In this document: piece by piece, positions 1 through 64,000 of the stretch
Position numbering within the stretch: the first letter of the stretch is position 1
Layout of the letters: each line of letters begins with the position of its first letter
Source of the DNA: a virus
Taxonomy: Duplodnaviria > Heunggongvirae > Uroviricota > Caudoviricetes
IMG/VR virus record: IMGVR_UViG_3300009500_000011
Span: 104,585 to 168,584 of that record
Reading direction: 5' to 3' (one strand)
DNA length: 64,000 nucleotides
The notes under the pieces: model-generated
What the model was told of the DNA's origin: nothing
The model's database searches: none
Seen by the model: the letters and a program-made list of their open reading frames with translations, nothing else
Translations under genes and position numbers: made by a program

Positions 1-1
1 A

Positions 2-112
2 GAAGAAATAGATTCTATGCAAAAACAATTAACAGAATTGTGTGAAAATCCTGAAATGGTCTTAGTCTCTCATAGAAGATTAAAAGTTGAAAGGCTTAGA
101 AATCCTAAATAA
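2..112 (+). CDS. 3' end of an upstream gene (partial, continues left of window); its TAA stop overlaps the primase ATG (TAATG)
   Basis: Open frame from position 2 to TAA 110-112; absent from the ORF track only because no start lies in the window. Confidence 0.4.
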   Translation, partial: EEIDSMQKQLTELCENPEMVLVSHRRLKVERLRNPK

Positions 113-1179
113 TGAAACCGGGGTTTAAATTAGACCCGGTTGCTGACCAATTCTGTGAAGTTTATGGTGTTAAGCAATTACTTGAAGATTGTGGTCTAAA
201 AAAAATTAGAAGTAGCGGAGATTATTTGATGGCTCTTTGTCCTTTTCATGATAATTCGCGTGAACCTGATTTTCAGATTACAAAGAAAAATGGTTTATAT
301 CTTTGCTTTGGCTGTGGTGCCGCAGGCAATCTTTATACTTTTGTTTCGCAAATTCATGGAATTTCAACCAAAGATGCAAATTCTTTTATTCAAAAATTAG
401 CAGGATTTGATTCTTCTATTAGTGTTGAAGATATCAAGTTTAGAGCAAATCTAAAAAATATATTTGGATTAAATAAAAATGGTGAAGAAGAGGAAGCAGA
501 AAGCAAGGCTCAATTTAAAATTACAGATTCTATAATTGCCAGAATGAATACGGGTCCAGACCCATATAATTATCTTTCCTCTAGAGGTTTCACTCCTGAA
601 ACAATCGCATATTTTGAATGTACGTTCACTAATAAGTGGCGAGTTTATAATCAAGAAACGGACCAATACGAATTCCAAGAACGTATTGTAGTTCCTGGTC
701 ATAATATAGATGGGTCTTTGTGTGGTTATATAGGTCGAACGCCTGTAAATCAAACACCTAAATATAGGTATACCGCACTTTATCCTAAATCAACATCTTT
801 ATTTAATTTACATAGAGTTAAAAATGAGATAAGTTCTACGGGAGTTATTCTTGTAGAAGGACCATTAGACGCTATGCAAATTCATAACTTGGGAATACCT
901 TATGTTTGCTCTATTTATGGAGCGAAATTACATCCCGCTCAAATTCAATTATTATGTAAATATACAAATAAAGTTTACTTAATGTTCGATAATGATAAAG
1001 CAGGACAAAATGTAATGAAAGAAAGTATCTTAAGTCTTAACGAATTATTAGATGTAAATATTGTGAGTCTTGATACTTATAAAGACCCTGGAGAAATTTT
1101 AATTCGTTCAGAATTAGATAGATTGTTAAAATCTTCTTTAAATTTTTCTACTTGGAAATTAATGAATGCAATTACATAA
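112..1179 (+). CDS. DNA primase, DnaG-like (CHC2 zinc finger + Toprim)
   Basis: N-terminal CPFH...C..C zinc-binding motif; Toprim-like EGPLDAM...DNDKAG acidic motifs. Confidence 0.8.
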   Translation: MKPGFKLDPVADQFCEVYGVKQLLEDCGLKKIRSSGDYLMALCPFHDNSREPDFQITKKNGLYLCFGCGAAGNLYTFVSQIHGISTKDANSFIQKLAGFDSSISVEDIKFRANLKNIFGLNKNGEEEEAESKAQFKITDSIIARMNTGPDPYNYLSSRGFTPETIAYFECTFTNKWRVYNQETDQYEFQERIVVPGHNIDGSLCGYIGRTPVNQTPKYRYTALYPKSTSLFNLHRVKNEISSTGVILVEGPLDAMQIHNLGIPYVCSIYGAKLHPAQIQLLCKYTNKVYLMFDNDKAGQNVMKESILSLNELLDVNIVSLDTYKDPGEILIRSELDRLLKSSLNFSTWKLMNAIT

Positions 1180-1316
1180 AAAGGTAGAAATTATGGCTAT
1201 TAGAAAATTTGGAGCCCCTTCAACATCACACGTTAAAGGCATTATTGCTGAAGATGTTCAAGAAGTTTTAATTAAGGCAAGTGAAAAATTATCCCAAACA
1301 GAAAAAGATAAATTAA

Positions 1317-1730
1317 ATGAAAAAGAACATGACAGCAATGAAGATGAAAGAAAAGAAGACAAATAACCCAGAAGAAAAGGCTTCTTTTATTCTTTCAGAA
1401 TTACAAATTATTTTAAATGAGCAAACCTTATCTGATATTGAAAAAGTCAAAAAGGTTTGCTCTTTAATTGAAAATTACTCTAATTTAGAATTTGCTGAAA
1501 TTGATGATACTGCTGAAAAAAATTGGTATCAAGAACAAATTTTAAATTTAGATGAACAAATATCTTTTTTGCAGGCAGAATTAGATGGTCTTATTAAACA
1601 AGGCTCAATGCTTAATGAAACATCTATTATAAAAATACAGAATGATGCTAGATTAAAGCAATTAGACCTAGATAAAAGAATTTTAGAAAATAAAAAACAA
1701 AGTTACTCCAACAAATTAAAAGGAATTTAA
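1317..1730 (+). CDS. hypothetical coiled-coil protein
   Basis: ORF track; Lys/Glu/Leu-rich heptad-like sequence; start ambiguous (1166..1366 overlaps). Confidence 0.4.
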   Translation: MKKNMTAMKMKEKKTNNPEEKASFILSELQIILNEQTLSDIEKVKKVCSLIENYSNLEFAEIDDTAEKNWYQEQILNLDEQISFLQAELDGLIKQGSMLNETSIIKIQNDARLKQLDLDKRILENKKQSYSNKLKGI

Positions 1731-1732
1731 TC

Positions 1733-4195
1733 GTGATTGTTGCTACAAAATCTATCGAAGATGTTTTAAAAGTTACCGCTGAAGAATTTTTCAAGAATGA
1801 AAAGATGGCAGTTGATGTATTTAATAGTAAATATGCATTGCAAAAAAAAGATGGAAGTTTAGAAACTCCAGGCGAATGTTTTTATAGAGTAGCAAAGTAT
1901 ATTGCATCTGCTGAAATTGATGATGGATTTACAAAAGAACAGGCAGATGATTTAGCTTCACAATGGTTCTGGGCAATGTGGAATAGAGACTTTATTCCAG
2001 GCGGAAGAATTATGTATGGTGCAGGTAATCCTGATAATGTTTCATTAGTGAATTGTACTACTGTGTCTTTAGGACCTAATGCAGAATTTCCAAATCAAGA
2101 TGATGATAATATTGAAGGTATTTATCGTTCTGCTTATGAAATGGCCCGTGTGCTTTCTAAAGGTGAAGGTGTTGGTATTGATGTAACTGCTTTACGTCCT
2201 ATAAATTCGCCTGTTAATAATGCTGCGAAAACAACTTCTGGTGCAGTTTCTTGGATGAGTTTATATGATTATACTACTGGAACTATTGCACAAAATGGTC
2301 GCCGTGGTGCATTATTAATTTCAATGAAAATTACTCATCCAGAAGTTTTTGAATTTATTAAAGTTAAATCTGATTTAAATAAAATTCAAAATGCTAATAT
2401 TTCTCTTCAAATTAATGATGCATTTATGAAGGCATATAAGAATGATGAAGAGTGGGAATTTAAATGGTCTTCTCTTGATGGGAAAAAAGTTATAACTTCA
2501 ACAGCCCCAGCAAGACAAATAATGAAGGCTATTGCAGAACATAGCGCAATGTTTGCAGAACCGGGTTTGCAATTTTCAGATACTGCGGCCAGGTATTCTA
2601 ATTCTGATGCTGTGGGTTATCCTGTAATAAGTACGAATGCTTGCTCTGAACAATTTTTAACACATTTGGATTCATGTGTTCTTGGTCATGCTAATTGGGC
2701 TACATTACCATTAAACTTAGAAGAAGCAGAAGTTGAAGCAGAAAAACGAGGATACTATATTTCTTGGTTTTTAGATAATGTTGTGACTAAGCAATTAGTT
2801 GATAAACGTTCTCCACTTCCAGGTTCAGCAGAAAAATCAAGATTATTGCGTCGAATTGGTCAAGGTTTCACAGGGTTAGCAGATTATTTATCTAAGATAG
2901 GCATTTCATATGATAGTGATGCAGCAATACAAGTTGCATCTAGATTATCAAAAGCAATGACCAAAGGCGCTTATAGACGTTCTATGGATGCTGGTAAAGA
3001 ACGTGGAAGTTACTTGGCTTTTAATAAAACAAAACTTTTAAATTCAAAATTTATTCAAAATATGATTGAAGATGGAGTTATTCCTGAAAATTTTGAACAC
3101 ATGAGAAATGTTTGTAATACTACGGTTGCACCTGTTGGTACAGGTAATCTTATGGTGCAAGGATGGGCCAATGGAACTGAACCAGGTATTGGTTTTGTTT
3201 ATTGGCGTAGAACGCGCGTTTCCGGTGAATATGTATGGTACTTTGTTGTTAACGAATTTGTTTTTGAATTGCTTAAAGATTATCCAGAATTAGTTGATGA
3301 AATAAAGAACAAAGTTGCAGAAATTAATGCCACTCCAATTGGCCAAAAACGTTTTGATATGGAAGATTCGGTATTTAATTTAATTGACGGAAAAATTAAT
3401 TTAAATATTCACAAATTCTCTCATTTAGTTGACCCTATAAAAAAAGCCGATTTGATGGGCGCTGTTCAAAGATATATTGATTCTGCTTTATCAGTTACTT
3501 ATAACATGCCTTTTTCAACAACAGTTGAACAAATCGAACAATTATATGTACGTTGTTGGGAAAATGGATTAAAAGGTGTTGCAATTTATCGTGAAGACCC
3601 TCAAAATAGAGAGCCAATCTTTATGTTTCAACGTCCAGAATCATATAATTATCGTCAAGTTCCAATTTCTCCTGTCATAAAGTATATGTTATCAGAAGAA
3701 AGAGTTGTTGACAAACGTCCACCTGAATTAACAGGTAAAACACAAGTTGTAAATGCAGAAGGTCATAAATTTTATTTTACATATAATTTTAATGAAGTTG
3801 GAGATTTGTATGAAGTCTTTTGTACAACGAACAGTCGTGAGCCCAAGATTTCAACAGAAGCTGCTCAAAATGTATTGGTCAATCTTTTAGAAGAATGTAA
3901 TGTTCCGAAAGATTTTATTAATGACCAATTAGAGAAATCAAGTCACCAAGGTTCTGCACAAAAAATCACTAGATTGGTTTCATTGGCTTTACGTCACTAC
4001 ATTAGTGTTCCTTTAATCGTACTTGCTCTTGATGAACTTGAAGTTCCTGTTTCTTCATATATTTATCATTTACGCAGAGGGCTTTCGCAATTTTTACCAA
4101 GACAGGTAGAAAAATGTGCTAGTTGTGGAGAAGATTCAATGATTATTGAGAGTGGATGTGAACATTGCGATAATTGCGGCGCTAGTAAGTGTTAA
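1733..4195 (+). CDS. ribonucleotide reductase, single-chain (probably class II, B12-dependent), with C-terminal Cys4 zinc ribbon
   Basis: GTG start with AAGGA RBS; NxCxE active-site motif (STNACSEQF); 820 aa; no small-subunit gene nearby; C-terminal CASCG...CEHCDNCG. Confidence 0.8.
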   Translation: MIVATKSIEDVLKVTAEEFFKNEKMAVDVFNSKYALQKKDGSLETPGECFYRVAKYIASAEIDDGFTKEQADDLASQWFWAMWNRDFIPGGRIMYGAGNPDNVSLVNCTTVSLGPNAEFPNQDDDNIEGIYRSAYEMARVLSKGEGVGIDVTALRPINSPVNNAAKTTSGAVSWMSLYDYTTGTIAQNGRRGALLISMKITHPEVFEFIKVKSDLNKIQNANISLQINDAFMKAYKNDEEWEFKWSSLDGKKVITSTAPARQIMKAIAEHSAMFAEPGLQFSDTAARYSNSDAVGYPVISTNACSEQFLTHLDSCVLGHANWATLPLNLEEAEVEAEKRGYYISWFLDNVVTKQLVDKRSPLPGSAEKSRLLRRIGQGFTGLADYLSKIGISYDSDAAIQVASRLSKAMTKGAYRRSMDAGKERGSYLAFNKTKLLNSKFIQNMIEDGVIPENFEHMRNVCNTTVAPVGTGNLMVQGWANGTEPGIGFVYWRRTRVSGEYVWYFVVNEFVFELLKDYPELVDEIKNKVAEINATPIGQKRFDMEDSVFNLIDGKINLNIHKFSHLVDPIKKADLMGAVQRYIDSALSVTYNMPFSTTVEQIEQLYVRCWENGLKGVAIYREDPQNREPIFMFQRPESYNYRQVPISPVIKYMLSEERVVDKRPPELTGKTQVVNAEGHKFYFTYNFNEVGDLYEVFCTTNSREPKISTEAAQNVLVNLLEECNVPKDFINDQLEKSSHQGSAQKITRLVSLALRHYISVPLIVLALDELEVPVSSYIYHLRRGLSQFLPRQVEKCASCGEDSMIIESGCEHCDNCGASKC

Positions 4196-4200
4196 ACAAA

Positions 4201-4236
4201 AAGGACCTAAAGCGTAAATGTTTTAGGTCCTTTACT
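4201..4236 (+). terminator. intrinsic terminator hairpin after the RNR gene
   Basis: aaggacctaaagcgtaaatgttttaggtcctt: perfect stem followed by T-rich tail. Confidence 0.6.
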
Positions 4237-4282
4237 ACAATTACTAAGTACACAACAATATAAATCTAAGGATAAATTTTTA

Positions 4283-5812
4283 ATGTTAGATGCCGATTCT
4301 GATTCTCTTTTTGATGTACCTGTGTCACACAATTCTTTATTTTCATCTGTTACTCCAACTCCAAATCCACCCAAAAGTAGTATTTCTAGTTTTAATGAAA
4401 ATAATCCTAATAAAAGTCGTTTGGATAAATTTTTTAAAGGTTTAAGCAAAGAAGAAAAACAAGAATTAAAACGTAAAATTCAAGATGAAGCATATACATT
4501 TACTGATTCTTTGTATTCAATTATTGTTGATATAGCTCGCGGGCAAGGAAAACAAGTAATAGATTATCCTGAACGTTGGTTATTACCAGAAGACCAAAGT
4601 GATGTTGATGAAACATCAATGGCTTCATTAACTAAAAATCTTGTTATCGGGTATACAAAATATATCAATGTTGTTTACTATTTGTCATTTGATTATTTAG
4701 TTCACACGAAATATTCTATCGTTAAAAGTTTTTTAATGAGAGGTGATGAACATAGACCTCCATATAAATCTAAATTTGATATTTCTTTGGATGAACAAAA
4801 AGAAGTTGTTATTCAAGGTATTTTTCACATCATAAATAATGAAAACAAAAATAAACTTCAAGTTGAAGTTACTGATGAAGCTATTATTATTACTGGATTA
4901 AACACGGATAATGAAGCTGAAAAATTTCGTGAAACTTTTGAAGAAGAACTAAAAAATAATGATGTTTTTAAAAATAAAACTTTCACTTTTACAGATAAAT
5001 TATTTCCAAAATTTATTAAACAAAGTGGTGTTGAAAGAGCGGATGTTGTTTTCCCAAAAGAAATTTGGAAAGAAATTGAAATTAATGTTATAAATGTATT
5101 TTTAAAAAATGAACAATATGTCGCCAAAAATATACCTACTAAACGCGGTATTATTTTGGAAGGACCTCCAGGTAATGGAAAATCGTTACTTGTAAAATAT
5201 ATAGAGAATGCTCTTGCTGATAAGGTAACTTTTATTTATGTTACTGATGCTTTAGTTGCAAATCCTAATTCTTTAAGTAAAATATTTGATATTGCTCGTC
5301 GGTATACTCCGTGTGTTCTTGTTTTAGAAGATGTAGATTCTATTGGTTCTTCTAGAGAATACGGAAATCCAAGTATTACTGCTGAACTTCTTTCACGATT
5401 AGATGGTTTGGAAGAATTAGTAGATTTTGTTACTATTGCTACTACAAATTTTCCTGAAAAAATTGATGATGCATTAAAAAATAGACCTAATCGTTTTGAT
5501 AGAAGAATCAAAATTAAATTGCCAAGTCCAGAAAGATGTGCCGAACTTTTAAAAATTTCCCTAAATCATAGAGGCGTTTTAAATATAAAAAATGAAGAAG
5601 TAAATCAAATTAGTGAAAAATTAAATGGGTTTTCAGGGGCACAAATTAAAGAAGTTATTATTACTGCACAGATGATTGCTCTTTATGAAAATAGAGAAGT
5701 TGAATACAAAGATTTAATTCAATCTGTTGAATTTTTAAAAGAAAACTATTATGATGACAAAAATATCGGAGTTGGAGATACTTCTAAGAAAAAAGTAGGA
5801 TTTAGAGGATGA
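4283..5812 (+). CDS. AAA+ ATPase
   Basis: Walker A GPPGNGKS; Walker B VLVLEDVD; sensor/arginine region. Confidence 0.75.
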   Translation: MLDADSDSLFDVPVSHNSLFSSVTPTPNPPKSSISSFNENNPNKSRLDKFFKGLSKEEKQELKRKIQDEAYTFTDSLYSIIVDIARGQGKQVIDYPERWLLPEDQSDVDETSMASLTKNLVIGYTKYINVVYYLSFDYLVHTKYSIVKSFLMRGDEHRPPYKSKFDISLDEQKEVVIQGIFHIINNENKNKLQVEVTDEAIIITGLNTDNEAEKFRETFEEELKNNDVFKNKTFTFTDKLFPKFIKQSGVERADVVFPKEIWKEIEINVINVFLKNEQYVAKNIPTKRGIILEGPPGNGKSLLVKYIENALADKVTFIYVTDALVANPNSLSKIFDIARRYTPCVLVLEDVDSIGSSREYGNPSITAELLSRLDGLEELVDFVTIATTNFPEKIDDALKNRPNRFDRRIKIKLPSPERCAELLKISLNHRGVLNIKNEEVNQISEKLNGFSGAQIKEVIITAQMIALYENREVEYKDLIQSVEFLKENYYDDKNIGVGDTSKKKVGFRG

Positions 5813-6513
5813 ATTTAAAATTTAAAAATCGAATTGCTTTAATTGGTAGAATGGGTAGTGGAAAATCAGAAATTGCAAAACACTTTGTCAATAGTTTAAA
5901 TTTTAAGCGTGTTGCTTTAGGTGATGCTTTAAAAGAAGAAATTGTTAATTATGGTTTAATACCTGGAAGTATTATTGAAAAAAGTAGAGATAGAAAAACA
6001 CTTCAAGATTGGGGACAACATCGCAGAGGTGAAAAAGAACGTTTTGTTTTTAAATCCAAACTTTTTCATAATAAAAATAAAGTTTCTGATGGTGTAACCA
6101 ATTATATAAATTATCAAGGGAAAAAATTAAGTCTTGTAACATACAATGTTGATTCATATAATATGATTTCCAAAAGTTTTGGTGAATGTTACCTAGATTA
6201 TTGGATTGATTTATTGATGCCAAATGTCAAAAAATTAATTGCTCAAGGTAATTATGTAATTAATGATGATATTCGTCGTCAAAATGAACTTGATGCTTTT
6301 AAATATATGGGATTTACTACTGTAAAAATATCTGTTGAAAACGATATAAGATATAAACGATTAAAAATTAGAGATAATCAATCTGATTTTGATGAGTCTA
6401 TTATGAATGATATTTCAGAAAATGAAATAGATTCATTAATTGCTGATTTCGATATTAGTAATAATGGTACAATTGAAGAAACTTTGAGTACACTATATCA
6501 ATATATAATGTAA
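5809..6513 (+). CDS. P-loop nucleoside/nucleotide (dNMP) kinase-like protein
   Basis: N-terminal IALIGRMGSGKSE P-loop; ~230 aa. Confidence 0.6.
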   Translation: MNLKFKNRIALIGRMGSGKSEIAKHFVNSLNFKRVALGDALKEEIVNYGLIPGSIIEKSRDRKTLQDWGQHRRGEKERFVFKSKLFHNKNKVSDGVTNYINYQGKKLSLVTYNVDSYNMISKSFGECYLDYWIDLLMPNVKKLIAQGNYVINDDIRRQNELDAFKYMGFTTVKISVENDIRYKRLKIRDNQSDFDESIMNDISENEIDSLIADFDISNNGTIEETLSTLYQYIM

Positions 6514-6542
6514 CATTTAATTAAATATTCCCTATAATATTA

Positions 6543-6572
6543 AAGAAGAAATTTTAATTTTCTTCTTTTTTC
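6543..6572 (+). terminator. intrinsic terminator
   Basis: aagaagaaattttaattttcttctttttt hairpin plus T-run. Confidence 0.6.
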
Positions 6573-6605
6573 TATTCTTTATATCGAAAGAAGTAATTTA
6601 TTATA

Positions 6606-6983
6606 GTGAGAACATTTGACGACGTAAGTCCAGAAAAACATAAAGAAATATCTATAAAAGTTTTAAAATATTGGTTAAAAAACATTTATAAGATGGATGG
6701 TTTATCAACTCCGTCTAATGGTGTTATCAAGCAAGAAGATATTTTATTGCAATCTCAACAACTAGGTAATGTTTTTTGTTTAAAATTAGATATTACTGCT
6801 GCAATTGATACGTTACCACTTCGCTTAAAAAAAATTGTTTATCTTCATTATATAATTGGTTTCCCGGTTAGTAAAATTTGTTTAATGTTAGGGTTTAAAT
6901 TTCGTGTTGACCTTTATAGAAGACTTGACGAATGCTTTGAAATAATGTATGATTTTTTAGGACCTAATTGGTTACGTTCTTAA
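6606..6983 (+). CDS. sigma-70 region-4-like HTH protein (possible phage transcription factor); start uncertain (GTG or internal ATG)
   Basis: LPLRLKKIVYLHYIIGFPVSKICLMLGF resembles sigma region 4.2 (LP.RER.V..L....G.S..EIA..LG). Confidence 0.4.
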   Translation: MRTFDDVSPEKHKEISIKVLKYWLKNIYKMDGLSTPSNGVIKQEDILLQSQQLGNVFCLKLDITAAIDTLPLRLKKIVYLHYIIGFPVSKICLMLGFKFRVDLYRRLDECFEIMYDFLGPNWLRS

Positions 6984-6994
6984 TAAGAATCAAT

Positions 6995-7546
6995 ATGGAA
7001 AATCTTTTAAAATCAGCAAAAAATATAGGATGTATTGGGACTAAGGATGATTTAGACGAGATTAGAATTAAAACTTGTCTTTTGATTGGTTATTGGATAG
7101 CAAAACAAAATAAGTTTGTTCATAGTGGAAACGCTAAAGGTTGTGATAATTTGTATGCAACTGGAGCAAATAATGTTAATCCATCTTTGGTTCACTTATA
7201 TTTAAGTGATAATAAGCATAATTCTAAATTCATAGTAGATGGAAATATTTTACATTATCAAGAAGATTTTCCTGATTGGTCTGGAATTGCTGAAATGTAT
7301 CATCCGCGATACAATTTCTTGCCGAAATATGCACAAAAACTGTTTAATCGTAATGCTGGAATTGTTCTTGCTTCGGATTTAGTTATCGCTATGCCAAGTA
7401 GATTAAAGTCTTGGGGTGGTGGAACAGGACATGGAATGAAGATAGCCAAAGGTCTTGGTATCCCAGTTATTAATTTGAGCCGAGAAGAAGAAAGAGAAGA
7501 AATTATTAAATTTATATTAAATGATAGCGACGTTTTTTCGTTGTAA
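6995..7546 (+). CDS. DprA/Smf-like Rossmann-fold (SLOG) nucleotide-binding protein
   Basis: GNAKGCDNLYATGA...AGIVLASDLVIAMPSRLKSWGGGTGHGMKIAKGLGIPV matches the DprA/LOG fold signature; ATG at 6995 is preferred over the track's TTG start. Confidence 0.55.
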   Translation: MENLLKSAKNIGCIGTKDDLDEIRIKTCLLIGYWIAKQNKFVHSGNAKGCDNLYATGANNVNPSLVHLYLSDNKHNSKFIVDGNILHYQEDFPDWSGIAEMYHPRYNFLPKYAQKLFNRNAGIVLASDLVIAMPSRLKSWGGGTGHGMKIAKGLGIPVINLSREEEREEIIKFILNDSDVFSL

Positions 7547-7561
7547 ACAAGATGGTGATTT

Positions 7562-8041
7562 ATGGAAATTATAGAAACTACTACTTCCGAAAGCGCAAAC
7601 CCACTTATAATAGATGAATTAGACTCAAAGACTCAGGAAATGGTTGAAGAAATTATTGCAAAGGAACCTCAACAACCCTTGCATGTTGTTTCAGAGATTC
7701 CAATAACTATGGATAATTTTGATTTATTAAAGAAAAAATATCGTCCATTAATGTGGAGATATATTCGTTTGGTGCATAATATGCATAATAAATCTGTTGA
7801 ATTTGATGATTTAGAACAAGAAGCAGATTGGGCATTATGGAATTCAATTAAAAATTTTGATGATACTAGAAATGTATTTTTTCCTGTTTATTTAGGTAAA
7901 GCTGTGCTAAATCGCTTATTATGTTATTGTCGAAATTACTTACCTCATTTCTATAAAAAAGACCCCGAAAAAGAAGGTAAGTTTAAGCGTGTTAAAGTTA
8001 ATGTTGATACTTTAGACGACCCAAATACTTATAATTTTTAA
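7562..8041 (+). CDS. sigma-70 region-2-like protein
   Basis: FDDLEQEADWALWNSIKNFDDTRNVFFPVYLGKAV resembles sigma region 2.1-2.2. Confidence 0.4.
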   Translation: MEIIETTTSESANPLIIDELDSKTQEMVEEIIAKEPQQPLHVVSEIPITMDNFDLLKKKYRPLMWRYIRLVHNMHNKSVEFDDLEQEADWALWNSIKNFDDTRNVFFPVYLGKAVLNRLLCYCRNYLPHFYKKDPEKEGKFKRVKVNVDTLDDPNTYNF

Positions 8042-8045
8042 TTAA

Positions 8046-8411
8046 ATGCAAAAACAAGATATAGACAAAATTTTATCTACGGTATATGAATTGTACGATT
8101 TGCGTCTTCAAATGGCTAATCTTATTCAGGATTTACAAGAAAATTTAGGTAAAATAGAAAATTCTGAAAATCAATTGGTTAATATGTCATATATATTAAG
8201 AGATTTTTGGGAAACTTTGTCTAACATAGATTTAAATGAATCTTTTTCTTTTATTAATGATATAGAACAAAATGCAAATGAACTATCATATAAAGTGAGG
8301 AAGGCAGAAGAAGAGATTAGAACGGCTGTAAATCCTATATTAAAAAATACGCCAGTATATTTTGATGCACTTCATCCACCAAACGAATTAGATTATTTTA
8401 GTAAGGAATAA
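8046..8411 (+). CDS. hypothetical protein
   Basis: ORF track; tight + strand packing. Confidence 0.5.
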   Translation: MQKQDIDKILSTVYELYDLRLQMANLIQDLQENLGKIENSENQLVNMSYILRDFWETLSNIDLNESFSFINDIEQNANELSYKVRKAEEEIRTAVNPILKNTPVYFDALHPPNELDYFSKE

Positions 8412-8417
8412 AAATTT

Positions 8418-8780
8418 ATGTCAGTAAATACACCAACTGCTCCTACAAGTGGAGCAACTACTCCAACGAATACAACTTCGGACCAAATCAAAGCAGTTCT
8501 TGTTCATGTTGGAATTTTAGCTGCATTAGGCGCAGGAGTCGCATTAATTCCAGCATTAATTGCTTGGTTAACAAATGCAAACTTTTCTACCTTATTGCCT
8601 CCAGCATTAGCTGTATATGGCTCTATGATTGTACCACTTGTTGTTTCTGCTTTACAAAAAGTTCAAGCACAATTGCAAGCACAACTTGCACAAGAACAAG
8701 CCGCAGTTGCAAATGCTCAAGTTTCGGCACTTCAAGCCAAATTGTTAACTTTAACGCCTAAGTCTAAAAAAACTTCATAA
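8418..8780 (+). CDS. small Ala-rich membrane protein (two TM helices) with coiled-coil tail
   Basis: hydrophobic AVLVHVGILAALGAGVALIPALIAWL segment; RBS aaggaataaaaatttatg. Confidence 0.5.
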   Translation: MSVNTPTAPTSGATTPTNTTSDQIKAVLVHVGILAALGAGVALIPALIAWLTNANFSTLLPPALAVYGSMIVPLVVSALQKVQAQLQAQLAQEQAAVANAQVSALQAKLLTLTPKSKKTS

Positions 8781-8781
8781 A

Positions 8782-9054
8782 ATGGACTTAGTGAGAAAAA
8801 CCGTTGAGCTTTCTGAATTACCGTTTCAATTTGAAGGTGCTTCAGTAAGAATAAAGTATAAAGGTCCAAATATAAATAAAGACAATATAGTGATTCCAAC
8901 ATCGGACAATTATATTGTCGAAGTTTATGACCCAAAAGATAATGAATGGAAAGTTTGGCATATGGTTCAATCAATTAAGATTGAAATAGATGTAAATACA
9001 AAAATTCCAAAATTAGAAATATCTTGGATTGATAAAACAAACGGTATTTTTTAA
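8782..9054 (+). CDS. hypothetical protein
   Basis: ORF track. Confidence 0.5.
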   Translation: MDLVRKTVELSELPFQFEGASVRIKYKGPNINKDNIVIPTSDNYIVEVYDPKDNEWKVWHMVQSIKIEIDVNTKIPKLEISWIDKTNGIF

Positions 9055-9057
9055 AAT

Positions 9058-9084
9058 AAAGGAACCTAAAAACAGGTTCCTTTA
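9058..9084. terminator. bidirectional terminator between convergent genes
   Basis: aaaggaacctaaaaacaggttccttt perfect 10-bp hairpin with T/A tracts on both sides. Confidence 0.65.
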
Positions 9085-9113
9085 TTGTTTATGAGTCAAC
9101 CAATAGGCGCTTT

Positions 9114-9836
9114 TTATGTTGGGTCTTGGTCAAGAGCCCATAGGTCACTTATTAAGGAAGCATCAGCTTTAATGAGATGAGCCATATTACGAATCCATGC
9201 CGCAGATGAATGAACGGAAGCAATTGCTGTTGTTGCATCATTTAATAAATGATTTTGACTTGGGTCTAAACATGCAATGTCCCAGCGACAAGAAGAATCT
9301 CCTGAAAAGATTCCATATCCTCTTTGAGGAACGGTATCTTCTCCATCGTCATTTGTTTGAAGTGCGCGTTCACCGTGAGTTGAAACAATATAAATAGGTC
9401 CATTTATTAAAACAGATGGTTCTACAGAAACATTAAATGAACCGTTTGCTTCAATATTTTTTATTTTACAAACTCTTGCTACAATTCCGGCATGAATCCA
9501 TGCATGTGCAAAAGTATAAGGATTTGGACCCCAAGAACCTGTAGTAGTTACATCTGAACCATCCATCGTAAGAGCAGCGATTTCAACGTTTGCGCTTCCA
9601 TCACGGGGGTCAGAATTAAGGTGCCATGTTCCGTATGTCGTAACATCAGTTAAGTTGTTGTTTTTATAAATTGTGAATGCGTTTTTAAGAGTTTTCCAAT
9701 CAATTTTTGAGGGGTCGGTTACAGTTCCAAGAGAGGCGATATATTCACTTGAAAGATTGCCTGTTAAAGCAAATTCAATATGATAATCTCTCTGTCTTGT
9801 TGGTGGAGTAACGCTCCAATGACATGTTAAAATCAT
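9114..9836 (-). CDS. hypothetical protein; one of only a few convincing minus-strand genes
   Basis: 240-aa ORF bounded by the bidirectional terminator and a divergent promoter region; no recognisable motif. Confidence 0.55.
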   Translation of the reverse strand: MILTCHWSVTPPTRQRDYHIEFALTGNLSSEYIASLGTVTDPSKIDWKTLKNAFTIYKNNNLTDVTTYGTWHLNSDPRDGSANVEIAALTMDGSDVTTTGSWGPNPYTFAHAWIHAGIVARVCKIKNIEANGSFNVSVEPSVLINGPIYIVSTHGERALQTNDDGEDTVPQRGYGIFSGDSSCRWDIACLDPSQNHLLNDATTAIASVHSSAAWIRNMAHLIKADASLISDLWALDQDPT

Positions 9837-9846
9837 TTTAAAAATC

Positions 9847-10038
9847 CTAATTTAATTTTTGAATAGTAATAGTAGTTCCGCCTTCAGTAATAGAAACGTC
9901 TCCAAGACCATAGGCAGATAAATTAGCTGTTGTAGTCATTGTTGGAATTTGAACAACGATTGGTTTATTATCTTCAAAATTAGAAATATCTTTTAAAATA
10001 GCACCAATCATGCGAAGGTCTGTAAGTGGATTGCTCAT
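9847..10038 (-). CDS. hypothetical small protein, co-oriented with 9114..9836
   Basis: 63-aa ORF 10 nt upstream of the 240-aa gene; TATAAT directly upstream of its ATG on the minus strand. Confidence 0.45.
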   Translation of the reverse strand: MSNPLTDLRMIGAILKDISNFEDNKPIVVQIPTMTTTANLSAYGLGDVSITEGGTTITIQKLN

Positions 10039-10053
10039 AATTATACCCTTTAT

Positions 10054-10092
10054 GTATCAATTCTGGTTATATAATAAGAATATGCAATTGAT
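10054..10092. promoter_or_regulatory. 9-bp perfect inverted repeat (gtatcaatt ... aattgatac) in the divergent promoter region
   Basis: seen between the minus-strand operon start and gene 10111; candidate operator. Confidence 0.35.
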
Positions 10093-10110
10093 ACAAAATG
10101 AGAGTCAAAT

Positions 10111-10644
10111 ATGTTAAGACAATTAGAAGATTTAGATGAATTTTTTAAACTAAAATCTGCCGATGCTGATATTTATGCCGAACATGTTGCTGCCGAACTA
10201 TTTCGGTTTCAAACTGCTGTAAGAGCAGGAATAGAAACTGTTTTAGAAACTGCTAAACCGCACCATAATGGTATGAGTCGGGCTGTTAAAATTTTAGCTT
10301 TATGTTCGAGTATGGAAATTATACAGGCTCTTAGAAGATATTTTGCTAAAAAATCTTCTGAGGAAAGAGATACAAATATCAAAATTTTGATTCGTTCAAT
10401 TTTGGAGAATCATTCTATTGATATTTACTCAAAAATTGATATACTTCAAAATTATATTGGCAATCCAAGATTTGAACAATCTATAGATATTAAACATGAA
10501 ATAATTGATGCTTTATGTATCCTTAAATATCAATTAGATGATATAATTGAAGAAATTAAGCAATTATTGTTTAAATATTACTCAGATAAAGATGTTCGCG
10601 AGATATCTAAAAAAACTGTTGCAAAATTATTTTCATCTGATTAA
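10111..10644 (+). CDS. hypothetical protein
   Basis: ORF track. Confidence 0.5.
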   Translation: MLRQLEDLDEFFKLKSADADIYAEHVAAELFRFQTAVRAGIETVLETAKPHHNGMSRAVKILALCSSMEIIQALRRYFAKKSSEERDTNIKILIRSILENHSIDIYSKIDILQNYIGNPRFEQSIDIKHEIIDALCILKYQLDDIIEEIKQLLFKYYSDKDVREISKKTVAKLFSSD

Positions 10645-10647
10645 ATG

Positions 10648-10676
10648 TTGACAATATTTAACTTTTATGGTATTAT
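10648..10676 (+). promoter_or_regulatory. sigma70-like promoter (TTGACA-17-TATTAT)
   Basis: ttgaca atatttaacttttatgg tattat upstream of 10715. Confidence 0.5.
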
Positions 10677-10714
10677 AATAATTTGTTCGTCTTCTTAAAG
10701 GATTTTATGTTAAA

Positions 10715-11146
10715 TTGGAAGCTTTTGGAACTCATGTGATTCTTGAATTATCACAATGCGTAAATATACATTCATTTGATTCTAACGAAACGCTTGAAGT
10801 GATGATGTTGGAATCTGTGCAAAAAGGAAATTTAAGTCCTTTGCTAATAAAGACTCATAAATTTGACCCTCAAGGCATTAGCTCTGTAGCTATTTTGCAA
10901 GAAAGTCATTTAAGTTGTCATTTATTTCCTGAGATAGGATATGCTTCAATGGATGTTTATACCTGTGGAGAACAAAATAGAGTGGGTGCATATCTTGCTG
11001 CATCTAATTTTGCTTTTTGTATAGGTGCAAAAGAAATAACTATTTTAGGCTTAAAAAGAGGTATTCCCTTTACTAAAGGTTATACCTATAGAATAGATAC
11101 AGAATCATATAATTTATTTTATGATGATTTCTTAGGGAAAATATAA
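10715..11146 (+). CDS. S-adenosylmethionine decarboxylase proenzyme (pyruvoyl-dependent, SpeH/SpeD class)
   Basis: MEAFGTHVILELSQC ... ESHLSCHLFPE ... MDVYTCGE family signature including the self-cleaving Ser. Confidence 0.7.
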   Translation: MEAFGTHVILELSQCVNIHSFDSNETLEVMMLESVQKGNLSPLLIKTHKFDPQGISSVAILQESHLSCHLFPEIGYASMDVYTCGEQNRVGAYLAASNFAFCIGAKEITILGLKRGIPFTKGYTYRIDTESYNLFYDDFLGKI

Positions 11147-11659
11147 ATGGATTTTTTAGTTGGCGATATATTAGTTTTAAAACAAGATGCTCTTGACCTT
11201 GAAGATAAAACTGGCAAAACAATTTTATATCCCGCAGGTTCCGAAGCTGAAATTATACAAATAAAAAATGAAAATGAATATCATCTGCAATTTCCAGATG
11301 CCAAAATATGGCCTCATGACTTGGCAACTTTATTGATTTTCTTTAATCGTAAAAAAGATGGTAAAAATGTTTATACTCGCCAGGTTTCAGAGTATGGTAC
11401 GCCACCAAAAGAGCTTGCTTTTTATATACCTAGAGAAGTTGATTGGCGTAAAAACTATAGGTATACTGTCAGAATTGAAGCAGAAGATTGTGGCTTTAAA
11501 AAATTGATTTGTCCTAGTTGTTTCAATGACCTGGGAGAAAATGGCGAACCAGATAATGAAGGTTTGCAAAAATGTCAAAAATGTGGTACAATGGTTCTCC
11601 CGATAGACCCATTAACATTCAAGTATCCACATGATGACGGAAATGAACACACAACTTAA
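11147..11659 (+). CDS. hypothetical protein with C-terminal Cys4 zinc ribbon
   Basis: CPSCF...CQKCG. Confidence 0.5.
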   Translation: MDFLVGDILVLKQDALDLEDKTGKTILYPAGSEAEIIQIKNENEYHLQFPDAKIWPHDLATLLIFFNRKKDGKNVYTRQVSEYGTPPKELAFYIPREVDWRKNYRYTVRIEAEDCGFKKLICPSCFNDLGENGEPDNEGLQKCQKCGTMVLPIDPLTFKYPHDDGNEHTT

Positions 11660-12935
11660 GAGTAATTCTCAAAAATTCTTAGAAGCAGCAAATTGGGCTC
11701 TTGTAAAAGAACGCTTTGGCGAAGATACAGGAGTTAATATTCGTCGCGCTTCTATAGATAATGTGCAAAATATTACGCTTTTCAATGGTTCAAAAGGTTT
11801 ACTTTTTGATGGATATTCGTTTCCTGAACAAGAACATCTTAAAGGCTTGATTGTTCACGAAGTATTAGGAAGCGCACATTCGGTTATAGCGGCATGTTTT
11901 CCTAAATTCTATAACTATGGCGAACCTGCTGAAAAACAAAAGCATCTTGAATACTTAAATGACGATTCTATGAGTGTGTTATTTGCTAAGAAAGAGGATG
12001 GAGTAAATATTCGTCCTTATTTCAATGCTGCAACAAATAGAGTTGAATTTGCTACGCGCGGAACCTTGCTTGTTGTTTCTGATATTGAAGAAACGTCTAA
12101 TCTTGATTATGGCGCAATGGCTCGTTCAATTGCAGAAGAAAAATATCCAATTCTTTTGGATGAGGAATTTGTAAAGAAATACTCTTGTATTTTTGAAATG
12201 ATTCATCCTGATTCCAAAATTCTTACGGATTATGGACAAAGAAAAGACCTTATTCTTCTGTCAGTATTTGATTTAGAAAATAACTGCTATGAATTTTCGC
12301 GTGAATGGGTAGCATCTTGGGCAAATATAATTGGGTTAAATTATGTTGAATATTGGTTTGACCAATATGCGCCTGTTTCTGAATTTTCTTCTTTAGTTGA
12401 AAAACTACTTAAAAAATGGAACGAAACGGATGTAGAAGGTTCTGTTGTTATATTTGTAAACTCTGAAGCAGAACCTGTATATCGTCTTAAAGTTAAAAAT
12501 GCTTATTATTTACAAATGCTTCGACTTGCAAAATTTTGCACTTTGAAGAATTTAGTCTCAATCATGGAAGAAAATAACTTTTCAAATTGGGAACAACTTC
12601 GTGCATATTTGTACGAAAGCCCTTCAATGAATGAAGAATTAGAAATGGCATATAAGGCTCATTTTGATGTATATGAAAATTGGTTAGCAAATCTTGAAAT
12701 CGAAAAACAAAATGTTTTAAAAGAATATCAAGAATTACCTTCTTTCGAATTACAAAAAGATTTTGCTTTATACATCTTAAAAGATGGCGCTTATCCATAC
12801 AATCCGCTATTCTTTGCTATTCGCAAATGGTTAGCAGAAGCCAAAAATCCTAATTTAGAACAATTCTTTGAAGAAAATGTTAAAGCAACAGTAATGTTGA
12901 AGAAAATCTATCCACTATCGGAAGTAGAGGAATAA
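11631..12935 (+). CDS. ATP-dependent RNA ligase, Rnl1 (T4 RnlA)-like
   Basis: nucleotidyltransferase motif I FAKKEDGVNIR (KxDG) at a position comparable to T4 Rnl1; 434 aa. Confidence 0.7.
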   Translation: MMTEMNTQLKSNSQKFLEAANWALVKERFGEDTGVNIRRASIDNVQNITLFNGSKGLLFDGYSFPEQEHLKGLIVHEVLGSAHSVIAACFPKFYNYGEPAEKQKHLEYLNDDSMSVLFAKKEDGVNIRPYFNAATNRVEFATRGTLLVVSDIEETSNLDYGAMARSIAEEKYPILLDEEFVKKYSCIFEMIHPDSKILTDYGQRKDLILLSVFDLENNCYEFSREWVASWANIIGLNYVEYWFDQYAPVSEFSSLVEKLLKKWNETDVEGSVVIFVNSEAEPVYRLKVKNAYYLQMLRLAKFCTLKNLVSIMEENNFSNWEQLRAYLYESPSMNEELEMAYKAHFDVYENWLANLEIEKQNVLKEYQELPSFELQKDFALYILKDGAYPYNPLFFAIRKWLAEAKNPNLEQFFEENVKATVMLKKIYPLSEVEE

Positions 12936-12936
12936 C

Positions 12937-13443
12937 ATGGGTTTATTTGATTATGTAATTTGTGATTATCCTTTACCTGATTCATATAAAGGGAGTATTA
13001 AGTTTACAACTAAAGACTTAAATTCTTTTATGAATACTTTTACTATTACTGAATCAGGTCAACTTTTAGAACACAAATTTCATTTTGAAGAAGTTCCTGA
13101 AGAAGAACGTCCTAAATTTAATACACCCGAATGGAATTCTGATAACGAAACAATTAAAACTTGGACACGCTTAATGGGTTCAAAGATTCAAGTATTTGAT
13201 GGCTTGGAACCCTACCTTTACACAGGTGCTGTTTGTTTTTACGGTTCAAATTTAGATAGTTGTAATTCGGATGGATATTATACTACAGAAAATGATGAAC
13301 CTTATGAATACAAAGAATACATTGCTTTGTTTAAAAATGGTATGTTAATTAACATTATTGAAAATAATGAAAAAGACAATGAATTTTTTACTCCAGAATG
13401 TTTTTTAACACAAAAACAGTATAAAGAAAAATATAATGAATGA
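12937..13443 (+). CDS. hypothetical protein
   Basis: ORF track. Confidence 0.5.
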   Translation: MGLFDYVICDYPLPDSYKGSIKFTTKDLNSFMNTFTITESGQLLEHKFHFEEVPEEERPKFNTPEWNSDNETIKTWTRLMGSKIQVFDGLEPYLYTGAVCFYGSNLDSCNSDGYYTTENDEPYEYKEYIALFKNGMLINIIENNEKDNEFFTPECFLTQKQYKEKYNE

Positions 13444-14197
13444 CTCGCTTGGCGACCGAATGAAAACATATTATGAAGATGTGACGCGGCATTACTTGCC
13501 TCGGCGAACTCATACAATTATTCGGTTAGATGGAAAATCTTTTCATACGTATACAAAAAAATTAGCAAGACCATTTGATGCTGGTTTGATTGAAGATATG
13601 CAAAAAACCACAATTCGACTTTGTGAGAATATTCAGGGCGTTGTTCTTGGTTATACGCAATCTGATGAAATATCTCTTGTTTTATGTGATTATAAAGAAA
13701 AAGAAACTGAATCCTTTTTTAAAGGTAATATTCAAAAAATTTGTTCAGTATCTGCAAGTATGGCTACTGCATTCTTCAATGCTTTTAGACAAGCCCGTAA
13801 TTTTGAAGGTGGTCCAGCATTTTTTGATGCTAGAGTATTTACTATTCCAGAAAAGGTAGAAGTTCTTAATTATCTTATTTGGAGACAAAAAGATGCAACA
13901 AGAAATTCTATTCAAATGGCCGCACAATCTGTTTATTCTCATAAAGAACTTAATAAAAAGAAGTGGTCTGATTTAAATGAAATGCTTTTTCAGAAAGGTA
14001 TTAATTTTAATGATTATTCTTCTTCTGAAAAACGTGGTTCTTTAATTGTGAAAGAATATTTTGAAGGGGAAGCCTATGATAAGCGTAAGCAAGAAAATGT
14101 TATAGTTACTCGGTCGCGTTGGATTGTAGAACCTGAAACACCTCTTTTTACTGCTGAAGAAAATAGAGATTTATTTGAAAGGTATTTATATAAATAA
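13436..14197 (+). CDS. Thg1-like protein (tRNA-His guanylyltransferase family / TLP, 3'-5' nucleotide addition)
   Basis: N-terminal MKTYYEDVTR...IIRLDGKSFHTYTKK...KPFD matches the conserved Thg1 N-terminus (FE...R.DG..FH.F). Confidence 0.75.
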   Translation: MNDSLGDRMKTYYEDVTRHYLPRRTHTIIRLDGKSFHTYTKKLARPFDAGLIEDMQKTTIRLCENIQGVVLGYTQSDEISLVLCDYKEKETESFFKGNIQKICSVSASMATAFFNAFRQARNFEGGPAFFDARVFTIPEKVEVLNYLIWRQKDATRNSIQMAAQSVYSHKELNKKKWSDLNEMLFQKGINFNDYSSSEKRGSLIVKEYFEGEAYDKRKQENVIVTRSRWIVEPETPLFTAEENRDLFERYLYK

Positions 14198-14278
14198 ATT
14201 TAGTTATTTTCTGACTTCTTTTCATGTCGAATCGCGTACTCTATTGACATGAAGAAATTTCTCGGAAATTTTCCCTAC

Positions 14279-14322
14279 AAAAAAGCCAACCATTTGTAAT
14301 AATAATGGGTGGCTTTTTGTTT
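14279..14322 (+). terminator. intrinsic terminator
   Basis: aagccaaccatttgtaataataatgggtggcttttt. Confidence 0.5.
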
Positions 14323-14349
14323 GAAAAACACTATTTATGATGGAGAGCA

Positions 14350-15051
14350 ATGTATATGCCAAAAAAACAATCTTCTCAAACACCTAGAAGAATTCCAACC
14401 ATAAGAACGGTACAATTTGAAGCCCAAACAATAAATCAAGAGAAGTTTGTAAAAAATATAGAAAGAAATGTTGTTTCATTCGGAATAGGTATACCAGGTT
14501 CAGGAAAAACGTATTTAGCATTAGCAACTGCTCTTAAAGCATTAGTTGAACAAAAATGTGAACGAGTTGTAATAACTAGACCAATGGTTGAAGCAGGTCC
14601 TTCTATCGGATTCCAACCTGGAAATGAAGAAGAAAAACTTGGAGTATATTTAAAACATATTTATGATATGATATATAAATTACTACCAAAAGTTTTGGCA
14701 GATGATTTGCTTGATTCAGGAAAAATATCAATTGGTGCTATTACATTTATGAGAGGAATGAATTTTGAAAACTCATATGTAATAATAGATGAAGCCGAAA
14801 ACTTAGACAAAAAATCATTTTATTTGTTATTAACAAGAATTTGTGAAGGGTCTAAAATGATTTTTTGTGGTGATACTGGCCAGGTTGATTTAAAAAATCC
14901 TAGTGAAAGCGGATTAAATGATGCAGTTTTAAAATTTCAAGGTAAAGAAAATTTTAGTGTAACTGAATTTACTATTGAAGATTGTCGCAGAAGTAAAGTT
15001 GTTATGGAAGTTATTAAAGCATATTTCCCTAACTCAACCAAGACAAAGTAA
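14350..15051 (+). CDS. phoH: PhoH-like ATPase
   Basis: GIGIPGSGKTYLALA Walker A; IIDEAEN Walker B; overall PhoH layout. Confidence 0.85.
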   Translation: MYMPKKQSSQTPRRIPTIRTVQFEAQTINQEKFVKNIERNVVSFGIGIPGSGKTYLALATALKALVEQKCERVVITRPMVEAGPSIGFQPGNEEEKLGVYLKHIYDMIYKLLPKVLADDLLDSGKISIGAITFMRGMNFENSYVIIDEAENLDKKSFYLLLTRICEGSKMIFCGDTGQVDLKNPSESGLNDAVLKFQGKENFSVTEFTIEDCRRSKVVMEVIKAYFPNSTKTK

Positions 15052-15102
15052 AACAAATTGCGTACTTAATTATGCAAACTTATTTTATGAGGCTTTTTTA
15101 GT

Positions 15103-16095
15103 ATGTTGTTTTTTGCAAATAAAATTAAAAAAATTGCATCAACCCCTTTATGGGCAAATGTTGTAAATTTAGATGACGGCTCTGGTCCTGTACAAGGGTT
15201 TTGGGTTGATTCAAGTTTGGGTATGCCATTCTTTTTAAGAAAATCCGACCATGTGATTTGGTTGCCTAAAACTTTACGTGGCAAAAAAATTGATTCTTTA
15301 ACACCAGAAGAATTACAAAATGTTCCGAAAGAAGATTCTGGAAAAGTTCATTATAAAAATTGGAAAGCAAATTCAGATAAAAGAAATATTGCCGCAAAAT
15401 TATTTAATGGATATGCTTTTACGGACGCTGGAATTCAATTAGTTCAAGGATTAAAAAAATTAGCAGATAAATATGAATTAGATGATGTTACAAATGTTCG
15501 TCTTGAACGTCGTCTTTCCATCAATCCTGGTCTTTTTGATAGACTTTTACAATGTAATAATCTTCAAGATGTTCAACGTCTTGGGCGTCTTATAGTAAGA
15601 AAATTTGTTTTCATTATTAAAAATATGAGTTTAACTGAACCTAAAATTGCCAAAAGATTAGATGCTGATTTTATGTATCAATACAAAAAAATTGAACCTC
15701 TTTTTGATATTGACCCGCTATCTATAGATGTAGAACTTCCTGAAACATTTGAAGAAAATGAAATTCCAGACCCACGTTTAGACCATGTTAAAGTTTTAAT
15801 GCAAAATTGTGAAGCAGAAATAGAACCAATGATGGATAATGACCTTCAGCTTTCTGCACCTCTCACTTGGCTAAAAGATGCTTCTAAAGTGCTTAAAAAA
15901 GCTCAAGATATTCAATCTGAAAATATAATGGAAGAAGTAAAATTTTATCTTATTTCAATGATTTTTTCTCTTCAAAAATTAGCAAAGGTTGCTCCTGCTG
16001 ACCATCCTCTTGTAGGTAAAGTCGAGCAAATTTTGAATGCTAAAAGTCTAAGTGCCATTTTAATGGCACTTGCAAAGACTGACCCGCAAATGTAA
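15103..16095 (+). CDS. hypothetical protein
   Basis: ORF track. Confidence 0.5.
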   Translation: MLFFANKIKKIASTPLWANVVNLDDGSGPVQGFWVDSSLGMPFFLRKSDHVIWLPKTLRGKKIDSLTPEELQNVPKEDSGKVHYKNWKANSDKRNIAAKLFNGYAFTDAGIQLVQGLKKLADKYELDDVTNVRLERRLSINPGLFDRLLQCNNLQDVQRLGRLIVRKFVFIIKNMSLTEPKIAKRLDADFMYQYKKIEPLFDIDPLSIDVELPETFEENEIPDPRLDHVKVLMQNCEAEIEPMMDNDLQLSAPLTWLKDASKVLKKAQDIQSENIMEEVKFYLISMIFSLQKLAKVAPADHPLVGKVEQILNAKSLSAILMALAKTDPQM

Positions 16096-16104
16096 TATAG
16101 AGTC

Positions 16105-16287
16105 ATGGAAGAAATAATTCGGGGTCGTTCTAATGAAGTTATTGGACGCCTCATCAAATCAAATGGCGAAACTAGTGTGTACGGTGACCGAGGTCAATAT
16201 CTTGGTTATGCTAACCAAAATGGAACTTTCGATGCTTCTGGGCGTCTTGTAAGCAATTCGGAATCTCCTACCCTACTTCTTCGGTAA
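16105..16287 (+). CDS. hypothetical small protein
   Basis: 60-aa ORF; weak support. Confidence 0.3.
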   Translation: MEEIIRGRSNEVIGRLIKSNGETSVYGDRGQYLGYANQNGTFDASGRLVSNSESPTLLLR

Positions 16288-16302
16288 TAGTCGATAAAAT
16301 TG

Positions 16303-16331
16303 TTGACAAATCTATTTTAATAGACTATACT
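16303..16331 (+). promoter_or_regulatory. consensus sigma70 promoter TTGACA-17-TATACT
   Basis: ttgaca aatctattttaatagac tatact. Confidence 0.65.
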
Positions 16332-16338
16332 TTCAATA

Positions 16339-16468
16339 GGACCCGTTGTAGGGACACCCGCCTGGGTATGACAGTCACTTGTCGTTTTGCCGGGCTGACC
16401 AAGAAATAGTGAACATTTTGCGGTCGTATTAAATAACCCCAGCGTGACTTATGTTCGCTGGGTTTTTA
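16339..16468 (+). ncRNA. candidate ~130-nt small RNA (promoter to intrinsic terminator, no RBS-preceded ORF)
   Basis: Bracketed by promoter 16303-16331 and terminator hairpin ccccagcgtgacttatgttcgctggg+TTTTT; only a 12-codon ORF without SD. Confidence 0.45.
16437..16468 (+). terminator. intrinsic terminator
   Basis: cccagcg...cgctggg stem followed by tttttaatttg. Confidence 0.65.
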
Positions 16469-16509
16469 ATTTGTTGGAAAACACTCTCAAAAATTTTTTT
16501 GAACGAATG

Positions 16510-16538
16510 TTGACAAAACTAAAAAAATGGCATATACT
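16510..16538 (+). promoter_or_regulatory. consensus sigma70 promoter TTGACA-17-TATACT
   Basis: ttgaca aaactaaaaaaatggca tatact. Confidence 0.65.
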
Positions 16539-16652
16539 ATAAATGCGAGCGGGCGGTTTAGTATCGCGTGAGTCTCATAAGCTCATCAAACTGGCGCAAA
16601 TCCACGGCTACGCAACCAATTTTTTAAATATTGAGGGAAGGAGATAATCAAA

Positions 16653-16775
16653 ATGTTGAACATTGCTTGTATTAATGAATGCATCAATTATCAAGGTACG
16701 AACGATAATCAGTTCGATACCCAATTTTTTCCGATTATCTCAGACTTCAATTCCGCAAGGGCTGTACCGGCTTAA
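16653..16775 (+). CDS. 40-aa small protein MLNIACINECINYQGTNDNQFDTQFFPIISDFNSARAVPA with strong RBS
   Basis: GAGGGAAGGAGATAATCAAAATG; own promoter (16510) and terminator (16803); below the 60-aa track cutoff. Confidence 0.5.
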   Translation: MLNIACINECINYQGTNDNQFDTQFFPIISDFNSARAVPA

Positions 16776-16802
16776 TAAAACCGAAAAAGCCTAAAAAGAG
16801 TC

Positions 16803-16837
16803 AAGGACTGAGATAGTAAAAATCTCGGTCCTTTTTG
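16803..16837 (+). terminator. intrinsic terminator
   Basis: aaggactgagatagtaaaaatctcggtccttttt. Confidence 0.65.
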
Positions 16838-16875
16838 TTTAATAGAACTTTGAAAACTGAATAAGATTTATTTTT

Positions 16876-16950
16876 GGCTCTATAGTGTAGTGGTCTGCAT
16901 AAAAGCTTGTCACGCTTTAGGTCGGGGGTCGGAACCCCGTAGAGTCGCCA
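16876..16950 (+). tRNA. tRNA-Asp (anticodon GTC), CCA encoded
   Basis: acceptor ggctcta/tagagtc; anticodon loop ttGTCac; unusual T-loop GTCGGAA. Confidence 0.7.
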
Positions 16951-17025
16951 TCCCCTTGTCGCTTAATGGTCTAAAGCAACTTACTGATAATGAGTAGATG
17001 AAAGTTCGATTCTTTCCGAGGGGAC
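16951..17025 (+). tRNA. tRNA-Ile (anticodon GAT)
   Basis: acceptor tcccctt/gagggga; anticodon loop ctGATaa; T-arm gaaagttcgattctttc. Confidence 0.6.
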
Positions 17026-17049
17026 CAAAATACATATAATTTGGAATAT

Positions 17050-17126
17050 GGCAACATAGCCAAGGGGATAAAGGCGAAGGTCTGCAAAACCTTCATGCGT
17101 TGGTTCGAATCCAACTGTTGCCTCCA
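17050..17126 (+). tRNA. tRNA-Cys (anticodon GCA), CCA encoded
   Basis: acceptor ggcaaca/tgttgcc; loop ctGCAaa; T-loop ggttcgaatcc. Confidence 0.75.
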
Positions 17127-17137
17127 ATTTAATTTAT

Positions 17138-17224
17138 GGAAGTATCGCATAGCGGCGATTGCATCTGACTGTAAATCAGACGCGCGAAAGCGCCTCGGAG
17201 GTTCGAGTCCTTCTACTTCCACCA
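17138..17224 (+). tRNA. tRNA-Tyr (anticodon GTA), long variable arm, CCA encoded
   Basis: acceptor ggaagta/tacttcc; loop ctGTAaa; variable arm cgcgcgaaagcgcctc. Confidence 0.75.
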
Positions 17225-17237
17225 TTTTAATAATATT

Positions 17238-17308
17238 TTGAGTTGCGCTAGAATAAAGTTACTTCGTCTGTAAAACGAGGAATCCGGGTTCGAGTCCCGG
17301 TCGGAATC
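17238..17308 (+). ncRNA. tRNA-like / Y-RNA-like element: 5' motif GAGTTGCGCTAGAATAAAGTTACTTC, then anticodon-like hairpin (loop ctGTAaa) and canonical T-arm, but no pairable acceptor stem
   Basis: 5' 26 nt match the triplicated motif upstream of the Ro60 gene (45037, 45278, 45367); T-arm ccgggttcgagtcccgg. Confidence 0.45.
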
Positions 17309-17399
17309 TAACGATTTCGGTACTTTAATCGGTAAAATCCTAAACACTTTGTTCGCTACCTTCGCTCAAAATATTTTAAAAACTTGTTGCCCATAGTAT

Positions 17400-17474
17400 G
17401 CCGAACTAGTATAATGGCTATTACATCTGTTTCGTAATCAGAGAATCTCAGTTCAATTCTGGGGTTCGGCCCCA
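17400..17474 (+). tRNA. tRNA-Thr (anticodon CGT as read), CCA encoded
   Basis: perfect acceptor gccgaac/gttcggc; loop ttCGTaa with U-U at 31:39. Confidence 0.6.
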
Positions 17475-17485
17475 AAAAAATTTAT

Positions 17486-17562
17486 TCCTCTATAGCACAA
17501 TTGGTAGTTGCATCTGACTGTTAATCAGAGGGTTCCTGGTTCGACCCCAGGTAGAGGAGCCA
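17486..17562 (+). tRNA. tRNA-Asn (anticodon GTT), CCA encoded
   Basis: acceptor tcctcta/tagagga like E. coli Asn; loop ctGTTaa. Confidence 0.75.
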
Positions 17563-17567
17563 ATTAT

Positions 17568-17641
17568 TCCTTCTTCGTTCAATGGTAGGACGTCTGGTTG
17601 TTACCCAGATAATCGCGGTTCAAGTCCGTGAGAAGGAGCCA
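17568..17641 (+). tRNA. second tRNA with anticodon GTT (Asn-type), distinct body
   Basis: acceptor tccttct/agaagga; anticodon stem tctgg/ccaga; loop ttGTTac. Confidence 0.55.
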
Positions 17642-17712
17642 ATTTATTCAGTTCGAAAATTATTATAAATTCAAACTAACTTACATACTATACATTTCAG
17701 AGGTACAAAATA

Positions 17713-18174
17713 ATGAAATGTAGAGTATGTAAAATAGAAAAAGAAATTGAATTATTCCCTTGGGCTAAAGTAGGTGCTAGACGTAGTTCTCGTTGTAAAG
17801 ATTGTCAAAAAATTTTAAGTAAAAAACACTATCAAAATAATAAAAAATATTATCAAGATAAAGAAAAAATTCGCCGCGAAAAATATTATAGTGAAACCAA
17901 TAAATTACTTTATGATTATTTAATTGAGCATCCATGTGTAAAATGTGGCGAATCTGAACCATTATTTTTGGATTTTGACCATTGTACTGGAACAAATGAT
18001 AAAATAGCAAATATTTCAGTTTTAGTTTCAATTAAAGTAAATTTTGATAAAATTCTTAAAGAAATAGAAAAATGTCAAGTATTATGTTTAAAATGCCACA
18101 GAATAAAAACTGCCAAAGAAGGTAATTGGTATAAATATCAAAGATATATAGAAAAACAAAATTTAAAAAATTAA
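17713..18174 (+). CDS. HNH homing endonuclease (paralog 1 of 3)
   Basis: Cys4 N-terminal zinc finger; DFDHCTGTNDKIANI ... CQVLCLKCHRIKT HNH core; paralogous to 36827 and 59627. Confidence 0.75.
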   Translation: MKCRVCKIEKEIELFPWAKVGARRSSRCKDCQKILSKKHYQNNKKYYQDKEKIRREKYYSETNKLLYDYLIEHPCVKCGESEPLFLDFDHCTGTNDKIANISVLVSIKVNFDKILKEIEKCQVLCLKCHRIKTAKEGNWYKYQRYIEKQNLKN

Positions 18175-18270
18175 AATCTTGCAGTTTGGGTATACTGCGT
18201 TCGTCGTCGTGGAGAAAGACTTTCTGATTAAGGATGTTTCCAAGGACAGTAAAACAAAAATACTCGTTAT

Positions 18271-18345
18271 GGCCCAGTCGTCTAGTGGCTAGGATTGCTG
18301 ATTTTCACTCAGTAGAAGGCGGGTCGGAACCGCTCTGGGCTACCA
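18271..18345 (+). tRNA. tRNA-Glu (anticodon TTC), CCA encoded
   Basis: acceptor ggcccag/ctgggct; loop ttTTCac; T-loop GTCGGAA (same oddity as tRNA-Asp). Confidence 0.7.
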
Positions 18346-18372
18346 AATTTTAGATTAAGAAAAGAGAAGAGA

Positions 18373-18615
18373 ATGCAAAAAATTCAAATTGTTTATACAG
18401 ATAATCCAAGTGAAATAGAAGCAGTTTTTATTGATGGTAAGATAGTTGCTGCTTGGTATTTAAGTGATGCAAGTTGGCGTGGTGAATATTTTAATGGATT
18501 CATGGGAAAACTTGGTATTGAAGTAGATGATTATAGTCGAGCAACTTCGGAACAAATTGAATCTATTAAAGATTGGTTTAATTTAGATGAAGATGAATTA
18601 CTTTATGCCTTATGA
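18373..18615 (+). CDS. hypothetical protein; stop codon overlaps the 5' end of tRNA-Gln
   Basis: ORF track; tRNA 5' end tgcctta begins inside the final codons. Confidence 0.5.
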   Translation: MQKIQIVYTDNPSEIEAVFIDGKIVAAWYLSDASWRGEYFNGFMGKLGIEVDDYSRATSEQIESIKDWFNLDEDELLYAL

Positions 18616-18676
18616 TGTAATGGTAGCATAAGATGCTCTGAACATCTTTGTAATCGTTCGAGTCGATTTAAGGCAG
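18606..18676 (+). tRNA. tRNA-Gln (anticodon CTG)
   Basis: acceptor tgcctta/taaggca; anticodon stem agatg/catct; loop ctCTGaa; T-arm aatcgttcgagtcgatt. Confidence 0.65.
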
Positions 18677-18684
18677 CGATTTAA

Positions 18685-18759
18685 TCCCTTGTCGTCTAAT
18701 TGGTAGGACGCGAGATTTTGGTTCTCGCTATCGTGGTTCGAGTCCATGCGAGGGAACCA
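18685..18759 (+). tRNA. tRNA-Gln (anticodon TTG), CCA encoded
   Basis: acceptor tcccttg/cgaggga; loop ttTTGgt. Confidence 0.65.
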
Positions 18760-18766
18760 GTTTTAT

Positions 18767-18843
18767 TGGAGAATGGCCAAGTTGGTAAGGCACCTCGCTT
18801 TGAACGAGGAAATGCGAAGGTTCGATGCCTTCTTCTCCAGCCA
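18767..18843 (+). tRNA. second tRNA with anticodon TTG (3-bp D stem, 6-nt variable loop), CCA encoded
   Basis: acceptor tggagaa/ttctcca; loop ctTTGaa; T-arm gaaggttcgatgccttc. Confidence 0.55.
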
Positions 18844-18867
18844 AATTTTTTAAATATCAAACATCGA

Positions 18868-18943
18868 CCGGGTTTAGCTGAGACGGTTCAAGCGTGTCCC
18901 TGAAGAGGACGAGACGGGGATTCGAGCGCCCCAACCCGGACCA
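18868..18943 (+). tRNA. tRNA-Phe (anticodon GAA), CCA encoded
   Basis: acceptor ccgggtt/aacccgg; loop ctGAAga; T-loop ttcgagc. Confidence 0.65.
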
Positions 18944-18948
18944 ATCAT

Positions 18949-19020
18949 TGGAGTGGTAGCATAGAGGTAATGTACCGTTTTATCGCGAGCGGGATGAAGG
19001 TTCGAGTCCTTCCCCTCCAG
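18949..19020 (+). tRNA. tRNA-like gene with canonical T-arm and acceptor but unresolved anticodon arm (possible pseudo-tRNA or atypical tRNA)
   Basis: acceptor tggagtg/ccctcca (one mismatch); T-arm gaaggttcgagtccttc; no clean 5-bp/7-nt anticodon hairpin found by eye. Confidence 0.35.
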
Positions 19021-19040
19021 TTCTTTTTTAAAAAGAAATC

Positions 19041-19214
19041 ATGATTAATAAACAATTAGTAAAAGAAGTTGCTGCTCGAATTAAAAATCCATCACCACGT
19101 ACAGCAAAGCGTGAATCTTTTGCTATTGCTTCTATGGTAGCAGAATCTTTAAAATTATCAGGAATAATGACAACTCTAGAAGATGTTTTAAAATCTTATT
19201 ATGGAGATAAATAA
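19041..19214 (+). CDS. hypothetical 57-aa protein (below track cutoff)
   Basis: ATG ORF filling the gap between tRNA cluster and gene 19218. Confidence 0.35.
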   Translation: MINKQLVKEVAARIKNPSPRTAKRESFAIASMVAESLKLSGIMTTLEDVLKSYYGDK

Positions 19215-19217
19215 TTT

Positions 19218-19496
19218 ATGATGAGATTCAAACCTGGTGATAAAGTAACAGCAGTTTTTTCTGCTGATAAGACAGCCCACATAATGAAATATCCAAATGG
19301 TTTGCCCGGATATGACCATTGTTGTGACAAATGCCGTGGCGTTGCTCGCATGGTTTGTTTGGCGTTTATGCATTATGATTTTGGAATTAAAGAGGGAACG
19401 CTTTTACCTACTTGTGAGTTTTGTGCAAAAGGTTTAATTGATGAAGGTAATTTATCTCCTGCTCTTGGAAAATATTTAAAAGAGATACAGGTATGA
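19218..19496 (+). CDS. hypothetical Cys-rich protein
   Basis: RBS ggagataaataatttATG; HCCDKC...CEFC. Confidence 0.55.
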   Translation: MMRFKPGDKVTAVFSADKTAHIMKYPNGLPGYDHCCDKCRGVARMVCLAFMHYDFGIKEGTLLPTCEFCAKGLIDEGNLSPALGKYLKEIQV

Positions 19497-19696
19497 AATA
19501 CAAAGTTGTTTATGAATATTATGCCGGAATGGGTGATTATGGTATTGATGAACGATTTATAGAATCAAGAGAAGAATTAATTAAAATTTTAAATAATGTT
19601 TTTAGGGACGATATAATGATTAATGCTATCAAAATTTATCGTTTAAATCCAAATAGCGAATATTTAGGAGAAATAGATTATCATGACAAAATTTGA
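19493..19696 (+). CDS. hypothetical protein
   Basis: ORF track; start overlaps previous stop. Confidence 0.5.
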   Translation: MKYKVVYEYYAGMGDYGIDERFIESREELIKILNNVFRDDIMINAIKIYRLNPNSEYLGEIDYHDKI

Positions 19697-19913
19697 AGCC
19701 TTGCCTCAATCTCAAGAAAAATATAACCGTAATACAACAACTGACAAAGTTCCTAATGCTACTCAGGCTTCTTTTCGTCGTGCTGAAATGTTAATATGTA
19801 AACATTGCAAGAAAAACTGGAATGAGCATTTAGGTTATTTTGTTGGCAAAGCAGTTCCTGGAATGTGTTTAACTGAAGAAAATTTTAAAGAAACAGGAAC
19901 AAAAATCTCTTAG
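19683..19913 (+). CDS. hypothetical protein
   Basis: ORF track. Confidence 0.5.
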   Translation: MTKFEALPQSQEKYNRNTTTDKVPNATQASFRRAEMLICKHCKKNWNEHLGYFVGKAVPGMCLTEENFKETGTKIS

Positions 19914-19951
19914 TATAAGATAATAATAGAAATTATATTGTCTTTGATTTG

Positions 19952-20026
19952 CAGGTGTCGTATAATGGATAATTACAGGGCATTGCCAATGCTCAAATAG
20001 GAGTTCGATTCTCCTTACCTGCTCCA
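19952..20026 (+). tRNA. tRNA-Gly (anticodon GCC), CCA encoded
   Basis: acceptor gcaggtg/tacctgc; loop ttGCCaa; T-arm aggagttcgattctcct. Confidence 0.7.
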
Positions 20027-20045
20027 ATATATAAAAAAAGGCAAT

Positions 20046-20414
20046 ATGTTTTCGCGTAAAATTTTTAAACCAGTTGAAATTCCAAAGTTTGATTTAAGAC
20101 CAATTAAATTACAAAGATTAGCATTTATAAAAAATTCTTGCTTTCACTCTGATTATTTATGTGTAGAACCCAATGTTGTTGAAGAAATAAAATTCTTTAA
20201 AGACAAATTTTATCCAGTTCAATTCTTTGAAAAAGTAACTCAATTTACTCTATACAGAAGTTTAGACTATTTAGATAATAATACTACTATTGGATTTTAT
20301 AAATATTCTAATATATTTAATATTAATACTAATTTAATAGATTGGATAGGACAAGAATTTGATACCGAGGAATTTCTTAATTATCATGAAGTTATAAAGG
20401 TTACGCGCAAATGA
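20046..20414 (+). CDS. hypothetical protein
   Basis: ORF track. Confidence 0.5.
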   Translation: MFSRKIFKPVEIPKFDLRPIKLQRLAFIKNSCFHSDYLCVEPNVVEEIKFFKDKFYPVQFFEKVTQFTLYRSLDYLDNNTTIGFYKYSNIFNINTNLIDWIGQEFDTEEFLNYHEVIKVTRK

Positions 20415-20578
20415 CAGATTCAACTGTAGATGCAATAAAAAATATGAATCAATTTAAAGATAAACATAGACGTATGCAACTTATGGCTGATATTTTTGAT
20501 GCTTCAAAAGATTTTGAAGAAGATGAAGAAAATAATATAGAAGTAAAAAAAGAAGTTAAAAATAATGCAAATAAATGA
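20411..20578 (+). CDS. hypothetical 55-aa acidic protein (below track cutoff)
   Basis: ATGA start/stop overlap with upstream gene, typical operon coupling. Confidence 0.4.
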   Translation: MTDSTVDAIKNMNQFKDKHRRMQLMADIFDASKDFEEDEENNIEVKKEVKNNANK

Positions 20579-20777
20579 AACATCTGTTTACGAACTTCGT
20601 TTAAAATATCCTCTTAATGGCGCTTCTTCTCAGGAAGAAGTTCATAAACGCCTTAAGGATATTTCTGCTTTATTAAAAGAGCATGGGTTTACTTCTGTTG
20701 AAATAACTGCTGCGGGTCTTGAAGTTGCTAGTGGAGATTTAGACATTAGAACTTTTAAAACTCCTTTGAAATACTAA
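20565..20777 (+). CDS. hypothetical protein
   Basis: ORF track. Confidence 0.5.
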   Translation: MQINETSVYELRLKYPLNGASSQEEVHKRLKDISALLKEHGFTSVEITAAGLEVASGDLDIRTFKTPLKY

Positions 20778-21223
20778 TGTTAGAGCGTAATCAAGATATA
20801 TTAACTCAAATTAATGAACCTCATGTAGCAACCTGTGTGACAACGAATGCAGTAGTCAAACAGGATGGTAAAGCGGTAATGGGTGCAGGGGTTGCAAAAG
20901 TTATTAGAGACATGTATAGTGGTTCCGACACAATTTTAGGTGCGCTTATTAAAACTTATGGGCATAAAGTTCAACAGTTTTGGATAACACCTGCATTAGT
21001 ATCTTTTCCTACTAAAGACCATTTCAAAAATAAATCAAATATTTCTTTAATTCAACGTTCTGCAAAAGAACTTTACGAATGGGCAAATCTTAATACACAA
21101 TATTTGACCATAATATTGCCAAGACCTGGTTGCAATAATGGGGGTTTAAATTGGGAAGATATAAAACCAACACTAGAATCAATCTTAGTAGATAATAGAT
21201 TTGTTGTAATAGATAAAGGATGA
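20777..21223 (+). CDS. macro-domain-like protein (ADP-ribose binding/processing)
   Basis: CVTTNAVVKQDGKAVMGAGVAKVI resembles the macro NAAN...GGGV motif. Confidence 0.5.
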   Translation: MLERNQDILTQINEPHVATCVTTNAVVKQDGKAVMGAGVAKVIRDMYSGSDTILGALIKTYGHKVQQFWITPALVSFPTKDHFKNKSNISLIQRSAKELYEWANLNTQYLTIILPRPGCNNGGLNWEDIKPTLESILVDNRFVVIDKG

Positions 21224-21227
21224 AAGA

Positions 21228-21500
21228 ATGAGAATTGTTATTAATACGTGTTATGGCGGATTTAGTCTTTCCAAAGAAGCATATAAATATTTAAACAAAG
21301 AATGGGATGGATATGGATACGATTTTAATTTGTCAAGACATGACCCAAAACTTGTTGAATGTGTTGAAAAACTTGGTGCATCAGCAAATGGTACGTATGC
21401 AGAATTGAAAGTCATAGAAATTCCTGATGATGTTGATTACATAATCGAAGAATACGATGGAATAGAACATGTTGCAGAACGTCATAGAGTCTGGAATTAA
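21228..21500 (+). CDS. hypothetical protein
   Basis: ORF track. Confidence 0.5.
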   Translation: MRIVINTCYGGFSLSKEAYKYLNKEWDGYGYDFNLSRHDPKLVECVEKLGASANGTYAELKVIEIPDDVDYIIEEYDGIEHVAERHRVWN

Positions 21501-21741
21501 AATGAATAACGAATATTATTGGGTCATATCCTGTTCTGAAGATGGCGATGTAAGAATAGAACCATATAGTAAACCTATACTTTTAAGAGGGTTAAAAGAA
21601 AAATGGTGGGGTCAACCTTTGGAAAATATACCATACGGAGGAATTGACCCCCAAGATTGGGGTAATAGAATACTAATAATTAAAGGTTCTCAAGTAGTTC
21701 CTTTTGAAAAAGAAATTGTTACGGAGTACGATATTATTTAA
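21469..21741 (+). CDS. hypothetical protein (start possibly ATG 21502)
   Basis: ORF track. Confidence 0.45.
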   Translation: MLQNVIESGIKMNNEYYWVISCSEDGDVRIEPYSKPILLRGLKEKWWGQPLENIPYGGIDPQDWGNRILIIKGSQVVPFEKEIVTEYDII

Positions 21742-21925
21742 AATGGGTAAAGTTGAATTTATTTATGATAATTATAGTGGAGAACTTCGTTTAGTTGTTA
21801 TTAATGGTCGCATGTTTAGAATTTTTGATGATACAATAACTTCTTTTAAAGATATTTTTGAACATCTTCGTTATGATGTTACGGTTAAAGGAATTGAACC
21901 CGAAGAATTTGAAGAATTAATGTGA
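21704..21925 (+). CDS. hypothetical protein
   Basis: ORF track. Confidence 0.45.
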   Translation: MKKKLLRSTILFKMGKVEFIYDNYSGELRLVVINGRMFRIFDDTITSFKDIFEHLRYDVTVKGIEPEEFEELM

Positions 21926-22161
21926 GCAATTCAACTTGCGAAATGATTGCTTATGGCACTCCTTGTCGCAAAAACAACAATTTGACAAAATGTGAAACTT
22001 GCGGTAAAGTATTTTGTGGTAAGTATCATGAACGAAGTCATAATTGTCCAAAAGGCACCATTGATTCCAAAGAAGAATATAATCAATGGTTAAAAGATAC
22101 AAATTCAGAACCTTGGAGAATAGATACAGAAGCATCAAGATATAAACATCCAGGAGTATAA
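21922..22161 (+). CDS. hypothetical zinc-finger protein
   Basis: CETCGKVFCGKYHERSHNC motif. Confidence 0.5.
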   Translation: MSNSTCEMIAYGTPCRKNNNLTKCETCGKVFCGKYHERSHNCPKGTIDSKEEYNQWLKDTNSEPWRIDTEASRYKHPGV

Positions 22162-22163
22162 GA

Positions 22164-22454
22164 ATGACTAAAGAATTTGACCCTATAACACTTCGAAATT
22201 TAGTTTGGGAAGAACTAGATGAAAATGAAGATTATAAAGTGATTGTAGATGAAATAATATCAACTACAAGATGGGCGGTAGTTCACAAGCTTATTTTTAA
22301 GCACGACGGTAAATTTTGGCAAACTACATATAATGTGCCTGCAACCGAAATGCAAGAAGAAATGCCTTTTGAATATCAAGAAGTAGTAAATTGTCGTCAA
22401 GTTGTTCCTAAAGAAGTAACCACAATAAAATACGTGCCTGCTAATGATGAATAG
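22164..22454 (+). CDS. hypothetical protein
   Basis: ORF track. Confidence 0.5.
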   Translation: MTKEFDPITLRNLVWEELDENEDYKVIVDEIISTTRWAVVHKLIFKHDGKFWQTTYNVPATEMQEEMPFEYQEVVNCRQVVPKEVTTIKYVPANDE

Positions 22455-22803
22455 TATAACTTTAAATTATACAATTTCGGGTTCTGCCGCAAAGTGTGCC
22501 GCTGCTGCATCGCTTCTTATTAAAAAATTTGAAGAAGTCATTTTCTTAAATGAAAGTGGTCAATTTGAAAATGCTACAAAAATTTCATTGTTTAATTTTC
22601 AGAATCAGTATCCAAATGCTTACAAAGGTATAATTGAATTTAAATCAAAGGAAAATATCCATAGAATCTCTCAATTATTAGGCGGAACATGGAAGAAACC
22701 TGTTGACCACAATATCTATTTAATTTCAGAAAAAGGTTTTCAAGAAATAGGAATTGATTGGGCTTGTCTGGAATACAGCGGAGAATGGCCTAAAATAAAA
22801 TAA
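22444..22803 (+). CDS. hypothetical protein
   Basis: ORF track. Confidence 0.5.
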   Translation: MMNSITLNYTISGSAAKCAAAASLLIKKFEEVIFLNESGQFENATKISLFNFQNQYPNAYKGIIEFKSKENIHRISQLLGGTWKKPVDHNIYLISEKGFQEIGIDWACLEYSGEWPKIK

Positions 22804-22893
22804 ATCTAAACAGATTTATATACAAACAATCTTTACTACAATATAAATGCCTATAGGATTCACTAATTAATTCTAAATATTTTATGAGGACAT

Positions 22894-23004
22894 ATGGACG
22901 AATACGGCGAAGACGAAGATTTATTTGATAATTTATATGATGATGATTTCGTTGATAATGAAGACGAAGAAGACATTTATATAGAAGACGAAGAAGAATT
23001 TTAA
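22894..23004 (+). CDS. 36-aa extremely acidic peptide MDEYGEDEDLFDNLYDDDFVDNEDEEDIYIEDEEEF
   Basis: good RBS (GAGGAcatATG); 21 of 36 residues D/E. Confidence 0.4.
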   Translation: MDEYGEDEDLFDNLYDDDFVDNEDEEDIYIEDEEEF

Positions 23005-23091
23005 AATTTGCACGGGCGTTGGTGACAAGGGACAGGGAAACGACCAACGAAGAATGATGACGGGCGTGGGGTTGTCATTCAAAATAATAAT

Positions 23092-23174
23092 GCTGGGGTG
23101 GCTCAGAGGCGACAGCGCCAGTTTTGTAAACTGGTATACAAACAACGTGGGTTCGAGTCCCACCCCCAGCCCCA
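23092..23174 (+). tRNA. tRNA-Thr (anticodon TGT) with unusual unpaired 12-nt variable loop, CCA encoded
   Basis: acceptor gctgggg/ccccagc; anticodon stem ccagt/actgg; loop ttTGTaa; variable tatacaaacaac. Confidence 0.6.
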
Positions 23175-23388
23175 ATTATGTTATATAATGAGTATTAAGC
23201 AGATACAATATTCTAGTAGTCTAGATGGGACCCGAGCTTGTCATCCCACGGACGTTAAAGTGGTGCGGCGATAGATGTGGTTCAAGCATATGAACGACAC
23301 ATATTATTAACTGAAATAAATGCCAAATAAACAGCCTTTTGAAAGGTGTTAAATTAAGGTAATTATTGTCTTAGAAAGAAAATTAAAT

Positions 23389-24129
23389 ATGTCAAAAACA
23401 ATAAAACGAACAGTCACAACCATCGTTGAAGAAGAAGTTGTGCCTACTAATGAAGGTCTTTATACCGAAGTATTAGTAGATATGTCAGGTTCTATGTCAA
23501 ATGTTTGGGACTCTACAATTGCCGGTATCAATGAATTAAAAAACGGCCCATCTGGTTCCAATGATACAATGTCATTGACGTTTTTTGATAACGTTGTTGA
23601 ACGTCCATATATCAACAAATCTGTTAAATCAATTCCAGATGTAACTCGCGAATTATATCATCCACGCGGTTCTACTGCGTTACTTGATGCAATTGGAACA
23701 ACAATTAGAAGTGTTGAAAATATGAAAGATAGACCTTCTAAAGTTTTGTTTGTCATCATAACTGATGGTCAAGAAAATGCAAGTCGTGAATTTAATAATT
23801 CTCAAGTCTCTGCTCTTATTCGTGAAAAAGAAGCACAAGGCTGGGAATTTCTTTATATGGGAGCAAACCAAGATGCTTGGTCAACTGCTACGAATATTGG
23901 TATTCAAGGTGTAGGTAAATTTAATTTTGCTTCTAATCCTACTGTTACTGCTGCTGCTTTTAAAGGTGCTTCAGCAACACGTTCTGCTTATTCTAGTGGT
24001 ATGTCATACAATGCATCGGTTGGTGCGACATACAGCACGTTAAATGCTGTAGCACCAGAACTTAATGCAAACTATCTTGACAATAGTGGAAACACTTCTA
24101 TAATCGACACAGATATTACAAAGATTTAA
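23389..24129 (+). CDS. von Willebrand factor type A (vWA) domain protein
   Basis: MIDAS DMSGSMS; TALLDAIG; FVIITDGQENAS. Confidence 0.7.
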   Translation: MSKTIKRTVTTIVEEEVVPTNEGLYTEVLVDMSGSMSNVWDSTIAGINELKNGPSGSNDTMSLTFFDNVVERPYINKSVKSIPDVTRELYHPRGSTALLDAIGTTIRSVENMKDRPSKVLFVIITDGQENASREFNNSQVSALIREKEAQGWEFLYMGANQDAWSTATNIGIQGVGKFNFASNPTVTAAAFKGASATRSAYSSGMSYNASVGATYSTLNAVAPELNANYLDNSGNTSIIDTDITKI

Positions 24130-24165
24130 TTTGTACGCCCAGCCCAAGCGTTATTGGGCTCCTTT

Positions 24166-24240
24166 GCCTCTATCTTTCAACGGCTAGGAAACATCATTGG
24201 TAATGATGCAATGAAGGTTCGATTCCTTCTAGGGGCTCCA
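24166..24240 (+). tRNA. tRNA-Thr (anticodon GGT), CCA encoded
   Basis: acceptor gcctcta/taggggc; anticodon stem catca/tgatg; loop ttGGTaa. Confidence 0.65.
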
Positions 24241-24257
24241 ATTCTTAAGAGGATAGA

Positions 24258-24425
24258 ATGTTTGATAGATTAAAAGAAATATTTGCGGTTAGATTAATTA
24301 TTAAACTTGGTTTTGAAGATAAATTAATGGGCGCTCATCTTCCTAAGATTACTGATATGGATATTAAAGCAATTTTGGTCCAGATGAGAAAAGAGGGCTA
24401 TTATAGTCCTCATGGTTTTATATAA
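24258..24425 (+). CDS. hypothetical 55-aa protein (below track cutoff)
   Basis: RBS AAGAGGAtagaATG. Confidence 0.45.
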   Translation: MFDRLKEIFAVRLIIKLGFEDKLMGAHLPKITDMDIKAILVQMRKEGYYSPHGFI

Positions 24426-24446
24426 AATTAAAAAGATTGATGTAAA

Positions 24447-24935
24447 TTGAAATATTTTTTTGATACCGAATTCATAGAAAATGGAGAAACTATAGACCTA
24501 GTAAGTATAGGTATTGTTTCTGAAATTGGACGTACTTACTATGCAATTAGTAAAGAATTTGACCCTACCAAGGCTGACCCTTGGGTTATTGAAAATGTTC
24601 TAACTCTTTTAGTTAAAGATGGTAAGCCAATCGAACCTGAAAATTGGAAAAGTCGAGAACAAATTAAGAATGATATTTTAACATTTGTTGATGATGAACC
24701 TGAATTTTGGGCTTGGTACGGAGCTTATGACTGGGTATGTTTAGCACAATTGTTTGGTAAAATGGTAAATTTACCAAAACATTTTCCCATGTATGCCAGA
24801 GATATAAAATTATTATCAGAATTAAAGGGTAATCCTCCTAAGCCTCCTCAAGCAGGAAGTAAGCATAACGCTCTTGAAGATGCAAAATGGAATAGAATGT
24901 TTTATAATATGCTTATCAAGATGCCTTACGTTTGA
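24447..24935 (+). CDS. DEDDh 3'-5' exonuclease (DnaQ-like / oligoribonuclease-like)
   Basis: Exo I FFDTEF; Exo III HNALEDA. Confidence 0.7.
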   Translation: MKYFFDTEFIENGETIDLVSIGIVSEIGRTYYAISKEFDPTKADPWVIENVLTLLVKDGKPIEPENWKSREQIKNDILTFVDDEPEFWAWYGAYDWVCLAQLFGKMVNLPKHFPMYARDIKLLSELKGNPPKPPQAGSKHNALEDAKWNRMFYNMLIKMPYV

Positions 24936-24938
24936 TAC

Positions 24939-24967
24939 TTGACAAAATATTTGAAATAGAGTAATAT
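24939..24967 (+). promoter_or_regulatory. sigma70-like promoter TTGACA-17-TAATAT
   Basis: ttgaca aaatatttgaaatagag taatat; precedes a small Cys-rich ORF and two tRNAs. Confidence 0.55.
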
Positions 24968-24973
24968 GTAAAT

Positions 24974-25093
24974 ATGAATACTAATCATAGAGTCTGCCGT
25001 TGCGACGGTAAACCATATCCAAAAAGTCTAAGATGCAAGTGTAATTGCCAATGCGAAGGTTGTTCAGGAGCCCGCAAGGCAAGAAGCAAATAA
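24974..25093 (+). CDS. 39-aa Cys-rich peptide MNTNHRVCRCDGKPYPKSLRCKCNCQCEGCSGARKARSK
   Basis: ATG 7-8 nt after the -10 (leaderless or near-leaderless); 9 Cys. Confidence 0.35.
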   Translation: MNTNHRVCRCDGKPYPKSLRCKCNCQCEGCSGARKARSK

Positions 25094-25103
25094 ACTGAAT
25101 ATT

Positions 25104-25188
25104 GGGACTTTGGCAGAGCGGTTATGCAACGGACTCTTAATCCGTGAGGGAAACCTCTATGTGGGTTCGACCCCCACAGGTCCCACCA
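25104..25188 (+). tRNA. class II (long variable arm, Ser-like D-arm) tRNA with anticodon CTT as read, CCA encoded
   Basis: acceptor gggactt/aggtccc; D-loop gagcggttat; perfect anticodon stem acgga/tccgt; loop ctCTTaa; variable arm gagggaaacctctat. Confidence 0.55.
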
Positions 25189-25197
25189 AATAACTAT

Positions 25198-25274
25198 GGG
25201 ATAGTAGGAGAATTGGCATATCTACCACGTTTAGACCGTGGGTTCTGTGGGTTCAAGTCCCACCTATCCTACCA
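25198..25274 (+). tRNA. tRNA with anticodon TAG (Leu-type) but class I body (5-nt variable loop), CCA encoded
   Basis: acceptor gggatag/ctatcct; anticodon stem ccacg/cgtgg; loop ttTAGac. Confidence 0.55.
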
Positions 25275-25282
25275 AATATTTA

Positions 25283-25306
25283 AAAGACCTGATATCAGGT
25301 CTTTTA
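25283..25306 (+). terminator. intrinsic terminator
   Basis: aaagacctgatatcaggtctttt. Confidence 0.7.
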
Positions 25307-25329
25307 TCATTCAAAAAGTTTAATTTAAT

Positions 25330-25473
25330 ATGGCAAGAAAAAACATAGATGATATTTATAACGAAAACAATTATGTTCAGAAAAATTATACAGGCAGCGG
25401 TTTTGCCCTTGGTTTAGCCTTGGCGGCGACATGTTTGATAGCGTTGCACCTTCTGGGAGTTAAATTGATTTAA
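25330..25473 (+). CDS. 47-aa small membrane protein (below track cutoff)
   Basis: hydrophobic C-terminus GFALGLALAATCLIALHLLGV. Confidence 0.4.
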   Translation: MARKNIDDIYNENNYVQKNYTGSGFALGLALAATCLIALHLLGVKLI

Positions 25474-25587
25474 TATGGTAAGATTAAAATTAAAATGGAA
25501 AATAAAAAAAGATGGATATGGTTTAAAATCATCTTGGAAAAAGAAAAACAAACATAAAAAATCTTTTATTATCTGGAAATAAAAATA

Positions 25588-26253
25588 ATGCCTTTAAAAA
25601 TCGTGTGTATTTCTGATACTCACAATTCATTAAATCAACTTGAACTTAATGGATTAAAAATGCCAGAAGCAGATGTTCTTATACATGCTGGTGATTTAAC
25701 ATTTAAAGGCCAACTTCCAGAAATTTCAAAAGCAAATTATCATTTAGGGAAAATTAAACATAAGTATAAACATGTGGTTTTTGTTCCAGGAAATCATGAT
25801 TTTCTTTTTCAAAAAGATGAAGCAATTGCAAGGGCTGTATTGTCTAATGCAACCGTATTAATTGACCAACCTTTAGAAATTGAAGGTTATAAATTTTACG
25901 GTAGTCCTTGGCAACCCTGGTATCAAGATTGGGCATTTAATTTTAAAAAATATTCAGCAGGAGGAAAAGAACAGTCAATTCGTATTTGGGGAGCTATTCC
26001 TGAAGAGACTGATATTTTAATTACTCATGTCCCGCCATATATGATGATGGATAAAACTGAATATGGTGAAAATATTGGTGATGCTTGGCTTGCTAAACGT
26101 TTGAAAGAACTTCCTAATCTTAAACTTCATGTTTTTGGGCATGTTCATGAAAGATACGGTAAAGTAGAAGCAAAAATTACCTTTGTTAATGCAGCTTCTA
26201 TGAACCGTAGATATAGCATTGTGAATCCACCAATTGTTATAGATTTGCCTTAA
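25588..26253 (+). CDS. calcineurin-like metallophosphoesterase
   Basis: CISDTH; GDLTFKG; GNHD; HVPP; GHVH motif series. Confidence 0.75.
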   Translation: MPLKIVCISDTHNSLNQLELNGLKMPEADVLIHAGDLTFKGQLPEISKANYHLGKIKHKYKHVVFVPGNHDFLFQKDEAIARAVLSNATVLIDQPLEIEGYKFYGSPWQPWYQDWAFNFKKYSAGGKEQSIRIWGAIPEETDILITHVPPYMMMDKTEYGENIGDAWLAKRLKELPNLKLHVFGHVHERYGKVEAKITFVNAASMNRRYSIVNPPIVIDLP

Positions 26254-26262
26254 AATAAGAAT

Positions 26263-26742
26263 ATGGATAACAAAGATTTGGTAGTTCATTGTAAGATAAA
26301 ACCTTACGACGTTTATATTGGGCGAAGCAAAGACCCTAAAAAAGGTAAGTGGGGGAATCCTTATTCTCATGAAGAAGGAACCCTTGCCGAATATAAAGTG
26401 GCAACCCGAGAAGAAGCGGTAGAATGTTTTCGTAAATATTTATTAAAAAATGTCGATTTAATGAAACAAATTTTAACCTTAAAAGGTAAAGTTTTGGGAT
26501 GCTGGTGTAAGCCTAAATCTTGTCATGGAGATATTATTGTAGAATTTATTAATAAAATTGACAATGGTGAATCCTTGTGCGATAATTGTGAAGAGGAAGA
26601 TTGTTATTATTGCAATCTTGGTTGTCCTTGGTGTGGACATGCACACAGTTTAGATGGTTCATGTAAAAATTGTTGGTTAGAAGCATGTCAAATAAATGAT
26701 GAAGAAATGCTTCTAAGAATAAAAGATTTAATACCTAAATAA
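26263..26742 (+). CDS. DUF4326-like protein with C-terminal Cys-rich extension
   Basis: KWGNPY ... LGCWCKPKSCHGDII pattern. Confidence 0.45.
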   Translation: MDNKDLVVHCKIKPYDVYIGRSKDPKKGKWGNPYSHEEGTLAEYKVATREEAVECFRKYLLKNVDLMKQILTLKGKVLGCWCKPKSCHGDIIVEFINKIDNGESLCDNCEEEDCYYCNLGCPWCGHAHSLDGSCKNCWLEACQINDEEMLLRIKDLIPK

Positions 26743-26746
26743 AATT

Positions 26747-26833
26747 GGCCGAATGGCGGAATTGGTAGACGCGGCAGACTCAAAATCTGTTGTCCGAAAG
26801 GGCGTGTGGGTTCAAGTCCCACTTTGGCCACCA
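26747..26833 (+). tRNA. tRNA-Leu (anticodon CAA), class II, CCA encoded
   Basis: D-arm tggcggaattggtagacgcg identical to bacterial Leu; loop ctCAAaa; long variable arm. Confidence 0.75.
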
Positions 26834-26862
26834 CAAATTGAATTCTTTAAGAAGAGGAAAAA

Positions 26863-27309
26863 GTGATTAACTTTATTAAAAAGATTTTTAAACTAGGTAG
26901 TACCCAACCGAAGAATATTTCGTCAAATTCAAAACCATCGACAGCGAGTAATTCAATTAATTACAATGTTCATCCCATTGTGATTGAGCGACCTCTTCCG
27001 ACTCCTAAGCCGGTGTATTACGATGATACATCTTCGCAATTAACGAATATGTTGTTAATGGAAGAGATTATTGATTCAAGTTATCAACCTACCACAACGG
27101 TAATTGTAGAACCACCAGCACCTGTTGATAATTACAATAACTATTCGGCACCAGAACCTTCGCCGTCTTCGTCGCCAAGTCCATCATATGATAGCGGTTC
27201 ATCATATTCAGATAGTAGTTATTCGTCGTCTTCTTCATGGTCTTCTTCGTCATATGATAGCGGTAGTAGTAGTTCGTCTTCATCATATGATAGTGGTGGT
27301 GGTTGGTAA
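26863..27309 (+). CDS. Ser/Tyr-rich low-complexity (disordered) protein, GTG start
   Basis: RBS AAGAGGAAAAAGTG; C-terminal SSYDSGSS repeats. Confidence 0.5.
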   Translation: MINFIKKIFKLGSTQPKNISSNSKPSTASNSINYNVHPIVIERPLPTPKPVYYDDTSSQLTNMLLMEEIIDSSYQPTTTVIVEPPAPVDNYNNYSAPEPSPSSSPSPSYDSGSSYSDSSYSSSSSWSSSSYDSGSSSSSSSYDSGGGW

Positions 27310-27320
27310 ATAATAATAAA

Positions 27321-27403
27321 GGGCAAGTGGTGGAACTGGTATACACGTATGTCTAAGAAGCATATGCGAAAGCATGTGGGTTCGAGTCCCACCTTGCCCA
27401 CCA
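27321..27403 (+). tRNA. class II Leu-like tRNA, anticodon read as AAG (A34), CCA encoded
   Basis: acceptor gggcaag/cttgccc; Leu-type D-arm gtggtggaactggtatacac; anticodon stem tatgt/gcata; loop ctAAGaa. Confidence 0.5.
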
Positions 27404-27425
27404 TAATTTAAGGGAATATAAATCT

Positions 27426-27881
27426 TTGATGTTAGATGATTTAATTACGCCACTTAATTCTTTTCAAGAATTAAAAAATATTCTTGAAGAAAATCCTAGA
27501 CTACATTATAGCAAAGGTTATGCAGGTAATATTTCTACGATACCTGGTCCTGTAATTCTTTATCCAATTATTGGTGTGGTTAGAAATAAGGCTAATTGGC
27601 GTTTGATAAATGGCAAAATTTATGGCGGAGAAATTTTAATAAAAGTTTTTGCAGAAGTCGATTATACAACTACTGTTTATCCTTTAGATTATTTACTTGA
27701 TGATTTAAATGAACTTACTCTTGAAGAATTAGCACGACCTATTTTGATTTCTCCATGTAAGAGAAATCAAAATATCGAAGAAGTCACTCTATATGCAGAG
27801 TGTGCAGGAATTTTAACTCGACCAGATGAATTTGATACCAACCTATATTTAGGTTTTGGAAAATTGCCAGAAATCATATAA
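27426..27881 (+). CDS. hypothetical protein
   Basis: ORF track. Confidence 0.5.
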   Translation: MMLDDLITPLNSFQELKNILEENPRLHYSKGYAGNISTIPGPVILYPIIGVVRNKANWRLINGKIYGGEILIKVFAEVDYTTTVYPLDYLLDDLNELTLEELARPILISPCKRNQNIEEVTLYAECAGILTRPDEFDTNLYLGFGKLPEII

Positions 27882-27889
27882 TGAAATTT

Positions 27890-27979
27890 GGGGATATGGT
27901 GAAATTGGTCAGACACAACAGGCTTAAACCCTGTCGGGCGTTATATCCCATGTCGGTTCGAATCCGACTATCCCTACCA
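27890..27979 (+). tRNA. tRNA-Leu (anticodon TAA), class II, CCA encoded
   Basis: acceptor ggggata/tatccct; stem acagg/cctgt; loop ctTAAac; long variable arm. Confidence 0.7.
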
Positions 27980-27987
27980 ATTAAATA

Positions 27988-28155
27988 ATGAAATGCATTG
28001 AAAACACTAAATCCTGTAGTAATATAATTTTTACTTGCAGGATTTGTAATAATAAGAATTGTTTTATTCATTCTAATTTGCTTCATTGGTCAACAATGAA
28101 AGCGATTTGTTTGCATTGTCAAAAGGAAAAGAAGAGTAATGATGCACAATTATAA
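27988..28155 (+). CDS. 55-aa zinc-ribbon protein (two CxxC pairs), overlaps start of next gene
   Basis: CSNIIFTCRIC...CLHC; below track cutoff. Confidence 0.35.
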   Translation: MKCIENTKSCSNIIFTCRICNNKNCFIHSNLLHWSTMKAICLHCQKEKKSNDAQL

Positions 28156-28615
28156 AGTGTCAGAAAAATATTGGGCGCAATTTGATACTGATGAGAAACT
28201 TATAGAATTTGCGTATAGTCGTCTTTTAAAATATTCTTTAAAAGATTTAAATAAATTAGCGCGCGAATGGTTATCCGAGATTGGTGCCATTGAAGGTAAA
28301 GAATTTTATATAGAATATATTATTGAAAATAATATTGATACTGATGATGTTGAATATCATGAACTAGATACACTTGATAAATGGGATTTAGAAGATTACA
28401 TCGTTTCAGATATGTATTTTTATACACCTTCTGATGTTGTTCTTTGGTTAAAAGATACAAATTATTTTAATCTTGATAAAGAAATTCTTCGTAGTGAACT
28501 TATTGCTTTTGTAGAAAATACTTTTAGCGATTTTGATGATTGGCCAGATGAACAATCTATAATTGAAGTGTTCAAGAACCCTAATCAATTAGAATTTAAT
28601 TTTGATGAAATATAA
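28139..28615 (+). CDS. hypothetical acidic protein
   Basis: ORF track. Confidence 0.5.
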   Translation: MMHNYKVSEKYWAQFDTDEKLIEFAYSRLLKYSLKDLNKLAREWLSEIGAIEGKEFYIEYIIENNIDTDDVEYHELDTLDKWDLEDYIVSDMYFYTPSDVVLWLKDTNYFNLDKEILRSELIAFVENTFSDFDDWPDEQSIIEVFKNPNQLEFNFDEI

Positions 28616-28862
28616 AACCATAAAATACTTTGATTGTCAAGATATGCCTGAAAAAGTAAAAGAGGCATTTTTTAATACTTTTGAAATTTTTGAAAAATAT
28701 TATCCAAATAATATCATTATTGAATGGTTTGAAGAATATTCAAAAAGTGGATTTAAAAAACAATTTCCAAATAATGCTGATAATTTAAACAAAGTAAATC
28801 TTTGGTTGAAAAAAAATGGAGCATTACCTGGAGAATTAGTATTAATTAAACATTGGTGGTAA
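28602..28862 (+). CDS. hypothetical protein
   Basis: ORF track. Confidence 0.5.
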   Translation: MMKYKTIKYFDCQDMPEKVKEAFFNTFEIFEKYYPNNIIIEWFEEYSKSGFKKQFPNNADNLNKVNLWLKKNGALPGELVLIKHWW

Positions 28863-28864
28863 AT

Positions 28865-29404
28865 ATGTCTAAAGAAATTTTAACCGTGTATTTAGCCGGT
28901 CGTATAGATGGTATTAGTGCAGATAGAGCAACAAATTGGCGCGATGAAGCATTAAAGTTACTTGCAAAAAATAAATTTGCAGGTCTTTGTCCTATTACTC
29001 ATGGTGTTGATTTAGAACTTAACTCTGGTGTTCCCGCCGATTTGACTAAACCAGAAATACATAATAAAATTTTTGAAATAGATTTAGATTTAATTTTTAG
29101 AAGCGATGCAGTTATTGCAAATATGGAATATATATCGTTTGGAACCGCACAAGAAATATTTTATGCAGATAAAATATTAAATATTCCTGTAATTGCATTT
29201 AATAATAAAAGTTGCACTTCTGCTTTTCTTTATGCAACAACTTACAAAATAGTTGACACATTAGAAGATGCTATTGAAGTGTTAAAAACATTAAATAAAA
29301 AATCAGAAATGTTAACAATTGGTGGTTTAAGAGAAGTTCTTTGGAGTACAAGAGAGACATACGATATTCCTTTAGAAAAACTAAAAAAACGTAATTCTTT
29401 TTAA
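28865..29404 (+). CDS. possible nucleoside 2-deoxyribosyltransferase-like protein
   Basis: N-terminal VYLAGRIDG resembles the YLAGP motif of the family; ATG 28865 with GGTGG RBS. Confidence 0.35.
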   Translation: MSKEILTVYLAGRIDGISADRATNWRDEALKLLAKNKFAGLCPITHGVDLELNSGVPADLTKPEIHNKIFEIDLDLIFRSDAVIANMEYISFGTAQEIFYADKILNIPVIAFNNKSCTSAFLYATTYKIVDTLEDAIEVLKTLNKKSEMLTIGGLREVLWSTRETYDIPLEKLKKRNSF

Positions 29405-29408
29405 AAAT

Positions 29409-29609
29409 ATGGGTTGTTTTGATGACTTTCAAGCATATTATAATGCTATATGTCCTAACTGTGACCCCGATGATATTCATGAAAATTTCGCATCTTTGCA
29501 TCAACGATGTTTTGAATATTACACATCCTTAATAATTATGCGTTTAGATTATGGCCTTCATATGAATATCCTAAATCTTATACTAGGATTAGAAGATTTA
29601 GGATATTAG
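29409..29609 (+). CDS. hypothetical small Cys-containing protein
   Basis: ORF track. Confidence 0.35.
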   Translation: MGCFDDFQAYYNAICPNCDPDDIHENFASLHQRCFEYYTSLIIMRLDYGLHMNILNLILGLEDLGY

Positions 29610-29682
29610 GAACAATTCTCGTTTGACTTTTCTTTCTAAATATGTTATCATATAAGGGTAATATAAAAAAAGGAAAAGAAAA

Positions 29683-30408
29683 ATGATTAATACATATGTT
29701 GTAGGGGACGTACACGGTTGCTACGATTCTCTAATCGAATTACTAGAATTGGTTAATTTTAATGTTGACCGAGATATGTTAATAAGTGTTGGCGACCTTG
29801 TAGATAAGGGTCCAAAAACCAAGGAAGTTTTAGACTTCTTTATGAAGTATGGTTATCCTGTGGTTAGAGGCAATCATGAAGATAAGATTGCTCGTCTTGC
29901 CAAGGGAAACAAGATTAAGATTAACTCTGAAATTCAAGATACTGTTGAACAACTTGGAGAAGGTTGGCAGGAAACGTATGGCCTATTTCTTCAATCAATG
30001 CCATTATATCTTCCGTTTGAAGATGCTTTGGGTAAGGGATATATTGTCCACGGTGGCGTTGCACCAGACCTTCCTATCGAAAGGCAAAGTTCTAATTTCT
30101 TAATGCGTCTTAGAACGTGGCCTTTTGAAGAATATGTACGTGGGGTAGAGGCAACTCAACCTCCTTGGCAGACTGAATATAGAGGTCACTTAGGAACAAT
30201 ACTTCACGGGCATATTCCAAGTGCAGGCGTAATGTATGCAGGTTCTGAAAAGCATGGAAATCCCAATGTATATTCATTGGATGGTGGATGTGTTTACGGG
30301 AATGACCGTCCTTGGGGCGGTAGTCTTCGGGCTATTAAACTTGATACTAGAGAGATTTTCTCTGTTCCCGGTAATCAAGAACAAACAGAACATTATAACA
30401 GTTTGTGA
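29683..30408 (+). CDS. PPP-family Ser/Thr phosphatase (lambda-PPase / ApaH-like)
   Basis: GDVHG; GDLVDKG; GNHE; HGG motifs. Confidence 0.8.
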   Translation: MINTYVVGDVHGCYDSLIELLELVNFNVDRDMLISVGDLVDKGPKTKEVLDFFMKYGYPVVRGNHEDKIARLAKGNKIKINSEIQDTVEQLGEGWQETYGLFLQSMPLYLPFEDALGKGYIVHGGVAPDLPIERQSSNFLMRLRTWPFEEYVRGVEATQPPWQTEYRGHLGTILHGHIPSAGVMYAGSEKHGNPNVYSLDGGCVYGNDRPWGGSLRAIKLDTREIFSVPGNQEQTEHYNSL

Positions 30409-30420
30409 AATAATCACAAA

Positions 30421-30466
30421 TTGACAAAACAATAGCCTACATTGTAATATATGTAGGCTATTATGT
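30421..30466 (+). promoter_or_regulatory. TTGACAAAAC promoter-like element overlapping an 11-bp perfect palindrome (atagcctacat/atgtaggctat)
   Basis: ttgacaaaacaatagcctacattgtaatatatgtaggctat; could be promoter plus operator, or a terminator hairpin for the upstream gene. Confidence 0.4.
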
Positions 30467-30888
30467 TTTCTGAAGAACTTGCCACTTTACCTTTTGGTTT
30501 GAAGATGGCTCAAAAAGTATTTCAAAATACTCCTGATAAAAAGAAGCGGGTAACTGCTTGTTTTGTGAAAGGAGGTTTATTTCTTGCTGACACCAATCAA
30601 TTTAAGACCGACCCTACAGGCCATAAATTGAATAGTCGGGGTTGTCGCCTTCATGCTGAAATGAAAGTTCTAAAAAGACTTCGTTTCCAAGAAACAAATG
30701 GTGGCAAGTTGTTTGTTTATAGAGAAGATATGTCCGGTGCAATTAAAAATGCCAGGCCGTGTCGTGCTTGTAGAAAAATGATAGTAGAATGTGGAATTAA
30801 CACAGTTTACTATACAATAGAAGAAGGATACATAAAAGAGAAGATAAACAACTCAGCAGATTATATAGGCTCAGATAATGAATATTGA
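30463..30888 (+). CDS. dCMP/cytidine deaminase-fold zinc deaminase
   Basis: HAEMKVL ... PCRACRKMI zinc-binding motifs. Confidence 0.75.
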   Translation: MFSEELATLPFGLKMAQKVFQNTPDKKKRVTACFVKGGLFLADTNQFKTDPTGHKLNSRGCRLHAEMKVLKRLRFQETNGGKLFVYREDMSGAIKNARPCRACRKMIVECGINTVYYTIEEGYIKEKINNSADYIGSDNEY

Positions 30889-31186
30889 TGATAAGTGCGA
30901 AACATGCGATGGTAAAGGTACATGGGAAGTACCCTGGGATGAAGTTGATGATGCAACCAAGGCTATGCTTGGTGGCATTGATGACTTGATAAGTAAATTT
31001 CCTGGTTCTAAATTGGGTCCATTAGTTTATAATTGTCCTGATTGTCAACAAACTGGTTCGCAAGCCGTTCGAGAACAATGGTCAATAAATCGTTTAGACC
31101 CTAAAAAACATGAGTATGTTTTTCAATGTACTGATGGTGACCCTTGTTGGGAATGTAAAGCAGAGAAAAAAGAGCATTTAAAATGA
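30878..31186 (+). CDS. Cys-rich zinc-binding protein
   Basis: CETCDGKG ... CPDCQ ... CWEC. Confidence 0.5.
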   Translation: MNIDDKCETCDGKGTWEVPWDEVDDATKAMLGGIDDLISKFPGSKLGPLVYNCPDCQQTGSQAVREQWSINRLDPKKHEYVFQCTDGDPCWECKAEKKEHLK

Positions 31187-32001
31187 TTGATTATACAACA
31201 AAACCGGATTTAGGAAAATTATCTGAATCAGAATTTTTTGATTTAGATAATCCGCCTTTTGATATTCAAAAACATTGTTTATATTCAGTCATATCTGGTT
31301 CAAAAGCATATGGATTAGATACGCCTACAAGCGATACTGATATTCGTGGAGTTGTATATTTACCAGAAAGAATGTTGCTTGGTTTAGGTAGATTTGAACA
31401 AATTGAAAATCAAAGCAAAGATATTTGTTATTACAGTCTACAAAAACTTTTTAATTTGGCATTAAAAAATAATGTTCATGCAATGGAAATGCTTTGGATG
31501 CCAAAAAGAACGGTTAACTTTATACATCCTTTATTTGAGCAAGTTCTAGATAATAAAAATTTATTTATGTCTAAACGCATTGCATATACTTGTGGTGGAT
31601 ATGCTTTCCAACAAGTTAAGGTTGCCTTTACAAAGATGAAAAATAAGACTGGTAGAGTTAGTTTATTAGAACAATTTGGCTATGATACTAAATTTATGAG
31701 TCATAGTATTCGTATTTATAGAATGGCCCGTGAAGCATTAGAAACAGGTTTTCTAAATGTCTATCGACCTGATAGAGAGTTTTTACTTGATGTTAAGGTT
31801 GGTAAATATAAACTTGAAGATATTGTTGTTATGGGTAAAAATTCAGAAGGTAAAGATACTTTTGTTGGTGGATTATTAGCAGAAGAATTGCGACTTTTTA
31901 ATGAAGCACTTGCAAAAACAAAATTACCAACCGACCCTCCTTTCCAAAAAATTGAAAATCTTTTAATTAAAGTTCAAAAAGAAGCTTTATCTTTTAATTA
32001 A
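31183..32001 (+). CDS. Pol-beta superfamily nucleotidyltransferase
   Basis: GSKAYGLDTPTSDTDIRGV (GS...DxD catalytic signature). Confidence 0.55.
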   Translation: MIDYTTKPDLGKLSESEFFDLDNPPFDIQKHCLYSVISGSKAYGLDTPTSDTDIRGVVYLPERMLLGLGRFEQIENQSKDICYYSLQKLFNLALKNNVHAMEMLWMPKRTVNFIHPLFEQVLDNKNLFMSKRIAYTCGGYAFQQVKVAFTKMKNKTGRVSLLEQFGYDTKFMSHSIRIYRMAREALETGFLNVYRPDREFLLDVKVGKYKLEDIVVMGKNSEGKDTFVGGLLAEELRLFNEALAKTKLPTDPPFQKIENLLIKVQKEALSFN

Positions 32002-32003
32002 CC

Positions 32004-32321
32004 ATGCCTTTTTCCCGAATAAATAGTATTTCTGATTTAGAATATCTTCCCAAGTTTAATAAAGCAATTCAACAACGATATAATAAGAATGCTGTTGGAA
32101 TTACTATTTATCATTCTTATTCTGATTTGAATAAACTAGAAATAGTTTTTGATTTCAGAATCGTTAAAAGAGAAAATATTAAATTAATAAAAAGATTACC
32201 TTTTTGTATATTGAAGGATAATTGTGCAAAAACAGCCAATTTAGTTTCTTTTGTAGACGAAGCAAGAGAAGAATTAGAACAGAATTTCTTTGAGAAAGCA
32301 CATTTTAGTGTATTTGAGTAA
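32004..32321 (+). CDS. hypothetical protein
   Basis: ORF track. Confidence 0.5.
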   Translation: MPFSRINSISDLEYLPKFNKAIQQRYNKNAVGITIYHSYSDLNKLEIVFDFRIVKRENIKLIKRLPFCILKDNCAKTANLVSFVDEAREELEQNFFEKAHFSVFE

Positions 32322-33611
32322 TTGATGAGTTTTGATATAACACCAGTAACAACATTTATAAAATCAAATCCTTGGGTAATTGGAGGATTTTCTTTTATCG
32401 CAGGCGGAAGTTTTGTTGCAGCAATAAAAGAAATTCCTATTGCTATTTTTCAAGGTATTCGTCGTCAATGTATTCTTAGTTTAGATATTACTGATGAAAC
32501 AGAATTATATAATATTGTTCTTGAATGGTTAAATGACCATCAATATTCAAAAAAAACAAGACTTGTTACTGCTAATATTGACGACGATGACGACGATGAT
32601 AACAGACCTGGAACAAGTTATTCTTCTAATAAAAAGCAAAATGTTTATAATTTAAAAATGACACCTGCTCCGGGTAATCATTTTATTTGGCATAAACGTA
32701 AATTGATTTGGATGAATAGATATCGTCGTCCCTCTAATGCTGGTAATCACAAAAGTTATGTTCAAGGTTTCGAGATTGTTTGTGTAGGTAGAAATCAGAA
32801 ATTTCTTCGTACTTTTCTTGAAGAAATAATAAAATCTTATGCAGAAAAACATGAAGATAAAATTTCACTTCATGCCAATGTTGATGGAAGTTGGCGTTTG
32901 GTTAAAGAATTACCACAACGTGAACTTTCAAGTGTTATTTTAAAAGAAAATGAAATGGAAAATATTATAAATGATTTAACTGAATTTCAATCTAATGAAG
33001 AATGGTATCATAAATTAGGTATACCCTATCATAGAGGTTATCTTTTATATGGTTTGCCTGGAACAGGAAAATCAAGTTTAATTCAAGTCTTAGCACAAAA
33101 TTTTAAGAAAAATCTGTATGTTATCAATCTATGTGAAAAATATATGAGTGATGCTACATTAACTAATCTTATTTTGAGAATGCCTCATAGTTCTTTTCTA
33201 TTATTAGAAGATATTGATGCTGTTTTTAAATCTAGAGAAGAAATTCAAAATAAAACAGATTATCAAGGTGATGATAGCGAAGTAACCCTTTCTGGTTTGT
33301 TAAATGTATTAGATGGCGTAGTTGCTAAATCTGGTATTATCACATTTATGACAACAAATTATAAAGAAAAATTAGATACAGCATTAATTCGCCCAGGTCG
33401 TATAGACTATGAGTTGGAATTTACTTATGCAGATAAATTTCAGTTTAAAAAAATGTTTGAACGATTTTATCCAAATGCTGGAAAATCAGAAATGACAGAA
33501 CTTTTAAAAATAATTCAAGATAAACAAATGACAATGGCACAAATTCAAATGATTTTCTTAAAGAATAAAGACAATCCAAAAGGCGCAATAAAGGATATTG
33601 CAAAAATATGA
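32322..33611 (+). CDS. BCS1-like AAA+ ATPase with N-terminal transmembrane segment
   Basis: TM helix VIGGFSFIAGGSFVAAI; Walker A RGYLLYGLPGTGKSS typical of BCS1 subfamily; Walker B LLLEDIDA. Confidence 0.7.
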   Translation: MMSFDITPVTTFIKSNPWVIGGFSFIAGGSFVAAIKEIPIAIFQGIRRQCILSLDITDETELYNIVLEWLNDHQYSKKTRLVTANIDDDDDDDNRPGTSYSSNKKQNVYNLKMTPAPGNHFIWHKRKLIWMNRYRRPSNAGNHKSYVQGFEIVCVGRNQKFLRTFLEEIIKSYAEKHEDKISLHANVDGSWRLVKELPQRELSSVILKENEMENIINDLTEFQSNEEWYHKLGIPYHRGYLLYGLPGTGKSSLIQVLAQNFKKNLYVINLCEKYMSDATLTNLILRMPHSSFLLLEDIDAVFKSREEIQNKTDYQGDDSEVTLSGLLNVLDGVVAKSGIITFMTTNYKEKLDTALIRPGRIDYELEFTYADKFQFKKMFERFYPNAGKSEMTELLKIIQDKQMTMAQIQMIFLKNKDNPKGAIKDIAKI

Positions 33612-34465
33612 GCAGAATTTATTTTCATTCACTAGATAAAGAATCAGAAGTTTATGGTTCTGAAAGAGCATATATGGGTCATTTGTGTACAGACTTGGCT
33701 TATAGTGTTTCAGACCTTGATTCGTTCTTTTTTGAAAAATCTCCGATGCTTAAAATTTTAGAAGAATCTAATAATCGTAAATACAACAAAGAAGATGCAA
33801 AAATGGCATTTAATCCATTTAATTCAATGTTTTTTAATATTAACTGGAAGGTCAACGATAGAAATGTAAATCCTTTTGCAGTTGTTTTAAATACAGCAAT
33901 GGCTCTTGGCGGTGATGCCATAAAACTATATGCCAGATTACATGGCCAATGCGAGATTCATGCATATGTTGAAGGAGAATACAGAAGTTGGCTTGCTGAT
34001 ATTATTGATAAAGGCGTCGAATCAAAAATTTTGCGTGTTTTTCCTGAAGATGGCGAAAAAGAATATTTACAAAATCAAAAAAGATTTATTGGATGGAATC
34101 AAGTTTCTAAACATTTAAGAGAAAATAATGTTAATCCTGTTGTAACTTCTTATAGTGTTTGTGAATCTTTTCCCAATTATCAATTTACTTTTGATTATCA
34201 AAATTTAAAAGATAAGTTGTCCAAAAAAGAAGATTTATCAAAAGATAATTTTCACAAGAAAATTGAGGATTGGACTGAAAAGAATTATTATTCATGGTCA
34301 ACAGAAATGCAATGGAGAGAGTGTATGCATTATTTGAGAACATGTGACAACGGATTGAGGGAAATTTGTCCTGAAACTTGGGATAATTTTTATTTTGGAC
34401 CACAAAATGATACTGTTTTTTCAATAATAGAAGAAGTGAATACCGCACAAAAGGAATTAATTTAA
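33608..34465 (+). CDS. hypothetical protein
   Basis: ORF track. Confidence 0.5.
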   Translation: MSRIYFHSLDKESEVYGSERAYMGHLCTDLAYSVSDLDSFFFEKSPMLKILEESNNRKYNKEDAKMAFNPFNSMFFNINWKVNDRNVNPFAVVLNTAMALGGDAIKLYARLHGQCEIHAYVEGEYRSWLADIIDKGVESKILRVFPEDGEKEYLQNQKRFIGWNQVSKHLRENNVNPVVTSYSVCESFPNYQFTFDYQNLKDKLSKKEDLSKDNFHKKIEDWTEKNYYSWSTEMQWRECMHYLRTCDNGLREICPETWDNFYFGPQNDTVFSIIEEVNTAQKELI

Positions 34466-35905
34466 TTGAACAAAATTTACGACCTTATCATTATTGGAAC
34501 TGGCCCAGCAGGTTTTTTCTGTGCAATAGATTTAGTTAGAAAAGGATATACAAATATCCTTATGATTGATAAAGGTTCTCTTCGTACAGGTAAATCAGAC
34601 GAAAATGTGACAGAAGGATGGGCAGGGGCTGGGGCACATTCCGATGGTAAGGTCAATATGACTCATAAAGTCGGAGGAATCTTAGCCGACGTTATTGGGT
34701 TAAAGCGTTTCCATGAGTTATTAGAAAAACAAGACCAAATGTGGCTTGATTTTTCTCCAACAAATGAACAAAAAAAATTACGTCAACAAAAATCTCCTGA
34801 TGCTGATTTAGATGTAAGGTTATTCGTTCCAACTGATGAATCTAAAATTTTAAGAGCTAAAGCCTTAGCAAATCACATGGAACTTGAAACATATCCAATA
34901 AGACATTTGGGCACAGATAATATGTTAGATTCAACTAACAATATGCTCGAATATCTTAAATCTAATGGTGTTGAAGTAGTATTAGAGGCTGAAGTAAAGC
35001 AAATCTGTAAATATAAAAATGAAGAAGAATTTGTAGTAAGAGTTCAAAAAAAAGATAGTTGGTGTGACCCAGAATTTGGAGACTATGAACTTGAACATTA
35101 TGACGGGAAGAATGTTCTTATTGCTACAGGACGCTCTGGGGGGCATTTCTTCCGTGAAACCATGCAATGCTTAGATATTCCTATGTTAAATAATGGCGTT
35201 GATATTGGTGTTCGTGTCGAAGTTCCAAATGAGATTACAGATGGACTCTTAAAAGCCGGTATTTATGAACCTAAAATGCTTTATAGAACACCAACATTTG
35301 ACGATTCCGTTCGCACATTTTGCTGGTGTAATAGTGGATTTGTTGCAATAGAAGAATATCGTGATACCGGAATTAAGACAGTTAATGGTCATTCCTATGC
35401 CGACAAGAAATCTAACAATACAAATTTTGCTTTACTTGTTACAAAAACATTTACTTCGCCATTCGATAACCCACAAGCATATGCAGAATCAGTTTCAAGA
35501 ATGGCCAATCTTTTATCGGGTAATTCTGTTTTAGTTCAAAGATATGGAGATTTTAAAGCAGGTAGACGTACAACAGAAAAAAGATTAAATGAAGGAGCCC
35601 TTGTTCCAACTCTTGATGCAGTACCAGGAGATTTATCTCTTGCTATTCCTTATCGTCAAATGTTGGCAATCGGAGAAATGTTAGAAGCTATGGACAAAGT
35701 TTTACCAGGTATTGCAAGTAAATACACCTTGTTATACGGTATTGAAGCTAAATTCTATAGCAATCGAGTTAATATTGATTCAAATAGTATGACAGAAATT
35801 AAAGGTCTTTATGTTGCTGGAGACGGTTCTGGATGGACAAGAGGGTTAAATCAAGCGGCAATTCAAGGACTTGTTGTTAGTGAAGGAATTTTAAATGCAA
35901 AATAA
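34466..35905 (+). CDS. FAD-dependent oxidoreductase (COG2509-like)
   Basis: N-terminal DLIIIGTGPAGFFCAIDL dinucleotide-binding motif; C-terminal GLYVAGDGSGWTRG. Confidence 0.65.
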   Translation: MNKIYDLIIIGTGPAGFFCAIDLVRKGYTNILMIDKGSLRTGKSDENVTEGWAGAGAHSDGKVNMTHKVGGILADVIGLKRFHELLEKQDQMWLDFSPTNEQKKLRQQKSPDADLDVRLFVPTDESKILRAKALANHMELETYPIRHLGTDNMLDSTNNMLEYLKSNGVEVVLEAEVKQICKYKNEEEFVVRVQKKDSWCDPEFGDYELEHYDGKNVLIATGRSGGHFFRETMQCLDIPMLNNGVDIGVRVEVPNEITDGLLKAGIYEPKMLYRTPTFDDSVRTFCWCNSGFVAIEEYRDTGIKTVNGHSYADKKSNNTNFALLVTKTFTSPFDNPQAYAESVSRMANLLSGNSVLVQRYGDFKAGRRTTEKRLNEGALVPTLDAVPGDLSLAIPYRQMLAIGEMLEAMDKVLPGIASKYTLLYGIEAKFYSNRVNIDSNSMTEIKGLYVAGDGSGWTRGLNQAAIQGLVVSEGILNAK

Positions 35906-36149
35906 TAAAACAGATTTATGTTTAAAGGCTTGGTTCTTTGCTTTTAATGTCGGAGATAGAATTTCTTTCACTTATAATAGCGCAGAATGTCAAGGCGAAA
36001 TTATTGAAATTCTCTATCAAACAGAATCAGATAATGAATTTGTAGCAGCCGTTAGCTTCTGTAATGATTGGCCAGCACTTGGTAATAGTACGCAGGTGAC
36101 ACTCACTAACAGTAATAACCTTAAATTACTTTATCCTCAAAATTGGTAA
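35895..36149 (+). CDS. small protein paralogous to the C-terminal domain of the 1111-aa repeat protein (both end ...PQNW)
   Basis: VGDRISFTYNSAECQGEII ... FCNDWPALG ... YPQNW vs IGQRVKFRYNGALCQGKII ... FCSNWKAIG ... NPQNW. Confidence 0.55.
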   Translation: MQNNKTDLCLKAWFFAFNVGDRISFTYNSAECQGEIIEILYQTESDNEFVAAVSFCNDWPALGNSTQVTLTNSNNLKLLYPQNW

Positions 36150-36233
36150 ATAATTAAACCACTTGAGTATAGTATACTTGTGTGGCCATAACTATTATAT
36201 CATGGCTTAATTTTGAAGGAGTATTTAAATTTT

Positions 36234-36779
36234 ATGTTCGAAAAACTAAAAACTTTTTTAAGCGTTGCCTATGATGTAATTCGCGGACGCGCTTTAGTAG
36301 AAACGCTTCATCCACGTAAACGTAATAAAGTTCGTTTGGAAATTATTCGTGCTGATGGCACAAGAGAATTACTTTCCGCAGGATGCAATAGTCGTGTAAA
36401 TAGCGGAGCAAACTGGCAAGCTTCACTTATGGGAAGTGCCGCAGGTACACCAGCAAATTATATGGCCCTTTCAACGGCAACATTATCTCCTGCTCTTACA
36501 GATACTTCACTTACCGGAGAAATTACTTCAGGTACAAATGCTGGACTTGCAAGAACACAAGCAACATATCAAAACTATACAGCACCAACAACCTTGGGCG
36601 GTCCTGCTTCATATCAATTGCAACATACATTTACTTCTTCAGCAACCGCTACAGTAAATAGTGCTGCTCTTTTTAATGCGTCTTCTTCTGGAACAATGTT
36701 CGTTGAAGCAAACCTTTCCCCCTCTGCCACACTTGCTTCTGGGGACCAGATAGTTTTAACGTGGAGTGTTCAAATTTAA
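36234..36779 (+). CDS. probable virion structural protein (Ser/Thr/Ala-rich)
   Basis: RBS AAGGAGtatttaaattttATG at 36234 (track start 36213 less likely). Confidence 0.5.
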   Translation: MFEKLKTFLSVAYDVIRGRALVETLHPRKRNKVRLEIIRADGTRELLSAGCNSRVNSGANWQASLMGSAAGTPANYMALSTATLSPALTDTSLTGEITSGTNAGLARTQATYQNYTAPTTLGGPASYQLQHTFTSSATATVNSAALFNASSSGTMFVEANLSPSATLASGDQIVLTWSVQI

Positions 36780-36826
36780 TAATTAATCAATGTTAGGTAA
36801 TTGTTAAATTTGACTTTCTATATTTT

Positions 36827-37306
36827 TTGTTATATGATTCTATCATGGAAGATATGAATTTATTCAAAAAATGTGGTCATTGCAAATTAGTTTATCGTAA
36901 AACTTTCTTTTTTAATAATAAAGCAAGATATGATGGATTAAGTAGTCAATGCAAAAAGTGCCATCAAGAAGACACTACCAAACGATATAATTCATTAAAA
37001 CAAAAATGTTTTGAAAAATATGGTGGTAAATGTATAAAATGTGGCGATACTGATAGTCGAGTTCTTCAATTTGACCATATAAATGGTGGTGGTGCAAAAG
37101 AATTAAAAAGTCAAATTTTTGGCGGAACTTATGTACCTTCTACTTACTTTCAAAAAGTTTTAAAAGATACTACAAATAAATTTCAATTATTATGTGTAAG
37201 ATGTAATTGGATAAAGAGACATGAGGAACGTGAGCAGTTTACTCGTCTGAATGAGCAGCCAATTACAGGTGAATTACTTCAAAGGTTTATAGAATATAGG
37301 GGCTAA
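36827..37306 (+). CDS. HNH homing endonuclease (paralog 2 of 3), inserted between structural genes
   Basis: Cys4 finger; DHINGGG; CVRCNWIKRHE. Confidence 0.7.
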   Translation: MLYDSIMEDMNLFKKCGHCKLVYRKTFFFNNKARYDGLSSQCKKCHQEDTTKRYNSLKQKCFEKYGGKCIKCGDTDSRVLQFDHINGGGAKELKSQIFGGTYVPSTYFQKVLKDTTNKFQLLCVRCNWIKRHEEREQFTRLNEQPITGELLQRFIEYRG

Positions 37307-37310
37307 TTAA

Positions 37311-40300
37311 ATGCCAGAAGGCTTTGTTTCAGTCCCAGATAATAGTGATGCAAGTATAACAGTTAAGGTAGTTGATACAAATGAAATAAGCATTATATCA
37401 ACTACCTTAACCACAGCAGTTACAGGTGCAGGTATATTTACCGTAACGCCTGCATCTATTACTGGAATTGGTATCGGAACACCATTAATTGTTGACACTC
37501 TTGTAAGTGGTGTACAAGAATCTGTCAATGTTCTTTCTATTGTTGGTTCAAGTTTTTCTGCAAAATTTGCATATGCTCATGCTTCAGGTGTTCCATTAGT
37601 ATTAAATGTAGAGCGCCAGAATATGAGTATAGCAGACCCAACAACTTATGGCAATATTGCTAAGGTTGCAAGTGGTACTGCATCTATAACTGATATTGGT
37701 TTAACTGTAAGACCTATTCCTACTTCGATTCCTGCTGGGACAAATACCATTGGAAATGTTGCTATAACTAGTCCTAATGGTGCTGCTGCTGGTATATATG
37801 GCCTTGTTAATCCTTATGGTACTACTCGTATTAGTGGAGAGCCAATAGGTTTATTTACTGATACTTTTGATGGTACAACTTTTGATACTGTAAATCGTTG
37901 GAATACGCCTACTGTGGTTAATGGTGGTGCATATTCACAAAATAATGGAGATTTAAGTTTAACAACTGGTCTTACTGCTAATGCTCAATCTATTGTTACA
38001 TCGCAACCAAATTTTGTGCATGTAGGTAGTAGTTTTCTTGAATATACAACAGTTGTTCAATTAGAATCTAGTCCAATAGCTACAGGTTGTCATCGTTATT
38101 GGGGAACAGGAACTTCTCCAACAGTTATTTCTGCGACAAACCCTGTTCAAAATGGATATGGATTTGAAGTAACAACTACAGGAACAATGAATGCAGTTGT
38201 TTATGCATCTGGAACTAAAGTTGGTTCTTATCCATTATCTATTCCAACGGATGGACTTCCACATAGATATGCAATTATTATTCGTTCAGATGTTGTTTTT
38301 TATTATGTAGATAACATCGAAGTTCCAGTTGCCGAATTTATGTTTGTTTTACCATCTGTACAAACTCTACCAATAAGATTTCATATTTTAAATGGAACTT
38401 CTGCTTTAACAAAAGCGCCAATTCTTTATGCTTATGGTGTTGCTATGTCCGATACGGCAGAAAATTCATCTGCTATTTCTGATGGTACTTATCCTTGGCG
38501 TAAGGCTTCTGTTGAAAATATAAATCCTAGTTCATCTGATTATGGGTTAGTAACTAGAAATATTCCCAATAGTACATCTAATCAAGCAATCGTTTCAAAT
38601 GATTTATCTACGACAGGAACTATACAAAATTTAAATGATACTGTTTCTTTAACATTAAATGGTATATCAAGTTGGATTGCTGAATTACAAGGAACTTGGA
38701 CAGGAACAGTACAATTTGAAGCATCAATTGATGGTATTAATTTTGTACCATTACGCGGCAGACAAAGTGGTATGGGTGGAAACACTATACTTTCAACTCA
38801 GGTTACAAGTACAAATGGGTATTGGCGTGGTAATGCTGCTGGGTTTAATATTTTTAGAGTACGTGCAATAACTGCTTTAACTGGTCCTGCAACTATAAAT
38901 ATTAAAGCAAGCATTGGTACAGATGCTGTCTTTTTAGATGCAGGTTTACCTCCAGGAACTGATTATATCGGTCAGGTTGGAGGAACTACCACAACATATC
39001 CTGTTACAGCCGGTGCAGTAATTACAACTACTCCAGGAACTACTGGTGTATCCGTTTATTCAGATACATATGGTAATATGAGAACTATTGTTTCTGATTA
39101 TGTTCAAACAGGAACACTTGTTAATTTAAATGATACTATTGTTGTAAATCAAAATGGTGGTTATACTGCTTGGAATGTATCATTATCTGGAACTTGGACT
39201 GGCGTAGTAACTTTTGAAGGTTCAGTAGATGGTACTAATTGGCAATCTATTACGGGTAGATTAGCCGGTGTAGAAAGTGGTCCTTTATATAATTCAACAG
39301 GTCTTAACGGTGTGTATAGAGGAAATGCTGCTGGTCTTCAATTCAGAGTAAGATTAAGTGCTATAACTAGCGGAAGTGTTACTGTTACAATTCGTTTAGG
39401 TCAAGGACCTTATGGAGTTTTCTTAAATTCTGCATTACCTGTTGGAACTAATAATATCGGTAGTATTTCTACTAGCACATTTCCTTCAACAGGCGTAAAC
39501 AATGCCCCAGGTACAGTTGGACAGACGCTATTATCTGATAGTGACGGTTCATTAAGAATACATGCTGCTGATATTTATTCTTCGGGAACAATTAATACAT
39601 TAGGCGCTACTGTTCAAATACAACCTGTTGGTCATGCTACTGCTTTAATTAATATTCAAGGAAGTTTTGTTGGTACGTTTCAATTTGAAGTTTCATTAGA
39701 TAGTTTAACGTATTATCCTATTGAAGTCAAACAAGTAGGTGTTTCAACAACGACATTATTAACAACCTCTAATGTTGGTGGAATTTTTAGAGGAAATATT
39801 GCCGGGGCTTTATATTTTCGTGTTCGCGCAACAAGTTGGACTTCAGGAAGTGCTACAGTTTATATTAACGGTTCACATGCTACTGCCCCTGTATTTTTAG
39901 ATGCTGGTCTTCCTATAGGTACAAATAACCTTGGAAGCACACAATTAGCGGACGGAACAAATAGTTCTCAATTAGCCAAGGTAACATCTGATGGGGCTCA
40001 ACTTGTTGCTATAGATTCAACAACATCATTGCCTGCTGGAACTAATTCAATTGGAAATGTTACATTAAATAACGACCTTACCTATACTGGAACTATTCTT
40101 GCCGGAACACAATTAAGCCATATTATTATACCTTTAAATGGTGCTAATACTATCGGTGTTAGCTGGACAAATAACAGTACAAATGCTATTTTACAATTTC
40201 AAGCAAGTGTTGATGGAGTAAACTATGTAGGTATTGTTCCTTATGAATCAAGTGTTTTGAATTCTTATGTTTCTACAGTATCGTCAGTATTATTTAACGG

Positions 40301-40886
40301 GCGTGTAAGTGTTGCTGGTTATAGTTACTTTAGAATTAGTAATCAATCCGCAACAGGTAGTGTTGGTTCAAATACAATCAATGTTAATTTTACTGTTAGT
40401 GGTAATTCTTCTATTGTAACTCTTGTAGACCCTATTCCACCTGGTACAAATGCTATCGGTACTGTTGGAGTAACAGCATTGCCATCAATACCTGCTGGTG
40501 GTAATACAATTGGAAATGTAAAATTAGTTGATACTGCTGGAAGCAATCAAGCTTCTGTAAATACAAATGGTTCTCTTTCGGTTTTATCTTACAATGATTC
40601 AACTACGACATATTATTATGCTACCGCAGCTAGTGCAAATGTTCTTGTTAAAAATGGTCCCGGCAGATTAATCTCTGTTACTGTTTTTAGTGCAAGTACA
40701 GGCATTTATGGTATTCTTTTTGATACTAATGGAACTCCAGTAGCAGGAACAACCACTCCATTAGTTGTTATACCTGCTTATGCCCCGGCAGGATATACAG
40801 TTTTTTGTGATATTCCTTTTGCAAATGGTTTGACTATTTTTGGAACCGGCTCAACCGGACCTACATATACTGTAAATTATCGTTAA
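37311..40886 (+). CDS. tail fibre / receptor-binding-like protein with four internal ~110-aa domain repeats
   Basis: Gly/Thr/Ser-rich 1191 aa; repeated WTGTVQFEASIDG..N...RGNAAG..FRVRA modules each preceded by LPxGTNxIG motifs. Confidence 0.6.
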   Translation: MPEGFVSVPDNSDASITVKVVDTNEISIISTTLTTAVTGAGIFTVTPASITGIGIGTPLIVDTLVSGVQESVNVLSIVGSSFSAKFAYAHASGVPLVLNVERQNMSIADPTTYGNIAKVASGTASITDIGLTVRPIPTSIPAGTNTIGNVAITSPNGAAAGIYGLVNPYGTTRISGEPIGLFTDTFDGTTFDTVNRWNTPTVVNGGAYSQNNGDLSLTTGLTANAQSIVTSQPNFVHVGSSFLEYTTVVQLESSPIATGCHRYWGTGTSPTVISATNPVQNGYGFEVTTTGTMNAVVYASGTKVGSYPLSIPTDGLPHRYAIIIRSDVVFYYVDNIEVPVAEFMFVLPSVQTLPIRFHILNGTSALTKAPILYAYGVAMSDTAENSSAISDGTYPWRKASVENINPSSSDYGLVTRNIPNSTSNQAIVSNDLSTTGTIQNLNDTVSLTLNGISSWIAELQGTWTGTVQFEASIDGINFVPLRGRQSGMGGNTILSTQVTSTNGYWRGNAAGFNIFRVRAITALTGPATINIKASIGTDAVFLDAGLPPGTDYIGQVGGTTTTYPVTAGAVITTTPGTTGVSVYSDTYGNMRTIVSDYVQTGTLVNLNDTIVVNQNGGYTAWNVSLSGTWTGVVTFEGSVDGTNWQSITGRLAGVESGPLYNSTGLNGVYRGNAAGLQFRVRLSAITSGSVTVTIRLGQGPYGVFLNSALPVGTNNIGSISTSTFPSTGVNNAPGTVGQTLLSDSDGSLRIHAADIYSSGTINTLGATVQIQPVGHATALINIQGSFVGTFQFEVSLDSLTYYPIEVKQVGVSTTTLLTTSNVGGIFRGNIAGALYFRVRATSWTSGSATVYINGSHATAPVFLDAGLPIGTNNLGSTQLADGTNSSQLAKVTSDGAQLVAIDSTTSLPAGTNSIGNVTLNNDLTYTGTILAGTQLSHIIIPLNGANTIGVSWTNNSTNAILQFQASVDGVNYVGIVPYESSVLNSYVSTVSSVLFNGRVSVAGYSYFRISNQSATGSVGSNTINVNFTVSGNSSIVTLVDPIPPGTNAIGTVGVTALPSIPAGGNTIGNVKLVDTAGSNQASVNTNGSLSVLSYNDSTTTYYYATAASANVLVKNGPGRLISVTVFSASTGIYGILFDTNGTPVAGTTTPLVVIPAYAPAGYTVFCDIPFANGLTIFGTGSTGPTYTVNYR

Positions 40887-40892
40887 TAAATT

Positions 40893-41540
40893 ATGCCTGG
40901 TTTACAAACGTTATATCTTACAAACACAGAATCCGTTATAACACCTGTTACTTCAATAAAACAGATGAATTTAGCATATGGTACAGCAAGTGATTCGTCT
41001 ACAAAAGTTGTTAATACAGCAAGTGGAACATATCAATTTATTCCAGCAAATGCTGCTAATGGAACTGCTGCAACTGTAAGCACTTCGCCGACTTCTAAAG
41101 GTTGGATATTTGAAAATACAATACCAGGGAGATATTGGCCTGGAACATGGACAATTCAGGCTTATGTTGCTTGTTCAAATAGTGGAGTTTGGACAGGTGA
41201 AACAGGGAATCTTGAAGCAAAATTTTATATTGTAACTCCAGGAACAACCACCGTTACAGAATATGCTGGTAATGCAAGCGGTACATTTACGTCAACAGCA
41301 CAAAATTTATCAGCAAATAATTTTACATTTTCTTCAAATTTAACTGTTAATCAATTTTTTTACATTTATCCAACTGCTTTATTATATGTAGAGCTTTATT
41401 GGGTTCTTGCCAATAATGCTTTTACTACAACAACTGCTTTATGGTTGGATTCACCAAACACATTTATTAAAACTTCATTTTTTGAAGAATATACAAATTT
41501 CAATTATCAAACTAGAAGAAGAACAGGAATGGGGAATTAA
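40893..41540 (+). CDS. virion structural protein (Thr-rich)
   Basis: ORF track; composition like neighbouring fibre genes. Confidence 0.5.
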   Translation: MPGLQTLYLTNTESVITPVTSIKQMNLAYGTASDSSTKVVNTASGTYQFIPANAANGTAATVSTSPTSKGWIFENTIPGRYWPGTWTIQAYVACSNSGVWTGETGNLEAKFYIVTPGTTTVTEYAGNASGTFTSTAQNLSANNFTFSSNLTVNQFFYIYPTALLYVELYWVLANNAFTTTTALWLDSPNTFIKTSFFEEYTNFNYQTRRRTGMGN

Positions 41541-41542
41541 AA

Positions 41543-44500
41543 ATGTCGCTACTCTTGTTGTATAACCGTAAACTTTTTCAGTCTACATTAACTAATTCTA
41601 ATTTAACTTCTGATTCAAATTCAAGAAAAACTTATTTTTCAAGAACTAATGTAGATTCAAGTTTGTTTTCTGATTCTTCTGCTAGAAGTGCAAATTATAA
41701 TAGAGCATCATCAGATATATTCAACTTATCTGATAGTCTTTTGCGTAATACGTTTTATGCACGTAGTTTTCAAGAAATATATTCTTTTTTCGATTCATTA
41801 AATAGACAAGTTGATAACAGTAGAAGTGAATCAGAAATTTTTAGTACGATTGATATTCAAAATTTATCACGATTTTATAATCGTTCATCCACAGATTCTT
41901 TTAATTTTTCTGATAGTAATTCTCGGTTTTTAGATTTTGCTCGTCTTCAATCTGATGTTTTAATTTTTAATGACTTAATTAATCGTTCCACTAATGTAAA
42001 TCGTTCTATAACCGACCAATCTATAGAGATAGATTCTTTAACAAGACAAATTATTGATAATCGCCAAACTTCGGACGTATTCAATACTATTTTATCTTTT
42101 ACAGAACAGCAGTTTTTATCTAGGTCAACTACCGATGGATTAAGTTCTTTTACAGATTCTTCATCGTATAGTCGAGTTTTGCCACGTTCTGTTATGGATA
42201 CTTTTAGTTTTTCGGATTCAAATTCTATTTCTCAATTACTTCTAAGAACATTTAGTGAAAGTTATTCTTTCAATGATGTTCTTAGTAATTCTGGAACTCA
42301 TATCGCTTTTTTAAGTGATGTATTAACAAATTTTGTAGATTCAATAAGCGCCGAACAGTTTGTTTCAAGAACAATGTCTGATAATCTAACGACATTAGAT
42401 TTAGTAACTTCAGTTAAGACTTTTTATAGATTAAATTCAGATAATACTAACTTTGCAGATGCTATCTCTTCTGCTAATATTTTAAATAGATTTAATATTC
42501 AAAATTTAAATTTTAATGATTCACTTAATAATCAAAATATTTTTAATAGAAATAATAGTGATTTAGTTAATAATTTTAATGATTCCACTTTAATATCTCA
42601 ATTTTTAAATCGAACCTCAAATGAGGTGTTTTCAACATCTGATATTTTATCTTTGGCGCAATTTTTGTCTCGTAATCCAACAGATATTCTTACAACGTTA
42701 GATAATAACGGTAGAAATATCTTTATTTCTAAATCAGTAATTGATTCTATTTTAACTTTCGATAGTCTTCAAAGCACGAAGATTGCTAATTTAAATCTTC
42801 AAGAAACATTTAGCTTTAGTGATGTTCTTTTAAGAAATATTATAGATTTCCGTACAAATTCAGACAGTTTTGCGTTTGTTGATTTTGTCAATAATTATAA
42901 TATATTTACAAAATCAATTGTTGAATCTTTCCAAACAAATGATTTGCTAACAAGGGAGTATATCTCAAATCAAAATCTTCAAGAAAACTTTAATTTTTTA
43001 GATATATTATCTGAAAGTCAATTTTTACAAAGACAATGTTCAGAACAATTTAATTTTATTGATGGTATATTGAGAGAAGTAATCATTAATAGGGCCATGA
43101 ACGAAACTCTATTGGAATCAGATGACATTACTACTGCTTTAGTTTTCTTTAGGAATATAAATGAACAATTCTCTACCGCAGCATCTGTAAGTTATGTACA
43201 TTCATTCGTTAGAAATTTGTTAGAAAATTTTGCAACTTCTAATTCCATTAGCAGGGCTCTTATTTCTCCAAGAAATACTTCTGATTTCTTTAATCAAATT
43301 GTCGATACTTTAAATTCATATAAAATTGCCAATTTTAATCTTGATGAAACTTTTGCATTTAATGATTCTTTATCTCAAATGTCTCTGGTTTTTAGGAATT
43401 TTTCAGATTTATTTAGTTTTTTTGATTTTACAACAAGTAATGCAATAATTCCTAGAAATATTGAAGAATCATATCCTATAAGTGATTCATTGTCCAATAA
43501 CAATTTGTTTTCAAGACTTTTCGAAGAAGAATTTAATTTTACTGATGCTGTTAATATAAGTCAGAGTTTGGCGCGTCAATTCTTAGATAGTTTTATTTTT
43601 TTTGATAATGTTTCAACAAATAGTTCAGGCGGTTTGTTTTTAAGAGTAATATCAGATGTTTTAAATACTAATGATTCTAGTGAAATAAATCAATTTTTAA
43701 ATCGTGAAAATACCGATACATCATTAACTAGTGATTCGCTCCAAAACTCCAATATTTTAAATAGACAATTTCAAGACTTATTAAGTATAGCAGATACCTT
43801 AACTTCTACTAATGAATTTAATAGATTTTTTTCTGATTTGTTGCAAACTAATGATGCTGCAAATTCAAATTACGTTTATAATTCAAATTTATCTGATAAT
43901 TTAAACACAAGTGATTCGCTAAATAGATTTTTTCTAAATATTGCAAACTTAGCAGAAACATTTACAACAACAGATTCCAACTCCAGAGAATCTATTTTGG
44001 CGCGAAGTCTATCTGAAACATTTTCTCTATTGGATTTATTAACTAGAGTTTTATCTAAAGTAAGGTTATTAAACGATAATCTTCCCTTTACTTTTGATTC
44101 ACTTGCAACATATAGTACGTTTTTTAGAGAACTGCAAGAAGAGTATATATCATCCGAAGAATTAATTAACGAATCTATTTATAAAAGGCAACTTGAAAAT
44201 ACATTTACAACTTTGGATGAGTTGATGCGTGTTTTACTTATTGCTAGGGAAGTATTTGAAGTCGGAGAAATATCAGATACTGTTGCAAGTAAAGCAGTTA
44301 TTCTAAGATTTGTAGAAGAATTTTTTGAATTAGTAGATAATATTGCCTTAAATCAAAGAATTAATCGTAGTTCTGAGTATCAAAGTAACTTCTCGGATAT
44401 TCTAAATAGAGAAGTTATATTAGAAAGATTTTTGTCTGATTCAAGTCAATTTTTTGACAATTCTTTACTTCAAAAAGTTGGTGCAAGATTTTTCGTTAAT

Positions 44501-44878
44501 TTATTTGATGAATACTCATTTACTGATGAACTTATTGGGACAAGTTTGTTAGAAAGATTTTCTCAGGACATATTACAAACAGCCGATGAAGTTGCTCGTT
44601 TAGTAAATAATAATAGAAGTGTAGAAGAAATTTTTGAATTCTTAGATATTGCTTCGCGTAAACCAGTATTTAAAATTGGTCAAAGAGTTAAATTCAGATA
44701 TAATGGTGCCTTATGTCAAGGTAAAATTATTTTAAGATATTATGCAACAAATCCTAGTGAAGGCATTAGATATCAAGTTAATGTTGATTTTTGTAGTAAT
44801 TGGAAAGCAATTGGAAAAACAACACGAATTGATGTAGATTTAAATGATTTATTATCAATTAATCCTCAGAATTGGTAA
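41543..44878 (+). CDS. giant tandem-repeat protein (~50 copies of a ~21-aa unit) with C-terminal PQNW domain
   Basis: repeating ...SDxFxFxDSLxRxxxxxRxxx... units across >1000 aa; unique C-terminal 80 aa shared with ORF 35895. Confidence 0.6.
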   Translation: MSLLLLYNRKLFQSTLTNSNLTSDSNSRKTYFSRTNVDSSLFSDSSARSANYNRASSDIFNLSDSLLRNTFYARSFQEIYSFFDSLNRQVDNSRSESEIFSTIDIQNLSRFYNRSSTDSFNFSDSNSRFLDFARLQSDVLIFNDLINRSTNVNRSITDQSIEIDSLTRQIIDNRQTSDVFNTILSFTEQQFLSRSTTDGLSSFTDSSSYSRVLPRSVMDTFSFSDSNSISQLLLRTFSESYSFNDVLSNSGTHIAFLSDVLTNFVDSISAEQFVSRTMSDNLTTLDLVTSVKTFYRLNSDNTNFADAISSANILNRFNIQNLNFNDSLNNQNIFNRNNSDLVNNFNDSTLISQFLNRTSNEVFSTSDILSLAQFLSRNPTDILTTLDNNGRNIFISKSVIDSILTFDSLQSTKIANLNLQETFSFSDVLLRNIIDFRTNSDSFAFVDFVNNYNIFTKSIVESFQTNDLLTREYISNQNLQENFNFLDILSESQFLQRQCSEQFNFIDGILREVIINRAMNETLLESDDITTALVFFRNINEQFSTAASVSYVHSFVRNLLENFATSNSISRALISPRNTSDFFNQIVDTLNSYKIANFNLDETFAFNDSLSQMSLVFRNFSDLFSFFDFTTSNAIIPRNIEESYPISDSLSNNNLFSRLFEEEFNFTDAVNISQSLARQFLDSFIFFDNVSTNSSGGLFLRVISDVLNTNDSSEINQFLNRENTDTSLTSDSLQNSNILNRQFQDLLSIADTLTSTNEFNRFFSDLLQTNDAANSNYVYNSNLSDNLNTSDSLNRFFLNIANLAETFTTTDSNSRESILARSLSETFSLLDLLTRVLSKVRLLNDNLPFTFDSLATYSTFFRELQEEYISSEELINESIYKRQLENTFTTLDELMRVLLIAREVFEVGEISDTVASKAVILRFVEEFFELVDNIALNQRINRSSEYQSNFSDILNREVILERFLSDSSQFFDNSLLQKVGARFFVNLFDEYSFTDELIGTSLLERFSQDILQTADEVARLVNNNRSVEEIFEFLDIASRKPVFKIGQRVKFRYNGALCQGKIILRYYATNPSEGIRYQVNVDFCSNWKAIGKTTRIDVDLNDLLSINPQNW

Positions 44879-44904
44879 CTTTACAGTTTCTTTACATAGC
44901 ATTG

Positions 44905-44933
44905 TTGCAAATATTGGTATGCTTGTCTATAAT
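44905..44933 (+). promoter_or_regulatory. sigma70 promoter TTGCAA-17-TATAAT
   Basis: ttgcaa atattggtatgcttgtc tataat at the start of the ORF-free region. Confidence 0.6.
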
Positions 44934-45036
44934 CTCTAATAGAGTTGAAGCTGAAGGAAACGAAGCAGGTGGTTTAAATGCCATCGGAAGCAAGTGCAAG
45001 TCTTGCCATCTCTGCCATAAAAAACTAAATAAATTT

Positions 45037-45078
45037 GAGTTGCGTTAGAGTACGGTTACTTCTTAATTGACATATACC
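45037..45078 (+). repeat. motif copy R1 GAGTTGCGTTAGAGTACGGTTACTTCTTA
   Basis: aligned by eye with 45278, 45367 and 17238. Confidence 0.5.
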
Positions 45079-45277
45079 TAATGTCCCACCTCAATAAAGG
45101 AGTAAAATCTTTTATTGGGCTAGTCACCTGAGTCGTGGTGAGACGCATTGTGCAAATGTTAGTGGAGGCTCGTAAAATAAGCCTAGAACTAAAAATTCTT
45201 AGACTTAAGATGTAAAAATCAAAAGTCGGTCCCGTACTTGCCCTCTTCTCTCAAATTTATTTTAAAAATTAAAAACT

Positions 45278-45312
45278 TGGGTTGCGACAGATTACAGATA
45301 CTTCTTATATGG
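45278..45312 (+). repeat. motif copy R2 GGGTTGCGACAGATTACAGATACTTCTTA
   Basis: shares TTGCG...TA.A...(A/G)(A/T)TACTTCTT with R1/R3. Confidence 0.5.
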
Positions 45313-45366
45313 AATAAAAAAGCTGTATTCGCTACCTTCTCCCGAGTATAAATTTTATAATATTTA

Positions 45367-45440
45367 AATTGCGTTAATTACAGATACTTCTTGTATATTG
45401 GTTCGAGTCCATTAAGTGTAGTCGGTACACAACTGTAGTT
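45367..45440 (+). repeat. motif copy R3 AATTGCGTTAATTACAGATACTTCTTG followed by T-arm mimic and 3' complement (aattacag / ctgtagtt)
   Basis: 5' aattacag pairs with 3' ctgtagtt (8 bp, one G-U) enclosing ggttcgagtcc. Confidence 0.5.
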
Positions 45441-45465
45441 GTTCCATTCGTTTAAATTTTATTTA

Positions 45466-45499
45466 ATCCTTGGGAATATATTTCTCAAGGATTTTTTTG
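45466..45499 (+). terminator. intrinsic terminator
   Basis: atccttgggaatatatttctcaaggattttttt. Confidence 0.65.
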
Positions 45500-45519
45500 T
45501 TGTCATAAAGGAAAAAAGA

Positions 45520-47205
45520 ATGAAATACAATACTAAAACAGTAAATGCTGGTCCAGGAACAAAAATGATAAATCTTGCAGGCGGAGAAGCTTTTAAAGTT
45601 GATAATCGTACTGCATTATATTTAACTTCTGCAACTTCTTTAGGTGGCGGTCAAGGAAATAAATATTATGTTTCTGCAAATCAAGAATACAAAAATATTC
45701 TTGAACTAATTGAAAAGGTTTCCGCTCAAGACCCAGAATTTATTTTCCAATTGGCTGCATATTGTCGTCAAGATTTATACCTTCGTAGTATTCCAACGGT
45801 ATTATTTATCGAAGGTATTCGTGCAATGCATAAGCAAAAAAAGGCCAATGCACCATATCCAGTAGATGCATCTAAGTATGCAAATGCTATTTTTGGTCGT
45901 GCTGATGAAATTGTTGAAGCAGTTGCATATTGGCTTGGAGTTGAAGGCCATCACAAATTGCCTTCCCCTCTTCGTAAATCTTTGACCATTGCTTTAAATT
46001 CATTTGATGAATACCGCTTGCTTAAATATAATCAAGAAGATAAGCAAGTTACATTTAAAGATATTGTTCGTCTTGTGCATCCAGAACCAAAAACTGATGT
46101 GCAAAGTGCAATTTTCAAATACTTCATCAAGGATGAAATCAGTCCAGAATTAATGCCAAAGGCAACTGCCCGCAAGGCTTTGCTTTCACGTACTCAATTT
46201 GATGAAGAAGCACAACGCTTGATGAGAGATTCATCTGCTACTTGGGAAACTGTAATTGCTAAATTCGGTTCGACTAAAGAAATTTGGGAAGCAGTTATTC
46301 CAAATATGGGATACATGGCTTTATTACGTAATCTTAATAATTTTCTTAAAAAAGAAGTAGATTTAGATTTAGTAATTCCTCGCCTTGTGAATCCGCAAGA
46401 AATTCGTAAAAGCAAGCAATTGCCTTTCCGTTTTTACACAGCAATGAAACAACTTGGTGTAGAAGATAACAATAAGAATTCTACGATGACATATTATGGA
46501 TATTCCGATTCAGTAAAAACAGCATTTGAAAAATGGCGTAATGTAAATTCTAGCGATGGAATTTCTCGTTTACGTAATGCTCTTGGTGTTGCTATGAATA
46601 TTGCAGTAGAAAATGTTCCTCACCTTTCAGGTCGTACCGTTGTTGCGGCAGACCTTTCTGGTTCTATGAGTCAACCTCTTAATAACAAATCAAATGTAAC
46701 TTATCGTGAAATCGCTTGTATTATGGCTGGTATTGCTGGTTCAATAGCACCAGATAATGTAATTTGTGGATTTGGTTGTTCATTTGCTGTTGCTAAAAAA
46801 GGCAAAGATATTCTTGAAACTGCAAATAATATTGATAAATTAAATGTTGGAATGTCAACGGATGCATGGCGTATTCTTGATTACTTGCTTACAAACAAAA
46901 TTTTTGTAGATAGAGTCATGTATTTTACAGATACACAATGTTATAATTCATATGGGGGCGCAAATTTAAACGAACTTTGGAAAAAATACAAAGTTCTTTG
47001 CCAATCAACTGGTAAAAAAGTTCCTGTTCTTTATGAAGTAAATCTTGCAGGTGGTAATACATCTAGTTTTAATTCTGAACAAAGAGTTGCTACCATTGGT
47101 GGATGGTCTGAAAGAATTTTTGATTTAATTACTACTTATGAAACTGACCCTCGTCAAGCAATAAGTAAAATTAAAGAAAAATATTCAGATTTAGTATCTG
47201 TTTAA
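45520..47205 (+). CDS. rsr: Ro60 (Rsr) ortholog: TROVE module + C-terminal vWA domain
   Basis: GGGQGNKYYVS, FQLAAYCRQD, ALLRNLNNF, LPFRFYTAMKQL and vWA MIDAS VVAADLSGSMSQ align with conserved Ro60 blocks; ATG 45520 with RBS AAAGGAAAAAAGAATG (track start 45439 is upstream read-through). Confidence 0.8.
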   Translation: MKYNTKTVNAGPGTKMINLAGGEAFKVDNRTALYLTSATSLGGGQGNKYYVSANQEYKNILELIEKVSAQDPEFIFQLAAYCRQDLYLRSIPTVLFIEGIRAMHKQKKANAPYPVDASKYANAIFGRADEIVEAVAYWLGVEGHHKLPSPLRKSLTIALNSFDEYRLLKYNQEDKQVTFKDIVRLVHPEPKTDVQSAIFKYFIKDEISPELMPKATARKALLSRTQFDEEAQRLMRDSSATWETVIAKFGSTKEIWEAVIPNMGYMALLRNLNNFLKKEVDLDLVIPRLVNPQEIRKSKQLPFRFYTAMKQLGVEDNNKNSTMTYYGYSDSVKTAFEKWRNVNSSDGISRLRNALGVAMNIAVENVPHLSGRTVVAADLSGSMSQPLNNKSNVTYREIACIMAGIAGSIAPDNVICGFGCSFAVAKKGKDILETANNIDKLNVGMSTDAWRILDYLLTNKIFVDRVMYFTDTQCYNSYGGANLNELWKKYKVLCQSTGKKVPVLYEVNLAGGNTSSFNSEQRVATIGGWSERIFDLITTYETDPRQAISKIKEKYSDLVSV

Positions 47206-47282
47206 TAATGAAGGGGTAGGGGAAATCTTACCCCTTCGTTATATAATTAGACTATATAAACTTTAATAAAAGGAATGATTTT

Positions 47283-47858
47283 ATGATTTCTTGTTGCGAT
47301 GAATGTGTAAATTATGTTGAGTGTGATAAATGTGAAGGATGTTATGAGTGTGATTCTTGTATTTGTTCGCAATCAAACTCTGGAGAAGAAGACTTTGTGG
47401 CAGAACTTCCTGATGCACCATTTGAAACTTATTATGCTCAAGATGGTTTAATTTCTTTTGGCGCATATTTAGACATTATCTTAATGTATAAAAAATTATT
47501 TTCACCTAATTTAGAAAATTCATTAAGTGTAAATGAAATGTCTATTAATTCTATGCGTGAATTTATTTGGGAAAAACTAAAAGAGCTTTCAACAGAAAAT
47601 GATGAATTTAAAGAATCTGTCGTAAATACTCAACAAAATGTTGATAAAATGCGATTAGAGTTTGAAGCAAATAAAAATAAAATGCAAAGCTTAGAGCAAG
47701 AAAACGTTAATCTTGGTAAAAATATGATTGACAAAGATGCTGAACTTGAAAGATTAAGACGAGAAATAGATACTTTAAAGAGTGAACTTAGAGTTGCCCG
47801 TGGAGTCAATTATTTTCAATCACATAATATTAAAACGGAAGACATGAAGCATGAATGA
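47283..47858 (+). CDS. Cys-rich N-terminus plus coiled-coil protein
   Basis: CCDECVNYVECDKCEGCYECDSCIC then heptad-rich region. Confidence 0.5.
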   Translation: MISCCDECVNYVECDKCEGCYECDSCICSQSNSGEEDFVAELPDAPFETYYAQDGLISFGAYLDIILMYKKLFSPNLENSLSVNEMSINSMREFIWEKLKELSTENDEFKESVVNTQQNVDKMRLEFEANKNKMQSLEQENVNLGKNMIDKDAELERLRREIDTLKSELRVARGVNYFQSHNIKTEDMKHE

Positions 47859-48468
47859 AAATAAAAAATACACAGGCATAATTTTTGTTGGTCCTCTTGG
47901 TTCAGGGAAAGATTTTATTTTATCTCGTATTCGTAAAGCTTTTGATGAAAGTTTGACAGAATATCATGTCTGGAATGTTGGAGATTATTATTATAAGCAT
48001 TTAGGCAAACAAATTAATAAATCCGTTAAATATATTGTTGATAATAAAGCTCGTTTTAGAAGTCAACTGCAAGCAATAGGAACAACTCCATCTATTGTTG
48101 AACAAGGTGTTGCGTATTCACTCGGGAAATATCAAGACCTTAGTGCTTGGGGTGTCTTACCTGTTTTAACAGGTAGATTAAAAAATGAAGTTATTGCTTT
48201 AAAAGAATTAGGTATTGCAGTTATTTTTGTTAAAACTTCTGTTGAAACAAGAGCAAGACGTATATATCAAAGAGACGGAAAATTTCCTTCTGAATCCCAA
48301 TTAAATCATCCAGTAGAACCTAAATTTGAAGATTTTGAAGAATTGGCAGATGCAGTAATCATAAATGAAGATGAATCTGGAGATTTTTATGTAAAATTTA
48401 ATCCCGATGTTAATGCATTAACATATCTTAATAAATCATGTCAAGGCAAACTTATTTTTGACATTTAA
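47851..48468 (+). CDS. P-loop kinase (dNMP kinase / polynucleotide kinase-like)
   Basis: IIFVGPLGSGKDF Walker A. Confidence 0.55.
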   Translation: MNENKKYTGIIFVGPLGSGKDFILSRIRKAFDESLTEYHVWNVGDYYYKHLGKQINKSVKYIVDNKARFRSQLQAIGTTPSIVEQGVAYSLGKYQDLSAWGVLPVLTGRLKNEVIALKELGIAVIFVKTSVETRARRIYQRDGKFPSESQLNHPVEPKFEDFEELADAVIINEDESGDFYVKFNPDVNALTYLNKSCQGKLIFDI

Positions 48469-48495
48469 TGTGTTTTATGATATAGAGAAATAGTT

Positions 48496-49146
48496 ATGGA
48501 AACTCAAAAAACCTTCTTTACTAGTGATAATCACTTCAATCATGAGAATATAATTAAATTTTGTTTTCGTGGTTATGGTTCTTATGAAGAAAGAAAAAAT
48601 AACCCAGAACTTCATTTCAAATCAATAGGTGAAATGAATGAAATTATGGTTCAACGTTGGAATGAAGTGGTTGGACCAACCGATACTGTATATGTACTCG
48701 GTGATTTTGCTATGGGTGATAAATATAAGTCTGTTGAATATTTTAATAGGCTAAATGGAACAAAACATCTAGTTCTTGGAAATCATGATTGTAGTAACTT
48801 TGTCAAAAAAGAAGTTCACCCTGCAATCCTTGAAATGGGTTTTGCTTCAATTACTGAAGAACTATACGCAAAAATAGATGGTCGAAATGTATGGATGGCT
48901 CACATTCCATATGGTCATAATAATGATAAACGTAACTATCTTCGTGAAAAAGTTAAGCCAGGTTTTTCTCTTAAAAAAGATGTTATTCTAAGTGGCCATG
49001 TACATGATAAATGGATTATAAATAATCATAATTCCATTAATGTGGGAACAGATGTTTGGGATTTTTACCCTCAAACCTTGTCTCAACTTCTGGAAAAAAC
49101 AAAAGACCTTCCTCGTTTTGATTCTTCAATATTTCTTCCTGTTTAA
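48496..49146 (+). CDS. calcineurin-like binuclear metallophosphoesterase
   Basis: TSDNHFNH; LGDFAMGD; GNHD; GHVH. Confidence 0.7.
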   Translation: METQKTFFTSDNHFNHENIIKFCFRGYGSYEERKNNPELHFKSIGEMNEIMVQRWNEVVGPTDTVYVLGDFAMGDKYKSVEYFNRLNGTKHLVLGNHDCSNFVKKEVHPAILEMGFASITEELYAKIDGRNVWMAHIPYGHNNDKRNYLREKVKPGFSLKKDVILSGHVHDKWIINNHNSINVGTDVWDFYPQTLSQLLEKTKDLPRFDSSIFLPV

Positions 49147-49147
49147 G

Positions 49148-49402
49148 ATGTGGCGACCTTTTTTCTTTTTTTCAAAGGAACCTATTGCCATTGCTAATGG
49201 TAAATTAGATGTAAACGATTATATTTGTGAAAATATGACTGATTTAAAATATGGATTTCCTACACTTTCAGATTTTAAAATAGGTCGCATGTTAGGCATG
49301 AAATATTGTAATTTATTATGGACGAGTGAAACAAGTTTTACTCCTCTTGTAATTGATTATATTAATATACATAAATTCTTTAATTTTGGTAGTGTTCCAT
49401 GA
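49148..49402 (+). CDS. hypothetical protein (track 49040..49402 trimmed to first ATG after the upstream stop)
   Basis: ATG 49148 immediately after TAA 49144-49146. Confidence 0.4.
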   Translation: MWRPFFFFSKEPIAIANGKLDVNDYICENMTDLKYGFPTLSDFKIGRMLGMKYCNLLWTSETSFTPLVIDYINIHKFFNFGSVP

Positions 49403-49680
49403 ATCTCTATTTAGCTATTTATTTAATAATTGGGTTAATATGTGTATTAATTGGTTATTTTTTTGCTGAGTATGGCGAAGGATTGGCGATAACAGCAAAA
49501 GAATTTGAAAATCAATATACAAAATATGAATATGAAAATATAAATGAATTAATCGAATATTTTCACTATCTAAAAAATAGACCATTTTTTTCAAGAGTTT
49601 TTGGAGCATTATTGTTTGTATTTATTTGGCCAATATTCTTTTTATTAGTTATATTTCAATTAATTGCTATGCAAAAATAA
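49399..49680 (+). CDS. small two-TM membrane protein
   Basis: hydrophobic N- and C-terminal helices. Confidence 0.5.
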   Translation: MNLYLAIYLIIGLICVLIGYFFAEYGEGLAITAKEFENQYTKYEYENINELIEYFHYLKNRPFFSRVFGALLFVFIWPIFFLLVIFQLIAMQK

Positions 49681-49723
49681 AAATTGTATATCTTATTAAA
49701 GACTTTAAGTTTTTTTAAGAAAT

Positions 49724-50029
49724 GTGGTGGTTGCTATGGCAAGAGATACAGTTTACATCACAATTGATATACAATTAGATTCATATGAAATAGCAAACCT
49801 ACTTTTGGCTTTAGACTATGTTCCAAAAACTGGCGAATGGTATGATAAAATTGTAAATAAAATAGCAGATGCTATGGCTCTAAAAGGTGTGAAAATAGAA
49901 GAATTTTATTATAAGCCTAATTCAGGTTTAAATTTAAAATCTGTTCATAGACACCTCGAACTTATGGAACACAAAGAAAAATATCCACATTTAAAAACAA
50001 AAAAAGTTGACAAAACTACTGAAAAGTGA
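49724..50029 (+). CDS. hypothetical protein
   Basis: ORF track. Confidence 0.5.
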   Translation: MVVAMARDTVYITIDIQLDSYEIANLLLALDYVPKTGEWYDKIVNKIADAMALKGVKIEEFYYKPNSGLNLKSVHRHLELMEHKEKYPHLKTKKVDKTTEK

Positions 50030-50046
50030 TAAAATGTAAGAATCTT

Positions 50047-50124
50047 GGTGTTTGTAGTGTAGTGGTTTTAGCACGTTAGCCTGTGAAGCTGAAAGGGCCG
50101 TTTCGAATACGGTCAAACACCCCA
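50047..50124 (+). tRNA. tRNA-His (anticodon GTG) with genomically encoded G-1 opposite C73, CCA encoded
   Basis: g(-1)+gtgtttg / caaacac+c; loop ctGTGaa. Confidence 0.7.
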
Positions 50125-50155
50125 ATTAAATCTTTCTTGAAGAAGAGAAAAATAA

Positions 50156-50284
50156 ATGCACATTATAAAAACTTACTCACCTTATCATGTTGCTTGTACA
50201 TGTAATCATCCTAAATATAAACATATTGAAGGAGCAAAATGTGTAAAAGCAGAATGTAATTGTGAGTCATTTAACCGTAAGTAA
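50156..50284 (+). CDS. 42-aa Cys-rich peptide (below track cutoff)
   Basis: ORF between two tRNAs; 6 Cys. Confidence 0.3.
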   Translation: MHIIKTYSPYHVACTCNHPKYKHIEGAKCVKAECNCESFNRK

Positions 50285-50290
50285 AATTTT

Positions 50291-50368
50291 TGCGAGTATG
50301 GTGTTTAACGGTTCAGCATGGGTGCCTTCCAAGCATTTGGTGCCGGTTCAAATCCGGCTACTCGCTCC
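50291..50368 (+). tRNA. tRNA-Gly (anticodon TCC), CCA encoded
   Basis: perfect acceptor gcgagta/tactcgc; loop ctTCCaa; T-arm gccggttcaaatccggc. Confidence 0.7.
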
Positions 50369-50387
50369 AATTATTTAAGGAATTATA

Positions 50388-50858
50388 GTGGCAAAACATA
50401 GATTAAGTTTTTTTCAACGTTTATCTGGTTTAACAACTGAACTTGATGGATATAAACTTGATGACAATGCCTACTTTATTTATAGTTATCGACCTCATAA
50501 ATTAAATGACGTTTATAGATATGAAATCACATTAGCCCAGGGCAAAATTGTTCAAATATCTACATTTGATTTTGATGATGACTTTCATCCTTACACTATT
50601 AAAACTGAAAAAATTTATCACCATATTCTGGATATTTTCAGAACAAGACAAAAAGTTACACCACTAGTTGATATTGATAGAAACATTGGTGTTAACCGAA
50701 ATAATATTTTTGTTAGTTATGATGCTGCACTTGAAAAATATGAAAAAATTGTTACTGAAACATTTTACTTTTTTAAAGATATGGAAGCAGCATCTTCATT
50801 TAAGAACCAAGCAGACGAATTGAATGCTCATCATGAATATCTTTTGAAGTTTTTGTAA
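50388..50858 (+). CDS. hypothetical protein
   Basis: ORF track. Confidence 0.5.
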   Translation: MAKHRLSFFQRLSGLTTELDGYKLDDNAYFIYSYRPHKLNDVYRYEITLAQGKIVQISTFDFDDDFHPYTIKTEKIYHHILDIFRTRQKVTPLVDIDRNIGVNRNNIFVSYDAALEKYEKIVTETFYFFKDMEAASSFKNQADELNAHHEYLLKFL

Positions 50859-51162
50859 GAGTTGTTTGCATAAAATCAAGACAATCTTTACACATTAAAA
50901 TTAATTTTGGATTTTGAAAATTTTCTTCATCAATAATTTCAACAAAATTATTTTTTTCTGTCTTGCAAAGCAAACATAAATGTGGTATTCCATCATTAAC
51001 TGCCAAAAAATATAAAGAATTGGAAAATTTTTCAACAATAATAAATGGCCTCATTTGATGAACAATTTCTCCAATATTTAAAAGATATTTTTCCATTAAA
51101 TCGAATTCTTCATCGGTACTAAACCCAGCAGATGTTCCATCGGGCTTGAATTTGAATAGCAT
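50800..51162 (-). CDS. hypothetical protein on minus strand (overlaps 3' end of 50388..50858 by ~60 nt)
   Basis: 120-aa ORF with GGAG upstream on minus strand; two CxxC pairs. Confidence 0.4.
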   Translation of the reverse strand: MLFKFKPDGTSAGFSTDEEFDLMEKYLLNIGEIVHQMRPFIIVEKFSNSLYFLAVNDGIPHLCLLCKTEKNNFVEIIDEENFQNPKLILMCKDCLDFMQTTLTKTSKDIHDEHSIRLLGS

Positions 51163-51186
51163 ATATTGTATAATCTCCTTATATAT

Positions 51187-51263
51187 GGCCGTATACCAGC
51201 CTAATTTCCTAAATTAGTAACTGTAGATGGACAAGGTAGGTTCGAATCCTATTGCGGCCTCCA
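51187..51263 (+). tRNA. tRNA-like gene: perfect acceptor and T-arm, CCU-anticodon hairpin, aberrant/absent D-arm (possible tRNA-Arg CCT variant or pseudo-tRNA)
   Basis: acceptor ggccgta/tgcggcc; hairpin ctaat/ttCCTaa/attag sits where the D-arm should be; CCA encoded. Confidence 0.35.
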
Positions 51264-51286
51264 TATAATTATAAGAAGATAATAAT

Positions 51287-51637
51287 ATGCTTGAAGATTT
51301 TAGTATTCGTGTATATCCAAATCAAAGCCTTACTCATGAAGAAGTGGTATTTTTTCTAAAAAATCGAATATTATGTTCTGATAGGATAACAAAAAAATTT
51401 ATTGCTTTAAAGAAAAAAACTATTCTAAATGGACTTTTTAGAAATTGTATAACTAGAGGTTCAAAGTGGAAACAAGCTTTTCAAACTAAAGAAGAAGCTA
51501 ATACTTTTGTTGAAAAACGATTTGGTAAAGATAAAGCATATAGTTATAAATGTGAACTTCATGGTTATCACATATCTTGCATAGATGAAAGTACGTATCG
51601 AAGAGGATATTTGAAAAGAGAAGAAGAGACGAGATAA
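51287..51637 (+). CDS. hypothetical protein
   Basis: ORF track. Confidence 0.5.
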   Translation: MLEDFSIRVYPNQSLTHEEVVFFLKNRILCSDRITKKFIALKKKTILNGLFRNCITRGSKWKQAFQTKEEANTFVEKRFGKDKAYSYKCELHGYHISCIDESTYRRGYLKREEETR

Positions 51638-51670
51638 ATTTATTGGACCTTTCTCAAAGGAAATAATAAA

Positions 51671-52426
51671 ATGCGCGCTCTTGGTTTAAAATCTTTAGTA
51701 GACCCACGTAGGGACCAATATCCAAAATTAATTTTAAAAGATGGTCCAATTCCTTCAAAAGTTGAATATGCTCCTTTATATCCTCCGGTTGATGACCAAG
51801 GAAATTTTGGTACATGTGTTGCATTTGGAACCGGCAAAGTCTTTGAATACTTTTATAATAAGCAGAACAACAAACAACTTTTAATTTCAAAACGTGCCCT
51901 TTTTTCAGAAATTAAACAAAATTTTTACCCTCATGATACTCAAGATGATGGTGCCCAAGTTTCTGATGGATTACAAATATTATCTTTAAATTACATCTTA
52001 GAATCTGATTTTCCTTATGAACCGGCTGGAGATTTTAGTCAGTTTTTACATGGGGTTCCAGCAAATCTTGAAAAAACAGATTTTAAAATAAAACATTTTG
52101 TATCGGTAAATCCCGTCATTGATGATATGAAAAATGCATTATTTCATCAAGGCCCTTTAGCTATCGGAACATCCTTTGCAAACGAATGGATGGAGATTGG
52201 TAGTGATGGTCGTTTACCTGGTTCTAATCTTACATCTGCTGGTGGACATTGCATGTCTATTACCGGATATGATGATGACTTTGTAAATCTAGATGGTTCA
52301 AAAGGTGCTTTCCATTATATTAACAATTGGTCAACTGCTTGGGGCCAAGAAGGATATGCTTGGTTGCCATATAACGTTGATACAGACTTTTTTCCAACCG
52401 ACCTTTTTACAGTTCAAGTTCAATAA
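51671..52426 (+). CDS. papain-like (C1 family) cysteine peptidase
   Basis: QGNFGTCVAFG (Gln oxyanion + Cys); GGHCMSITGYDD (His); NNWSTAWGQEGYAW (Asn-Trp). Confidence 0.75.
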   Translation: MRALGLKSLVDPRRDQYPKLILKDGPIPSKVEYAPLYPPVDDQGNFGTCVAFGTGKVFEYFYNKQNNKQLLISKRALFSEIKQNFYPHDTQDDGAQVSDGLQILSLNYILESDFPYEPAGDFSQFLHGVPANLEKTDFKIKHFVSVNPVIDDMKNALFHQGPLAIGTSFANEWMEIGSDGRLPGSNLTSAGGHCMSITGYDDDFVNLDGSKGAFHYINNWSTAWGQEGYAWLPYNVDTDFFPTDLFTVQVQ

Positions 52427-52437
52427 TAATCAAACTG

Positions 52438-52466
52438 TTGACAAAACAGAGGAAATTGATTATACT
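52438..52466 (+). promoter_or_regulatory. consensus sigma70 promoter TTGACAAAAC-17-TATACT
   Basis: ttgaca aaacagaggaaattgat tatact. Confidence 0.65.
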
Positions 52467-52471
52467 ATAGA

Positions 52472-53098
52472 TATGGTCGTAAGAGACTAGTCGCGGTCTG
52501 AAAAAAAGCCGCCTTGCGTTGACCCTCTTATCACGCCCGTAAACTCGGGACTTAGTAAGTCCTTCCAGAACAAGTCTAATAAACACTCTGGAAGGCAAAC
52601 TTGGGATATAGCAGTTTTGACTGGAAAACCAAGGGCTATAAGACAAGCAGTAGAGCATTAGGCTACTATAAAAAATGCAAACAAACAATCGCAGACTTTT
52701 CTGTAACTGGGTTCAACGACTTCATCGCTCGCGAAGCGGTCGCTGCCTAAAACCTCTCTAGGCTCGTAGAGTAATACGGGCTAAGGGAAACATAGTTTCC
52801 CTACCTTATCCGTGGGGCCACACGGAAGGTTCGATTCACGTTTCAGAGGTTACTACTCTGTAGCACCATAAACGAGAATATTACCCTTATGAATAAGGGC
52901 GACCGGAGGGCTAGGTCGTAAATGGCGCTCATTGTAGGCTGAAATTTCCTACAAAACCAAGTCCTGGTTGAGGGAATAAATATCAGGAAGCTTGTATAAT
53001 CAAATAGTTCGAAGATTCTAGGACTCGGGGGGCGGCTCCCCGAATATTCCACCAAATAATAATAAACCTTCAATGTAAAAGTTGAAGGTTTATTTATT
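52472..53098 (+). ncRNA. ~625-nt highly structured non-coding RNA; candidate ROOL/GOLLD-like large ornate phage RNA
   Basis: ORF-free on + strand; promoter at 5' end, strong terminator at 3' end; many perfect hairpins. Confidence 0.5.
53064..53098 (+). terminator. intrinsic terminator
   Basis: aaaccttcaatgtaaaagttgaaggtttatttatt. Confidence 0.7.
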
Positions 53099-53125
53099 GA
53101 CATTCTTAGGTAATTCTGATATAAT
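53097..53125 (+). promoter_or_regulatory. sigma70 promoter TTGACA-17-TATAAT driving a leaderless mRNA (ATG 7 nt after -10)
   Basis: ttgaca ttcttaggtaattctga tataat attgat ATG(53132). Confidence 0.6.
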
Positions 53126-53131
53126 ATTGAT

Positions 53132-53335
53132 ATGTACCCAATGAATATTCAAGTAATTTATAAAGATATTCCTGGTTTTAAAGGAATGGGTCGCGTTGTC
53201 GGTGTTGCATCTTATGCTTTTCCTGGAATGGGCTGCATGTATATTGTTGAAGACTTAGATGGTAATATTCCGACCAAAGAATATCCTTATAAAACTTTTA
53301 TTGTTCAAGAATCTTTATTACATTTTTGTACTTAA
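53132..53335 (+). CDS. hypothetical protein (leaderless)
   Basis: ORF track; no SD, start at predicted TSS. Confidence 0.5.
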   Translation: MYPMNIQVIYKDIPGFKGMGRVVGVASYAFPGMGCMYIVEDLDGNIPTKEYPYKTFIVQESLLHFCT

Positions 53336-53538
53336 TAAAAATGACAGTTAAAGAATTAATTTTGGGATTATCTAAATTTGACGAAAATTTTACTATTGTT
53401 ACCAGGACTGGAAAATATTATTTAGCAGATAAAGTAACAACCGTTGAAGATGGATGGTTTGATGAAGAAAATATGATTTTTTATATTGAATCTTCATTTA
53501 AAGACATAAATATTAAAAACGCTGTATTAATAGAGTGA
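53326..53538 (+). CDS. hypothetical protein; stop overlaps tRNA-Ser 5' end
   Basis: ORF track. Confidence 0.5.
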   Translation: MYLIKMTVKELILGLSKFDENFTIVTRTGKYYLADKVTTVEDGWFDEENMIFYIESSFKDINIKNAVLIE

Positions 53539-53624
53539 TGGGTGAATTGGTCAAACCACCTTCCTGCTAAGAAGGCGCGACCCCTCAAAAGGTCTTCCGG
53601 GTTCGAGTCCCGGTCACTCTGCCA
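53532..53624 (+). tRNA. tRNA-Ser (anticodon GCT), class II, CCA encoded
   Basis: perfect acceptor agagtga/tcactct; stem ccttc/gaagg; loop ctGCTaa; long variable arm; T-arm ccgggttcgagtcccgg. Confidence 0.7.
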
Positions 53625-53646
53625 ATTTAAATCTAAGAAAATTATA

Positions 53647-53868
53647 ATGCGAAATATAAATGATTCTGTTGCAATTATAGCTTATTCTCAAGATGATTAT
53701 ATTATTGTTACATCTGGAAGAATAGTAGGTATAAAAATCCATGTTACTAAACCTGATTTATATAATGTTCTTAGTATAGATGGCAACATTTATAGTGTAT
53801 CAGATGATAAAATTTTTGATTCTTTTGAATCTGCTTTAGAAATAGCCAAATCAAAACCAAATTTATAA
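53647..53868 (+). CDS. hypothetical protein (track ORF 53542 trimmed; its 5' part is the tRNA)
   Basis: first ATG downstream of tRNA-Ser. Confidence 0.45.
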   Translation: MRNINDSVAIIAYSQDDYIIVTSGRIVGIKIHVTKPDLYNVLSIDGNIYSVSDDKIFDSFESALEIAKSKPNL

Positions 53869-54287
53869 TGTCTTATAAATTATTAAAAATTATACCTGGG
53901 GCTTCAAAAGGCATAAAATTATTTAGAACAAGTAAATTTAATCGTGATGGTATGCCTAAAATAAAGCCCAAATCTAGCAAATATAGGTCTTCTATGTTTG
54001 CTTCTTATTTTATAGAACATACCCGTTGTGCTTTTAAAGGTCATGTTCCTAAACCTTCGGGTCGCAAAAATCATTTGCCAACATGTAAATATTGTTATCA
54101 TATTTTGCCTGAATATGGATACGGTTATGGATGGACAAAAGAATTAGAAATTTCTATATATGGTGAAAAGGATTGTCGTCGGTATTGTGAGAATTGCACA
54201 TCAGGTTATTATTTAAAGCCAGATTCGATTAAATGTAATAACTATTTTTGCGGTAAAGAAAGAAAATATATTATTAATCATGCATAA
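53868..54287 (+). CDS. Cys/His-rich hypothetical protein
   Basis: ORF track. Confidence 0.5.
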   Translation: MSYKLLKIIPGASKGIKLFRTSKFNRDGMPKIKPKSSKYRSSMFASYFIEHTRCAFKGHVPKPSGRKNHLPTCKYCYHILPEYGYGYGWTKELEISIYGEKDCRRYCENCTSGYYLKPDSIKCNNYFCGKERKYIINHA

Positions 54288-54567
54288 ATATGCTGTTTTC
54301 CATCAAAATTATAATGAAAAATATGATAAACGTTTGATTGCAGTAGTTGAAATTGCAGAAGGTGTTAATCCTCATGCTGCTCATATGTATGGGCAATCAT
54401 TTTTAAATGACCCTGAGCATTATTATACCATTGTCGAAAGATATGAAGAACCAAAGGTTGTATTGATAACAGAAAAAGTTCTTCAAGCAAGATTGTCTAT
54501 AATAGAAAAGCAACGTGAAATTGCTGAAAGACAAAAAGAAATTAATAAGTTATTAAAGGTTGGATAA
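54280..54567 (+). CDS. hypothetical protein
   Basis: ORF track. Confidence 0.5.
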   Translation: MHKYAVFHQNYNEKYDKRLIAVVEIAEGVNPHAAHMYGQSFLNDPEHYYTIVERYEEPKVVLITEKVLQARLSIIEKQREIAERQKEINKLLKVG

Positions 54568-54881
54568 TGAAACCAGCAAATAAACCATGTTCAAAAGAGT
54601 ATTGTTTTAAAGAGGCAAAAGAATTTGAAGATGCTTTAATTGAAGATGGCATGGTTGTCACACGAACAAAACCTAAACTTTTTAAGTGTGGCAAATGTGG
54701 TATTCTTGTTTGTGCCTACCATTCGACGGCATTAGTTATGTTTAGGGATGAACATGGAAATCGAAAACAAATTGCGTATAAACCAGCAATTTGTCGTCGT
54801 TGTTCTTGGTTAGAAGATAATGCTGGTTTACATGGTAGACCCGCAGGTTGGATTGCAACGAGAGTCCCTATTCCTTGGTAA
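54567..54881 (+). CDS. hypothetical Cys-containing protein
   Basis: ORF track. Confidence 0.5.
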   Translation: MKPANKPCSKEYCFKEAKEFEDALIEDGMVVTRTKPKLFKCGKCGILVCAYHSTALVMFRDEHGNRKQIAYKPAICRRCSWLEDNAGLHGRPAGWIATRVPIPW

Positions 54882-54924
54882 TAATCAAAATAATAATTGA
54901 CAACACTAGAAAAGAAAGTAAGAT

Positions 54925-55179
54925 ATGAACATGGATACTAAATCACAGAATTCGGAAGAAACAAAAATTGTAGGTCGTACTGCTTTAGTTACTGGCAAAA
55001 TTGGCCCAGACACACTTGGTCAAGTTACTGTTGCTATACGTGAAGGCACAGATACATATTCTGCGCGTTCGGCTCATCCTGACGAAGTAATATCTGTTGG
55101 TTCTGAAGTTGTAATTTCAAAGTTTTTTCCTCCACGGACTGTTTTAGTTTCAAAAACTACTACTTCTACGAAAGAATAA
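54925..55179 (+). CDS. NfeD-like OB-fold (beta-barrel) protein, partner of the downstream SPFH protein
   Basis: small Gly/Val-rich beta protein TALVTGKIGPDTLGQVTVAIREG...VISVGSEVVISKF directly upstream of a flotillin-like gene (canonical NfeD-SPFH arrangement). Confidence 0.5.
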   Translation: MNMDTKSQNSEETKIVGRTALVTGKIGPDTLGQVTVAIREGTDTYSARSAHPDEVISVGSEVVISKFFPPRTVLVSKTTTSTKE

Positions 55180-55185
55180 TAAATC

Positions 55186-56619
55186 TTGACTAGTTTACTT
55201 ATGACATATGGAATTCCGGTAGGTATCGGATTATTAGCATTATTTTTCATCGTTGGACTTCTTCGTTCAATGTATAAAGTCGCAGAACCGAATGAAGCTT
55301 TAATTATTTCAGGTTTTGGGGCAGGCAAAAAAGGTTCTGACTTAGATTTCAAATCAGTTGCTGGCGGTGGCACATTTGTAATTCCTGGCCTTCAAATTGT
55401 GCGTAAACTTTCTTTAGAAGCCCGTACTGCTAAATTGGTTACAAGTTGTGTTTCTAAGCAGGGTATTGGTGTATCTATTGAAGGTGTTTGTATGTACAAA
55501 ATTGGTGATAGCGCACAATCTATTGCCAACGCTGCACGACGTTTTCTAGGTCAACCAGATGACTTAATTGATAGCAATATTCAAACAGTTCTTGACGGTC
55601 ATCTTCGTTCAATTATCAGTAATTTAACGATTGAAGAAATTCTTCAAAATCGTGAAAAACTTACTGGTGAGACAAGAAGTGCTGCTGATGATGAACTTGC
55701 ACAGATGGGTCTAGTTATTAACTCGCTTCAAATCATTAGTATCAAAGATTCTAGTAATTATGTTGCAAGCATGGCTGCTCCTCATGTTGCAGAAGTTCAA
55801 AAGAATGCTCGTATTGCACAGGCTGCTGCTGAACAAGCAGCAACAATTGCTGAACAAGAGGCTGCTGCTCAAAAGGCCGCTGCTACTAGAGATTCAGAAG
55901 TCAAACAGGCTGCATATTTAGCAGAGATTGAATCTGCGAAAGCAACAGCAGCACAACAAGGCCCTCTAGCGGCTGCTAAAGCGCAACAAGCCGTTATGGT
56001 TGAACAAACTAAAATGACGGAACTTGAAGCTAATCGTAAAGAACAAGAACTTCAAGTTAGTGTTCGTCGTCCTGCTGATGCAGAAGCCTATGCTGTTACA
56101 GTTAAGGCAAATGCTCAAAAGGTTGCTACGATTGCTGCTGCTGAAGCAAATGCACAACAAACTAAACTTGAAGCTGAATCTCGCGCTGCCGCAGCTAGGG
56201 TTCTTGGTGAAGGTGAAGCAGAGGCTACAAAGGCCCGTGGTGCTGGTGAAGCTGCTGCTATTGAAGCCAAAGGTCTTGCTGAAGGTAAAGCAATTCAAGC
56301 GCGTGTACTTGCCGAAGCCGAAGGTATTGCCGCTAGTGGTAAAGCATTCGCTGAAAATAAAGAATCTGTTATTCAAAAGATTCTTGCAGAACATATGCCT
56401 GAAATTGTTAAAGAAGCTGCACAACCATTTGCTGCAATTAAAAACTTCATGGTTCTTGATGGTGCCCAAGGTGTAAATCGTACACTTACCGGAATCATCG
56501 GTGTGGGTGCAACCTTGCTTCCACAAATCATGCAGACTTTTAAAGATGGTGCAGAGGTTGTTAAGAATCAAGTATCACTCACGAATTCTGGAACAGACTC
56601 TGAAAAACCCAAGAAGTAA
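55186..56619 (+). CDS. SPFH/band-7 (flotillin-like) membrane protein with long Ala/Glu/Gln-rich coiled coil
   Basis: N-terminal TM helix; YKVAEPNEALIISG SPFH start; EA/AA coiled-coil repeats typical of flotillins. Confidence 0.8.
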   Translation: MTSLLMTYGIPVGIGLLALFFIVGLLRSMYKVAEPNEALIISGFGAGKKGSDLDFKSVAGGGTFVIPGLQIVRKLSLEARTAKLVTSCVSKQGIGVSIEGVCMYKIGDSAQSIANAARRFLGQPDDLIDSNIQTVLDGHLRSIISNLTIEEILQNREKLTGETRSAADDELAQMGLVINSLQIISIKDSSNYVASMAAPHVAEVQKNARIAQAAAEQAATIAEQEAAAQKAAATRDSEVKQAAYLAEIESAKATAAQQGPLAAAKAQQAVMVEQTKMTELEANRKEQELQVSVRRPADAEAYAVTVKANAQKVATIAAAEANAQQTKLEAESRAAAARVLGEGEAEATKARGAGEAAAIEAKGLAEGKAIQARVLAEAEGIAASGKAFAENKESVIQKILAEHMPEIVKEAAQPFAAIKNFMVLDGAQGVNRTLTGIIGVGATLLPQIMQTFKDGAEVVKNQVSLTNSGTDSEKPKK

Positions 56620-56637
56620 GTAATTTACTACAATCAC

Positions 56638-56677
56638 ATAGCAGGTAGATTAATCTCTACCTGCTATGTTTATTTAA
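56638..56677 (+). terminator. intrinsic terminator
   Basis: catagcaggtagattaatctctacctgctatgtttattt. Confidence 0.65.
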
Positions 56678-56690
56678 AAGGTTCATATAT

Positions 56691-56993
56691 ATGTTAAGCG
56701 AAGAATTTAAAGAAAAAAGATTTAAAGAAAACACATCATTAGATAAAGACCGCATTCTATATTCAGGTGCTTTATATGATGATGTTAGAGCGGCAATATA
56801 TGCTGTAGTTCGTCAATGGCGCGCTTCACATAATAATTTTGGTAAAAATTCTACAATGAAACATGTAGATGAAATTATGACTATGCCTGAAGTAATTCGA
56901 TTATATGACCCATTTTATACAACAAAAAGTTGGTTTAATTATACAGGTTGCACCTGTCGCGGTGATTGCTGCGAAAATCATGAAGAGGAATAA
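56691..56993 (+). CDS. hypothetical protein
   Basis: ORF track. Confidence 0.5.
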   Translation: MLSEEFKEKRFKENTSLDKDRILYSGALYDDVRAAIYAVVRQWRASHNNFGKNSTMKHVDEIMTMPEVIRLYDPFYTTKSWFNYTGCTCRGDCCENHEEE

Positions 56994-57000
56994 TAAAAAA

Positions 57001-57228
57001 ATGCCGTTTTACAAATTTCGTTGCTCAAATTTTGAATGTAGTTATAACCAAAAAGATTTAAAACCATTAGTATTTGAATTAAATATGTCAATGACAAATT
57101 ATTCTCAATTATCTAAAGATAGTATCACCGGGAATCCAATGGTAAAATGTCCAGAATGTTCTTATGATGCTATTAGAGTATTTGAAGCCCCAGCAGTTCA
57201 TACAGAAACGGGAGTTAAATCAAGATAA
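57001..57228 (+). CDS. FmdB-family zinc-ribbon protein
   Basis: MPFYKFRCSNFEC ... VKCPECS matches the MPxYEYxCxxCgxxFE FmdB signature; RBS GAAGAGGAataataaaaaaATG. Confidence 0.55.
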   Translation: MPFYKFRCSNFECSYNQKDLKPLVFELNMSMTNYSQLSKDSITGNPMVKCPECSYDAIRVFEAPAVHTETGVKSR

Positions 57229-57443
57229 TGAATCAAAAAGTTTACCAACCTAGAAAAGAAGATAGAAGAAAATCTTCAAGACGCGAAGCTGATGATAAAG
57301 TTATGGTAACCTTTGAACTTGATAGAGAAGTTTATTTCGAAGTTTTAAAAATTTGTATTGAGACAAAACAAACCTTTGAAGAATTTGTTGTCAAAGCGGT
57401 AAAAGAACAATTAGAAAGAATTAAAAATTCGGATGTTGGGTAG
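57228..57443 (+). CDS. ribbon-helix-helix (CopG/Arc-like) protein
   Basis: basic N-tail then beta-strand KVMVTFELDREVY followed by two helices. Confidence 0.45.
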   Translation: MNQKVYQPRKEDRRKSSRREADDKVMVTFELDREVYFEVLKICIETKQTFEEFVVKAVKEQLERIKNSDVG

Positions 57444-57681
57444 ACAACAATCTTTGTACAATTCTTGTAAAATTAATTTTAATACTTTAAAACAAAATGT
57501 TAAAATTTTGTTGGGTGATAATAAAAAAGTTTTAGATGCCTTACAAGTTGTTGAATTAGAACTAATTAAAGTCAATCCTTATTGTAAAATAACTTCAATT
57601 AAAAATGTTACAGAAGAAGAAAACAATTCTCCTGTTCTAGAAAAAGAGAATACTACTGATGAAAGCAAAACAAGCAATTAA
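57433..57681 (+). CDS. hypothetical protein
   Basis: ORF track. Confidence 0.45.
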   Translation: MLGRQQSLYNSCKINFNTLKQNVKILLGDNKKVLDALQVVELELIKVNPYCKITSIKNVTEEENNSPVLEKENTTDESKTSN

Positions 57682-57853
57682 AATGCTAAAAAACATAGGA
57701 TTTGATATAGAGCGTATGGGAAAAGGTGACCATATATTATTGCGGAGTCCTGATAATAAAAGAATTGTTCTGCAAAATGGTGCATTAGAATTATCTCCAG
57801 GTTTGACAGGTAAAGTTAGAAGTCTTTTGCAAAAAGGTAAGTTAAATGAGTGA
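57659..57853 (+). CDS. hicA: HicA-like mRNA interferase toxin (YcfA family)
   Basis: KQAIKMLKNIGFDIERMGKGDHILLRSPDNKRIVLQNGALELSPGLTGKVRSLL matches the HicA pattern (GsH..l..p.....v.vp.H...l..g.l..il). Confidence 0.6.
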   Translation: MKAKQAIKMLKNIGFDIERMGKGDHILLRSPDNKRIVLQNGALELSPGLTGKVRSLLQKGKLNE

Positions 57854-58106
57854 CCATTATACTTATTCCTATGATTCTCCTCCTTTTTGTTATAAATGTA
57901 AAACATTACATAATAATAATCTAATTTGTGATGTTCTTAAAGAAGAATATCTTAAAAAAAGTTTAGAACCCGAAAGATTTATAAAAGTCCACGAAGAAAA
58001 ACGCTGGATTGATTCGACTAATTTCCGAATAATAGAATATTTCAATCTTTTGCCTAAAAAAATTTATGGAAATTGGGCTAAACCAATATTGTTGACAAAA
58101 CAATAA
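57846..58106 (+). CDS. hypothetical protein immediately downstream of hicA (no recognisable HicB fold)
   Basis: ORF track; overlaps hicA stop. Confidence 0.45.
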   Translation: MSDHYTYSYDSPPFCYKCKTLHNNNLICDVLKEEYLKKSLEPERFIKVHEEKRWIDSTNFRIIEYFNLLPKKIYGNWAKPILLTKQ

Positions 58107-58120
58107 AATTGTGCTATTAT
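58092..58120 (+). promoter_or_regulatory. sigma70 promoter TTGACAAAAC-17-TATTAT for the tRNA-Val/Arg unit
   Basis: ttgaca aaacaataaaattgtgc tattat; tRNA starts 11 nt downstream. Confidence 0.6.
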
Positions 58121-58130
58121 AAAAGTATAT

Positions 58131-58213
58131 CGGCGGGTTCCCGTAGCGGCGAACGGTCTGCTTTTACATGGCAGCATACCACATCGTGGGTTCGAGTCCC
58201 ACCCTGCCGACCA
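58131..58213 (+). tRNA. tRNA-Val (anticodon TAC) with unpaired 11-nt variable loop, CCA encoded
   Basis: acceptor cggcggg/cctgccg; stem ctgct/ggcag; loop ttTACat; variable cataccacatc. Confidence 0.6.
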
Positions 58214-58230
58214 CTTTAGCAGAGAAACAA

Positions 58231-58560
58231 ATGGCAAAAGTAACAAAAAAATTAGAGCATTGCCCTGATTGTTATGTTAAGATAAATGAACGCCATCATA
58301 AAGGCTGTGACATTGAAAGATGTACGGTTTGTGGCGGTCAAAGACTTGTTTGCGGTTGTAAAGGTCATAAGCCTTGGAGTGCTGTTTGGACCGGATTTTG
58401 GCCCGGTGTAATTGAATGTCAAGTTTTAGGATGGTATTCAAAATTTATTCCGAATTATGGTTGGCGTCAAACTACCCAAGATGACCCAGATGGAATGGAA
58501 GATTTAAACCGATGGGTTATCTATAACATGGAAGTTCATCAGTTGACAAATCTTTCCTAA
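58231..58560 (+). CDS. Cys-rich hypothetical protein (track ORF 58168 trimmed past the tRNA)
   Basis: ATG 58231; HCPDC ... CTVCGG ... CGCKG. Confidence 0.45.
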   Translation: MAKVTKKLEHCPDCYVKINERHHKGCDIERCTVCGGQRLVCGCKGHKPWSAVWTGFWPGVIECQVLGWYSKFIPNYGWRQTTQDDPDGMEDLNRWVIYNMEVHQLTNLS

Positions 58561-58685
58561 TTTAGTATCATATAATTGTAAGCACCAAGCGGGTAAGAGA
58601 ATGAATGTAAGAAGTTCTCTCTTCGTAGTGCAATTCCGTGGTTCTTGTCGTCTTAAACCGAACGGCGCTTTTTCGGTTAAAATAT

Positions 58686-58776
58686 CTCGGTGTGGTGTAA
58701 CTGGATAGCACAAAACGCTACGAACGTTTAGGGAGCCGCAAGGCCATTGGGGGTTCGAATCCCTCCATCGAGGCCA
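58686..58776 (+). tRNA. tRNA-Arg (anticodon ACG) carrying a 19-nt variable arm, CCA encoded
   Basis: Arg-type D-loop aactggatag; perfect stem aaacg/cgttt; loop ctACGaa; variable agggagccgcaaggccatt. Confidence 0.6.
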
Positions 58777-59010
58777 ATTAAAAAATTCCTTCTAGTAAAG
58801 AAGGGTAAGAGCATGAGTTAGGCGGGTAAACTGTACTATGCCAGGCCAAGGTAGTGGCAGCACAAATCTACTGTAGAGCAAGAGTCGAACAGTTTACATA
58901 AGAACACCTAGCAAACTGGGAGAGTTGAGGCCCAGGGATGCCGCCGAACATTCACTCTGTACAATTCGGCATTCAAAATTTCAAACTGCAAATTGAGTGC
59001 AGTATTTAAT

Positions 59011-59294
59011 TGAAACATTATAGATATCAAAGTCAAGAAGATGGTTACTGTCTTTCAAAAGAAGAATGGTGCTATCTTTGGTCATTAGAAGATGATTATT
59101 TAGGTCCAAATTGGACTCATGAAGATAGTTGGGAAGTTTATTTTGATGAAAGGTTGAATAACAAAAGCTTTATATCTATTGAAGATGAACAACATTCATG
59201 CAATAGATATAAAGGACAAACAATTCAACAAATAGAAGAAGAAATGATTCACTACTTTGAAAAAATTGAAGGAATGAAAAAAATTTCAAAGTAA
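59011..59294 (+). CDS. hypothetical protein, TTG start, no RBS (doubtful)
   Basis: ORF track only; no in-frame ATG near 5' end. Confidence 0.25.
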
Positions 59295-59297
59295 GAC

Positions 59298-59326
59298 TTG
59301 TCTTTTCCACAACAATGATATATAAT
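59298..59326 (+). promoter_or_regulatory. sigma70 promoter TTGTCT-17-TATAAT
   Basis: ttgtct tttccacaacaatgata tataat. Confidence 0.55.
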
Positions 59327-59383
59327 GCTACAAGTGTGGATTTTCCACATAATTTGATTAAAGAAGAAAGGAACTTATCGAAA

Positions 59384-59467
59384 ATGCAAACTGCTAATAA
59401 CGTTGCAATGGCCCCGGTTGTTGTCGTTCCCGCACCTCAAGGTGTGTTAGTTAGTTATGCCCGATAA
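59384..59467 (+). CDS. 27-aa hydrophobic peptide MQTANNVAMAPVVVVPAPQGVLVSYAR with own promoter and terminator
   Basis: RBS AAAGGAActtatcgaaaATG; terminator 31 nt downstream. Confidence 0.4.
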   Translation: MQTANNVAMAPVVVVPAPQGVLVSYAR

Positions 59468-59496
59468 GTAACCTTAAGGTCTAAAAAAGAATTTAG

Positions 59497-59526
59497 AACC
59501 CCTGGTGAAAACCGGGGGTTTTTTGT
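59497..59526 (+). terminator. intrinsic terminator
   Basis: gaacccctggtgaaaaccgggggttttttg. Confidence 0.7.
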
Positions 59527-59626
59527 ATAATCGGGGGTAGGCAAGCGGTGAGCCATCTGGCCTGGACTCATTGTTATTAATCCAAATCAATTGAGTATTT
59601 CTCCTTTAGAAGGAGATTATTCAAAA

Positions 59627-60082
59627 ATGAAAACTTGTTTAAACTGCAAACAAATTAAAGACGAATCTTTATTTAGATGGAAAAATAAATCCAAGGGTTG
59701 GAAAAAAGCTAATTGTATAGAATGTGATAAAGTCTACGATAGAAAATATCATCAAAATCGACCATTAGAAAAGAAAAAAAATAAATTAATTTTAAGTAAA
59801 AAAAGAATAGACGATATAACAGAAAAAATTTGTTTACTTTTATTAAATAAAAAATGTATTGATTGTGGTCAATCTGATATTAGAGCTTTAGATTTTGACC
59901 ATCAAGAAAATAAAACTAATAATATTGGTAATCTTACTAGTATTAAATGGAGTTGGGAAAGAGTTCAAGAAGAAATCGAAAAATGTGTAGTTAGATGTGC
60001 TAATTGTCATAGAATTAAAACTCATAAAGAGAGAAAAACACGAAAATATTTATTTGGTTTAAAATATAATCTCTGGGAGTAA
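59627..60082 (+). CDS. HNH homing endonuclease (paralog 3 of 3)
   Basis: ATG 59627 with RBS GAAGGAGAttattcaaaaATG; DFDHQENKTNNIGNL ... CVVRCANCHRIKT; 40-50% identical in blocks to 17713. Confidence 0.7.
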   Translation: MKTCLNCKQIKDESLFRWKNKSKGWKKANCIECDKVYDRKYHQNRPLEKKKNKLILSKKRIDDITEKICLLLLNKKCIDCGQSDIRALDFDHQENKTNNIGNLTSIKWSWERVQEEIEKCVVRCANCHRIKTHKERKTRKYLFGLKYNLWE

Positions 60083-60122
60083 CTCAAAAGTAGAGTGCTA
60101 TGTTTGGAACATAGAAGTTGGG

Positions 60123-60515
60123 ATGGCAGAATTCCCCTCTCAGACCAATCTTTTAGAAAGAAGAGACATGGGACTGTTTAGAAAAATATCTACGGCCACT
60201 TTACCATCAAATAACGCTGTAATGAAAAGTTATTTGGTAGATACAAAAAATCCAAATCCCTATAAGTATAAAATTTTAAAAACAGAACAATTAGGTGAAT
60301 ATTTGATTGTCAAAATTAATTATCCTAATTGTGAAAATTACGAAGGAAATAAAATTTTAGTTTATAAAAATACTACAATAGATAAATTAGTATCAGGAAA
60401 ATATATAGACCCGCATTTTTTTGATAATAAAATTTACAATTCTCCAATTGCTAGATTTCGACCAACCAAAGAAGGTTGGAATATGGCAATTAATTTTGTA
60501 AAAGGTTTAAAATAA
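60123..60515 (+). CDS. hypothetical protein
   Basis: ORF track. Confidence 0.5.
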   Translation: MAEFPSQTNLLERRDMGLFRKISTATLPSNNAVMKSYLVDTKNPNPYKYKILKTEQLGEYLIVKINYPNCENYEGNKILVYKNTTIDKLVSGKYIDPHFFDNKIYNSPIARFRPTKEGWNMAINFVKGLK

Positions 60516-60519
60516 ATAT

Positions 60520-60593
60520 AGCGGAGTGGTGAAATGGTATCATGCGTGGTTTGGGACCATGTGGCGAGGGTTCGATTCCCTCCTCTGCTACCA
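60520..60593 (+). tRNA. tRNA-Pro (anticodon TGG), CCA encoded
   Basis: acceptor agcggag/ctctgct; stem cgtgg/ccatg; loop ttTGGga; T-arm gagggttcgattccctc. Confidence 0.7.
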
Positions 60594-60597
60594 ATTT

Positions 60598-60672
60598 CCC
60601 CGGTTAGTTCAGCGGGAGAACGCCACATTGACATTGTGGAGGTGGTAGGTTCGACACCTACACCGGGGACCA
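60598..60672 (+). tRNA. tRNA-Val (anticodon GAC), CCA encoded
   Basis: perfect acceptor ccccggt/accgggg; stem ccaca/tgtgg; loop ttGACat. Confidence 0.75.
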
Positions 60673-60792
60673 ACAAACTTAAAGAAGTTGCGCTCAATCC
60701 GACGCTACAAGGTCGCTCCTTGTATCTTGTATAGAGAATATCGGAGTGCGAGACGTTTTCGGTTCACTACGAGTAAGAAGGGAACCGTTTAA

Positions 60793-60867
60793 GGGGAACT
60801 AGTGCTAATGGTAACACGACTCGCTTGCACCGAGTAATTCAGAGTTCGATTCTCTGGTTCTCCACCA
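60793..60867 (+). tRNA. tRNA-Ala (anticodon TGC) with G3:U70, CCA encoded
   Basis: acceptor ggggaac/gttctcc; perfect stem actcg/cgagt; loop ctTGCac. Confidence 0.75.
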
Positions 60868-60891
60868 AATTTATTCAAGGTAAATAGTAGT

Positions 60892-61110
60892 ATGTCATTT
60901 AGAAAATTTGTATTTGAAAGAAGTGAAGATGTAAGCGGAGTATCAGGAATCGGTATTGTTGCTGAAGGCGTAGAATTTTCAAATGGTAAAACAGTAATTG
61001 CTTGGTGCGTTCCTGGAAAACCAAATTCAGCAGTTATATACGATAATATACACGAAGCAATAGAAGTACATGGTCACGAAGGCCGAACAGTAATAAAATG
61101 GATAGATTAA
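60892..61110 (+). CDS. hypothetical protein
   Basis: ORF track. Confidence 0.5.
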   Translation: MSFRKFVFERSEDVSGVSGIGIVAEGVEFSNGKTVIAWCVPGKPNSAVIYDNIHEAIEVHGHEGRTVIKWID

Positions 61111-61111
61111 G

Positions 61112-61513
61112 ATGGATGAATTTGAAGAAATTATTGATGTTTTAGTCCGAAAAATTGAACTATCTGATGATAGATATGTTTTGGTTATAAATGGTAAATA
61201 TCAATTAGTAGTTGATGCAGATTGTTGCTCTGAAACATGGATTGAACATATTATTGGTGTAAAACAATTATTAGGTTCAAAAATAAGAAGTGTAAAAAGA
61301 TTAGAATTTCCATCTGAATATATTGAATGCTTGACGAAAGCAGAACCATCTGCCGACTATACACAATATTATGGATTAGCTATAACTTCTAGAAATGGGC
61401 AAATGATTATTGATTTTCGTAATCGGAGCAATGGTTATTATGGTGGAAGTATTCAGTTGCTTATTAGCGAAAAAATTCCTTCAAATTTAAGATTGATAAC
61501 CGAGGATGAATAA
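61112..61513 (+). CDS. hypothetical protein
   Basis: ORF track. Confidence 0.5.
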   Translation: MDEFEEIIDVLVRKIELSDDRYVLVINGKYQLVVDADCCSETWIEHIIGVKQLLGSKIRSVKRLEFPSEYIECLTKAEPSADYTQYYGLAITSRNGQMIIDFRNRSNGYYGGSIQLLISEKIPSNLRLITEDE

Positions 61514-61515
61514 TA

Positions 61516-61716
61516 ATGTTCTGCGGTAAAAAACCAACTCAAGATGAAATAATGAAAATCAAAGAGTTTGCTGCTTTCTTAAGAAATATAAATTCTATCG
61601 AAAAAGATGAGAACTTGACAAAAGAAGAAAAAAAAGATAAACTAAACGAAATTATAGCGCAAGCAAATAATAAAATACAAAAAGAATGGGAAAATGGCAG
61701 AAAAAAACGACGATAA
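61516..61716 (+). CDS. hypothetical Lys/Glu-rich protein
   Basis: ORF track. Confidence 0.45.
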   Translation: MFCGKKPTQDEIMKIKEFAAFLRNINSIEKDENLTKEEKKDKLNEIIAQANNKIQKEWENGRKKRR

Positions 61717-61924
61717 GTTTGAACTAAAAGGTTTTGTACTTAAATCACATCCCGGAGCAACTTTTTCAGTTCGATTAGAAGGAATAGAAAAAGATGTTCT
61801 TTGTCATCTTTCTGGGAAAATGCGAATGAATAATATTCGTGTTCTAGAAGGTGATACTGTGGATGTTGAAATGGATGTATATGATTTATCTAGGGGTAAA
61901 ATCATATTTAGGTATAAGAAATAG
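61694..61924 (+). CDS. infA: translation initiation factor IF-1 homolog (S1-like OB fold)
   Basis: LKGFVLKSHPGATFSVRLEG...VLCHLSGKMRMNNIRVLEGDTVDVEMDVYDLSRGKIIFRYK aligns along its full length with bacterial IF-1 (MQGTVLE..PN.MFRVELENGH.V.AHISGKMRKNYIRIL.GD.V.VE..PYDLSKGRI.FR). Confidence 0.85.
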   Translation: MAEKNDDKFELKGFVLKSHPGATFSVRLEGIEKDVLCHLSGKMRMNNIRVLEGDTVDVEMDVYDLSRGKIIFRYKK

Positions 61925-62081
61925 ATGGTCGATAGACTATTACATTTTCTTCAAAATAAATATGTTCCCGCACTATGGGCAGTTTTATTAACAGTATGGT
62001 TAATTGGTGCTATAATTGATACAACTCCCAAAGTATATAATGTAATAAATTTAATAAATAAACAAATAAAGGTCAATCATC

Positions 62082-62360
62082 ATGTTTGAAATTGAATTTG
62101 TTGGTGGATATCATGATGGAAGAATTGAAAAGGTTGCTAAAACAAATCCTACAAAAACATTAACAATTAGCCAAAAAATGTCTACGAATGATTTAACTGG
62201 AGAAATTAAATCTCTTGTAAGCAGCTACAAATTAGATAGGAAAACTGAAGGTGTAAATGGTTTTCCACGCATTATTTATATAATTGATGCAGAAATTATA
62301 GAAACATCATTGATGCAAGATTTAATTAAAAATACAAGACACCTTCCAGAAGGATTATAA
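62082..62360 (+). CDS. hypothetical protein
   Basis: ORF track. Confidence 0.5.
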   Translation: MFEIEFVGGYHDGRIEKVAKTNPTKTLTISQKMSTNDLTGEIKSLVSSYKLDRKTEGVNGFPRIIYIIDAEIIETSLMQDLIKNTRHLPEGL

Positions 62361-62361
62361 A

Positions 62362-62562
62362 ATGGCAGAAAAAGTTCAAAGTGATTCAACTATGTTTTTT
62401 AATTCGCGAGAAGATTCTGAAAAATTAATTAAAGAAGTTAAACATATTTCGACTACTAAGGTTCAAATTCCATTGCATGATGAATTACAAAAATTGATAT
62501 CCCATTCTGTTGGGATACCTCCTGAAGTAATGAATATTGACAAAACTAAAGAAAAAGAGTAG
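62362..62562 (+). CDS. hypothetical protein
   Basis: ORF track. Confidence 0.45.
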   Translation: MAEKVQSDSTMFFNSREDSEKLIKEVKHISTTKVQIPLHDELQKLISHSVGIPPEVMNIDKTKEKE

Positions 62563-62565
62563 TAT
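62537..62565 (+). promoter_or_regulatory. TTGACAAAAC-type promoter (TTGACA-17-TAGTAT) upstream of tRNA-Ala
   Basis: ttgaca aaactaaagaaaaagag tagtat; embedded in 3' end of ORF 62362. Confidence 0.4.
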
Positions 62566-62577
62566 ATAAATAAATAT

Positions 62578-62652
62578 GGGGTTATCATATAGTGGCTATT
62601 ATGACGGTTTTGCAAATCGTTCACCTCAGTTCGACTCTGAGTAGCTCCACCA
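62578..62652 (+). tRNA. second tRNA-Ala (anticodon TGC) with G3:U70, different body, CCA encoded
   Basis: acceptor ggggtta/tagctcc; stem acggt/atcgt; loop ttTGCaa; T-arm ctcagttcgactctgag. Confidence 0.6.
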
Positions 62653-62662
62653 AACAAAAATT

Positions 62663-62863
62663 ATGGAACATAATGATATAGACCAAAAAACAGTTCATGC
62701 TCTTGTATATAAATTTGCAAATGATTTAAATGCATTATTTGGCTGTGAAACAACTTTTAAAATTTCTAAAATGCCCCATGCAAAATATGGAATGGCTATG
62801 GAAATAAAGGTTCATCCACATTATCCAGTTAATGAAATAAACATTGATTTAACAATAAATTAA
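62663..62863 (+). CDS. hypothetical protein
   Basis: ORF track. Confidence 0.45.
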   Translation: MEHNDIDQKTVHALVYKFANDLNALFGCETTFKISKMPHAKYGMAMEIKVHPHYPVNEINIDLTIN

Positions 62864-62868
62864 AATAT

Positions 62869-62944
62869 GGCTCTATCGTATAGCGGTTTATTATAGGGGT
62901 TTCATAAGCCTTTGACGAAAGTTCGACTCTTTCTAGAGCCTCCA
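62869..62944 (+). tRNA. tRNA with anticodon CAT (Met or lysidine-Ile), weak G-U-rich anticodon stem, CCA encoded
   Basis: perfect acceptor ggctcta/tagagcc; loop ttCATaa; T-arm gaaagttcgactctttc. Confidence 0.55.
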
Positions 62945-62969
62945 AAATTCTTACTTTTAAGGAAATCCT

Positions 62970-63194
62970 GTGCAAGTAAACAAGAACGGTATTCCCATTG
63001 CCGGTTTTCGGGTTAAAAATATACCTGCTAGTTGCAGGAATAAAAGCCGTCAAACTGGCATGAAGAAAAGTTTTCAAACTCAAGCCAGCGCACAAAAATG
63101 GCTTGATAAAAAATTTCATGTAGATTTTATAGGAATGGAGCCTTATCCTTGTAGCATACATGGTTGGCATGTAGGCCATTCTATACGTAATTGA
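62970..63194 (+). CDS. hypothetical small basic protein, GTG start
   Basis: RBS AAGGAaatcctGTG. Confidence 0.4.
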   Translation: MQVNKNGIPIAGFRVKNIPASCRNKSRQTGMKKSFQTQASAQKWLDKKFHVDFIGMEPYPCSIHGWHVGHSIRN

Positions 63195-63219
63195 TTTTTC
63201 TTGTGCATTCTGGTACAAT
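63191..63219 (+). promoter_or_regulatory. sigma70 promoter TTGATT-17-TACAAT driving leaderless ybiA-like mRNA
   Basis: ttgatt tttcttgtgcattctgg tacaat; ATG 63226 is 7 nt after -10. Confidence 0.5.
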
Positions 63220-63225
63220 TTGTGT

Positions 63226-63738
63226 ATGAAAATTACTGATAAATACGTTTTGTTTTTTGGGCCAGAAGATTGTCCTTCCCAATGGTATCCTGTAAAGTTC
63301 AAAACTAGATTATTCGATTTTGAAAATTTAGAATTTAATTGTAGTGAACAATTCATGATGGCTGCAAAAGCATTATTCTTTGATGACAAAGAATCATTTG
63401 TTAAAATCATGAATACGTCTAGCCCCAATCAACAAAAATCTTTAGGTCGAAATGTTCAAGGTTTTGATAAAGATAAATGGAATGCTGTTTGCCGACCTTT
63501 AGTGACAGTTGGCAATATGGCTAAATTTACTCAAAATGATGATTTAAAGCAGTTTATGTTAGACAATGAGGGGAAAATTTTTGTTGAGGCTTCTCCTTAT
63601 GACGATATTTGGGGTGTTAAACTTGGGGCCAACGACCCTAGAATTTTAGACCCTTCTAAATGGAGAGGGACTAATTGGCTTGGAGAAATTTTGACTAGAA
63701 TTAATATTATAATTTGCAAAAAGGAGAAGTCAAAATGA
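63226..63738 (+). CDS. YbiA-like N-glycosidase (DUF1768 family)
   Basis: FFGPED...SEQFMMAAKALFFDD...PYDDIWGVKLG...WRGTNWLGEIL family hallmarks. Confidence 0.7.
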   Translation: MKITDKYVLFFGPEDCPSQWYPVKFKTRLFDFENLEFNCSEQFMMAAKALFFDDKESFVKIMNTSSPNQQKSLGRNVQGFDKDKWNAVCRPLVTVGNMAKFTQNDDLKQFMLDNEGKIFVEASPYDDIWGVKLGANDPRILDPSKWRGTNWLGEILTRINIIICKKEKSK

Positions 63739-64000
63739 GTATTTGGGAACCTTTCACGGAAAGAGCTAGACGTTCAATTGTTTTAGCCCAAGAAGAATCT
63801 CAACGTCTTGGTAGGGATTATATTGGAACCGAACATATTTTGCTTGGTATAATTTCTGAAAATGCATCTTTTGCAGCAGAAACATTAATCAATGAAGGTT
63901 TAAATCTTCAATCTGTGAGAGGAGAAGTTGAAGCAATTGTAGGTAGAGGTCAAAGAGCAAACAACAATGAAATGGTGTTTACTCCTCGTTCTAAAAAAGT
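63735..64000 (+). CDS. Clp ATPase N-terminal domain protein (ClpC/ClpB-like), 5' part only; continues beyond window
   Basis: RBS AAAAGGAGAAGTCAAAATG; ERARRSIVLAQEESQRLGRDYIGTEHILLGII is the Clp_N repeat. Confidence 0.7.
   Translation, partial: MSIWEPFTERARRSIVLAQEESQRLGRDYIGTEHILLGIISENASFAAETLINEGLNLQSVRGEVEAIVGRGQRANNNEMVFTPRSKK

Follow-up and report, generated by a model that had tools for sequence, protein, structure and literature searches.

Phage lysine and leucine tRNAs of changed structural class, with apparently standard codon meaning, may escape host tRNA-cutting nucleases

Introduction

According to textbooks, the bacterial class II tRNAs are exactly those for Leu, Ser and Tyr, plus Sec. 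Several described groups of tRNAs resemble the phage tRNAs reported here. Nuclease-resistant phage tRNAs (T5 Lys, Thr and Asn against AriB of PARIS, phage Thr against P2-OLD, and mycobacteriophage anticodon-loop variants) are phage copies of the isoacceptors that nucleases cut (Lys, Thr-UGU and Asn), with decoding kept and with differences that could block cleavage (PMC12409363, PMC12445682, PMC10264068). The nematode V-arm tRNAs (nev-tRNAs, with Gly or Ile anticodons) and other non-canonical V-arm tRNAs of eukaryotes combine a class II shape with the anticodon of a class I amino acid (PMC3333845). Allo-tRNAs and selC*-type tRNAs carry a long arm and diverse non-Ser anticodons, and some come from phage tRNA clusters (Mukai et al. 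2017; PMC5389517). Leucylation of arm-less tRNAs is known from engineered minimal E. coli tRNALeu and animal mitochondrial tRNALeu, where it proceeds via A73 and tertiary elements of the D and T loops (PMC9976931). The tRNA array units of bacteria, plasmids and phages are dense, mobile, redundant tRNA clusters with a proposed anti-defence role; the array papers considered here sort them by isotype order, with no mention of a change of structural class (PMC5966550, PMC12803027).

We analysed a stretch of 64,000 nucleotides of phage DNA, hereafter the window, from a 168.6-kb contig. It contains the following three tRNA genes.

25104..25188, + strand: tRNA-Lys(CUU), 85 nt, class II-like architecture (ARAGORN; Rfam 55.7 bits and alignment)
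25198..25274, + strand: tRNA-Leu(UAG), 77 nt, arm-less (ARAGORN; Rfam 54.3 bits)
27321..27403, + strand: tRNA-Leu(AAG), 83 nt, normal Leu body with A34 (ARAGORN; Rfam 56.7 bits)

In the known resistant tRNAs, single positions of the anticodon stem or loop are altered or the stem is shortened, whereas here a whole arm is added or removed, and resistance is a property that we infer.

Results

Validity of the tRNA genes

All three genes are canonical tRNAs by RF00005: they score above its curated gathering threshold of 29 bits (E about 1e-11), and each has a 7-nt anticodon loop with U33. Their positions, the strand and every structural detail that the first-pass annotation had reported for these tRNAs are confirmed. 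The Rfam covariance model is independent of ARAGORN, and the two agree on structure and loop registers; the alternative registers that would yield canonical Ser or Leu anticodons do not occur. The anticodons CUU, UAG and AAG in these loops read the sense codons AAG, CUA/CUG and CUU, whereas a suppressor or recoding tRNA would have an anticodon for a stop codon or a lengthened anticodon loop. Two other assemblies, L012 and L013, carry tRNA-Lys(CUU) and tRNA-Leu(UAG) without a single base difference, and tRNA-Leu(AAG) is identical in L013, L012 stopping before it.

Structure and identity of tRNA-Lys(CUU)

The ARAGORN fold of tRNA-Lys(CUU) has a 7-bp acceptor stem, a 3-bp D stem (GCA/UGC) with G13.A22 unpaired, a perfect 5-bp anticodon stem with the loop cuCUUaa, and a 15-nt variable region in which a 4-bp stem (GAGG/CCUC) closes a GAAA loop and is followed by UAU as a tail. 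The D loop is GAGCGGUUA, the T stem has 5 bp, and G1:C72, A73 and CCA are encoded. When class II is taken to require a 3-bp D stem and a variable region that exceeds 10 nt and folds into a stem-loop, this tRNA belongs to it by its 15-nt arm, 4-bp arm stem and 3-bp D stem. A promoter-like site lies upstream.

24939..24967, + strand: promoter-like site TTGACA-17-TAATAT, 137 nt upstream of tRNA-Lys(CUU); weak, such sites being equally numerous in shuffled sequence

Bacterial Ser identity comprises G73, a long arm of 5–7 bp and about one unpaired nucleotide at its 3' base; tRNA-Lys(CUU) has A73 instead of G73, a 4-bp stem and a 3-nt tail. Bacterial Tyr identity comprises A73, G34, U35 and a long arm of Tyr-type geometry. 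The arm of tRNA-Lys(CUU) is Tyr-like in geometry (3–4 bp stem, 3–4 nt 3' tail), and the window tRNA closest to it in the D arm and variable arm is a tRNA-Tyr.

17138..17224, + strand: tRNA-Tyr(GUA), 87 nt, Tyr-type arm geometry, 63% identity to tRNA-Lys(CUU)

The two have A73, G1:C72 and U35 in common, with C34 and U36 replacing G34 and A36. On these shared positions and the arm geometry, partial charging of tRNA-Lys(CUU) by TyrRS may occur. Class II synthetases approach the tRNA from the variable-loop side, and for this reason the arm could be a hindrance to LysRS. Overall identity to any tRNA of its own window is at most 63%, compared with 84% to the long-arm Lys(CUU) of IMG/VR locus L091.

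The determinants of LysRS are U35, U36 and A73; those of E. coli-type Leu tRNAs are A73, A14, A15:U48, G18G19 and A20a, with the variable arm and the anticodon dispensable (PMC9976931). tRNA-Lys(CUU) carries the LysRS set (C34-U35-U36, A73, G1:C72), from which LysRS would read U35, U36 and A73. It has the A73 of Leu tRNAs, but G15 instead of A15, no A15:U48 and no A20a. Allo-tRNAs have 8/4 or 9/3 stems and Ser or Ala identity, whereas tRNA-Lys(CUU) and its aligned family have canonical 7-bp acceptor and 5-bp T stems and no G73. Unlike nev-tRNAs, which have Leu identity and are leucylated, tRNA-Lys(CUU) is without Leu or Ser determinants and the AAG columns of alignments are Lys-like; the discriminator and acceptor features of the phage tRNAs match their own anticodons and codon sense is standard. 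Judged from its sequence, the gene is a lysine tRNA reading AAG, with predicted lysylation that the Lys sense of AAG and the frequent neighbourhood of Lys(UUU) genes support indirectly, from a widespread lineage of phages and tRNA arrays that has a hairpin arm and an accompanying 3-bp D stem.

Structure and identity of the leucine tRNAs

tRNA-Leu(UAG) has the anticodon loop uuUAGac, a 5-nt variable loop (GUUCU, its last base being U48) that places it outside class II, G1.U72 and A73. Its D loop, GAAUUGGCAUA, is of Leu type (G-A14-A15-U-U-G18-G19-C-A20a-U-A), and the E. coli-type LeuRS set is complete: A73, A14, A15:U48, G18G19 and A20a. Over its full length it is 80.5% identical to the tRNA-Leu(UAG) of Yersinia phage P778 (77 nt), and the tRNA-Leu(UAA) of phage EscoHU1 (77 nt) shares its design. 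Two normal class II Leu tRNAs lie nearby, and a hairpin follows the gene directly.

25281..25306, no strand assigned: 11-bp palindromic hairpin directly 3' of tRNA-Leu(UAG), possibly a terminator or processing site for the tRNA-Lys(CUU)–tRNA-Leu(UAG) pair
26747..26833, + strand: tRNA-Leu(CAA), 87 nt, normal class II Leu serving as internal reference; T arm identical to that of tRNA-Leu(UAG)
27890..27979, + strand: tRNA-Leu(UAA), 90 nt, normal class II Leu, likewise with G1.U72

By these elements tRNA-Leu(UAG) is a leucine tRNA reading CUA, and probably also CUG, that has lost its arm and kept all LeuRS determinants. Bacterial LeuRS would charge it by reading A73 and the D/T elbow. Unlike the arm-less laboratory constructs and organellar tRNALeu, it occurs in nature and belongs to bacterial-type translation, with leucylation predicted; G1.U72 is frequent in its family (14/24). 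LysRS and LeuRS would both be independent of the variable region, leaving this region free to change with amino-acid identity intact.

tRNA-Leu(AAG) has the loop cuAAGaa and a variable arm of 10–11 nt, and is class II. Nearest-neighbour tests assigned both its upper body and its D region to Leu, each in 8/9 cases, and among the BLAST matches listed most fell under annotated tRNA-Leu genes and none under other isotypes. Its A34 had been flagged as an oddity, a view that does not hold: tRNALeu(AAG), read as IAG, is known in Lactobacillales (PMC13249217), where it is tied to a Leu codon shift toward CUU, CUC and CUA (PMC13249217, PMC8266599), and the phage census contains three more cases. The present gene differs from these Lactobacillales tRNAs in being phage-encoded; inosine at its position 34 would require deamination by the TadA of the host. 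It encodes an ordinary leucine tRNA, and CUU, the dominant CUN codon of the phage, is a perfect match for its anticodon.

The first-pass annotation had described all three as tRNAs whose body and anticodon disagree. That description is right for structure; for charging, the determinants of tRNA-Lys(CUU) and tRNA-Leu(UAG) fit their anticodons, and the body of tRNA-Leu(AAG) is that of an ordinary Leu tRNA. We rejected the body as an identity clash on the anticodon-matched synthetase determinants of the former two.

Other tRNAs of the window

Three more window tRNAs of the same kind, absent from the earlier annotation, were observed.

23092..23174, + strand: tRNA-Thr(UGU), 83 nt, unstructured A/C-rich variable loop of 11–12 nt (ARAGORN); same design in the IMG/VR Thr(UGU) of L024 and L087
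58131..58213, + strand: tRNA-Val(UAC), 83 nt, unstructured 11-nt variable loop (ARAGORN)
58686..58776, + strand: tRNA-Arg(ACG), 91 nt, 19-nt variable arm, with A20, C35, G36 and G73 kept (ARAGORN; Rfam 49.4 bits)

tRNA-Arg(ACG) also has class II architecture. The core of tRNA-Val(UAC) (D arm, variable loop and T arm) matches the long-loop Lys(UUU) of other phages, with 77% identity to the Lys(UUU) of L099. The tRNA set of the window includes three Thr, two Asn-GUU, two Gln-UUG and two Ala-UGC, and ARAGORN found no further Lys and no Trp tRNA in these 64 kb, in agreement with the inventory given previously.

Codon meaning

AAG is used 179 times, CUA 72 times and CUU 355 times, the last being the second most used Leu codon (355/1301). 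When the ribonucleotide reductase was aligned with 119 homologues, AAG columns were dominated by Lys (K87/119 and K85/119 at two sites), CUU columns reached L119/119 and CGU columns R119/119. In orthologue alignments with two relatives (30–77% identity), AAG aligned to Lys at a frequency of 0.45 vs 0.47 for AAA, CUA to Leu at 0.64 vs 0.65 for UUA, and CGU to Arg at 0.77 vs 0.72 for AGA; no Tyr, Ser or Leu signal was seen at AAG codons. By these alignments AAG, CUA, CUU and CGU keep their standard sense in the phage and recoding is unsupported, contrary to the earlier suggestion that the tRNAs could insert Ser or Leu at AAG or act in recoding. Long-arm Lys and arm-less Leu tRNAs almost certainly decode normally.

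Distribution and family features

The pattern GACTCTTAATC-N17-27-GGTTCGANNCC occurred in 99 IMG/VR stretches, with 69 distinct long-arm Lys(CUU) tRNAs. Cultured phages with a long-arm Lys(CUU) include Caulobacter phage CcrBL9 and Xanthomonas phage XacN1; the cultured Erwinia phage pEp_SNUABM_01 has long-arm Asn, Trp and Lys tRNAs, and long-arm Asn(GUU) was found in 518 phage records. The natural Asn tRNA of Epseptimavirus has 83 nt, that of T5 78 nt. Arm-less Leu tRNAs are present in EscoHU1 (a T5-like coliphage), in Yersinia phage P778 and in 24 IMG/VR sequences, and 10/38 Leu tRNAs were arm-less in control loci picked for class I Lys(CUU). The same architectures recur in more than 100 unrelated phages, cultured ones included, which is hard to reconcile with a mis-incorporating tRNA. 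Of the 80 long Lys(CUU) genes in the census, 24 directly follow a Lys(UUU) gene and 46 encode CCA. Cellular genomes of 185,579 species contained 32 loci with such tRNAs, 24 of them inside tRNA arrays (at least five tRNAs per 8 kb) that carry long-arm Lys, long-arm Asn and Ile(UAU), and short Leu.

Among the 69 long Lys family members, N73 is A in 47, U in 22 and G in none, so that U73 replaces the canonical A73 in a third; 28 members have AG and 11 have AA at nucleotides 14–15, and nucleotide 48 is C in 52/69. Long Asn tRNAs have G73 (7/8) and U1:A72 (6/8), and long Thr tRNAs have U73 (12/15). The short Leu tRNAs have A73 (23/24), A14A15 (21/24) and U48 (21/24), with G1.U72 in 14/24. Phage Ser tRNAs, taken for comparison, have G73 in 44/52, arm stems of 5–6 bp and a 1-nt tail. 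In nearest-neighbour tests, the long-arm tRNAs had acceptor stems of their own isotype and D regions of class II type. Arm stems of at least 3 bp formed in 91% of the arms vs 52% of shuffles, and the loop was GNRA in 49/64. Every pair type was seen at each stem position, the shape of the arm being conserved and its sequence not. The arm is a real, covarying hairpin of 3–4 bp with a GNRA loop.

RNA repair genes and nuclease targets

The window also encodes two proteins related to RNA repair.

11631..12935, + strand: T4 Rnl1-type RNA ligase (Pfam RNA_lig_T4_1, E 1.3e-16)
13436..14197, + strand: Thg1-like protein (Pfam Thg1, E 3.8e-29)

Rnl1 represents the enzyme family by which T4 reseals cut tRNA-Lys, and the Thg1 family performs 3'-5' nucleotide addition and tRNA 5'-end repair. 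In the census, whose loci were selected for long-arm Lys(CUU), arm gain was seen in 48/153 tRNAs of AriB-target isoacceptors vs 51/503 other class I tRNAs (odds ratio 4.05, p = 1.9e-9), an enrichment that is conditional on this selection and a statistic that ignores phylogeny. The enriched isoacceptors, Lys(UUU), Thr(UGU) and Asn(GUU), are those cut by PARIS and OLD nucleases. The targets and the cut site of AriB are described in PMC12409363 and PMC12445682.

Discussion

Our main reading, with a probability of roughly 0.6, is that the odd tRNAs are normal Lys and Leu decoders with standard meaning, whose shape was changed and selected for escape from host tRNA-cutting nucleases, the escape being the step that we infer. 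The changed shape would let the phage tRNAs evade defence nucleases yet stay charged; the nucleases concerned would be the Toprim enzymes AriB and OLD and the HEPN enzyme PrrC. The arm would leave the tRNA 3–4 nt from the AriB cut site 40|41, and, to judge by its Rnl1-type ligase and Thg1-like enzyme, the phage may be under pressure from tRNA damage. Nuclease protection does not account for the loss of the arm in Leu, and a study of bacterial Schlafen reported no class II preference. T5 is the phage of the PARIS work, and its Lys, Asn and Thr tRNAs are all class I, so the PARIS experiments do not bear on the arm.

Neutral architectural drift, in which the variable region is of no consequence to LysRS, AsnRS, ThrRS and LeuRS, and hairpin gain or Leu arm loss is tolerated and spreads by descent and recombination without adaptive value, seems unlikely, although it has several observations on its side. 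Determinants outside the variable region are retained, LeuRS is known to manage without the arm (PMC9976931), long and short forms stand side by side in the same loci, and a D-arm/variable-loop/T-arm core common to Lys, Thr and Val tRNAs suggests modular spread. It fits poorly with an arm stem that is maintained and covarying, with the strong GNRA preference and fixed 3–4 nt tail, with the coordinated change of the D arm, with the concentration of the arm in a few isoacceptors, and with its near-absence from ordinary chromosomal tRNA genes, the 32 cellular loci lying mostly in arrays. Mischarging, by which tRNA-Lys(CUU) would insert Tyr, Leu or Ser at AAG (TyrRS being the likeliest enzyme by geometry, else LeuRS or SerRS) or tRNA-Leu(UAG) would receive an amino acid other than Leu, is very improbable. 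There are precedents in the nev-tRNAs, to which leucine is attached although their anticodons are those of Gly or Ile (PMC3333845), and in the allo-tRNAs, by which sense codons are read as Ser (PMC5389517), and tRNA-Lys(CUU) combines a class II D arm and Tyr-type arm with A73, G1:C72 and U35; but AAG aligns to Lys just as AAA does, with no excess of Tyr, Leu or Ser, G73 occurs in 0/69 family members, G15 stands in place of the Leu A15, the anticodon departs from that of Tyr at C34 and U36, the long-arm Lys family lives in cultured phages and often adjoins Lys(UUU), and the Leu set of tRNA-Leu(UAG) is full.

The first-pass annotation had also linked these tRNAs to host anticodon nucleases, as decoys or substrates. 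The link to nucleases is the most plausible part of that proposal; as to the decoy role, working nuclease-resistant replacements are the most plausible interpretation. The PARIS study holds that overexpressed viral tRNAs might competitively inhibit AriB (PMC12409363), and tRNA-Lys(CUU) keeps the U36-A-A-U-C motif of AriB substrates. Sponges that stay outside translation, occupying tRNA nucleases or other tRNA-binding defence proteins, would nevertheless hardly be expected to conserve what charging and EF-Tu require (7-bp acceptor and 5-bp T stems, the discriminator, the T loop and, in tRNA-Lys(CUU) and 46/80 census copies, the encoded CCA) or to have anticodons that match codons used by the phage, and we regard them as very improbable. 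We give still less credence to the arm as a handle by which a phage tRNA-modifying, repair or charging enzyme would recognise a private tRNA pool. Besides the RNA ligase and the Thg1-like enzyme, the window does encode a Ro60/TROVE protein and an RNase T-like exonuclease, but no synthetase or modification enzyme was found in it; phage families as different as those that have the arm probably do not have such an enzyme in common, and only the shape of the arm is conserved.

Returning to nuclease escape by working tRNAs, we tentatively propose, as a possibility short of even odds, that the change of class is a general, undescribed anti-defence strategy of phages and mobile tRNA arrays. Hunted isoacceptors (Lys, Thr-UGU, Asn, Ile-UAU and here Arg-ACG) would gain a Tyr-type hairpin or a lengthened A/C-rich variable loop and Leu would shed its arm; nucleases that read the shape of the junction between anticodon stem, D loop and variable region would misfit, and synthetases, reading the anticodon or the elbow with N73, would still charge. 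We found no paper that describes a changed tRNA structural class as escape from tRNA-targeting defence.

The tRNAs of phages and tRNA arrays routinely break the class II rule in both directions, with the genetic code apparently unchanged. Software or readers deducing amino-acid identity from the body type of a tRNA will report recoding too often in phage genomes. Should the arm prove protective, it would be an anti-defence device of a new class, and orthogonal tRNAs could be made nuclease-proof by the same design principle.

tRNA genes with mismatched structure and anticodon

The window belongs to a 168.6-kb metagenomic contig, is AT-rich (~32% GC), carries every gene on the + strand and encodes 32 tRNA genes. 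Identical genes were found in JGI sample 3300009701 and in run SRR5829579, and the window had no DNA-level match to any cultured phage. The first-pass annotation had singled out three tRNAs, here (a), (b) and (c), whose structure and anticodon disagree; the observation was confirmed in every detail, since ARAGORN and the Rfam tRNA covariance model concurred on the genes and on all three anticodon registers. Three further tRNAs of the same kind, Arg(ACG), Thr(UGU) and Val(UAC), had escaped that annotation.

Table. Window tRNA genes whose structure and anticodon disagree.
23092-23174, +, tRNA-Thr(UGU), 83 nt
25104-25188, +, (a), tRNA-Lys(CUU), 85 nt; 3-bp D stem, anticodon loop cuCUUaa, A73, encoded CCA; 15-nt variable arm (4-bp GAGG/CCUC stem, GAAA loop, UAU tail)
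25198-25274, +, (b), tRNA-Leu(UAG), 77 nt; 5-nt variable loop, anticodon loop uuUAGac, G1.U72, A73
27321-27403, +, (c), tRNA-Leu(AAG), 83 nt; Leu-type body, anticodon loop cuAAGaa
58131-58213, +, tRNA-Val(UAC), 83 nt
58686-58776, +, tRNA-Arg(ACG), 91 nt; 19-nt variable arm

Other features were noted in the window. A truncated tRNA-Tyr(GUA)-like gene of 67 nt (17242-17308), 18 nt past a full tRNA-Tyr, scored under the Rfam threshold and is thus maybe a pseudogene or a tRNA-like RNA. A second tRNA-like gene (18948-19021; Rfam 35.2 bits) has an 8-nt anticodon loop, in which ARAGORN calls a 4-base anticodon, AUCG, and could be a frameshifting or a decayed tRNA. Between a promoter-like site and (a) is a Cys-rich 39-aa ORF (24974-25093; MNTNHRVCRCDGKPYPKSLRCKCNCQCEGCSGARKARSK), and between Leu(CAA) and Leu(AAG) a 148-aa ORF (26863-27309) with a low-complexity C-terminal tail rich in Ser, Tyr, Asp and Gly (SSSYDSGSSS-type repeats). 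Homologues of the metallophosphatase adjoining (b) were either distant or bacterial. The relatives' contigs found via the window's ribonucleotide reductase stop before any tRNA.

Relatives in phages and cellular genomes

BLAST against cultured phages reached an 87-nt tRNA-Lys(CUU) in Caulobacter phage CcrBL9 and an 89-nt Lys(CUU) in Xanthomonas phage XacN1, the latter adjoining a normal 77-nt Lys(UUU). Erwinia phage pEp_SNUABM_01 carries an 86-nt Asn(GUU), an 87-nt Trp(CCA) and an annotated Lys tRNA of 87 nt; in the variable arm and the T arm, its Asn tRNA matches (a) at ~90% identity, with a C:G pair of the arm stem changed to G:C by compensatory substitution. Among cultured phages, 518 records have long-arm Asn(GUU) tRNAs of 83–86 nt; Epseptimavirus (T5-like) and T4-like phages of Klebsiella and Enterobacter are among them.

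IMG/VR was searched with a pattern in which the Lys(CUU) loop and the T loop are separated by a long gap. Ninety-nine stretches matched, many on 200–500 kb contigs, and within them ARAGORN called 80 long-arm Lys(CUU) genes, 69 of them distinct. The shared T arm GTGGGTTCGAGTCCCAC had raised the idea of an in-phage duplication from a Leu-like ancestor followed by an anticodon shift; this was rejected because (a) shares no more than 63% identity with any window tRNA and is 84% identical to its closest match, the Lys(CUU) of another phage (locus L091). An anticodon-arm swap between the neighbours (a) and (b) was likewise rejected, as a long Lys(CUU) followed by a short Leu occurred in 0 of 80 other loci and the usual neighbour is Lys(UUU), immediately upstream in 24 of the 80. 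Isoacceptor tRNA genes usually adjoin one another.

The census of loci chosen by this pattern (L024-L103) also held long-armed class I tRNAs that lay outside the pattern's selection, namely Lys(UUU) (27/72), Thr(UGU) (12/30), Ile(UAU) (5/10) and Asn (8/38); other class I isoacceptors were mostly 0–16% long-armed. Long-arm Arg(ACG) was rare outside the window (1/19 in the census); the window copy retains the Arg determinants A20, C35, G36 and G73.

The opposite change was found in coliphage EscoHU1, whose 77-nt arm-less Leu(UAA) is much like (b), and in Yersinia phage P778, which has arm-less Leu(UAG) and Leu(UAA) of 77 nt each, the former 80.5% identical to (b) over the full length. The arm was lost in 24 distinct Leu tRNAs of the census loci. 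As a control, 80 loci were picked for a class I Lys(CUU) from among the matches listed for a control pattern (at least 120); there, Lys(UUU) was long-armed in 4 of 26 cases and Leu arm-less in 10 of 38. A G1.U72 pair tops the acceptor stem of 14/24 arm-less versus 12/50 long Leu tRNAs in the census, and is present in (b) and in the window's Leu(UAA) (27890-27979).

Among cellular genomes (one per species, 185,579 species), 47 places matched the long-arm pattern and 32 were true long-arm Lys(CUU) genes. Twenty-four of the 32 lay inside arrays of 5–35 tRNAs per 8 kb, which also hold short Leu, long Asn and long Ile(UAU). Because the cellular copies are mostly in arrays, we regard class change as a hallmark of mobile tRNA sets and not of ordinary chromosomal tRNA genes.

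Structure of the added arm

Applied to a MAFFT alignment of the 69 long-arm Lys sequences, RNAalifold yielded the cloverleaf, with covariation, and missed the variable arm, whose length varies; a loop-anchored hairpin analysis with shuffles was therefore used instead. The long arm proved to be a genuine structure: in the long-arm Lys family, 91% of members formed stems of 3 bp or more (52% of shuffles) and 53% stems of 4 bp or more (14% of shuffles), GNRA loops closed 49 of 64 arms (35 of them GAAA), and every Watson-Crick pair type was found at each stem position. The 3' tail measured 3–4 nt in 54/64; in the same phages Ser tRNAs have a 1-nt tail, Leu tRNAs a 2-nt tail and Tyr tRNAs one of 3–4 nt, making the added arm Tyr-like in geometry. 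A class II-type D arm accompanies the long arm, and the D region was called 'Ser-like' in long Lys, Asn and Thr alike by a nearest-neighbour isotype classifier, which is read at group level only (62.5% leave-one-out accuracy, with noisy calls on the class I tRNAs of so divergent a phage).

A second design has a recurrent unstructured, A/C-rich variable loop of 11–12 nt (e.g. UAUACAAACAAC or CAUACCACAUC), with a D arm of the form CCGU-AGYGGCGA-ACGG or GCUC-AGUGGCGA-CAGC and the T arm GUGGGUUCGAGUCCCAC. It occurs at window positions 23092-23174 and 58131-58213 and in census loci L024, L042, L051, L069, L075, L087 and L099, and is common to other phages' Lys(UUU), Lys(CUU) and Thr(UGU) and the window's Val(UAC). 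This Val tRNA shares 77% identity with a Lys(UUU) of another phage, more than with any census Val.

Synthetase identity and codon sense

In the census tRNAs, the elements read by synthetases track the anticodon. N73 of long-arm Lys(CUU) was A in 47, U in 22 and G in none, and position 15:48 of long Lys was mostly G:C versus A15:U48 of Leu. Long Asn had G73 in 7/8 and U1:A72 in 6/8, and long Thr U73 in 12/15; acceptor stems of long-arm tRNAs were, at the group level of the nearest-neighbour comparison, most often nearest their own isotype. Arm-less Leu tRNAs kept A73 (23/24), A14-A15 (21/24) and U48 (21/24), and (b) has the D region G13-A14-A15-U-U-G18-G19-C-A20a-U-A21 with U48 and A73. Separately, U73 stands in place of the canonical A73 in 22/69 CUU and 6/27 UUU long-arm Lys tRNAs versus 2/56 class I Lys at the same loci.

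LysRS recognises U35, U36 and A73, and E. coli LeuRS requires A73, A15:U48, G18G19 and A20a, the anticodon and long arm being dispensable (PMC9976931). By these rules (a) is predicted to be a Lys tRNA, and (b) and (c) Leu tRNAs. In Shigella phage Sf14, tRNAscan-SE isotype models contradict the anticodon in 13/26 tRNAs (PMC12482277), so such disagreement is weak evidence in phages.

The earlier suggestion that the mismatched tRNAs act in recoding was not supported, as AAG, CUA, CUU and CGU keep their standard sense in the reductase columns and in an orthologue comparison of 16 window genes with two related phages (30–77% identity). Against 119 reductase homologues, AAG fell in Lys-dominated or generally hydrophilic columns (K in 87 and 85 of 119 at conserved sites), CUU in Leu columns and CGU in Arg columns, each up to 119/119. 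In the 16-gene comparison, K was aligned at AAG at 0.45 versus 0.47 at AAA, L at CUA, UUA, CUU and UUG at 0.64, 0.65, 0.59 and 0.62, and R at CGU at 0.77 versus 0.72 at AGA. Partial charging of (a) by TyrRS may occur; no excess of Tyr, Ser or Leu at AAG was seen in the 16 genes against the two relatives. On these alignments, the genetic code of the window phage is unchanged.

The 14,651 window codons include 179 AAG, 72 CUA and 355 CUU, and CUU makes up 79% of CUN codons, which fits a Leu tRNA pairing Watson-Crick through an AAG anticodon. A34 anticodons beyond Arg(ACG) recur in phage sets (L014, L015, L032, L075 and others), as Thr(AGU), Gly(ACC), Leu(AAG), Ser(AGA), Cys(ACA) and Tyr(AUA). 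The window reductase (1733-4195; 820 aa) lacks an intein; the 98% identical copy of another strain (L020 10001-13414; 1137 aa) carries a LAGLIDADG intein.

Possible link to host nucleases

A link to host nucleases, also raised by the first-pass annotation, is plausible, and the reasoning from arm gain to nuclease escape is circumstantial. The arm-gaining isoacceptors would be those on which tRNA-cutting defence nucleases concentrate. PrrC cleaves Lys tRNA. P2-OLD prefers Thr(UGU) (PMC12445682), and AriB of PARIS also touches the D loop and further distal parts of the tRNA (PMC12409363). In the census, whose loci were chosen for a long-arm Lys(CUU) and in which kinship is ignored, the four defence-target isoacceptors were long-armed in 48/153 cases versus 51/503 for other class I tRNAs (odds ratio 4.05, p = 1.9e-9). 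The arm branches off 3–4 nt from the AriB cut site, beside the D arm. As (a) keeps the cleavable U36-A-A-U-C motif, any nuclease resistance would come by other means.

The main rival is neutral drift of a region that these synthetases ignore. Nuclease escape accounts better for arm gain than for the loss of the arm in Leu. The PARIS/T5 experiments were set aside as direct support because the experimentally resistant Lys, Asn and Thr tRNAs of T5 are class I, and a Schlafen-type, class II-specific nuclease behind arm-less Leu was dropped because, according to the paper on bacterial Schlafen, class II tRNAs are not preferred.

An RNA-repair-like cluster directly precedes the first block of tRNAs and comprises a T4 Rnl1-type RNA ligase, a 168-aa protein and a Thg1-like 3'-5' polymerase (11631-14197), then PhoH (14350-15051), and a phage-encoded Ro60/TROVE protein with a vWA domain lies at 45439-47205. 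The odd tRNA-like genes could be candidates for its Y-RNA-like partners. Together, the ligase, Thg1-like and Ro60/TROVE proteins would be the equipment of a phage prepared for RNA damage. Other proteins of the lineage are related to translation or resemble anti-defence factors, namely an IF3 homologue, ClpP, an eIF-1A/IF1-like small protein, Acb5 and NADAR (L020 2662-3910; L125, the window part near 61 kb, 351-1383 and 2685-3197).

Comparison with known tRNAs

Like nematode nev-tRNAs and bacterial allo-tRNAs, (a) combines a long arm with a 'wrong' anticodon; unlike them, it lacks a Leu or Ser identity set and leaves codon sense unchanged, and its stems are 7/5 rather than the 8/4 or 9/3 of allo-tRNAs. 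(b) is the natural counterpart of mitochondrial tRNALeu and of E. coli tRNALeu engineered to lack the arm, and (c) matches Lactobacillales tRNALeu(AAG/IAG) (PMC13249217). The full-text literature searched yielded no account of phage Lys, Asn or Thr tRNAs gaining an arm, or of phage Leu tRNAs losing theirs, and the trace of class change in GenBank consists only of overlong 'tRNA-Lys' or 'tRNA-Asn' and short 'tRNA-Leu' annotations.

Functionally, (a), (b) and (c) fit best beside the nuclease-resistant phage tRNAs described since 2023; their structural solution differs from that of those tRNAs and is apparently undescribed. The window tRNAs are unexceptional members of a widespread and seemingly unremarked class of phage tRNA, and their value lies mainly in the general pattern that they expose and in the simple experiments that it suggests.

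What the first reader, a model, noticed from the sequence alone, without database searches (positions are those of the whole stretch)
41543..44878. 1111-aa protein made of ~50 degenerate ~21-aa tandem repeats, with a C-terminal PQNW domain also found as a free-standing 84-aa ORF
Almost the whole protein is a periodic array (consensus roughly x-SD-x-F-x-F-x-D-S-L-x-R-x-x-x-x-x-R-x-x) of unknown fold. It lies directly after the tail-fibre-like gene. The last ~80 residues are clearly homologous to ORF 35895..36149 (both contain CQG(E/K)II, FC(N/S)(D/N)W, and end in PQNW). This suggests a shared anchoring or assembly domain used once alone and once on a long repetitive stalk (a fibre, whisker or decoration protein).
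Basis: seen in the sequence. Interest (0 to 1): 0.55.

Follow-up and report, generated by a model that had tools for sequence, protein, structure and literature searches.

The report
Jumbo-phage fibre with fifty 20-residue repeats
A 1111-residue gene of an uncultured jumbo phage is almost entirely 50 copies of a 20-residue Asp/Arg-marked repeat; this repeat is in no catalogue yet occurs in over 2000 protein clusters, including phage fibre-like proteins and archaeal surface proteins, and the protein most likely forms a long virion fibre ending in a small Tudor/SH3-like barrel.

Summary
The lag-20 autocorrelation z is 16.9, and 50 units span residues 17-1027. The last 71 residues are homologous to the 84-aa ORF (38% identity, E 4e-14).

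The gene is real. An orthologue in a 275-kb contig is 98% identical with no indels, and pN/pS is 0.25.

The repeat matches no Pfam, NCBIfam or PDB entry. A profile search nevertheless finds 2028 cluster representatives. These include archaeal membrane-anchored surface proteins and phage proteins carrying Laminin-G domains.

In 9 of 10 independent loci, a homologue of podophage GP4 fibre-I protein gp80 sits beside the repeat gene. Here that homologue is 36234-36779.

The 215-aa gene just upstream is fused as the N-terminal domain in a relative. The C-terminal domain folds confidently as an SH3/Tudor-like barrel. The pairing of a fused copy with a free-standing copy recurs in a second phage.

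AlphaFold2 could not fold the repeats as a monomer. Every even position is conserved (D,Φ,Φ,D,Φ,R,Φ,Φ,R,Φ), which indicates β structure. I infer an intertwined trimeric fibre, but this is not shown.

Verdict: probably a virion fibre built on a new repeat family. Moderate interest.

The parts
41543..44878 (+). Gene for the 1111-aa repeat protein (the 'DR-repeat' fibre candidate)
   Evidence: ORF. The same gene is called in Logan and ENA assemblies. Orthologue is 98% identical with no indels, pN/pS 0.25.
41591..44623 (+). Array of 50 units of 20 residues (residues 17-1027), with a partial 51st unit running to 44662
   Evidence: Autocorrelation z 16.9 at lag 20. Segmentation and consensus. Unit identity 22.9% against 8.8% shuffled, and an archaeal-only profile scores 193.5 bits.
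44663..44875 (+). C-terminal SH3/Tudor-like beta-barrel domain (residues 1041-1111), the 'PQNW' domain
35895..36149 (+). Free-standing 84-aa copy of the same barrel domain
   Evidence: BLASTP E 4e-14 against residues 1042-1111. Conserved at 93% in the related phage, pN/pS 0.13. An analogous free copy lies beside the repeat gene in L014.
36234..36779 (+). Gp80-like gene (181 aa; the ORF listing extends it to TTG 36213), the conserved partner of the repeat gene
   Evidence: Pfam PF23140 Gp80 26.9 bits, E 6.7e-6. A family profile hits PDB 8JOU 'virion-associated phage protein', E 3.8e-4. Homologues flank the repeat gene in 9 of 10 loci.
36845..37306 (+). HNH endonuclease gene, a mobile insertion inside the module and probably not functionally part of it
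   Evidence: phrog_2255 E 2.8e-19. An HNH gene also sits beside the Gp80-like gene in L015.
37311..40886 (+). 1191-aa fibre-like gene with internal ~110-aa repeats and a variable C-terminal tip
   Evidence: Sequence. It is 90% identical to the 1256-aa orthologue, but the last ~250 aa diverge with 65 aa of indels. No family hit.
40893..41540 (+). 215-aa gene, 2 nt upstream of the repeat gene. It is the separately encoded equivalent of the N-terminal domain of other repeat proteins.
   Evidence: phmmer E 3e-14 (residues 4-187 against 3-188 of P0047) and a hit in P0019. BLASTP gives 37% identity, E 3e-12.

Best explanation
The window comes from an uncultured jumbo phage. Genes 35895-44878 form a fibre module, and the 1111-aa protein is most likely a virion appendage (a fibre or whisker).

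The proposed parts of the module:
- The stalk is built from 50 copies of a 20-residue repeat. Each unit is two 10-residue half-units of the same beta-type pattern (x-c-x-Φ-x-Φ-x-c-x-Φ). The two charged positions are Asp in the first half and Arg in the second.
- I infer that three chains intertwine into a beta-helical rod. Acidic and basic half-units would then stack alternately and form Asp-Arg ladders along the axis, as Glu/Lys do in the T4 gp5 needle. That gives a rod of roughly 25-50 nm.
- The C-terminal SH3/Tudor-like barrel is the end that docks to the particle or to a partner. It occupies the place of the membrane anchor in archaeal relatives.
- The free 84-aa copy of the barrel probably binds the same partner or pairs with the fused copies.
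- The 215-aa protein supplies the N-terminal domain that is fused in other family members.
- The Gp80-like protein is an obligatory partner.

Shown: the repeat, its family, the gene neighbourhood, the barrel fold, and purifying selection. Inferred: virion location, trimeric beta-helix, and the docking role.
For: Gene reality and constraint:
- 98% identical orthologue, no indels, pN/pS 0.25.

Repeat family:
- P0001 E 2e-27 and P0002 E 4e-12.
- 2028 cluster representatives at E<=1e-3 and 124 at <=1e-30.
- Family-wide consensus from 1929 units has D/E 96% at position 2, 98% at position 8, and R 90% at position 18. All even positions are conserved, odd positions are S/T/A, and G+P are rare.

Beta character:
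- Period-2 conservation.
- Side-chain volumes at positions 14 and 16 anticorrelate, r = -0.35.
- Lags 5 and 7 are negative.

Oligomer hint:
- AF2 monomer with a 31-row family alignment gives pLDDT 28 and no secondary structure. The barrel in the same protein folds at about 90.
- In the T4 gp5 trimeric beta-helix, alternating E/K at one repeat position forms salt bridges spanning the structure (PMC4576200).

Virion context:
- The Gp80-like partner is related to a virion-associated protein of podophage GP4 and is present in 9 of 10 loci.
- Relatives lie about 2 kb from the major head gene (L016) and about 1 kb from the large terminase (L017).
- Laminin_G_3 occurs in 13 of 59 relatives.

Stalk role:
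- N-terminal regions are diverse and C-terminal ends are alternative: TM anchor, barrel, or other.

Domain pairing:
- A fused plus a free barrel recurs in L014.
- The 215-aa protein matches the N-domain of P0047.
- The window proteins have no signal peptide or TM segment (sequence).
Against: - There is no direct evidence of virion association.
- The module sits among nucleotide-metabolism, RNA-repair and tRNA genes rather than in a recognisable structural block of this window.
- No isolated phage in GenBank has a detectable homologue.
- The trimeric beta-helix is not supported by my covariation tests. There is no volume coupling between positions i and i+10. Asp-Arg loss couplings are weak (OR 1.1-1.7), whereas same-position couplings between adjacent units (i, i+20) are stronger (OR 2-5). 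That fits 20-residue layers at least as well.
- AF2 drew the last two, Glu-rich units as helices, at low confidence (pLDDT 52-62).
- In usual tail fibres the N-terminus, not the C-terminus, attaches to the virion.
Confidence: 0.55

Rival explanations
1. Same biological role (a surface fibre or stalk), but the repeat folds as a single-chain parallel beta-solenoid with one 20-residue coil per layer. The two 10-residue halves would form two facing sheets, with Asp and Arg closing the arcs. That gives a monomeric rod of about 24 nm.
For: - Same-position couplings between adjacent units: co-loss OR 4.7 (D8), 4.1 (D2) and 2.1 (R12).
- Volume anticorrelation at lag 20 of -0.11 to -0.13 for positions 14 and 16, against about -0.05 at lag 40.
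- The top lag-1 mutual information is position 4 with position 4.
- All-even inward pattern.
Against: - AF2 usually folds beta-solenoids readily, yet here it gave pLDDT 28.
- In-register stacking would put Asp on Asp and Arg on Arg.
- Adjacent-unit couplings may simply reflect recent unit duplication.
- There are no Gly/Pro/Asn turn positions.
Confidence: 0.2
2. The protein is not a virion component. It would be an intracellular or released phage product, for example a scaffold, a cell-envelope-binding or adhesive protein made during infection, or a host-derived surface-protein gene carried as a moron.
For: - The gene lies among non-structural genes.
- Its GC content is 0.26-0.28 against 0.35 for its neighbours.
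- The closest sequence relatives are archaeal chromosomal surface proteins flanked by metabolic genes.
Against: - It has no signal peptide or TM segment, unlike the cellular relatives.
- The partner is related to a virion-associated fibre protein.
- Relatives in small phage contigs sit beside capsid and terminase genes.
- It is strongly conserved between two phage genomes: 98.6% nucleotide identity, higher than the neighbouring genes.
Confidence: 0.15
3. The repeat region is an alpha-helical or alpha/beta coiled-coil stalk, with 20 = two heptads plus a six-residue beta-layer as in Hartmann et al. 2016, rather than a beta-fibre.
For: - 20 = 14 + 6 is one of the periodicities that produce beta-layers in trimeric fibres, many of them from phages (PMC4786415).
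- AF2 drew helices for the last two units.
- Asp preceded by Ser/Thr could act as an N-cap.
Against: - The hydrophobic spacing is 2,4,4,2,4,4, not the 5,5,3,4,3 required.
- In any beta-layer register, positions e and g are not K/R and D/E/Q, and Arg falls on a core position (searches compared).
- The lag-7 autocorrelation z is -3.7.
- The family is Thr/Ser/Val-rich.
- Volume compensation occurs between i and i+2.
Confidence: 0.06
4. The array is a low-complexity, intrinsically disordered Ser/Asn-rich linker, or a spurious ORF, with no defined structure.
For: - Ser 14.7% and Asn 11.5% of residues.
- AF2 pLDDT 28.
- No database family.
Against: - Position-specific conservation across archaea and phages: D 96-98%, R 90%.
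- Phe+Leu+Ile make up 28% of residues.
- pN/pS is 0.25 and there are no indels between strains.
- 2028 homologous clusters.
Confidence: 0.04

Closest known systems
T4 gp5 C-terminal triple-stranded beta-helix (VxGxxxxx repeat; PMC4576200)
   Same: A short, regular repeat in a phage fibrous protein. Residues point alternately inward and outward. Alternating acidic and basic residues at one repeat position make salt-bridge ladders along the rod. It is an obligate trimer, which would explain the AF2 monomer failure.
   Different: The gp5 unit is 8 residues with a conserved Gly. Here the half-unit is 10 residues with no Gly/Pro, two charged positions, and 50 full units against about 20 short ones. 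There is no sequence similarity, and trimer formation was not tested.
Podophage GP4 fibre I protein gp80 (Pfam PF23140; PDB 8JOU 'virion-associated phage protein')
   Same: The conserved neighbour of the repeat gene (36234-36779) matches this family: 26.9 bits, and a profile hit of E 3.8e-4 to 8JOU.
   Different: This is the partner, not the repeat protein itself. The Pfam score is 0.1 bit under the gathering cutoff. GP4 is not known to me to have a DR-repeat protein. The archaeal versions carry an N-terminal membrane segment.
Archaeal surface proteins P0001 and P0002 (uncultured archaeon MAG CAVSWV010000005.1)
   Same: They are the closest sequence relatives of the repeat array (E 2e-27 and 4e-12) and have the same 20-residue unit. 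A Gp80-like gene lies directly upstream.
   Different: They have 17-24 units rather than 50 and large N-terminal globular regions. They end in a Ser/Thr linker, a transmembrane helix and an Arg-rich tail in place of the barrel. They are chromosomal, with metabolic neighbours.
Tudor / SH3-like beta-barrels (for example TbTudor 6if4, Bacillus KapB 1y71)
   Different: Sequence identity is 12-17% and there is no Pfam hit. An aromatic cage or other ligand site was not examined. The fold is too generic to transfer a function.
Adenovirus and reovirus triple beta-spiral, and RTX beta-roll repeats
   Same: Short sequence repeats that build long, thin beta-rich rods or rolls in viral fibres, or Asp-rich repeats (own knowledge).
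   Different: Those use 15-residue repeats with Gly/Pro turns, or 9-residue GGxGxDxUx Ca-binding repeats. Neither motif is present here.

Membership tests
The 20-residue 'DR-repeat' family (uncatalogued; defined here by profile A1) | Tandem 20-residue units with D/E at positions 2 and 8, R at 12 and 18, and hydrophobic residues at 4, 6, 10, 14, 16 and 20 | tested here: met
   50 units. Family consensus from 1929 units. A profile built without window sequences scores 193.5 bits, E 5e-53.
The 20-residue 'DR-repeat' family | A Gp80-like gene next to the repeat gene | tested here: met
   Here it is 36234-36779, 4.8 kb upstream, with the HNH, 1191-aa and 215-aa genes in between. It is present in 9 of 10 loci.
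Any Pfam, NCBIfam or PHROG family, or any solved structure, for the repeat protein | Significant profile or sequence match | tested here: not met
   No hit in Pfam or PHROGs, NCBIfam, PDB sequences or GenBank phages.
Triple-stranded beta-helix of phage fibres (gp5-like) | Short repeat with strict inward/outward alternation | tested here: met
   All even positions are conserved and odd positions are small and polar.
Triple-stranded beta-helix of phage fibres (gp5-like) | Homotrimer with intertwined chains | not testable with these tools
   Only monomer AF2 was available, and it failed (pLDDT 28). That is compatible with an obligate oligomer but is not proof of one.
Triple-stranded beta-helix of phage fibres (gp5-like) | Layer-to-layer contacts between successive half-units (i with i+10) | tested here: inconclusive
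   No volume coupling at lag 10. D-R co-loss OR 1.06-1.68.
Triple-stranded beta-helix of phage fibres (gp5-like) | VxGxxxxx octapeptide motif | tested here: not met
   The period is 20 (10+10), and no Gly is conserved.
Alpha/beta coiled coil with beta-layers (Hartmann et al. 2016) | Heptad a/d core interrupted by hexads or nonads; beta3 = D/N/T/S, g = D/E/Q, e = K/R | tested here: not met
   Lag 7 z = -3.7. No register satisfies the pattern (searches compared).
Pentapeptide repeat / leucine-rich repeat solenoids (other ~20-residue repeats) | Period-5 A(D/N)LXX, or LxxLxLxxN | tested here: not met
   Lag 5 z = -0.9. The consensus lacks both motifs. No Pfam hit.
SH3/Tudor-like beta-barrel fold (C-terminal domain and the 84-aa ORF) | Five-stranded, strongly bent antiparallel barrel of about 60 residues | tested here: met
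Tudor 'royal family' readers (functional membership) | Aromatic cage that binds methylated Lys or Arg | not tested
   Only the fold was compared. Identity is 12-20%.
Pfam PF23140 Gp80 (for neighbour 36234-36779) | Score at or above the gathering cutoff of 27 bits | tested here: inconclusive
   26.9 bits, E 6.7e-6. Orthologues in L014 and L016 are recorded as unmarked (strong) hits. A 7-sequence profile hits 8JOU at E 3.8e-4.

The most novel reading that the evidence does not exclude
The 20-residue Asp/Arg repeat could be a previously undescribed kind of fibrous protein fold, an intertwined beta-rod zipped by alternating Asp and Arg layers. It would always work with a Gp80-like partner as a two-gene 'stalk cassette'. 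The cassette would be shared between archaeal cell-surface appendages and the virion appendages of phages, including jumbo phages, with interchangeable anchors (membrane helix or Tudor-like barrel) and interchangeable heads.
Probability: 0.3. Interest if true: 0.7.

Novelty: new variant of a known kind. Interest (0 to 1): 0.5.

Why it matters
Long repetitive stalks set how far a phage's receptor-binding parts reach and how they are arranged. Here a repeat present in more than 2000 protein clusters has no family model, no solved structure and no usable AlphaFold monomer model.

Defining this repeat would let thousands of 'hypothetical' phage and archaeal proteins be annotated as fibre or stalk proteins. 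So would recognising its constant Gp80-like partner and its alternative anchors.

It would also give structural biologists a clean target: 50 near-regular units for fibre engineering, as was done with the gp5 needle. And it would document a structural module shared between archaeal cell surfaces and bacteriophage-like viruses.

Tried and rejected
- **DNA tandem repeats.** None were found, so the array is not a recent expansion.
- **Catalogue searches.** Pfam, PHROGs and NCBIfam gave nothing for the repeat protein, the 84-aa, the 215-aa or the 1191-aa proteins.
- **GenBank phages.** There was no DNA or protein match. P0036 matched only through its LamG domain.
- **Word-indexed homology searches.** The search with the 84-aa ORF found only its own cluster. 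The search with the repeat alignment found nothing, so that search was wasted.
- **AF2 on an 11-unit block.** A 31-row family alignment gave pLDDT 28, so no fold search was possible. The afdb50 library was unavailable.
- **Covariation tests.** Mutual information, volume coupling and charge-loss coupling could not separate a 10-residue-layer model from a 20-residue-layer model.
- **Alternative repeat classes.** The alpha/beta coiled-coil, pentapeptide and LRR readings were rejected on periodicity and motif.
- **Frameshift fusion.** A -1 frameshift joining the 215-aa and 1111-aa ORFs was considered. The frames overlap by only 25 nt and there is no slippery heptamer, so I treat them as separate, translationally coupled genes.
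- **Paralogue lineages of the barrel.** Whether the free and fused barrels form two old paralogue lineages could not be decided. All pairwise identities fall between 24% and 39%.
Full report
**1. What is in the sequence**

ORF 41543..44878 (+) encodes 1111 residues, and ORF 35895..36149 (+) encodes 84 residues.

The large protein is periodic. BLOSUM62 autocorrelation against 300 shuffles peaks at lag 20 (z 16.9), lag 40 (13.2) and lag 60 (11.1). Lag 21 gives 0.3, lag 5 gives -0.9 and lag 7 gives -3.7.

A PSSM-chain segmentation places 50 units between residues 17 and 1027, plus a partial unit at 1028-1040. Forty-one spacings are exactly 20.

The consensus is x-[DE]-x-[FL]-x-[FT]-x-D-S-[LVI]-x-R-x-x-[IFL]-[LF]-x-R-x-[LF], with Asp at 92% at position 8 and Arg at 82% at position 18. 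Units are on average 22.9% identical to each other, against 8.8% +/- 0.16% after shuffling. There is no repeat at the DNA level, so the array is ancient.

The last 71 residues match the 84-aa ORF at 38% identity, E 4e-14. The corrections are the period, and the fact that the gene immediately upstream is a 215-aa ORF rather than the 1191-aa fibre-like gene.

**2. It is a real, constrained gene in a jumbo phage**

The window carries the following:
- a DnaG-type primase
- ribonucleotide reductase
- dNMP kinase
- T4-type RNA ligase
- Thg1
- RlaP
- a Ro60/TROVE protein
- 32 tRNA genes

Its BCS1-like AAA protein is about 30% identical to proteins of 300-440-kb jumbo phages of Gram-negative bacteria.

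The same gene order is present on a 274,834-bp ENA contig (L004). There the repeat protein is again 1111 aa, 98% identical, with no indels. It differs by 23 synonymous and 22 non-synonymous codon changes, giving pN/pS 0.25.

The gene is AT-richer than its neighbours, with GC 0.26-0.28 against 0.35.

**3. The repeat belongs to a large, uncatalogued family**

Nothing matches in Pfam, PHROGs, NCBIfam, PDB sequences or GenBank phages.

The word-indexed search found two distant relatives, P0001 (E 2e-27) and P0002 (E 4e-12). Both have 17-24 clean copies of the same 20-mer, followed by a Ser/Thr linker, a transmembrane helix and an Arg-rich tail.

P0002 is chromosomal in an uncultured archaeon MAG. 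It lies between DoxX, CO-dehydrogenase and histidine-utilisation genes, and P0001 is syntenic.

A 60-column profile of three units, searched against 1.84 billion representatives, found 2028 proteins at E<=1e-3, 844 at <=1e-10 and 124 at <=1e-30. A profile made only from the archaeal units still scores the window ORF at 193.5 bits.

Among the top 150 hits the median is 16.5 units and the maximum is 45, so the 50 units here are the longest array seen.

The N-terminal regions are diverse, and 13 of 59 scanned members carry Laminin_G_3. C-terminal ends are alternative: a membrane anchor in 6 of 150, the barrel domain in P0011 and P0088, or something else. That is the architecture of a spacer or stalk between a variable head and an anchor.

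**4. A conserved partner and other links**

The gene at 36234-36779 scores 26.9 bits on Pfam Gp80, the podophage GP4 fibre I family. A profile of seven homologues hits PDB 8JOU 'virion-associated phage protein' at E 3.8e-4.

Homologues of this gene lie next to the repeat gene in the following loci:
- both archaeal loci (34% and 33% identity, E 1e-12 and 3e-13)
- phage contigs L014, L016, L020 and L021, where the homologue is upstream of the repeat gene (adjacent in L014, L020 and L021; one small ORF intervenes in L016)
- L015, a 312,871-bp (313-kb) jumbo-phage contig, where an HNH gene separates them
- L017, more weakly (E 5e-15)

That makes 9 of 10 independent loci. The exception, L019, is a contig of only 3.9 kb.

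In L016 the pair lies about 2 kb upstream of the major head gene. In L017 it lies about 1 kb upstream of the large terminase.

The 215-aa ORF that ends 2 nt before the repeat gene aligns end to end with the N-terminal domain of family member P0047. phmmer gives E 3e-14 and BLASTP gives 37% identity, E 3e-12. This is a fusion-type link between the two window genes.

The 1191-aa gene between them has a variable C-terminal tip. It is 90% identical overall to its orthologue, but the last ~250 residues diverge with 65 aa of indels. That is what one expects of a receptor-binding fibre.

**5. The C-terminal domain**

A five-sequence alignment was used (window fused copy, the 84-aa ORF, P0004, and the P0011 and P0088 C-termini). 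AF2 gave pLDDT about 90 for a five-stranded barrel.

The fold is generic, so no function can be transferred from it.

The pairing of a fused and a free copy is not peculiar to this phage. In L014 the repeat protein P0011 ends in the domain, and the next gene (97 aa) is a free copy. That copy scores E 1.1e-20 against a profile it did not contribute to. In L014 the similarity between the two copies extends into the linker before the barrel.

'PQNW' itself is not conserved. One G, F, Y, W and L are invariant.

**6. The fold of the repeat**

AF2 on an 11-unit block with a 31-row alignment of family blocks failed completely, with pLDDT 28 and no secondary structure.

The family-wide consensus from 1929 units is:

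[SAT]-D-[ST]-[LVFI]-[TS]-[TFVLI]-[ST]-D-[SAT]-[VAL]-[TAS]-R-x-[LV]-x-[LFY]-x-R-[TS]-[ALVI]

Every even position is conserved, odd positions are small and polar, and Gly+Pro are rare. The unit is therefore two 10-residue halves of one pattern, with Asp in the first half and Arg in the second.

Side-chain volumes at positions 14 and 16 compensate each other (r = -0.35), and so do positions 4 and 6 (r = -0.14). This is expected for neighbours on one face of a beta-strand.

These features argue for beta structure and against helices or coiled coils. The alpha/beta coiled-coil idea (20 = 14 + 6) was checked against the published register rules and does not fit.

In the T4 gp5 trimeric beta-helix, alternating Glu and Lys at one repeat position form salt bridges along the whole rod. 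By analogy I propose a trimeric intertwined beta-helix in which acidic and basic half-units stack alternately. This would also explain why the monomer prediction failed.

This is an inference, and my own tests did not confirm it:
- There is no coupling between positions i and i+10.
- Asp-Arg co-loss is weak, with OR 1.1-1.7.
- Same-position couplings between adjacent units are stronger, with OR 2-5.
- Asp2/Asp8 (OR 6.8) and Arg12/Arg18 (OR 2.65) are lost together.

A single-chain solenoid with 20-residue coils therefore remains a serious rival.

**7. Best explanation and standing**

Most likely (about 0.55) the protein is a virion fibre or whisker of a jumbo phage. In this model:
- the DR-repeat array is the rigid stalk
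- the barrel is the docking end, since it sits where archaeal relatives have their membrane anchor
- the free 84-aa barrel is a partner or competitor for the same site
- the 215-aa protein is the detached head domain
- the Gp80-like protein is an obligatory companion

Virion location, oligomeric state and binding partners are all untested.

The kind of object (a phage fibre with a repetitive stalk) is known. The repeat family, its constant partner and its presence on archaeal cell surfaces are not described in any catalogue I could search. I therefore rate it a new variant of a known kind, of moderate interest.

Noticed in passing
window 44941-45014 (+), with hairpin 45465-45493 and TROVE gene 45520-47205: A tRNA-like element lies 63 nt after the repeat gene and about 500 nt upstream of the Ro60/TROVE gene. 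It scores 32 bits on Rfam tRNA (cutoff 29), E 1e-4, and ARAGORN missed it. Bacterial Ro60 genes usually sit beside Y-RNA-like genes that have a tRNA-like module (own knowledge), so this gap may encode a phage Y-RNA-like RNA. The MFE fold is no better than shuffles. A strong terminator-like hairpin precedes the TROVE start.
   Followed up: partly
window 16876-28000, 50048-62944: There are 32 tRNA genes in 64 kb. One tRNA-like gene (18948-19021) was reported with a four-base anticodon 'atcg' and scores 35 bits on Rfam.
   Followed up: no
window 34466-35905 vs L004:7516-10011: The FAD-dependent protein gene is 479 aa here but 831 aa, with a LAGLIDADG_3 hit, in the related contigs L004-L007. This is a homing-endonuclease or intein presence/absence polymorphism. 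The 84-aa barrel ORF overlaps its 3' end by 11 nt.
   Followed up: no
window 36845-37306; L015:13749-15485: An HNH endonuclease gene sits right beside the Gp80-like gene in two different jumbo-phage contigs. This suggests a recurrent homing site next to this conserved gene.
   Followed up: no
window 37311-40886: The 1191-aa protein repeats the motif [LI]P-x-G[TG][ND]-x-[IL]G about seven times and has four ~110-aa internal repeats. It matches no family. Its last ~250 residues differ from the 1256-aa orthologue, with 65 aa of indels, while the rest is 90-100% identical.
   Followed up: partly
L002:7142-11987 and L012:2457-8091 (archaeal chromosomes): A Gp80-like gene with an N-terminal membrane segment, followed by a DR-repeat surface protein with a C-terminal membrane anchor, forms a two-gene island. 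It sits between DoxX and a methyltransferase in two related archaeal contigs, and no other viral genes are nearby.
   Followed up: partly
window 11631-14197, 29683-32001, 45520-47205: RNA-repair-type genes cluster here: T4-like RNA ligase, tRNA-His guanylyltransferase Thg1, RlaP, metallophosphoesterases and Ro60/TROVE. Elsewhere in the window there is also a papain-like peptidase (51671-52426) and an SPFH/flotillin protein (55186-56619).
   Followed up: no
window 41000-45000: The repeat gene is a GC trough, at 0.255-0.28 against about 0.35 on either side. It is nevertheless more conserved at the nucleotide level between the two phage genomes (98.6%) than the neighbouring genes (91-98.4%).
   Followed up: partly
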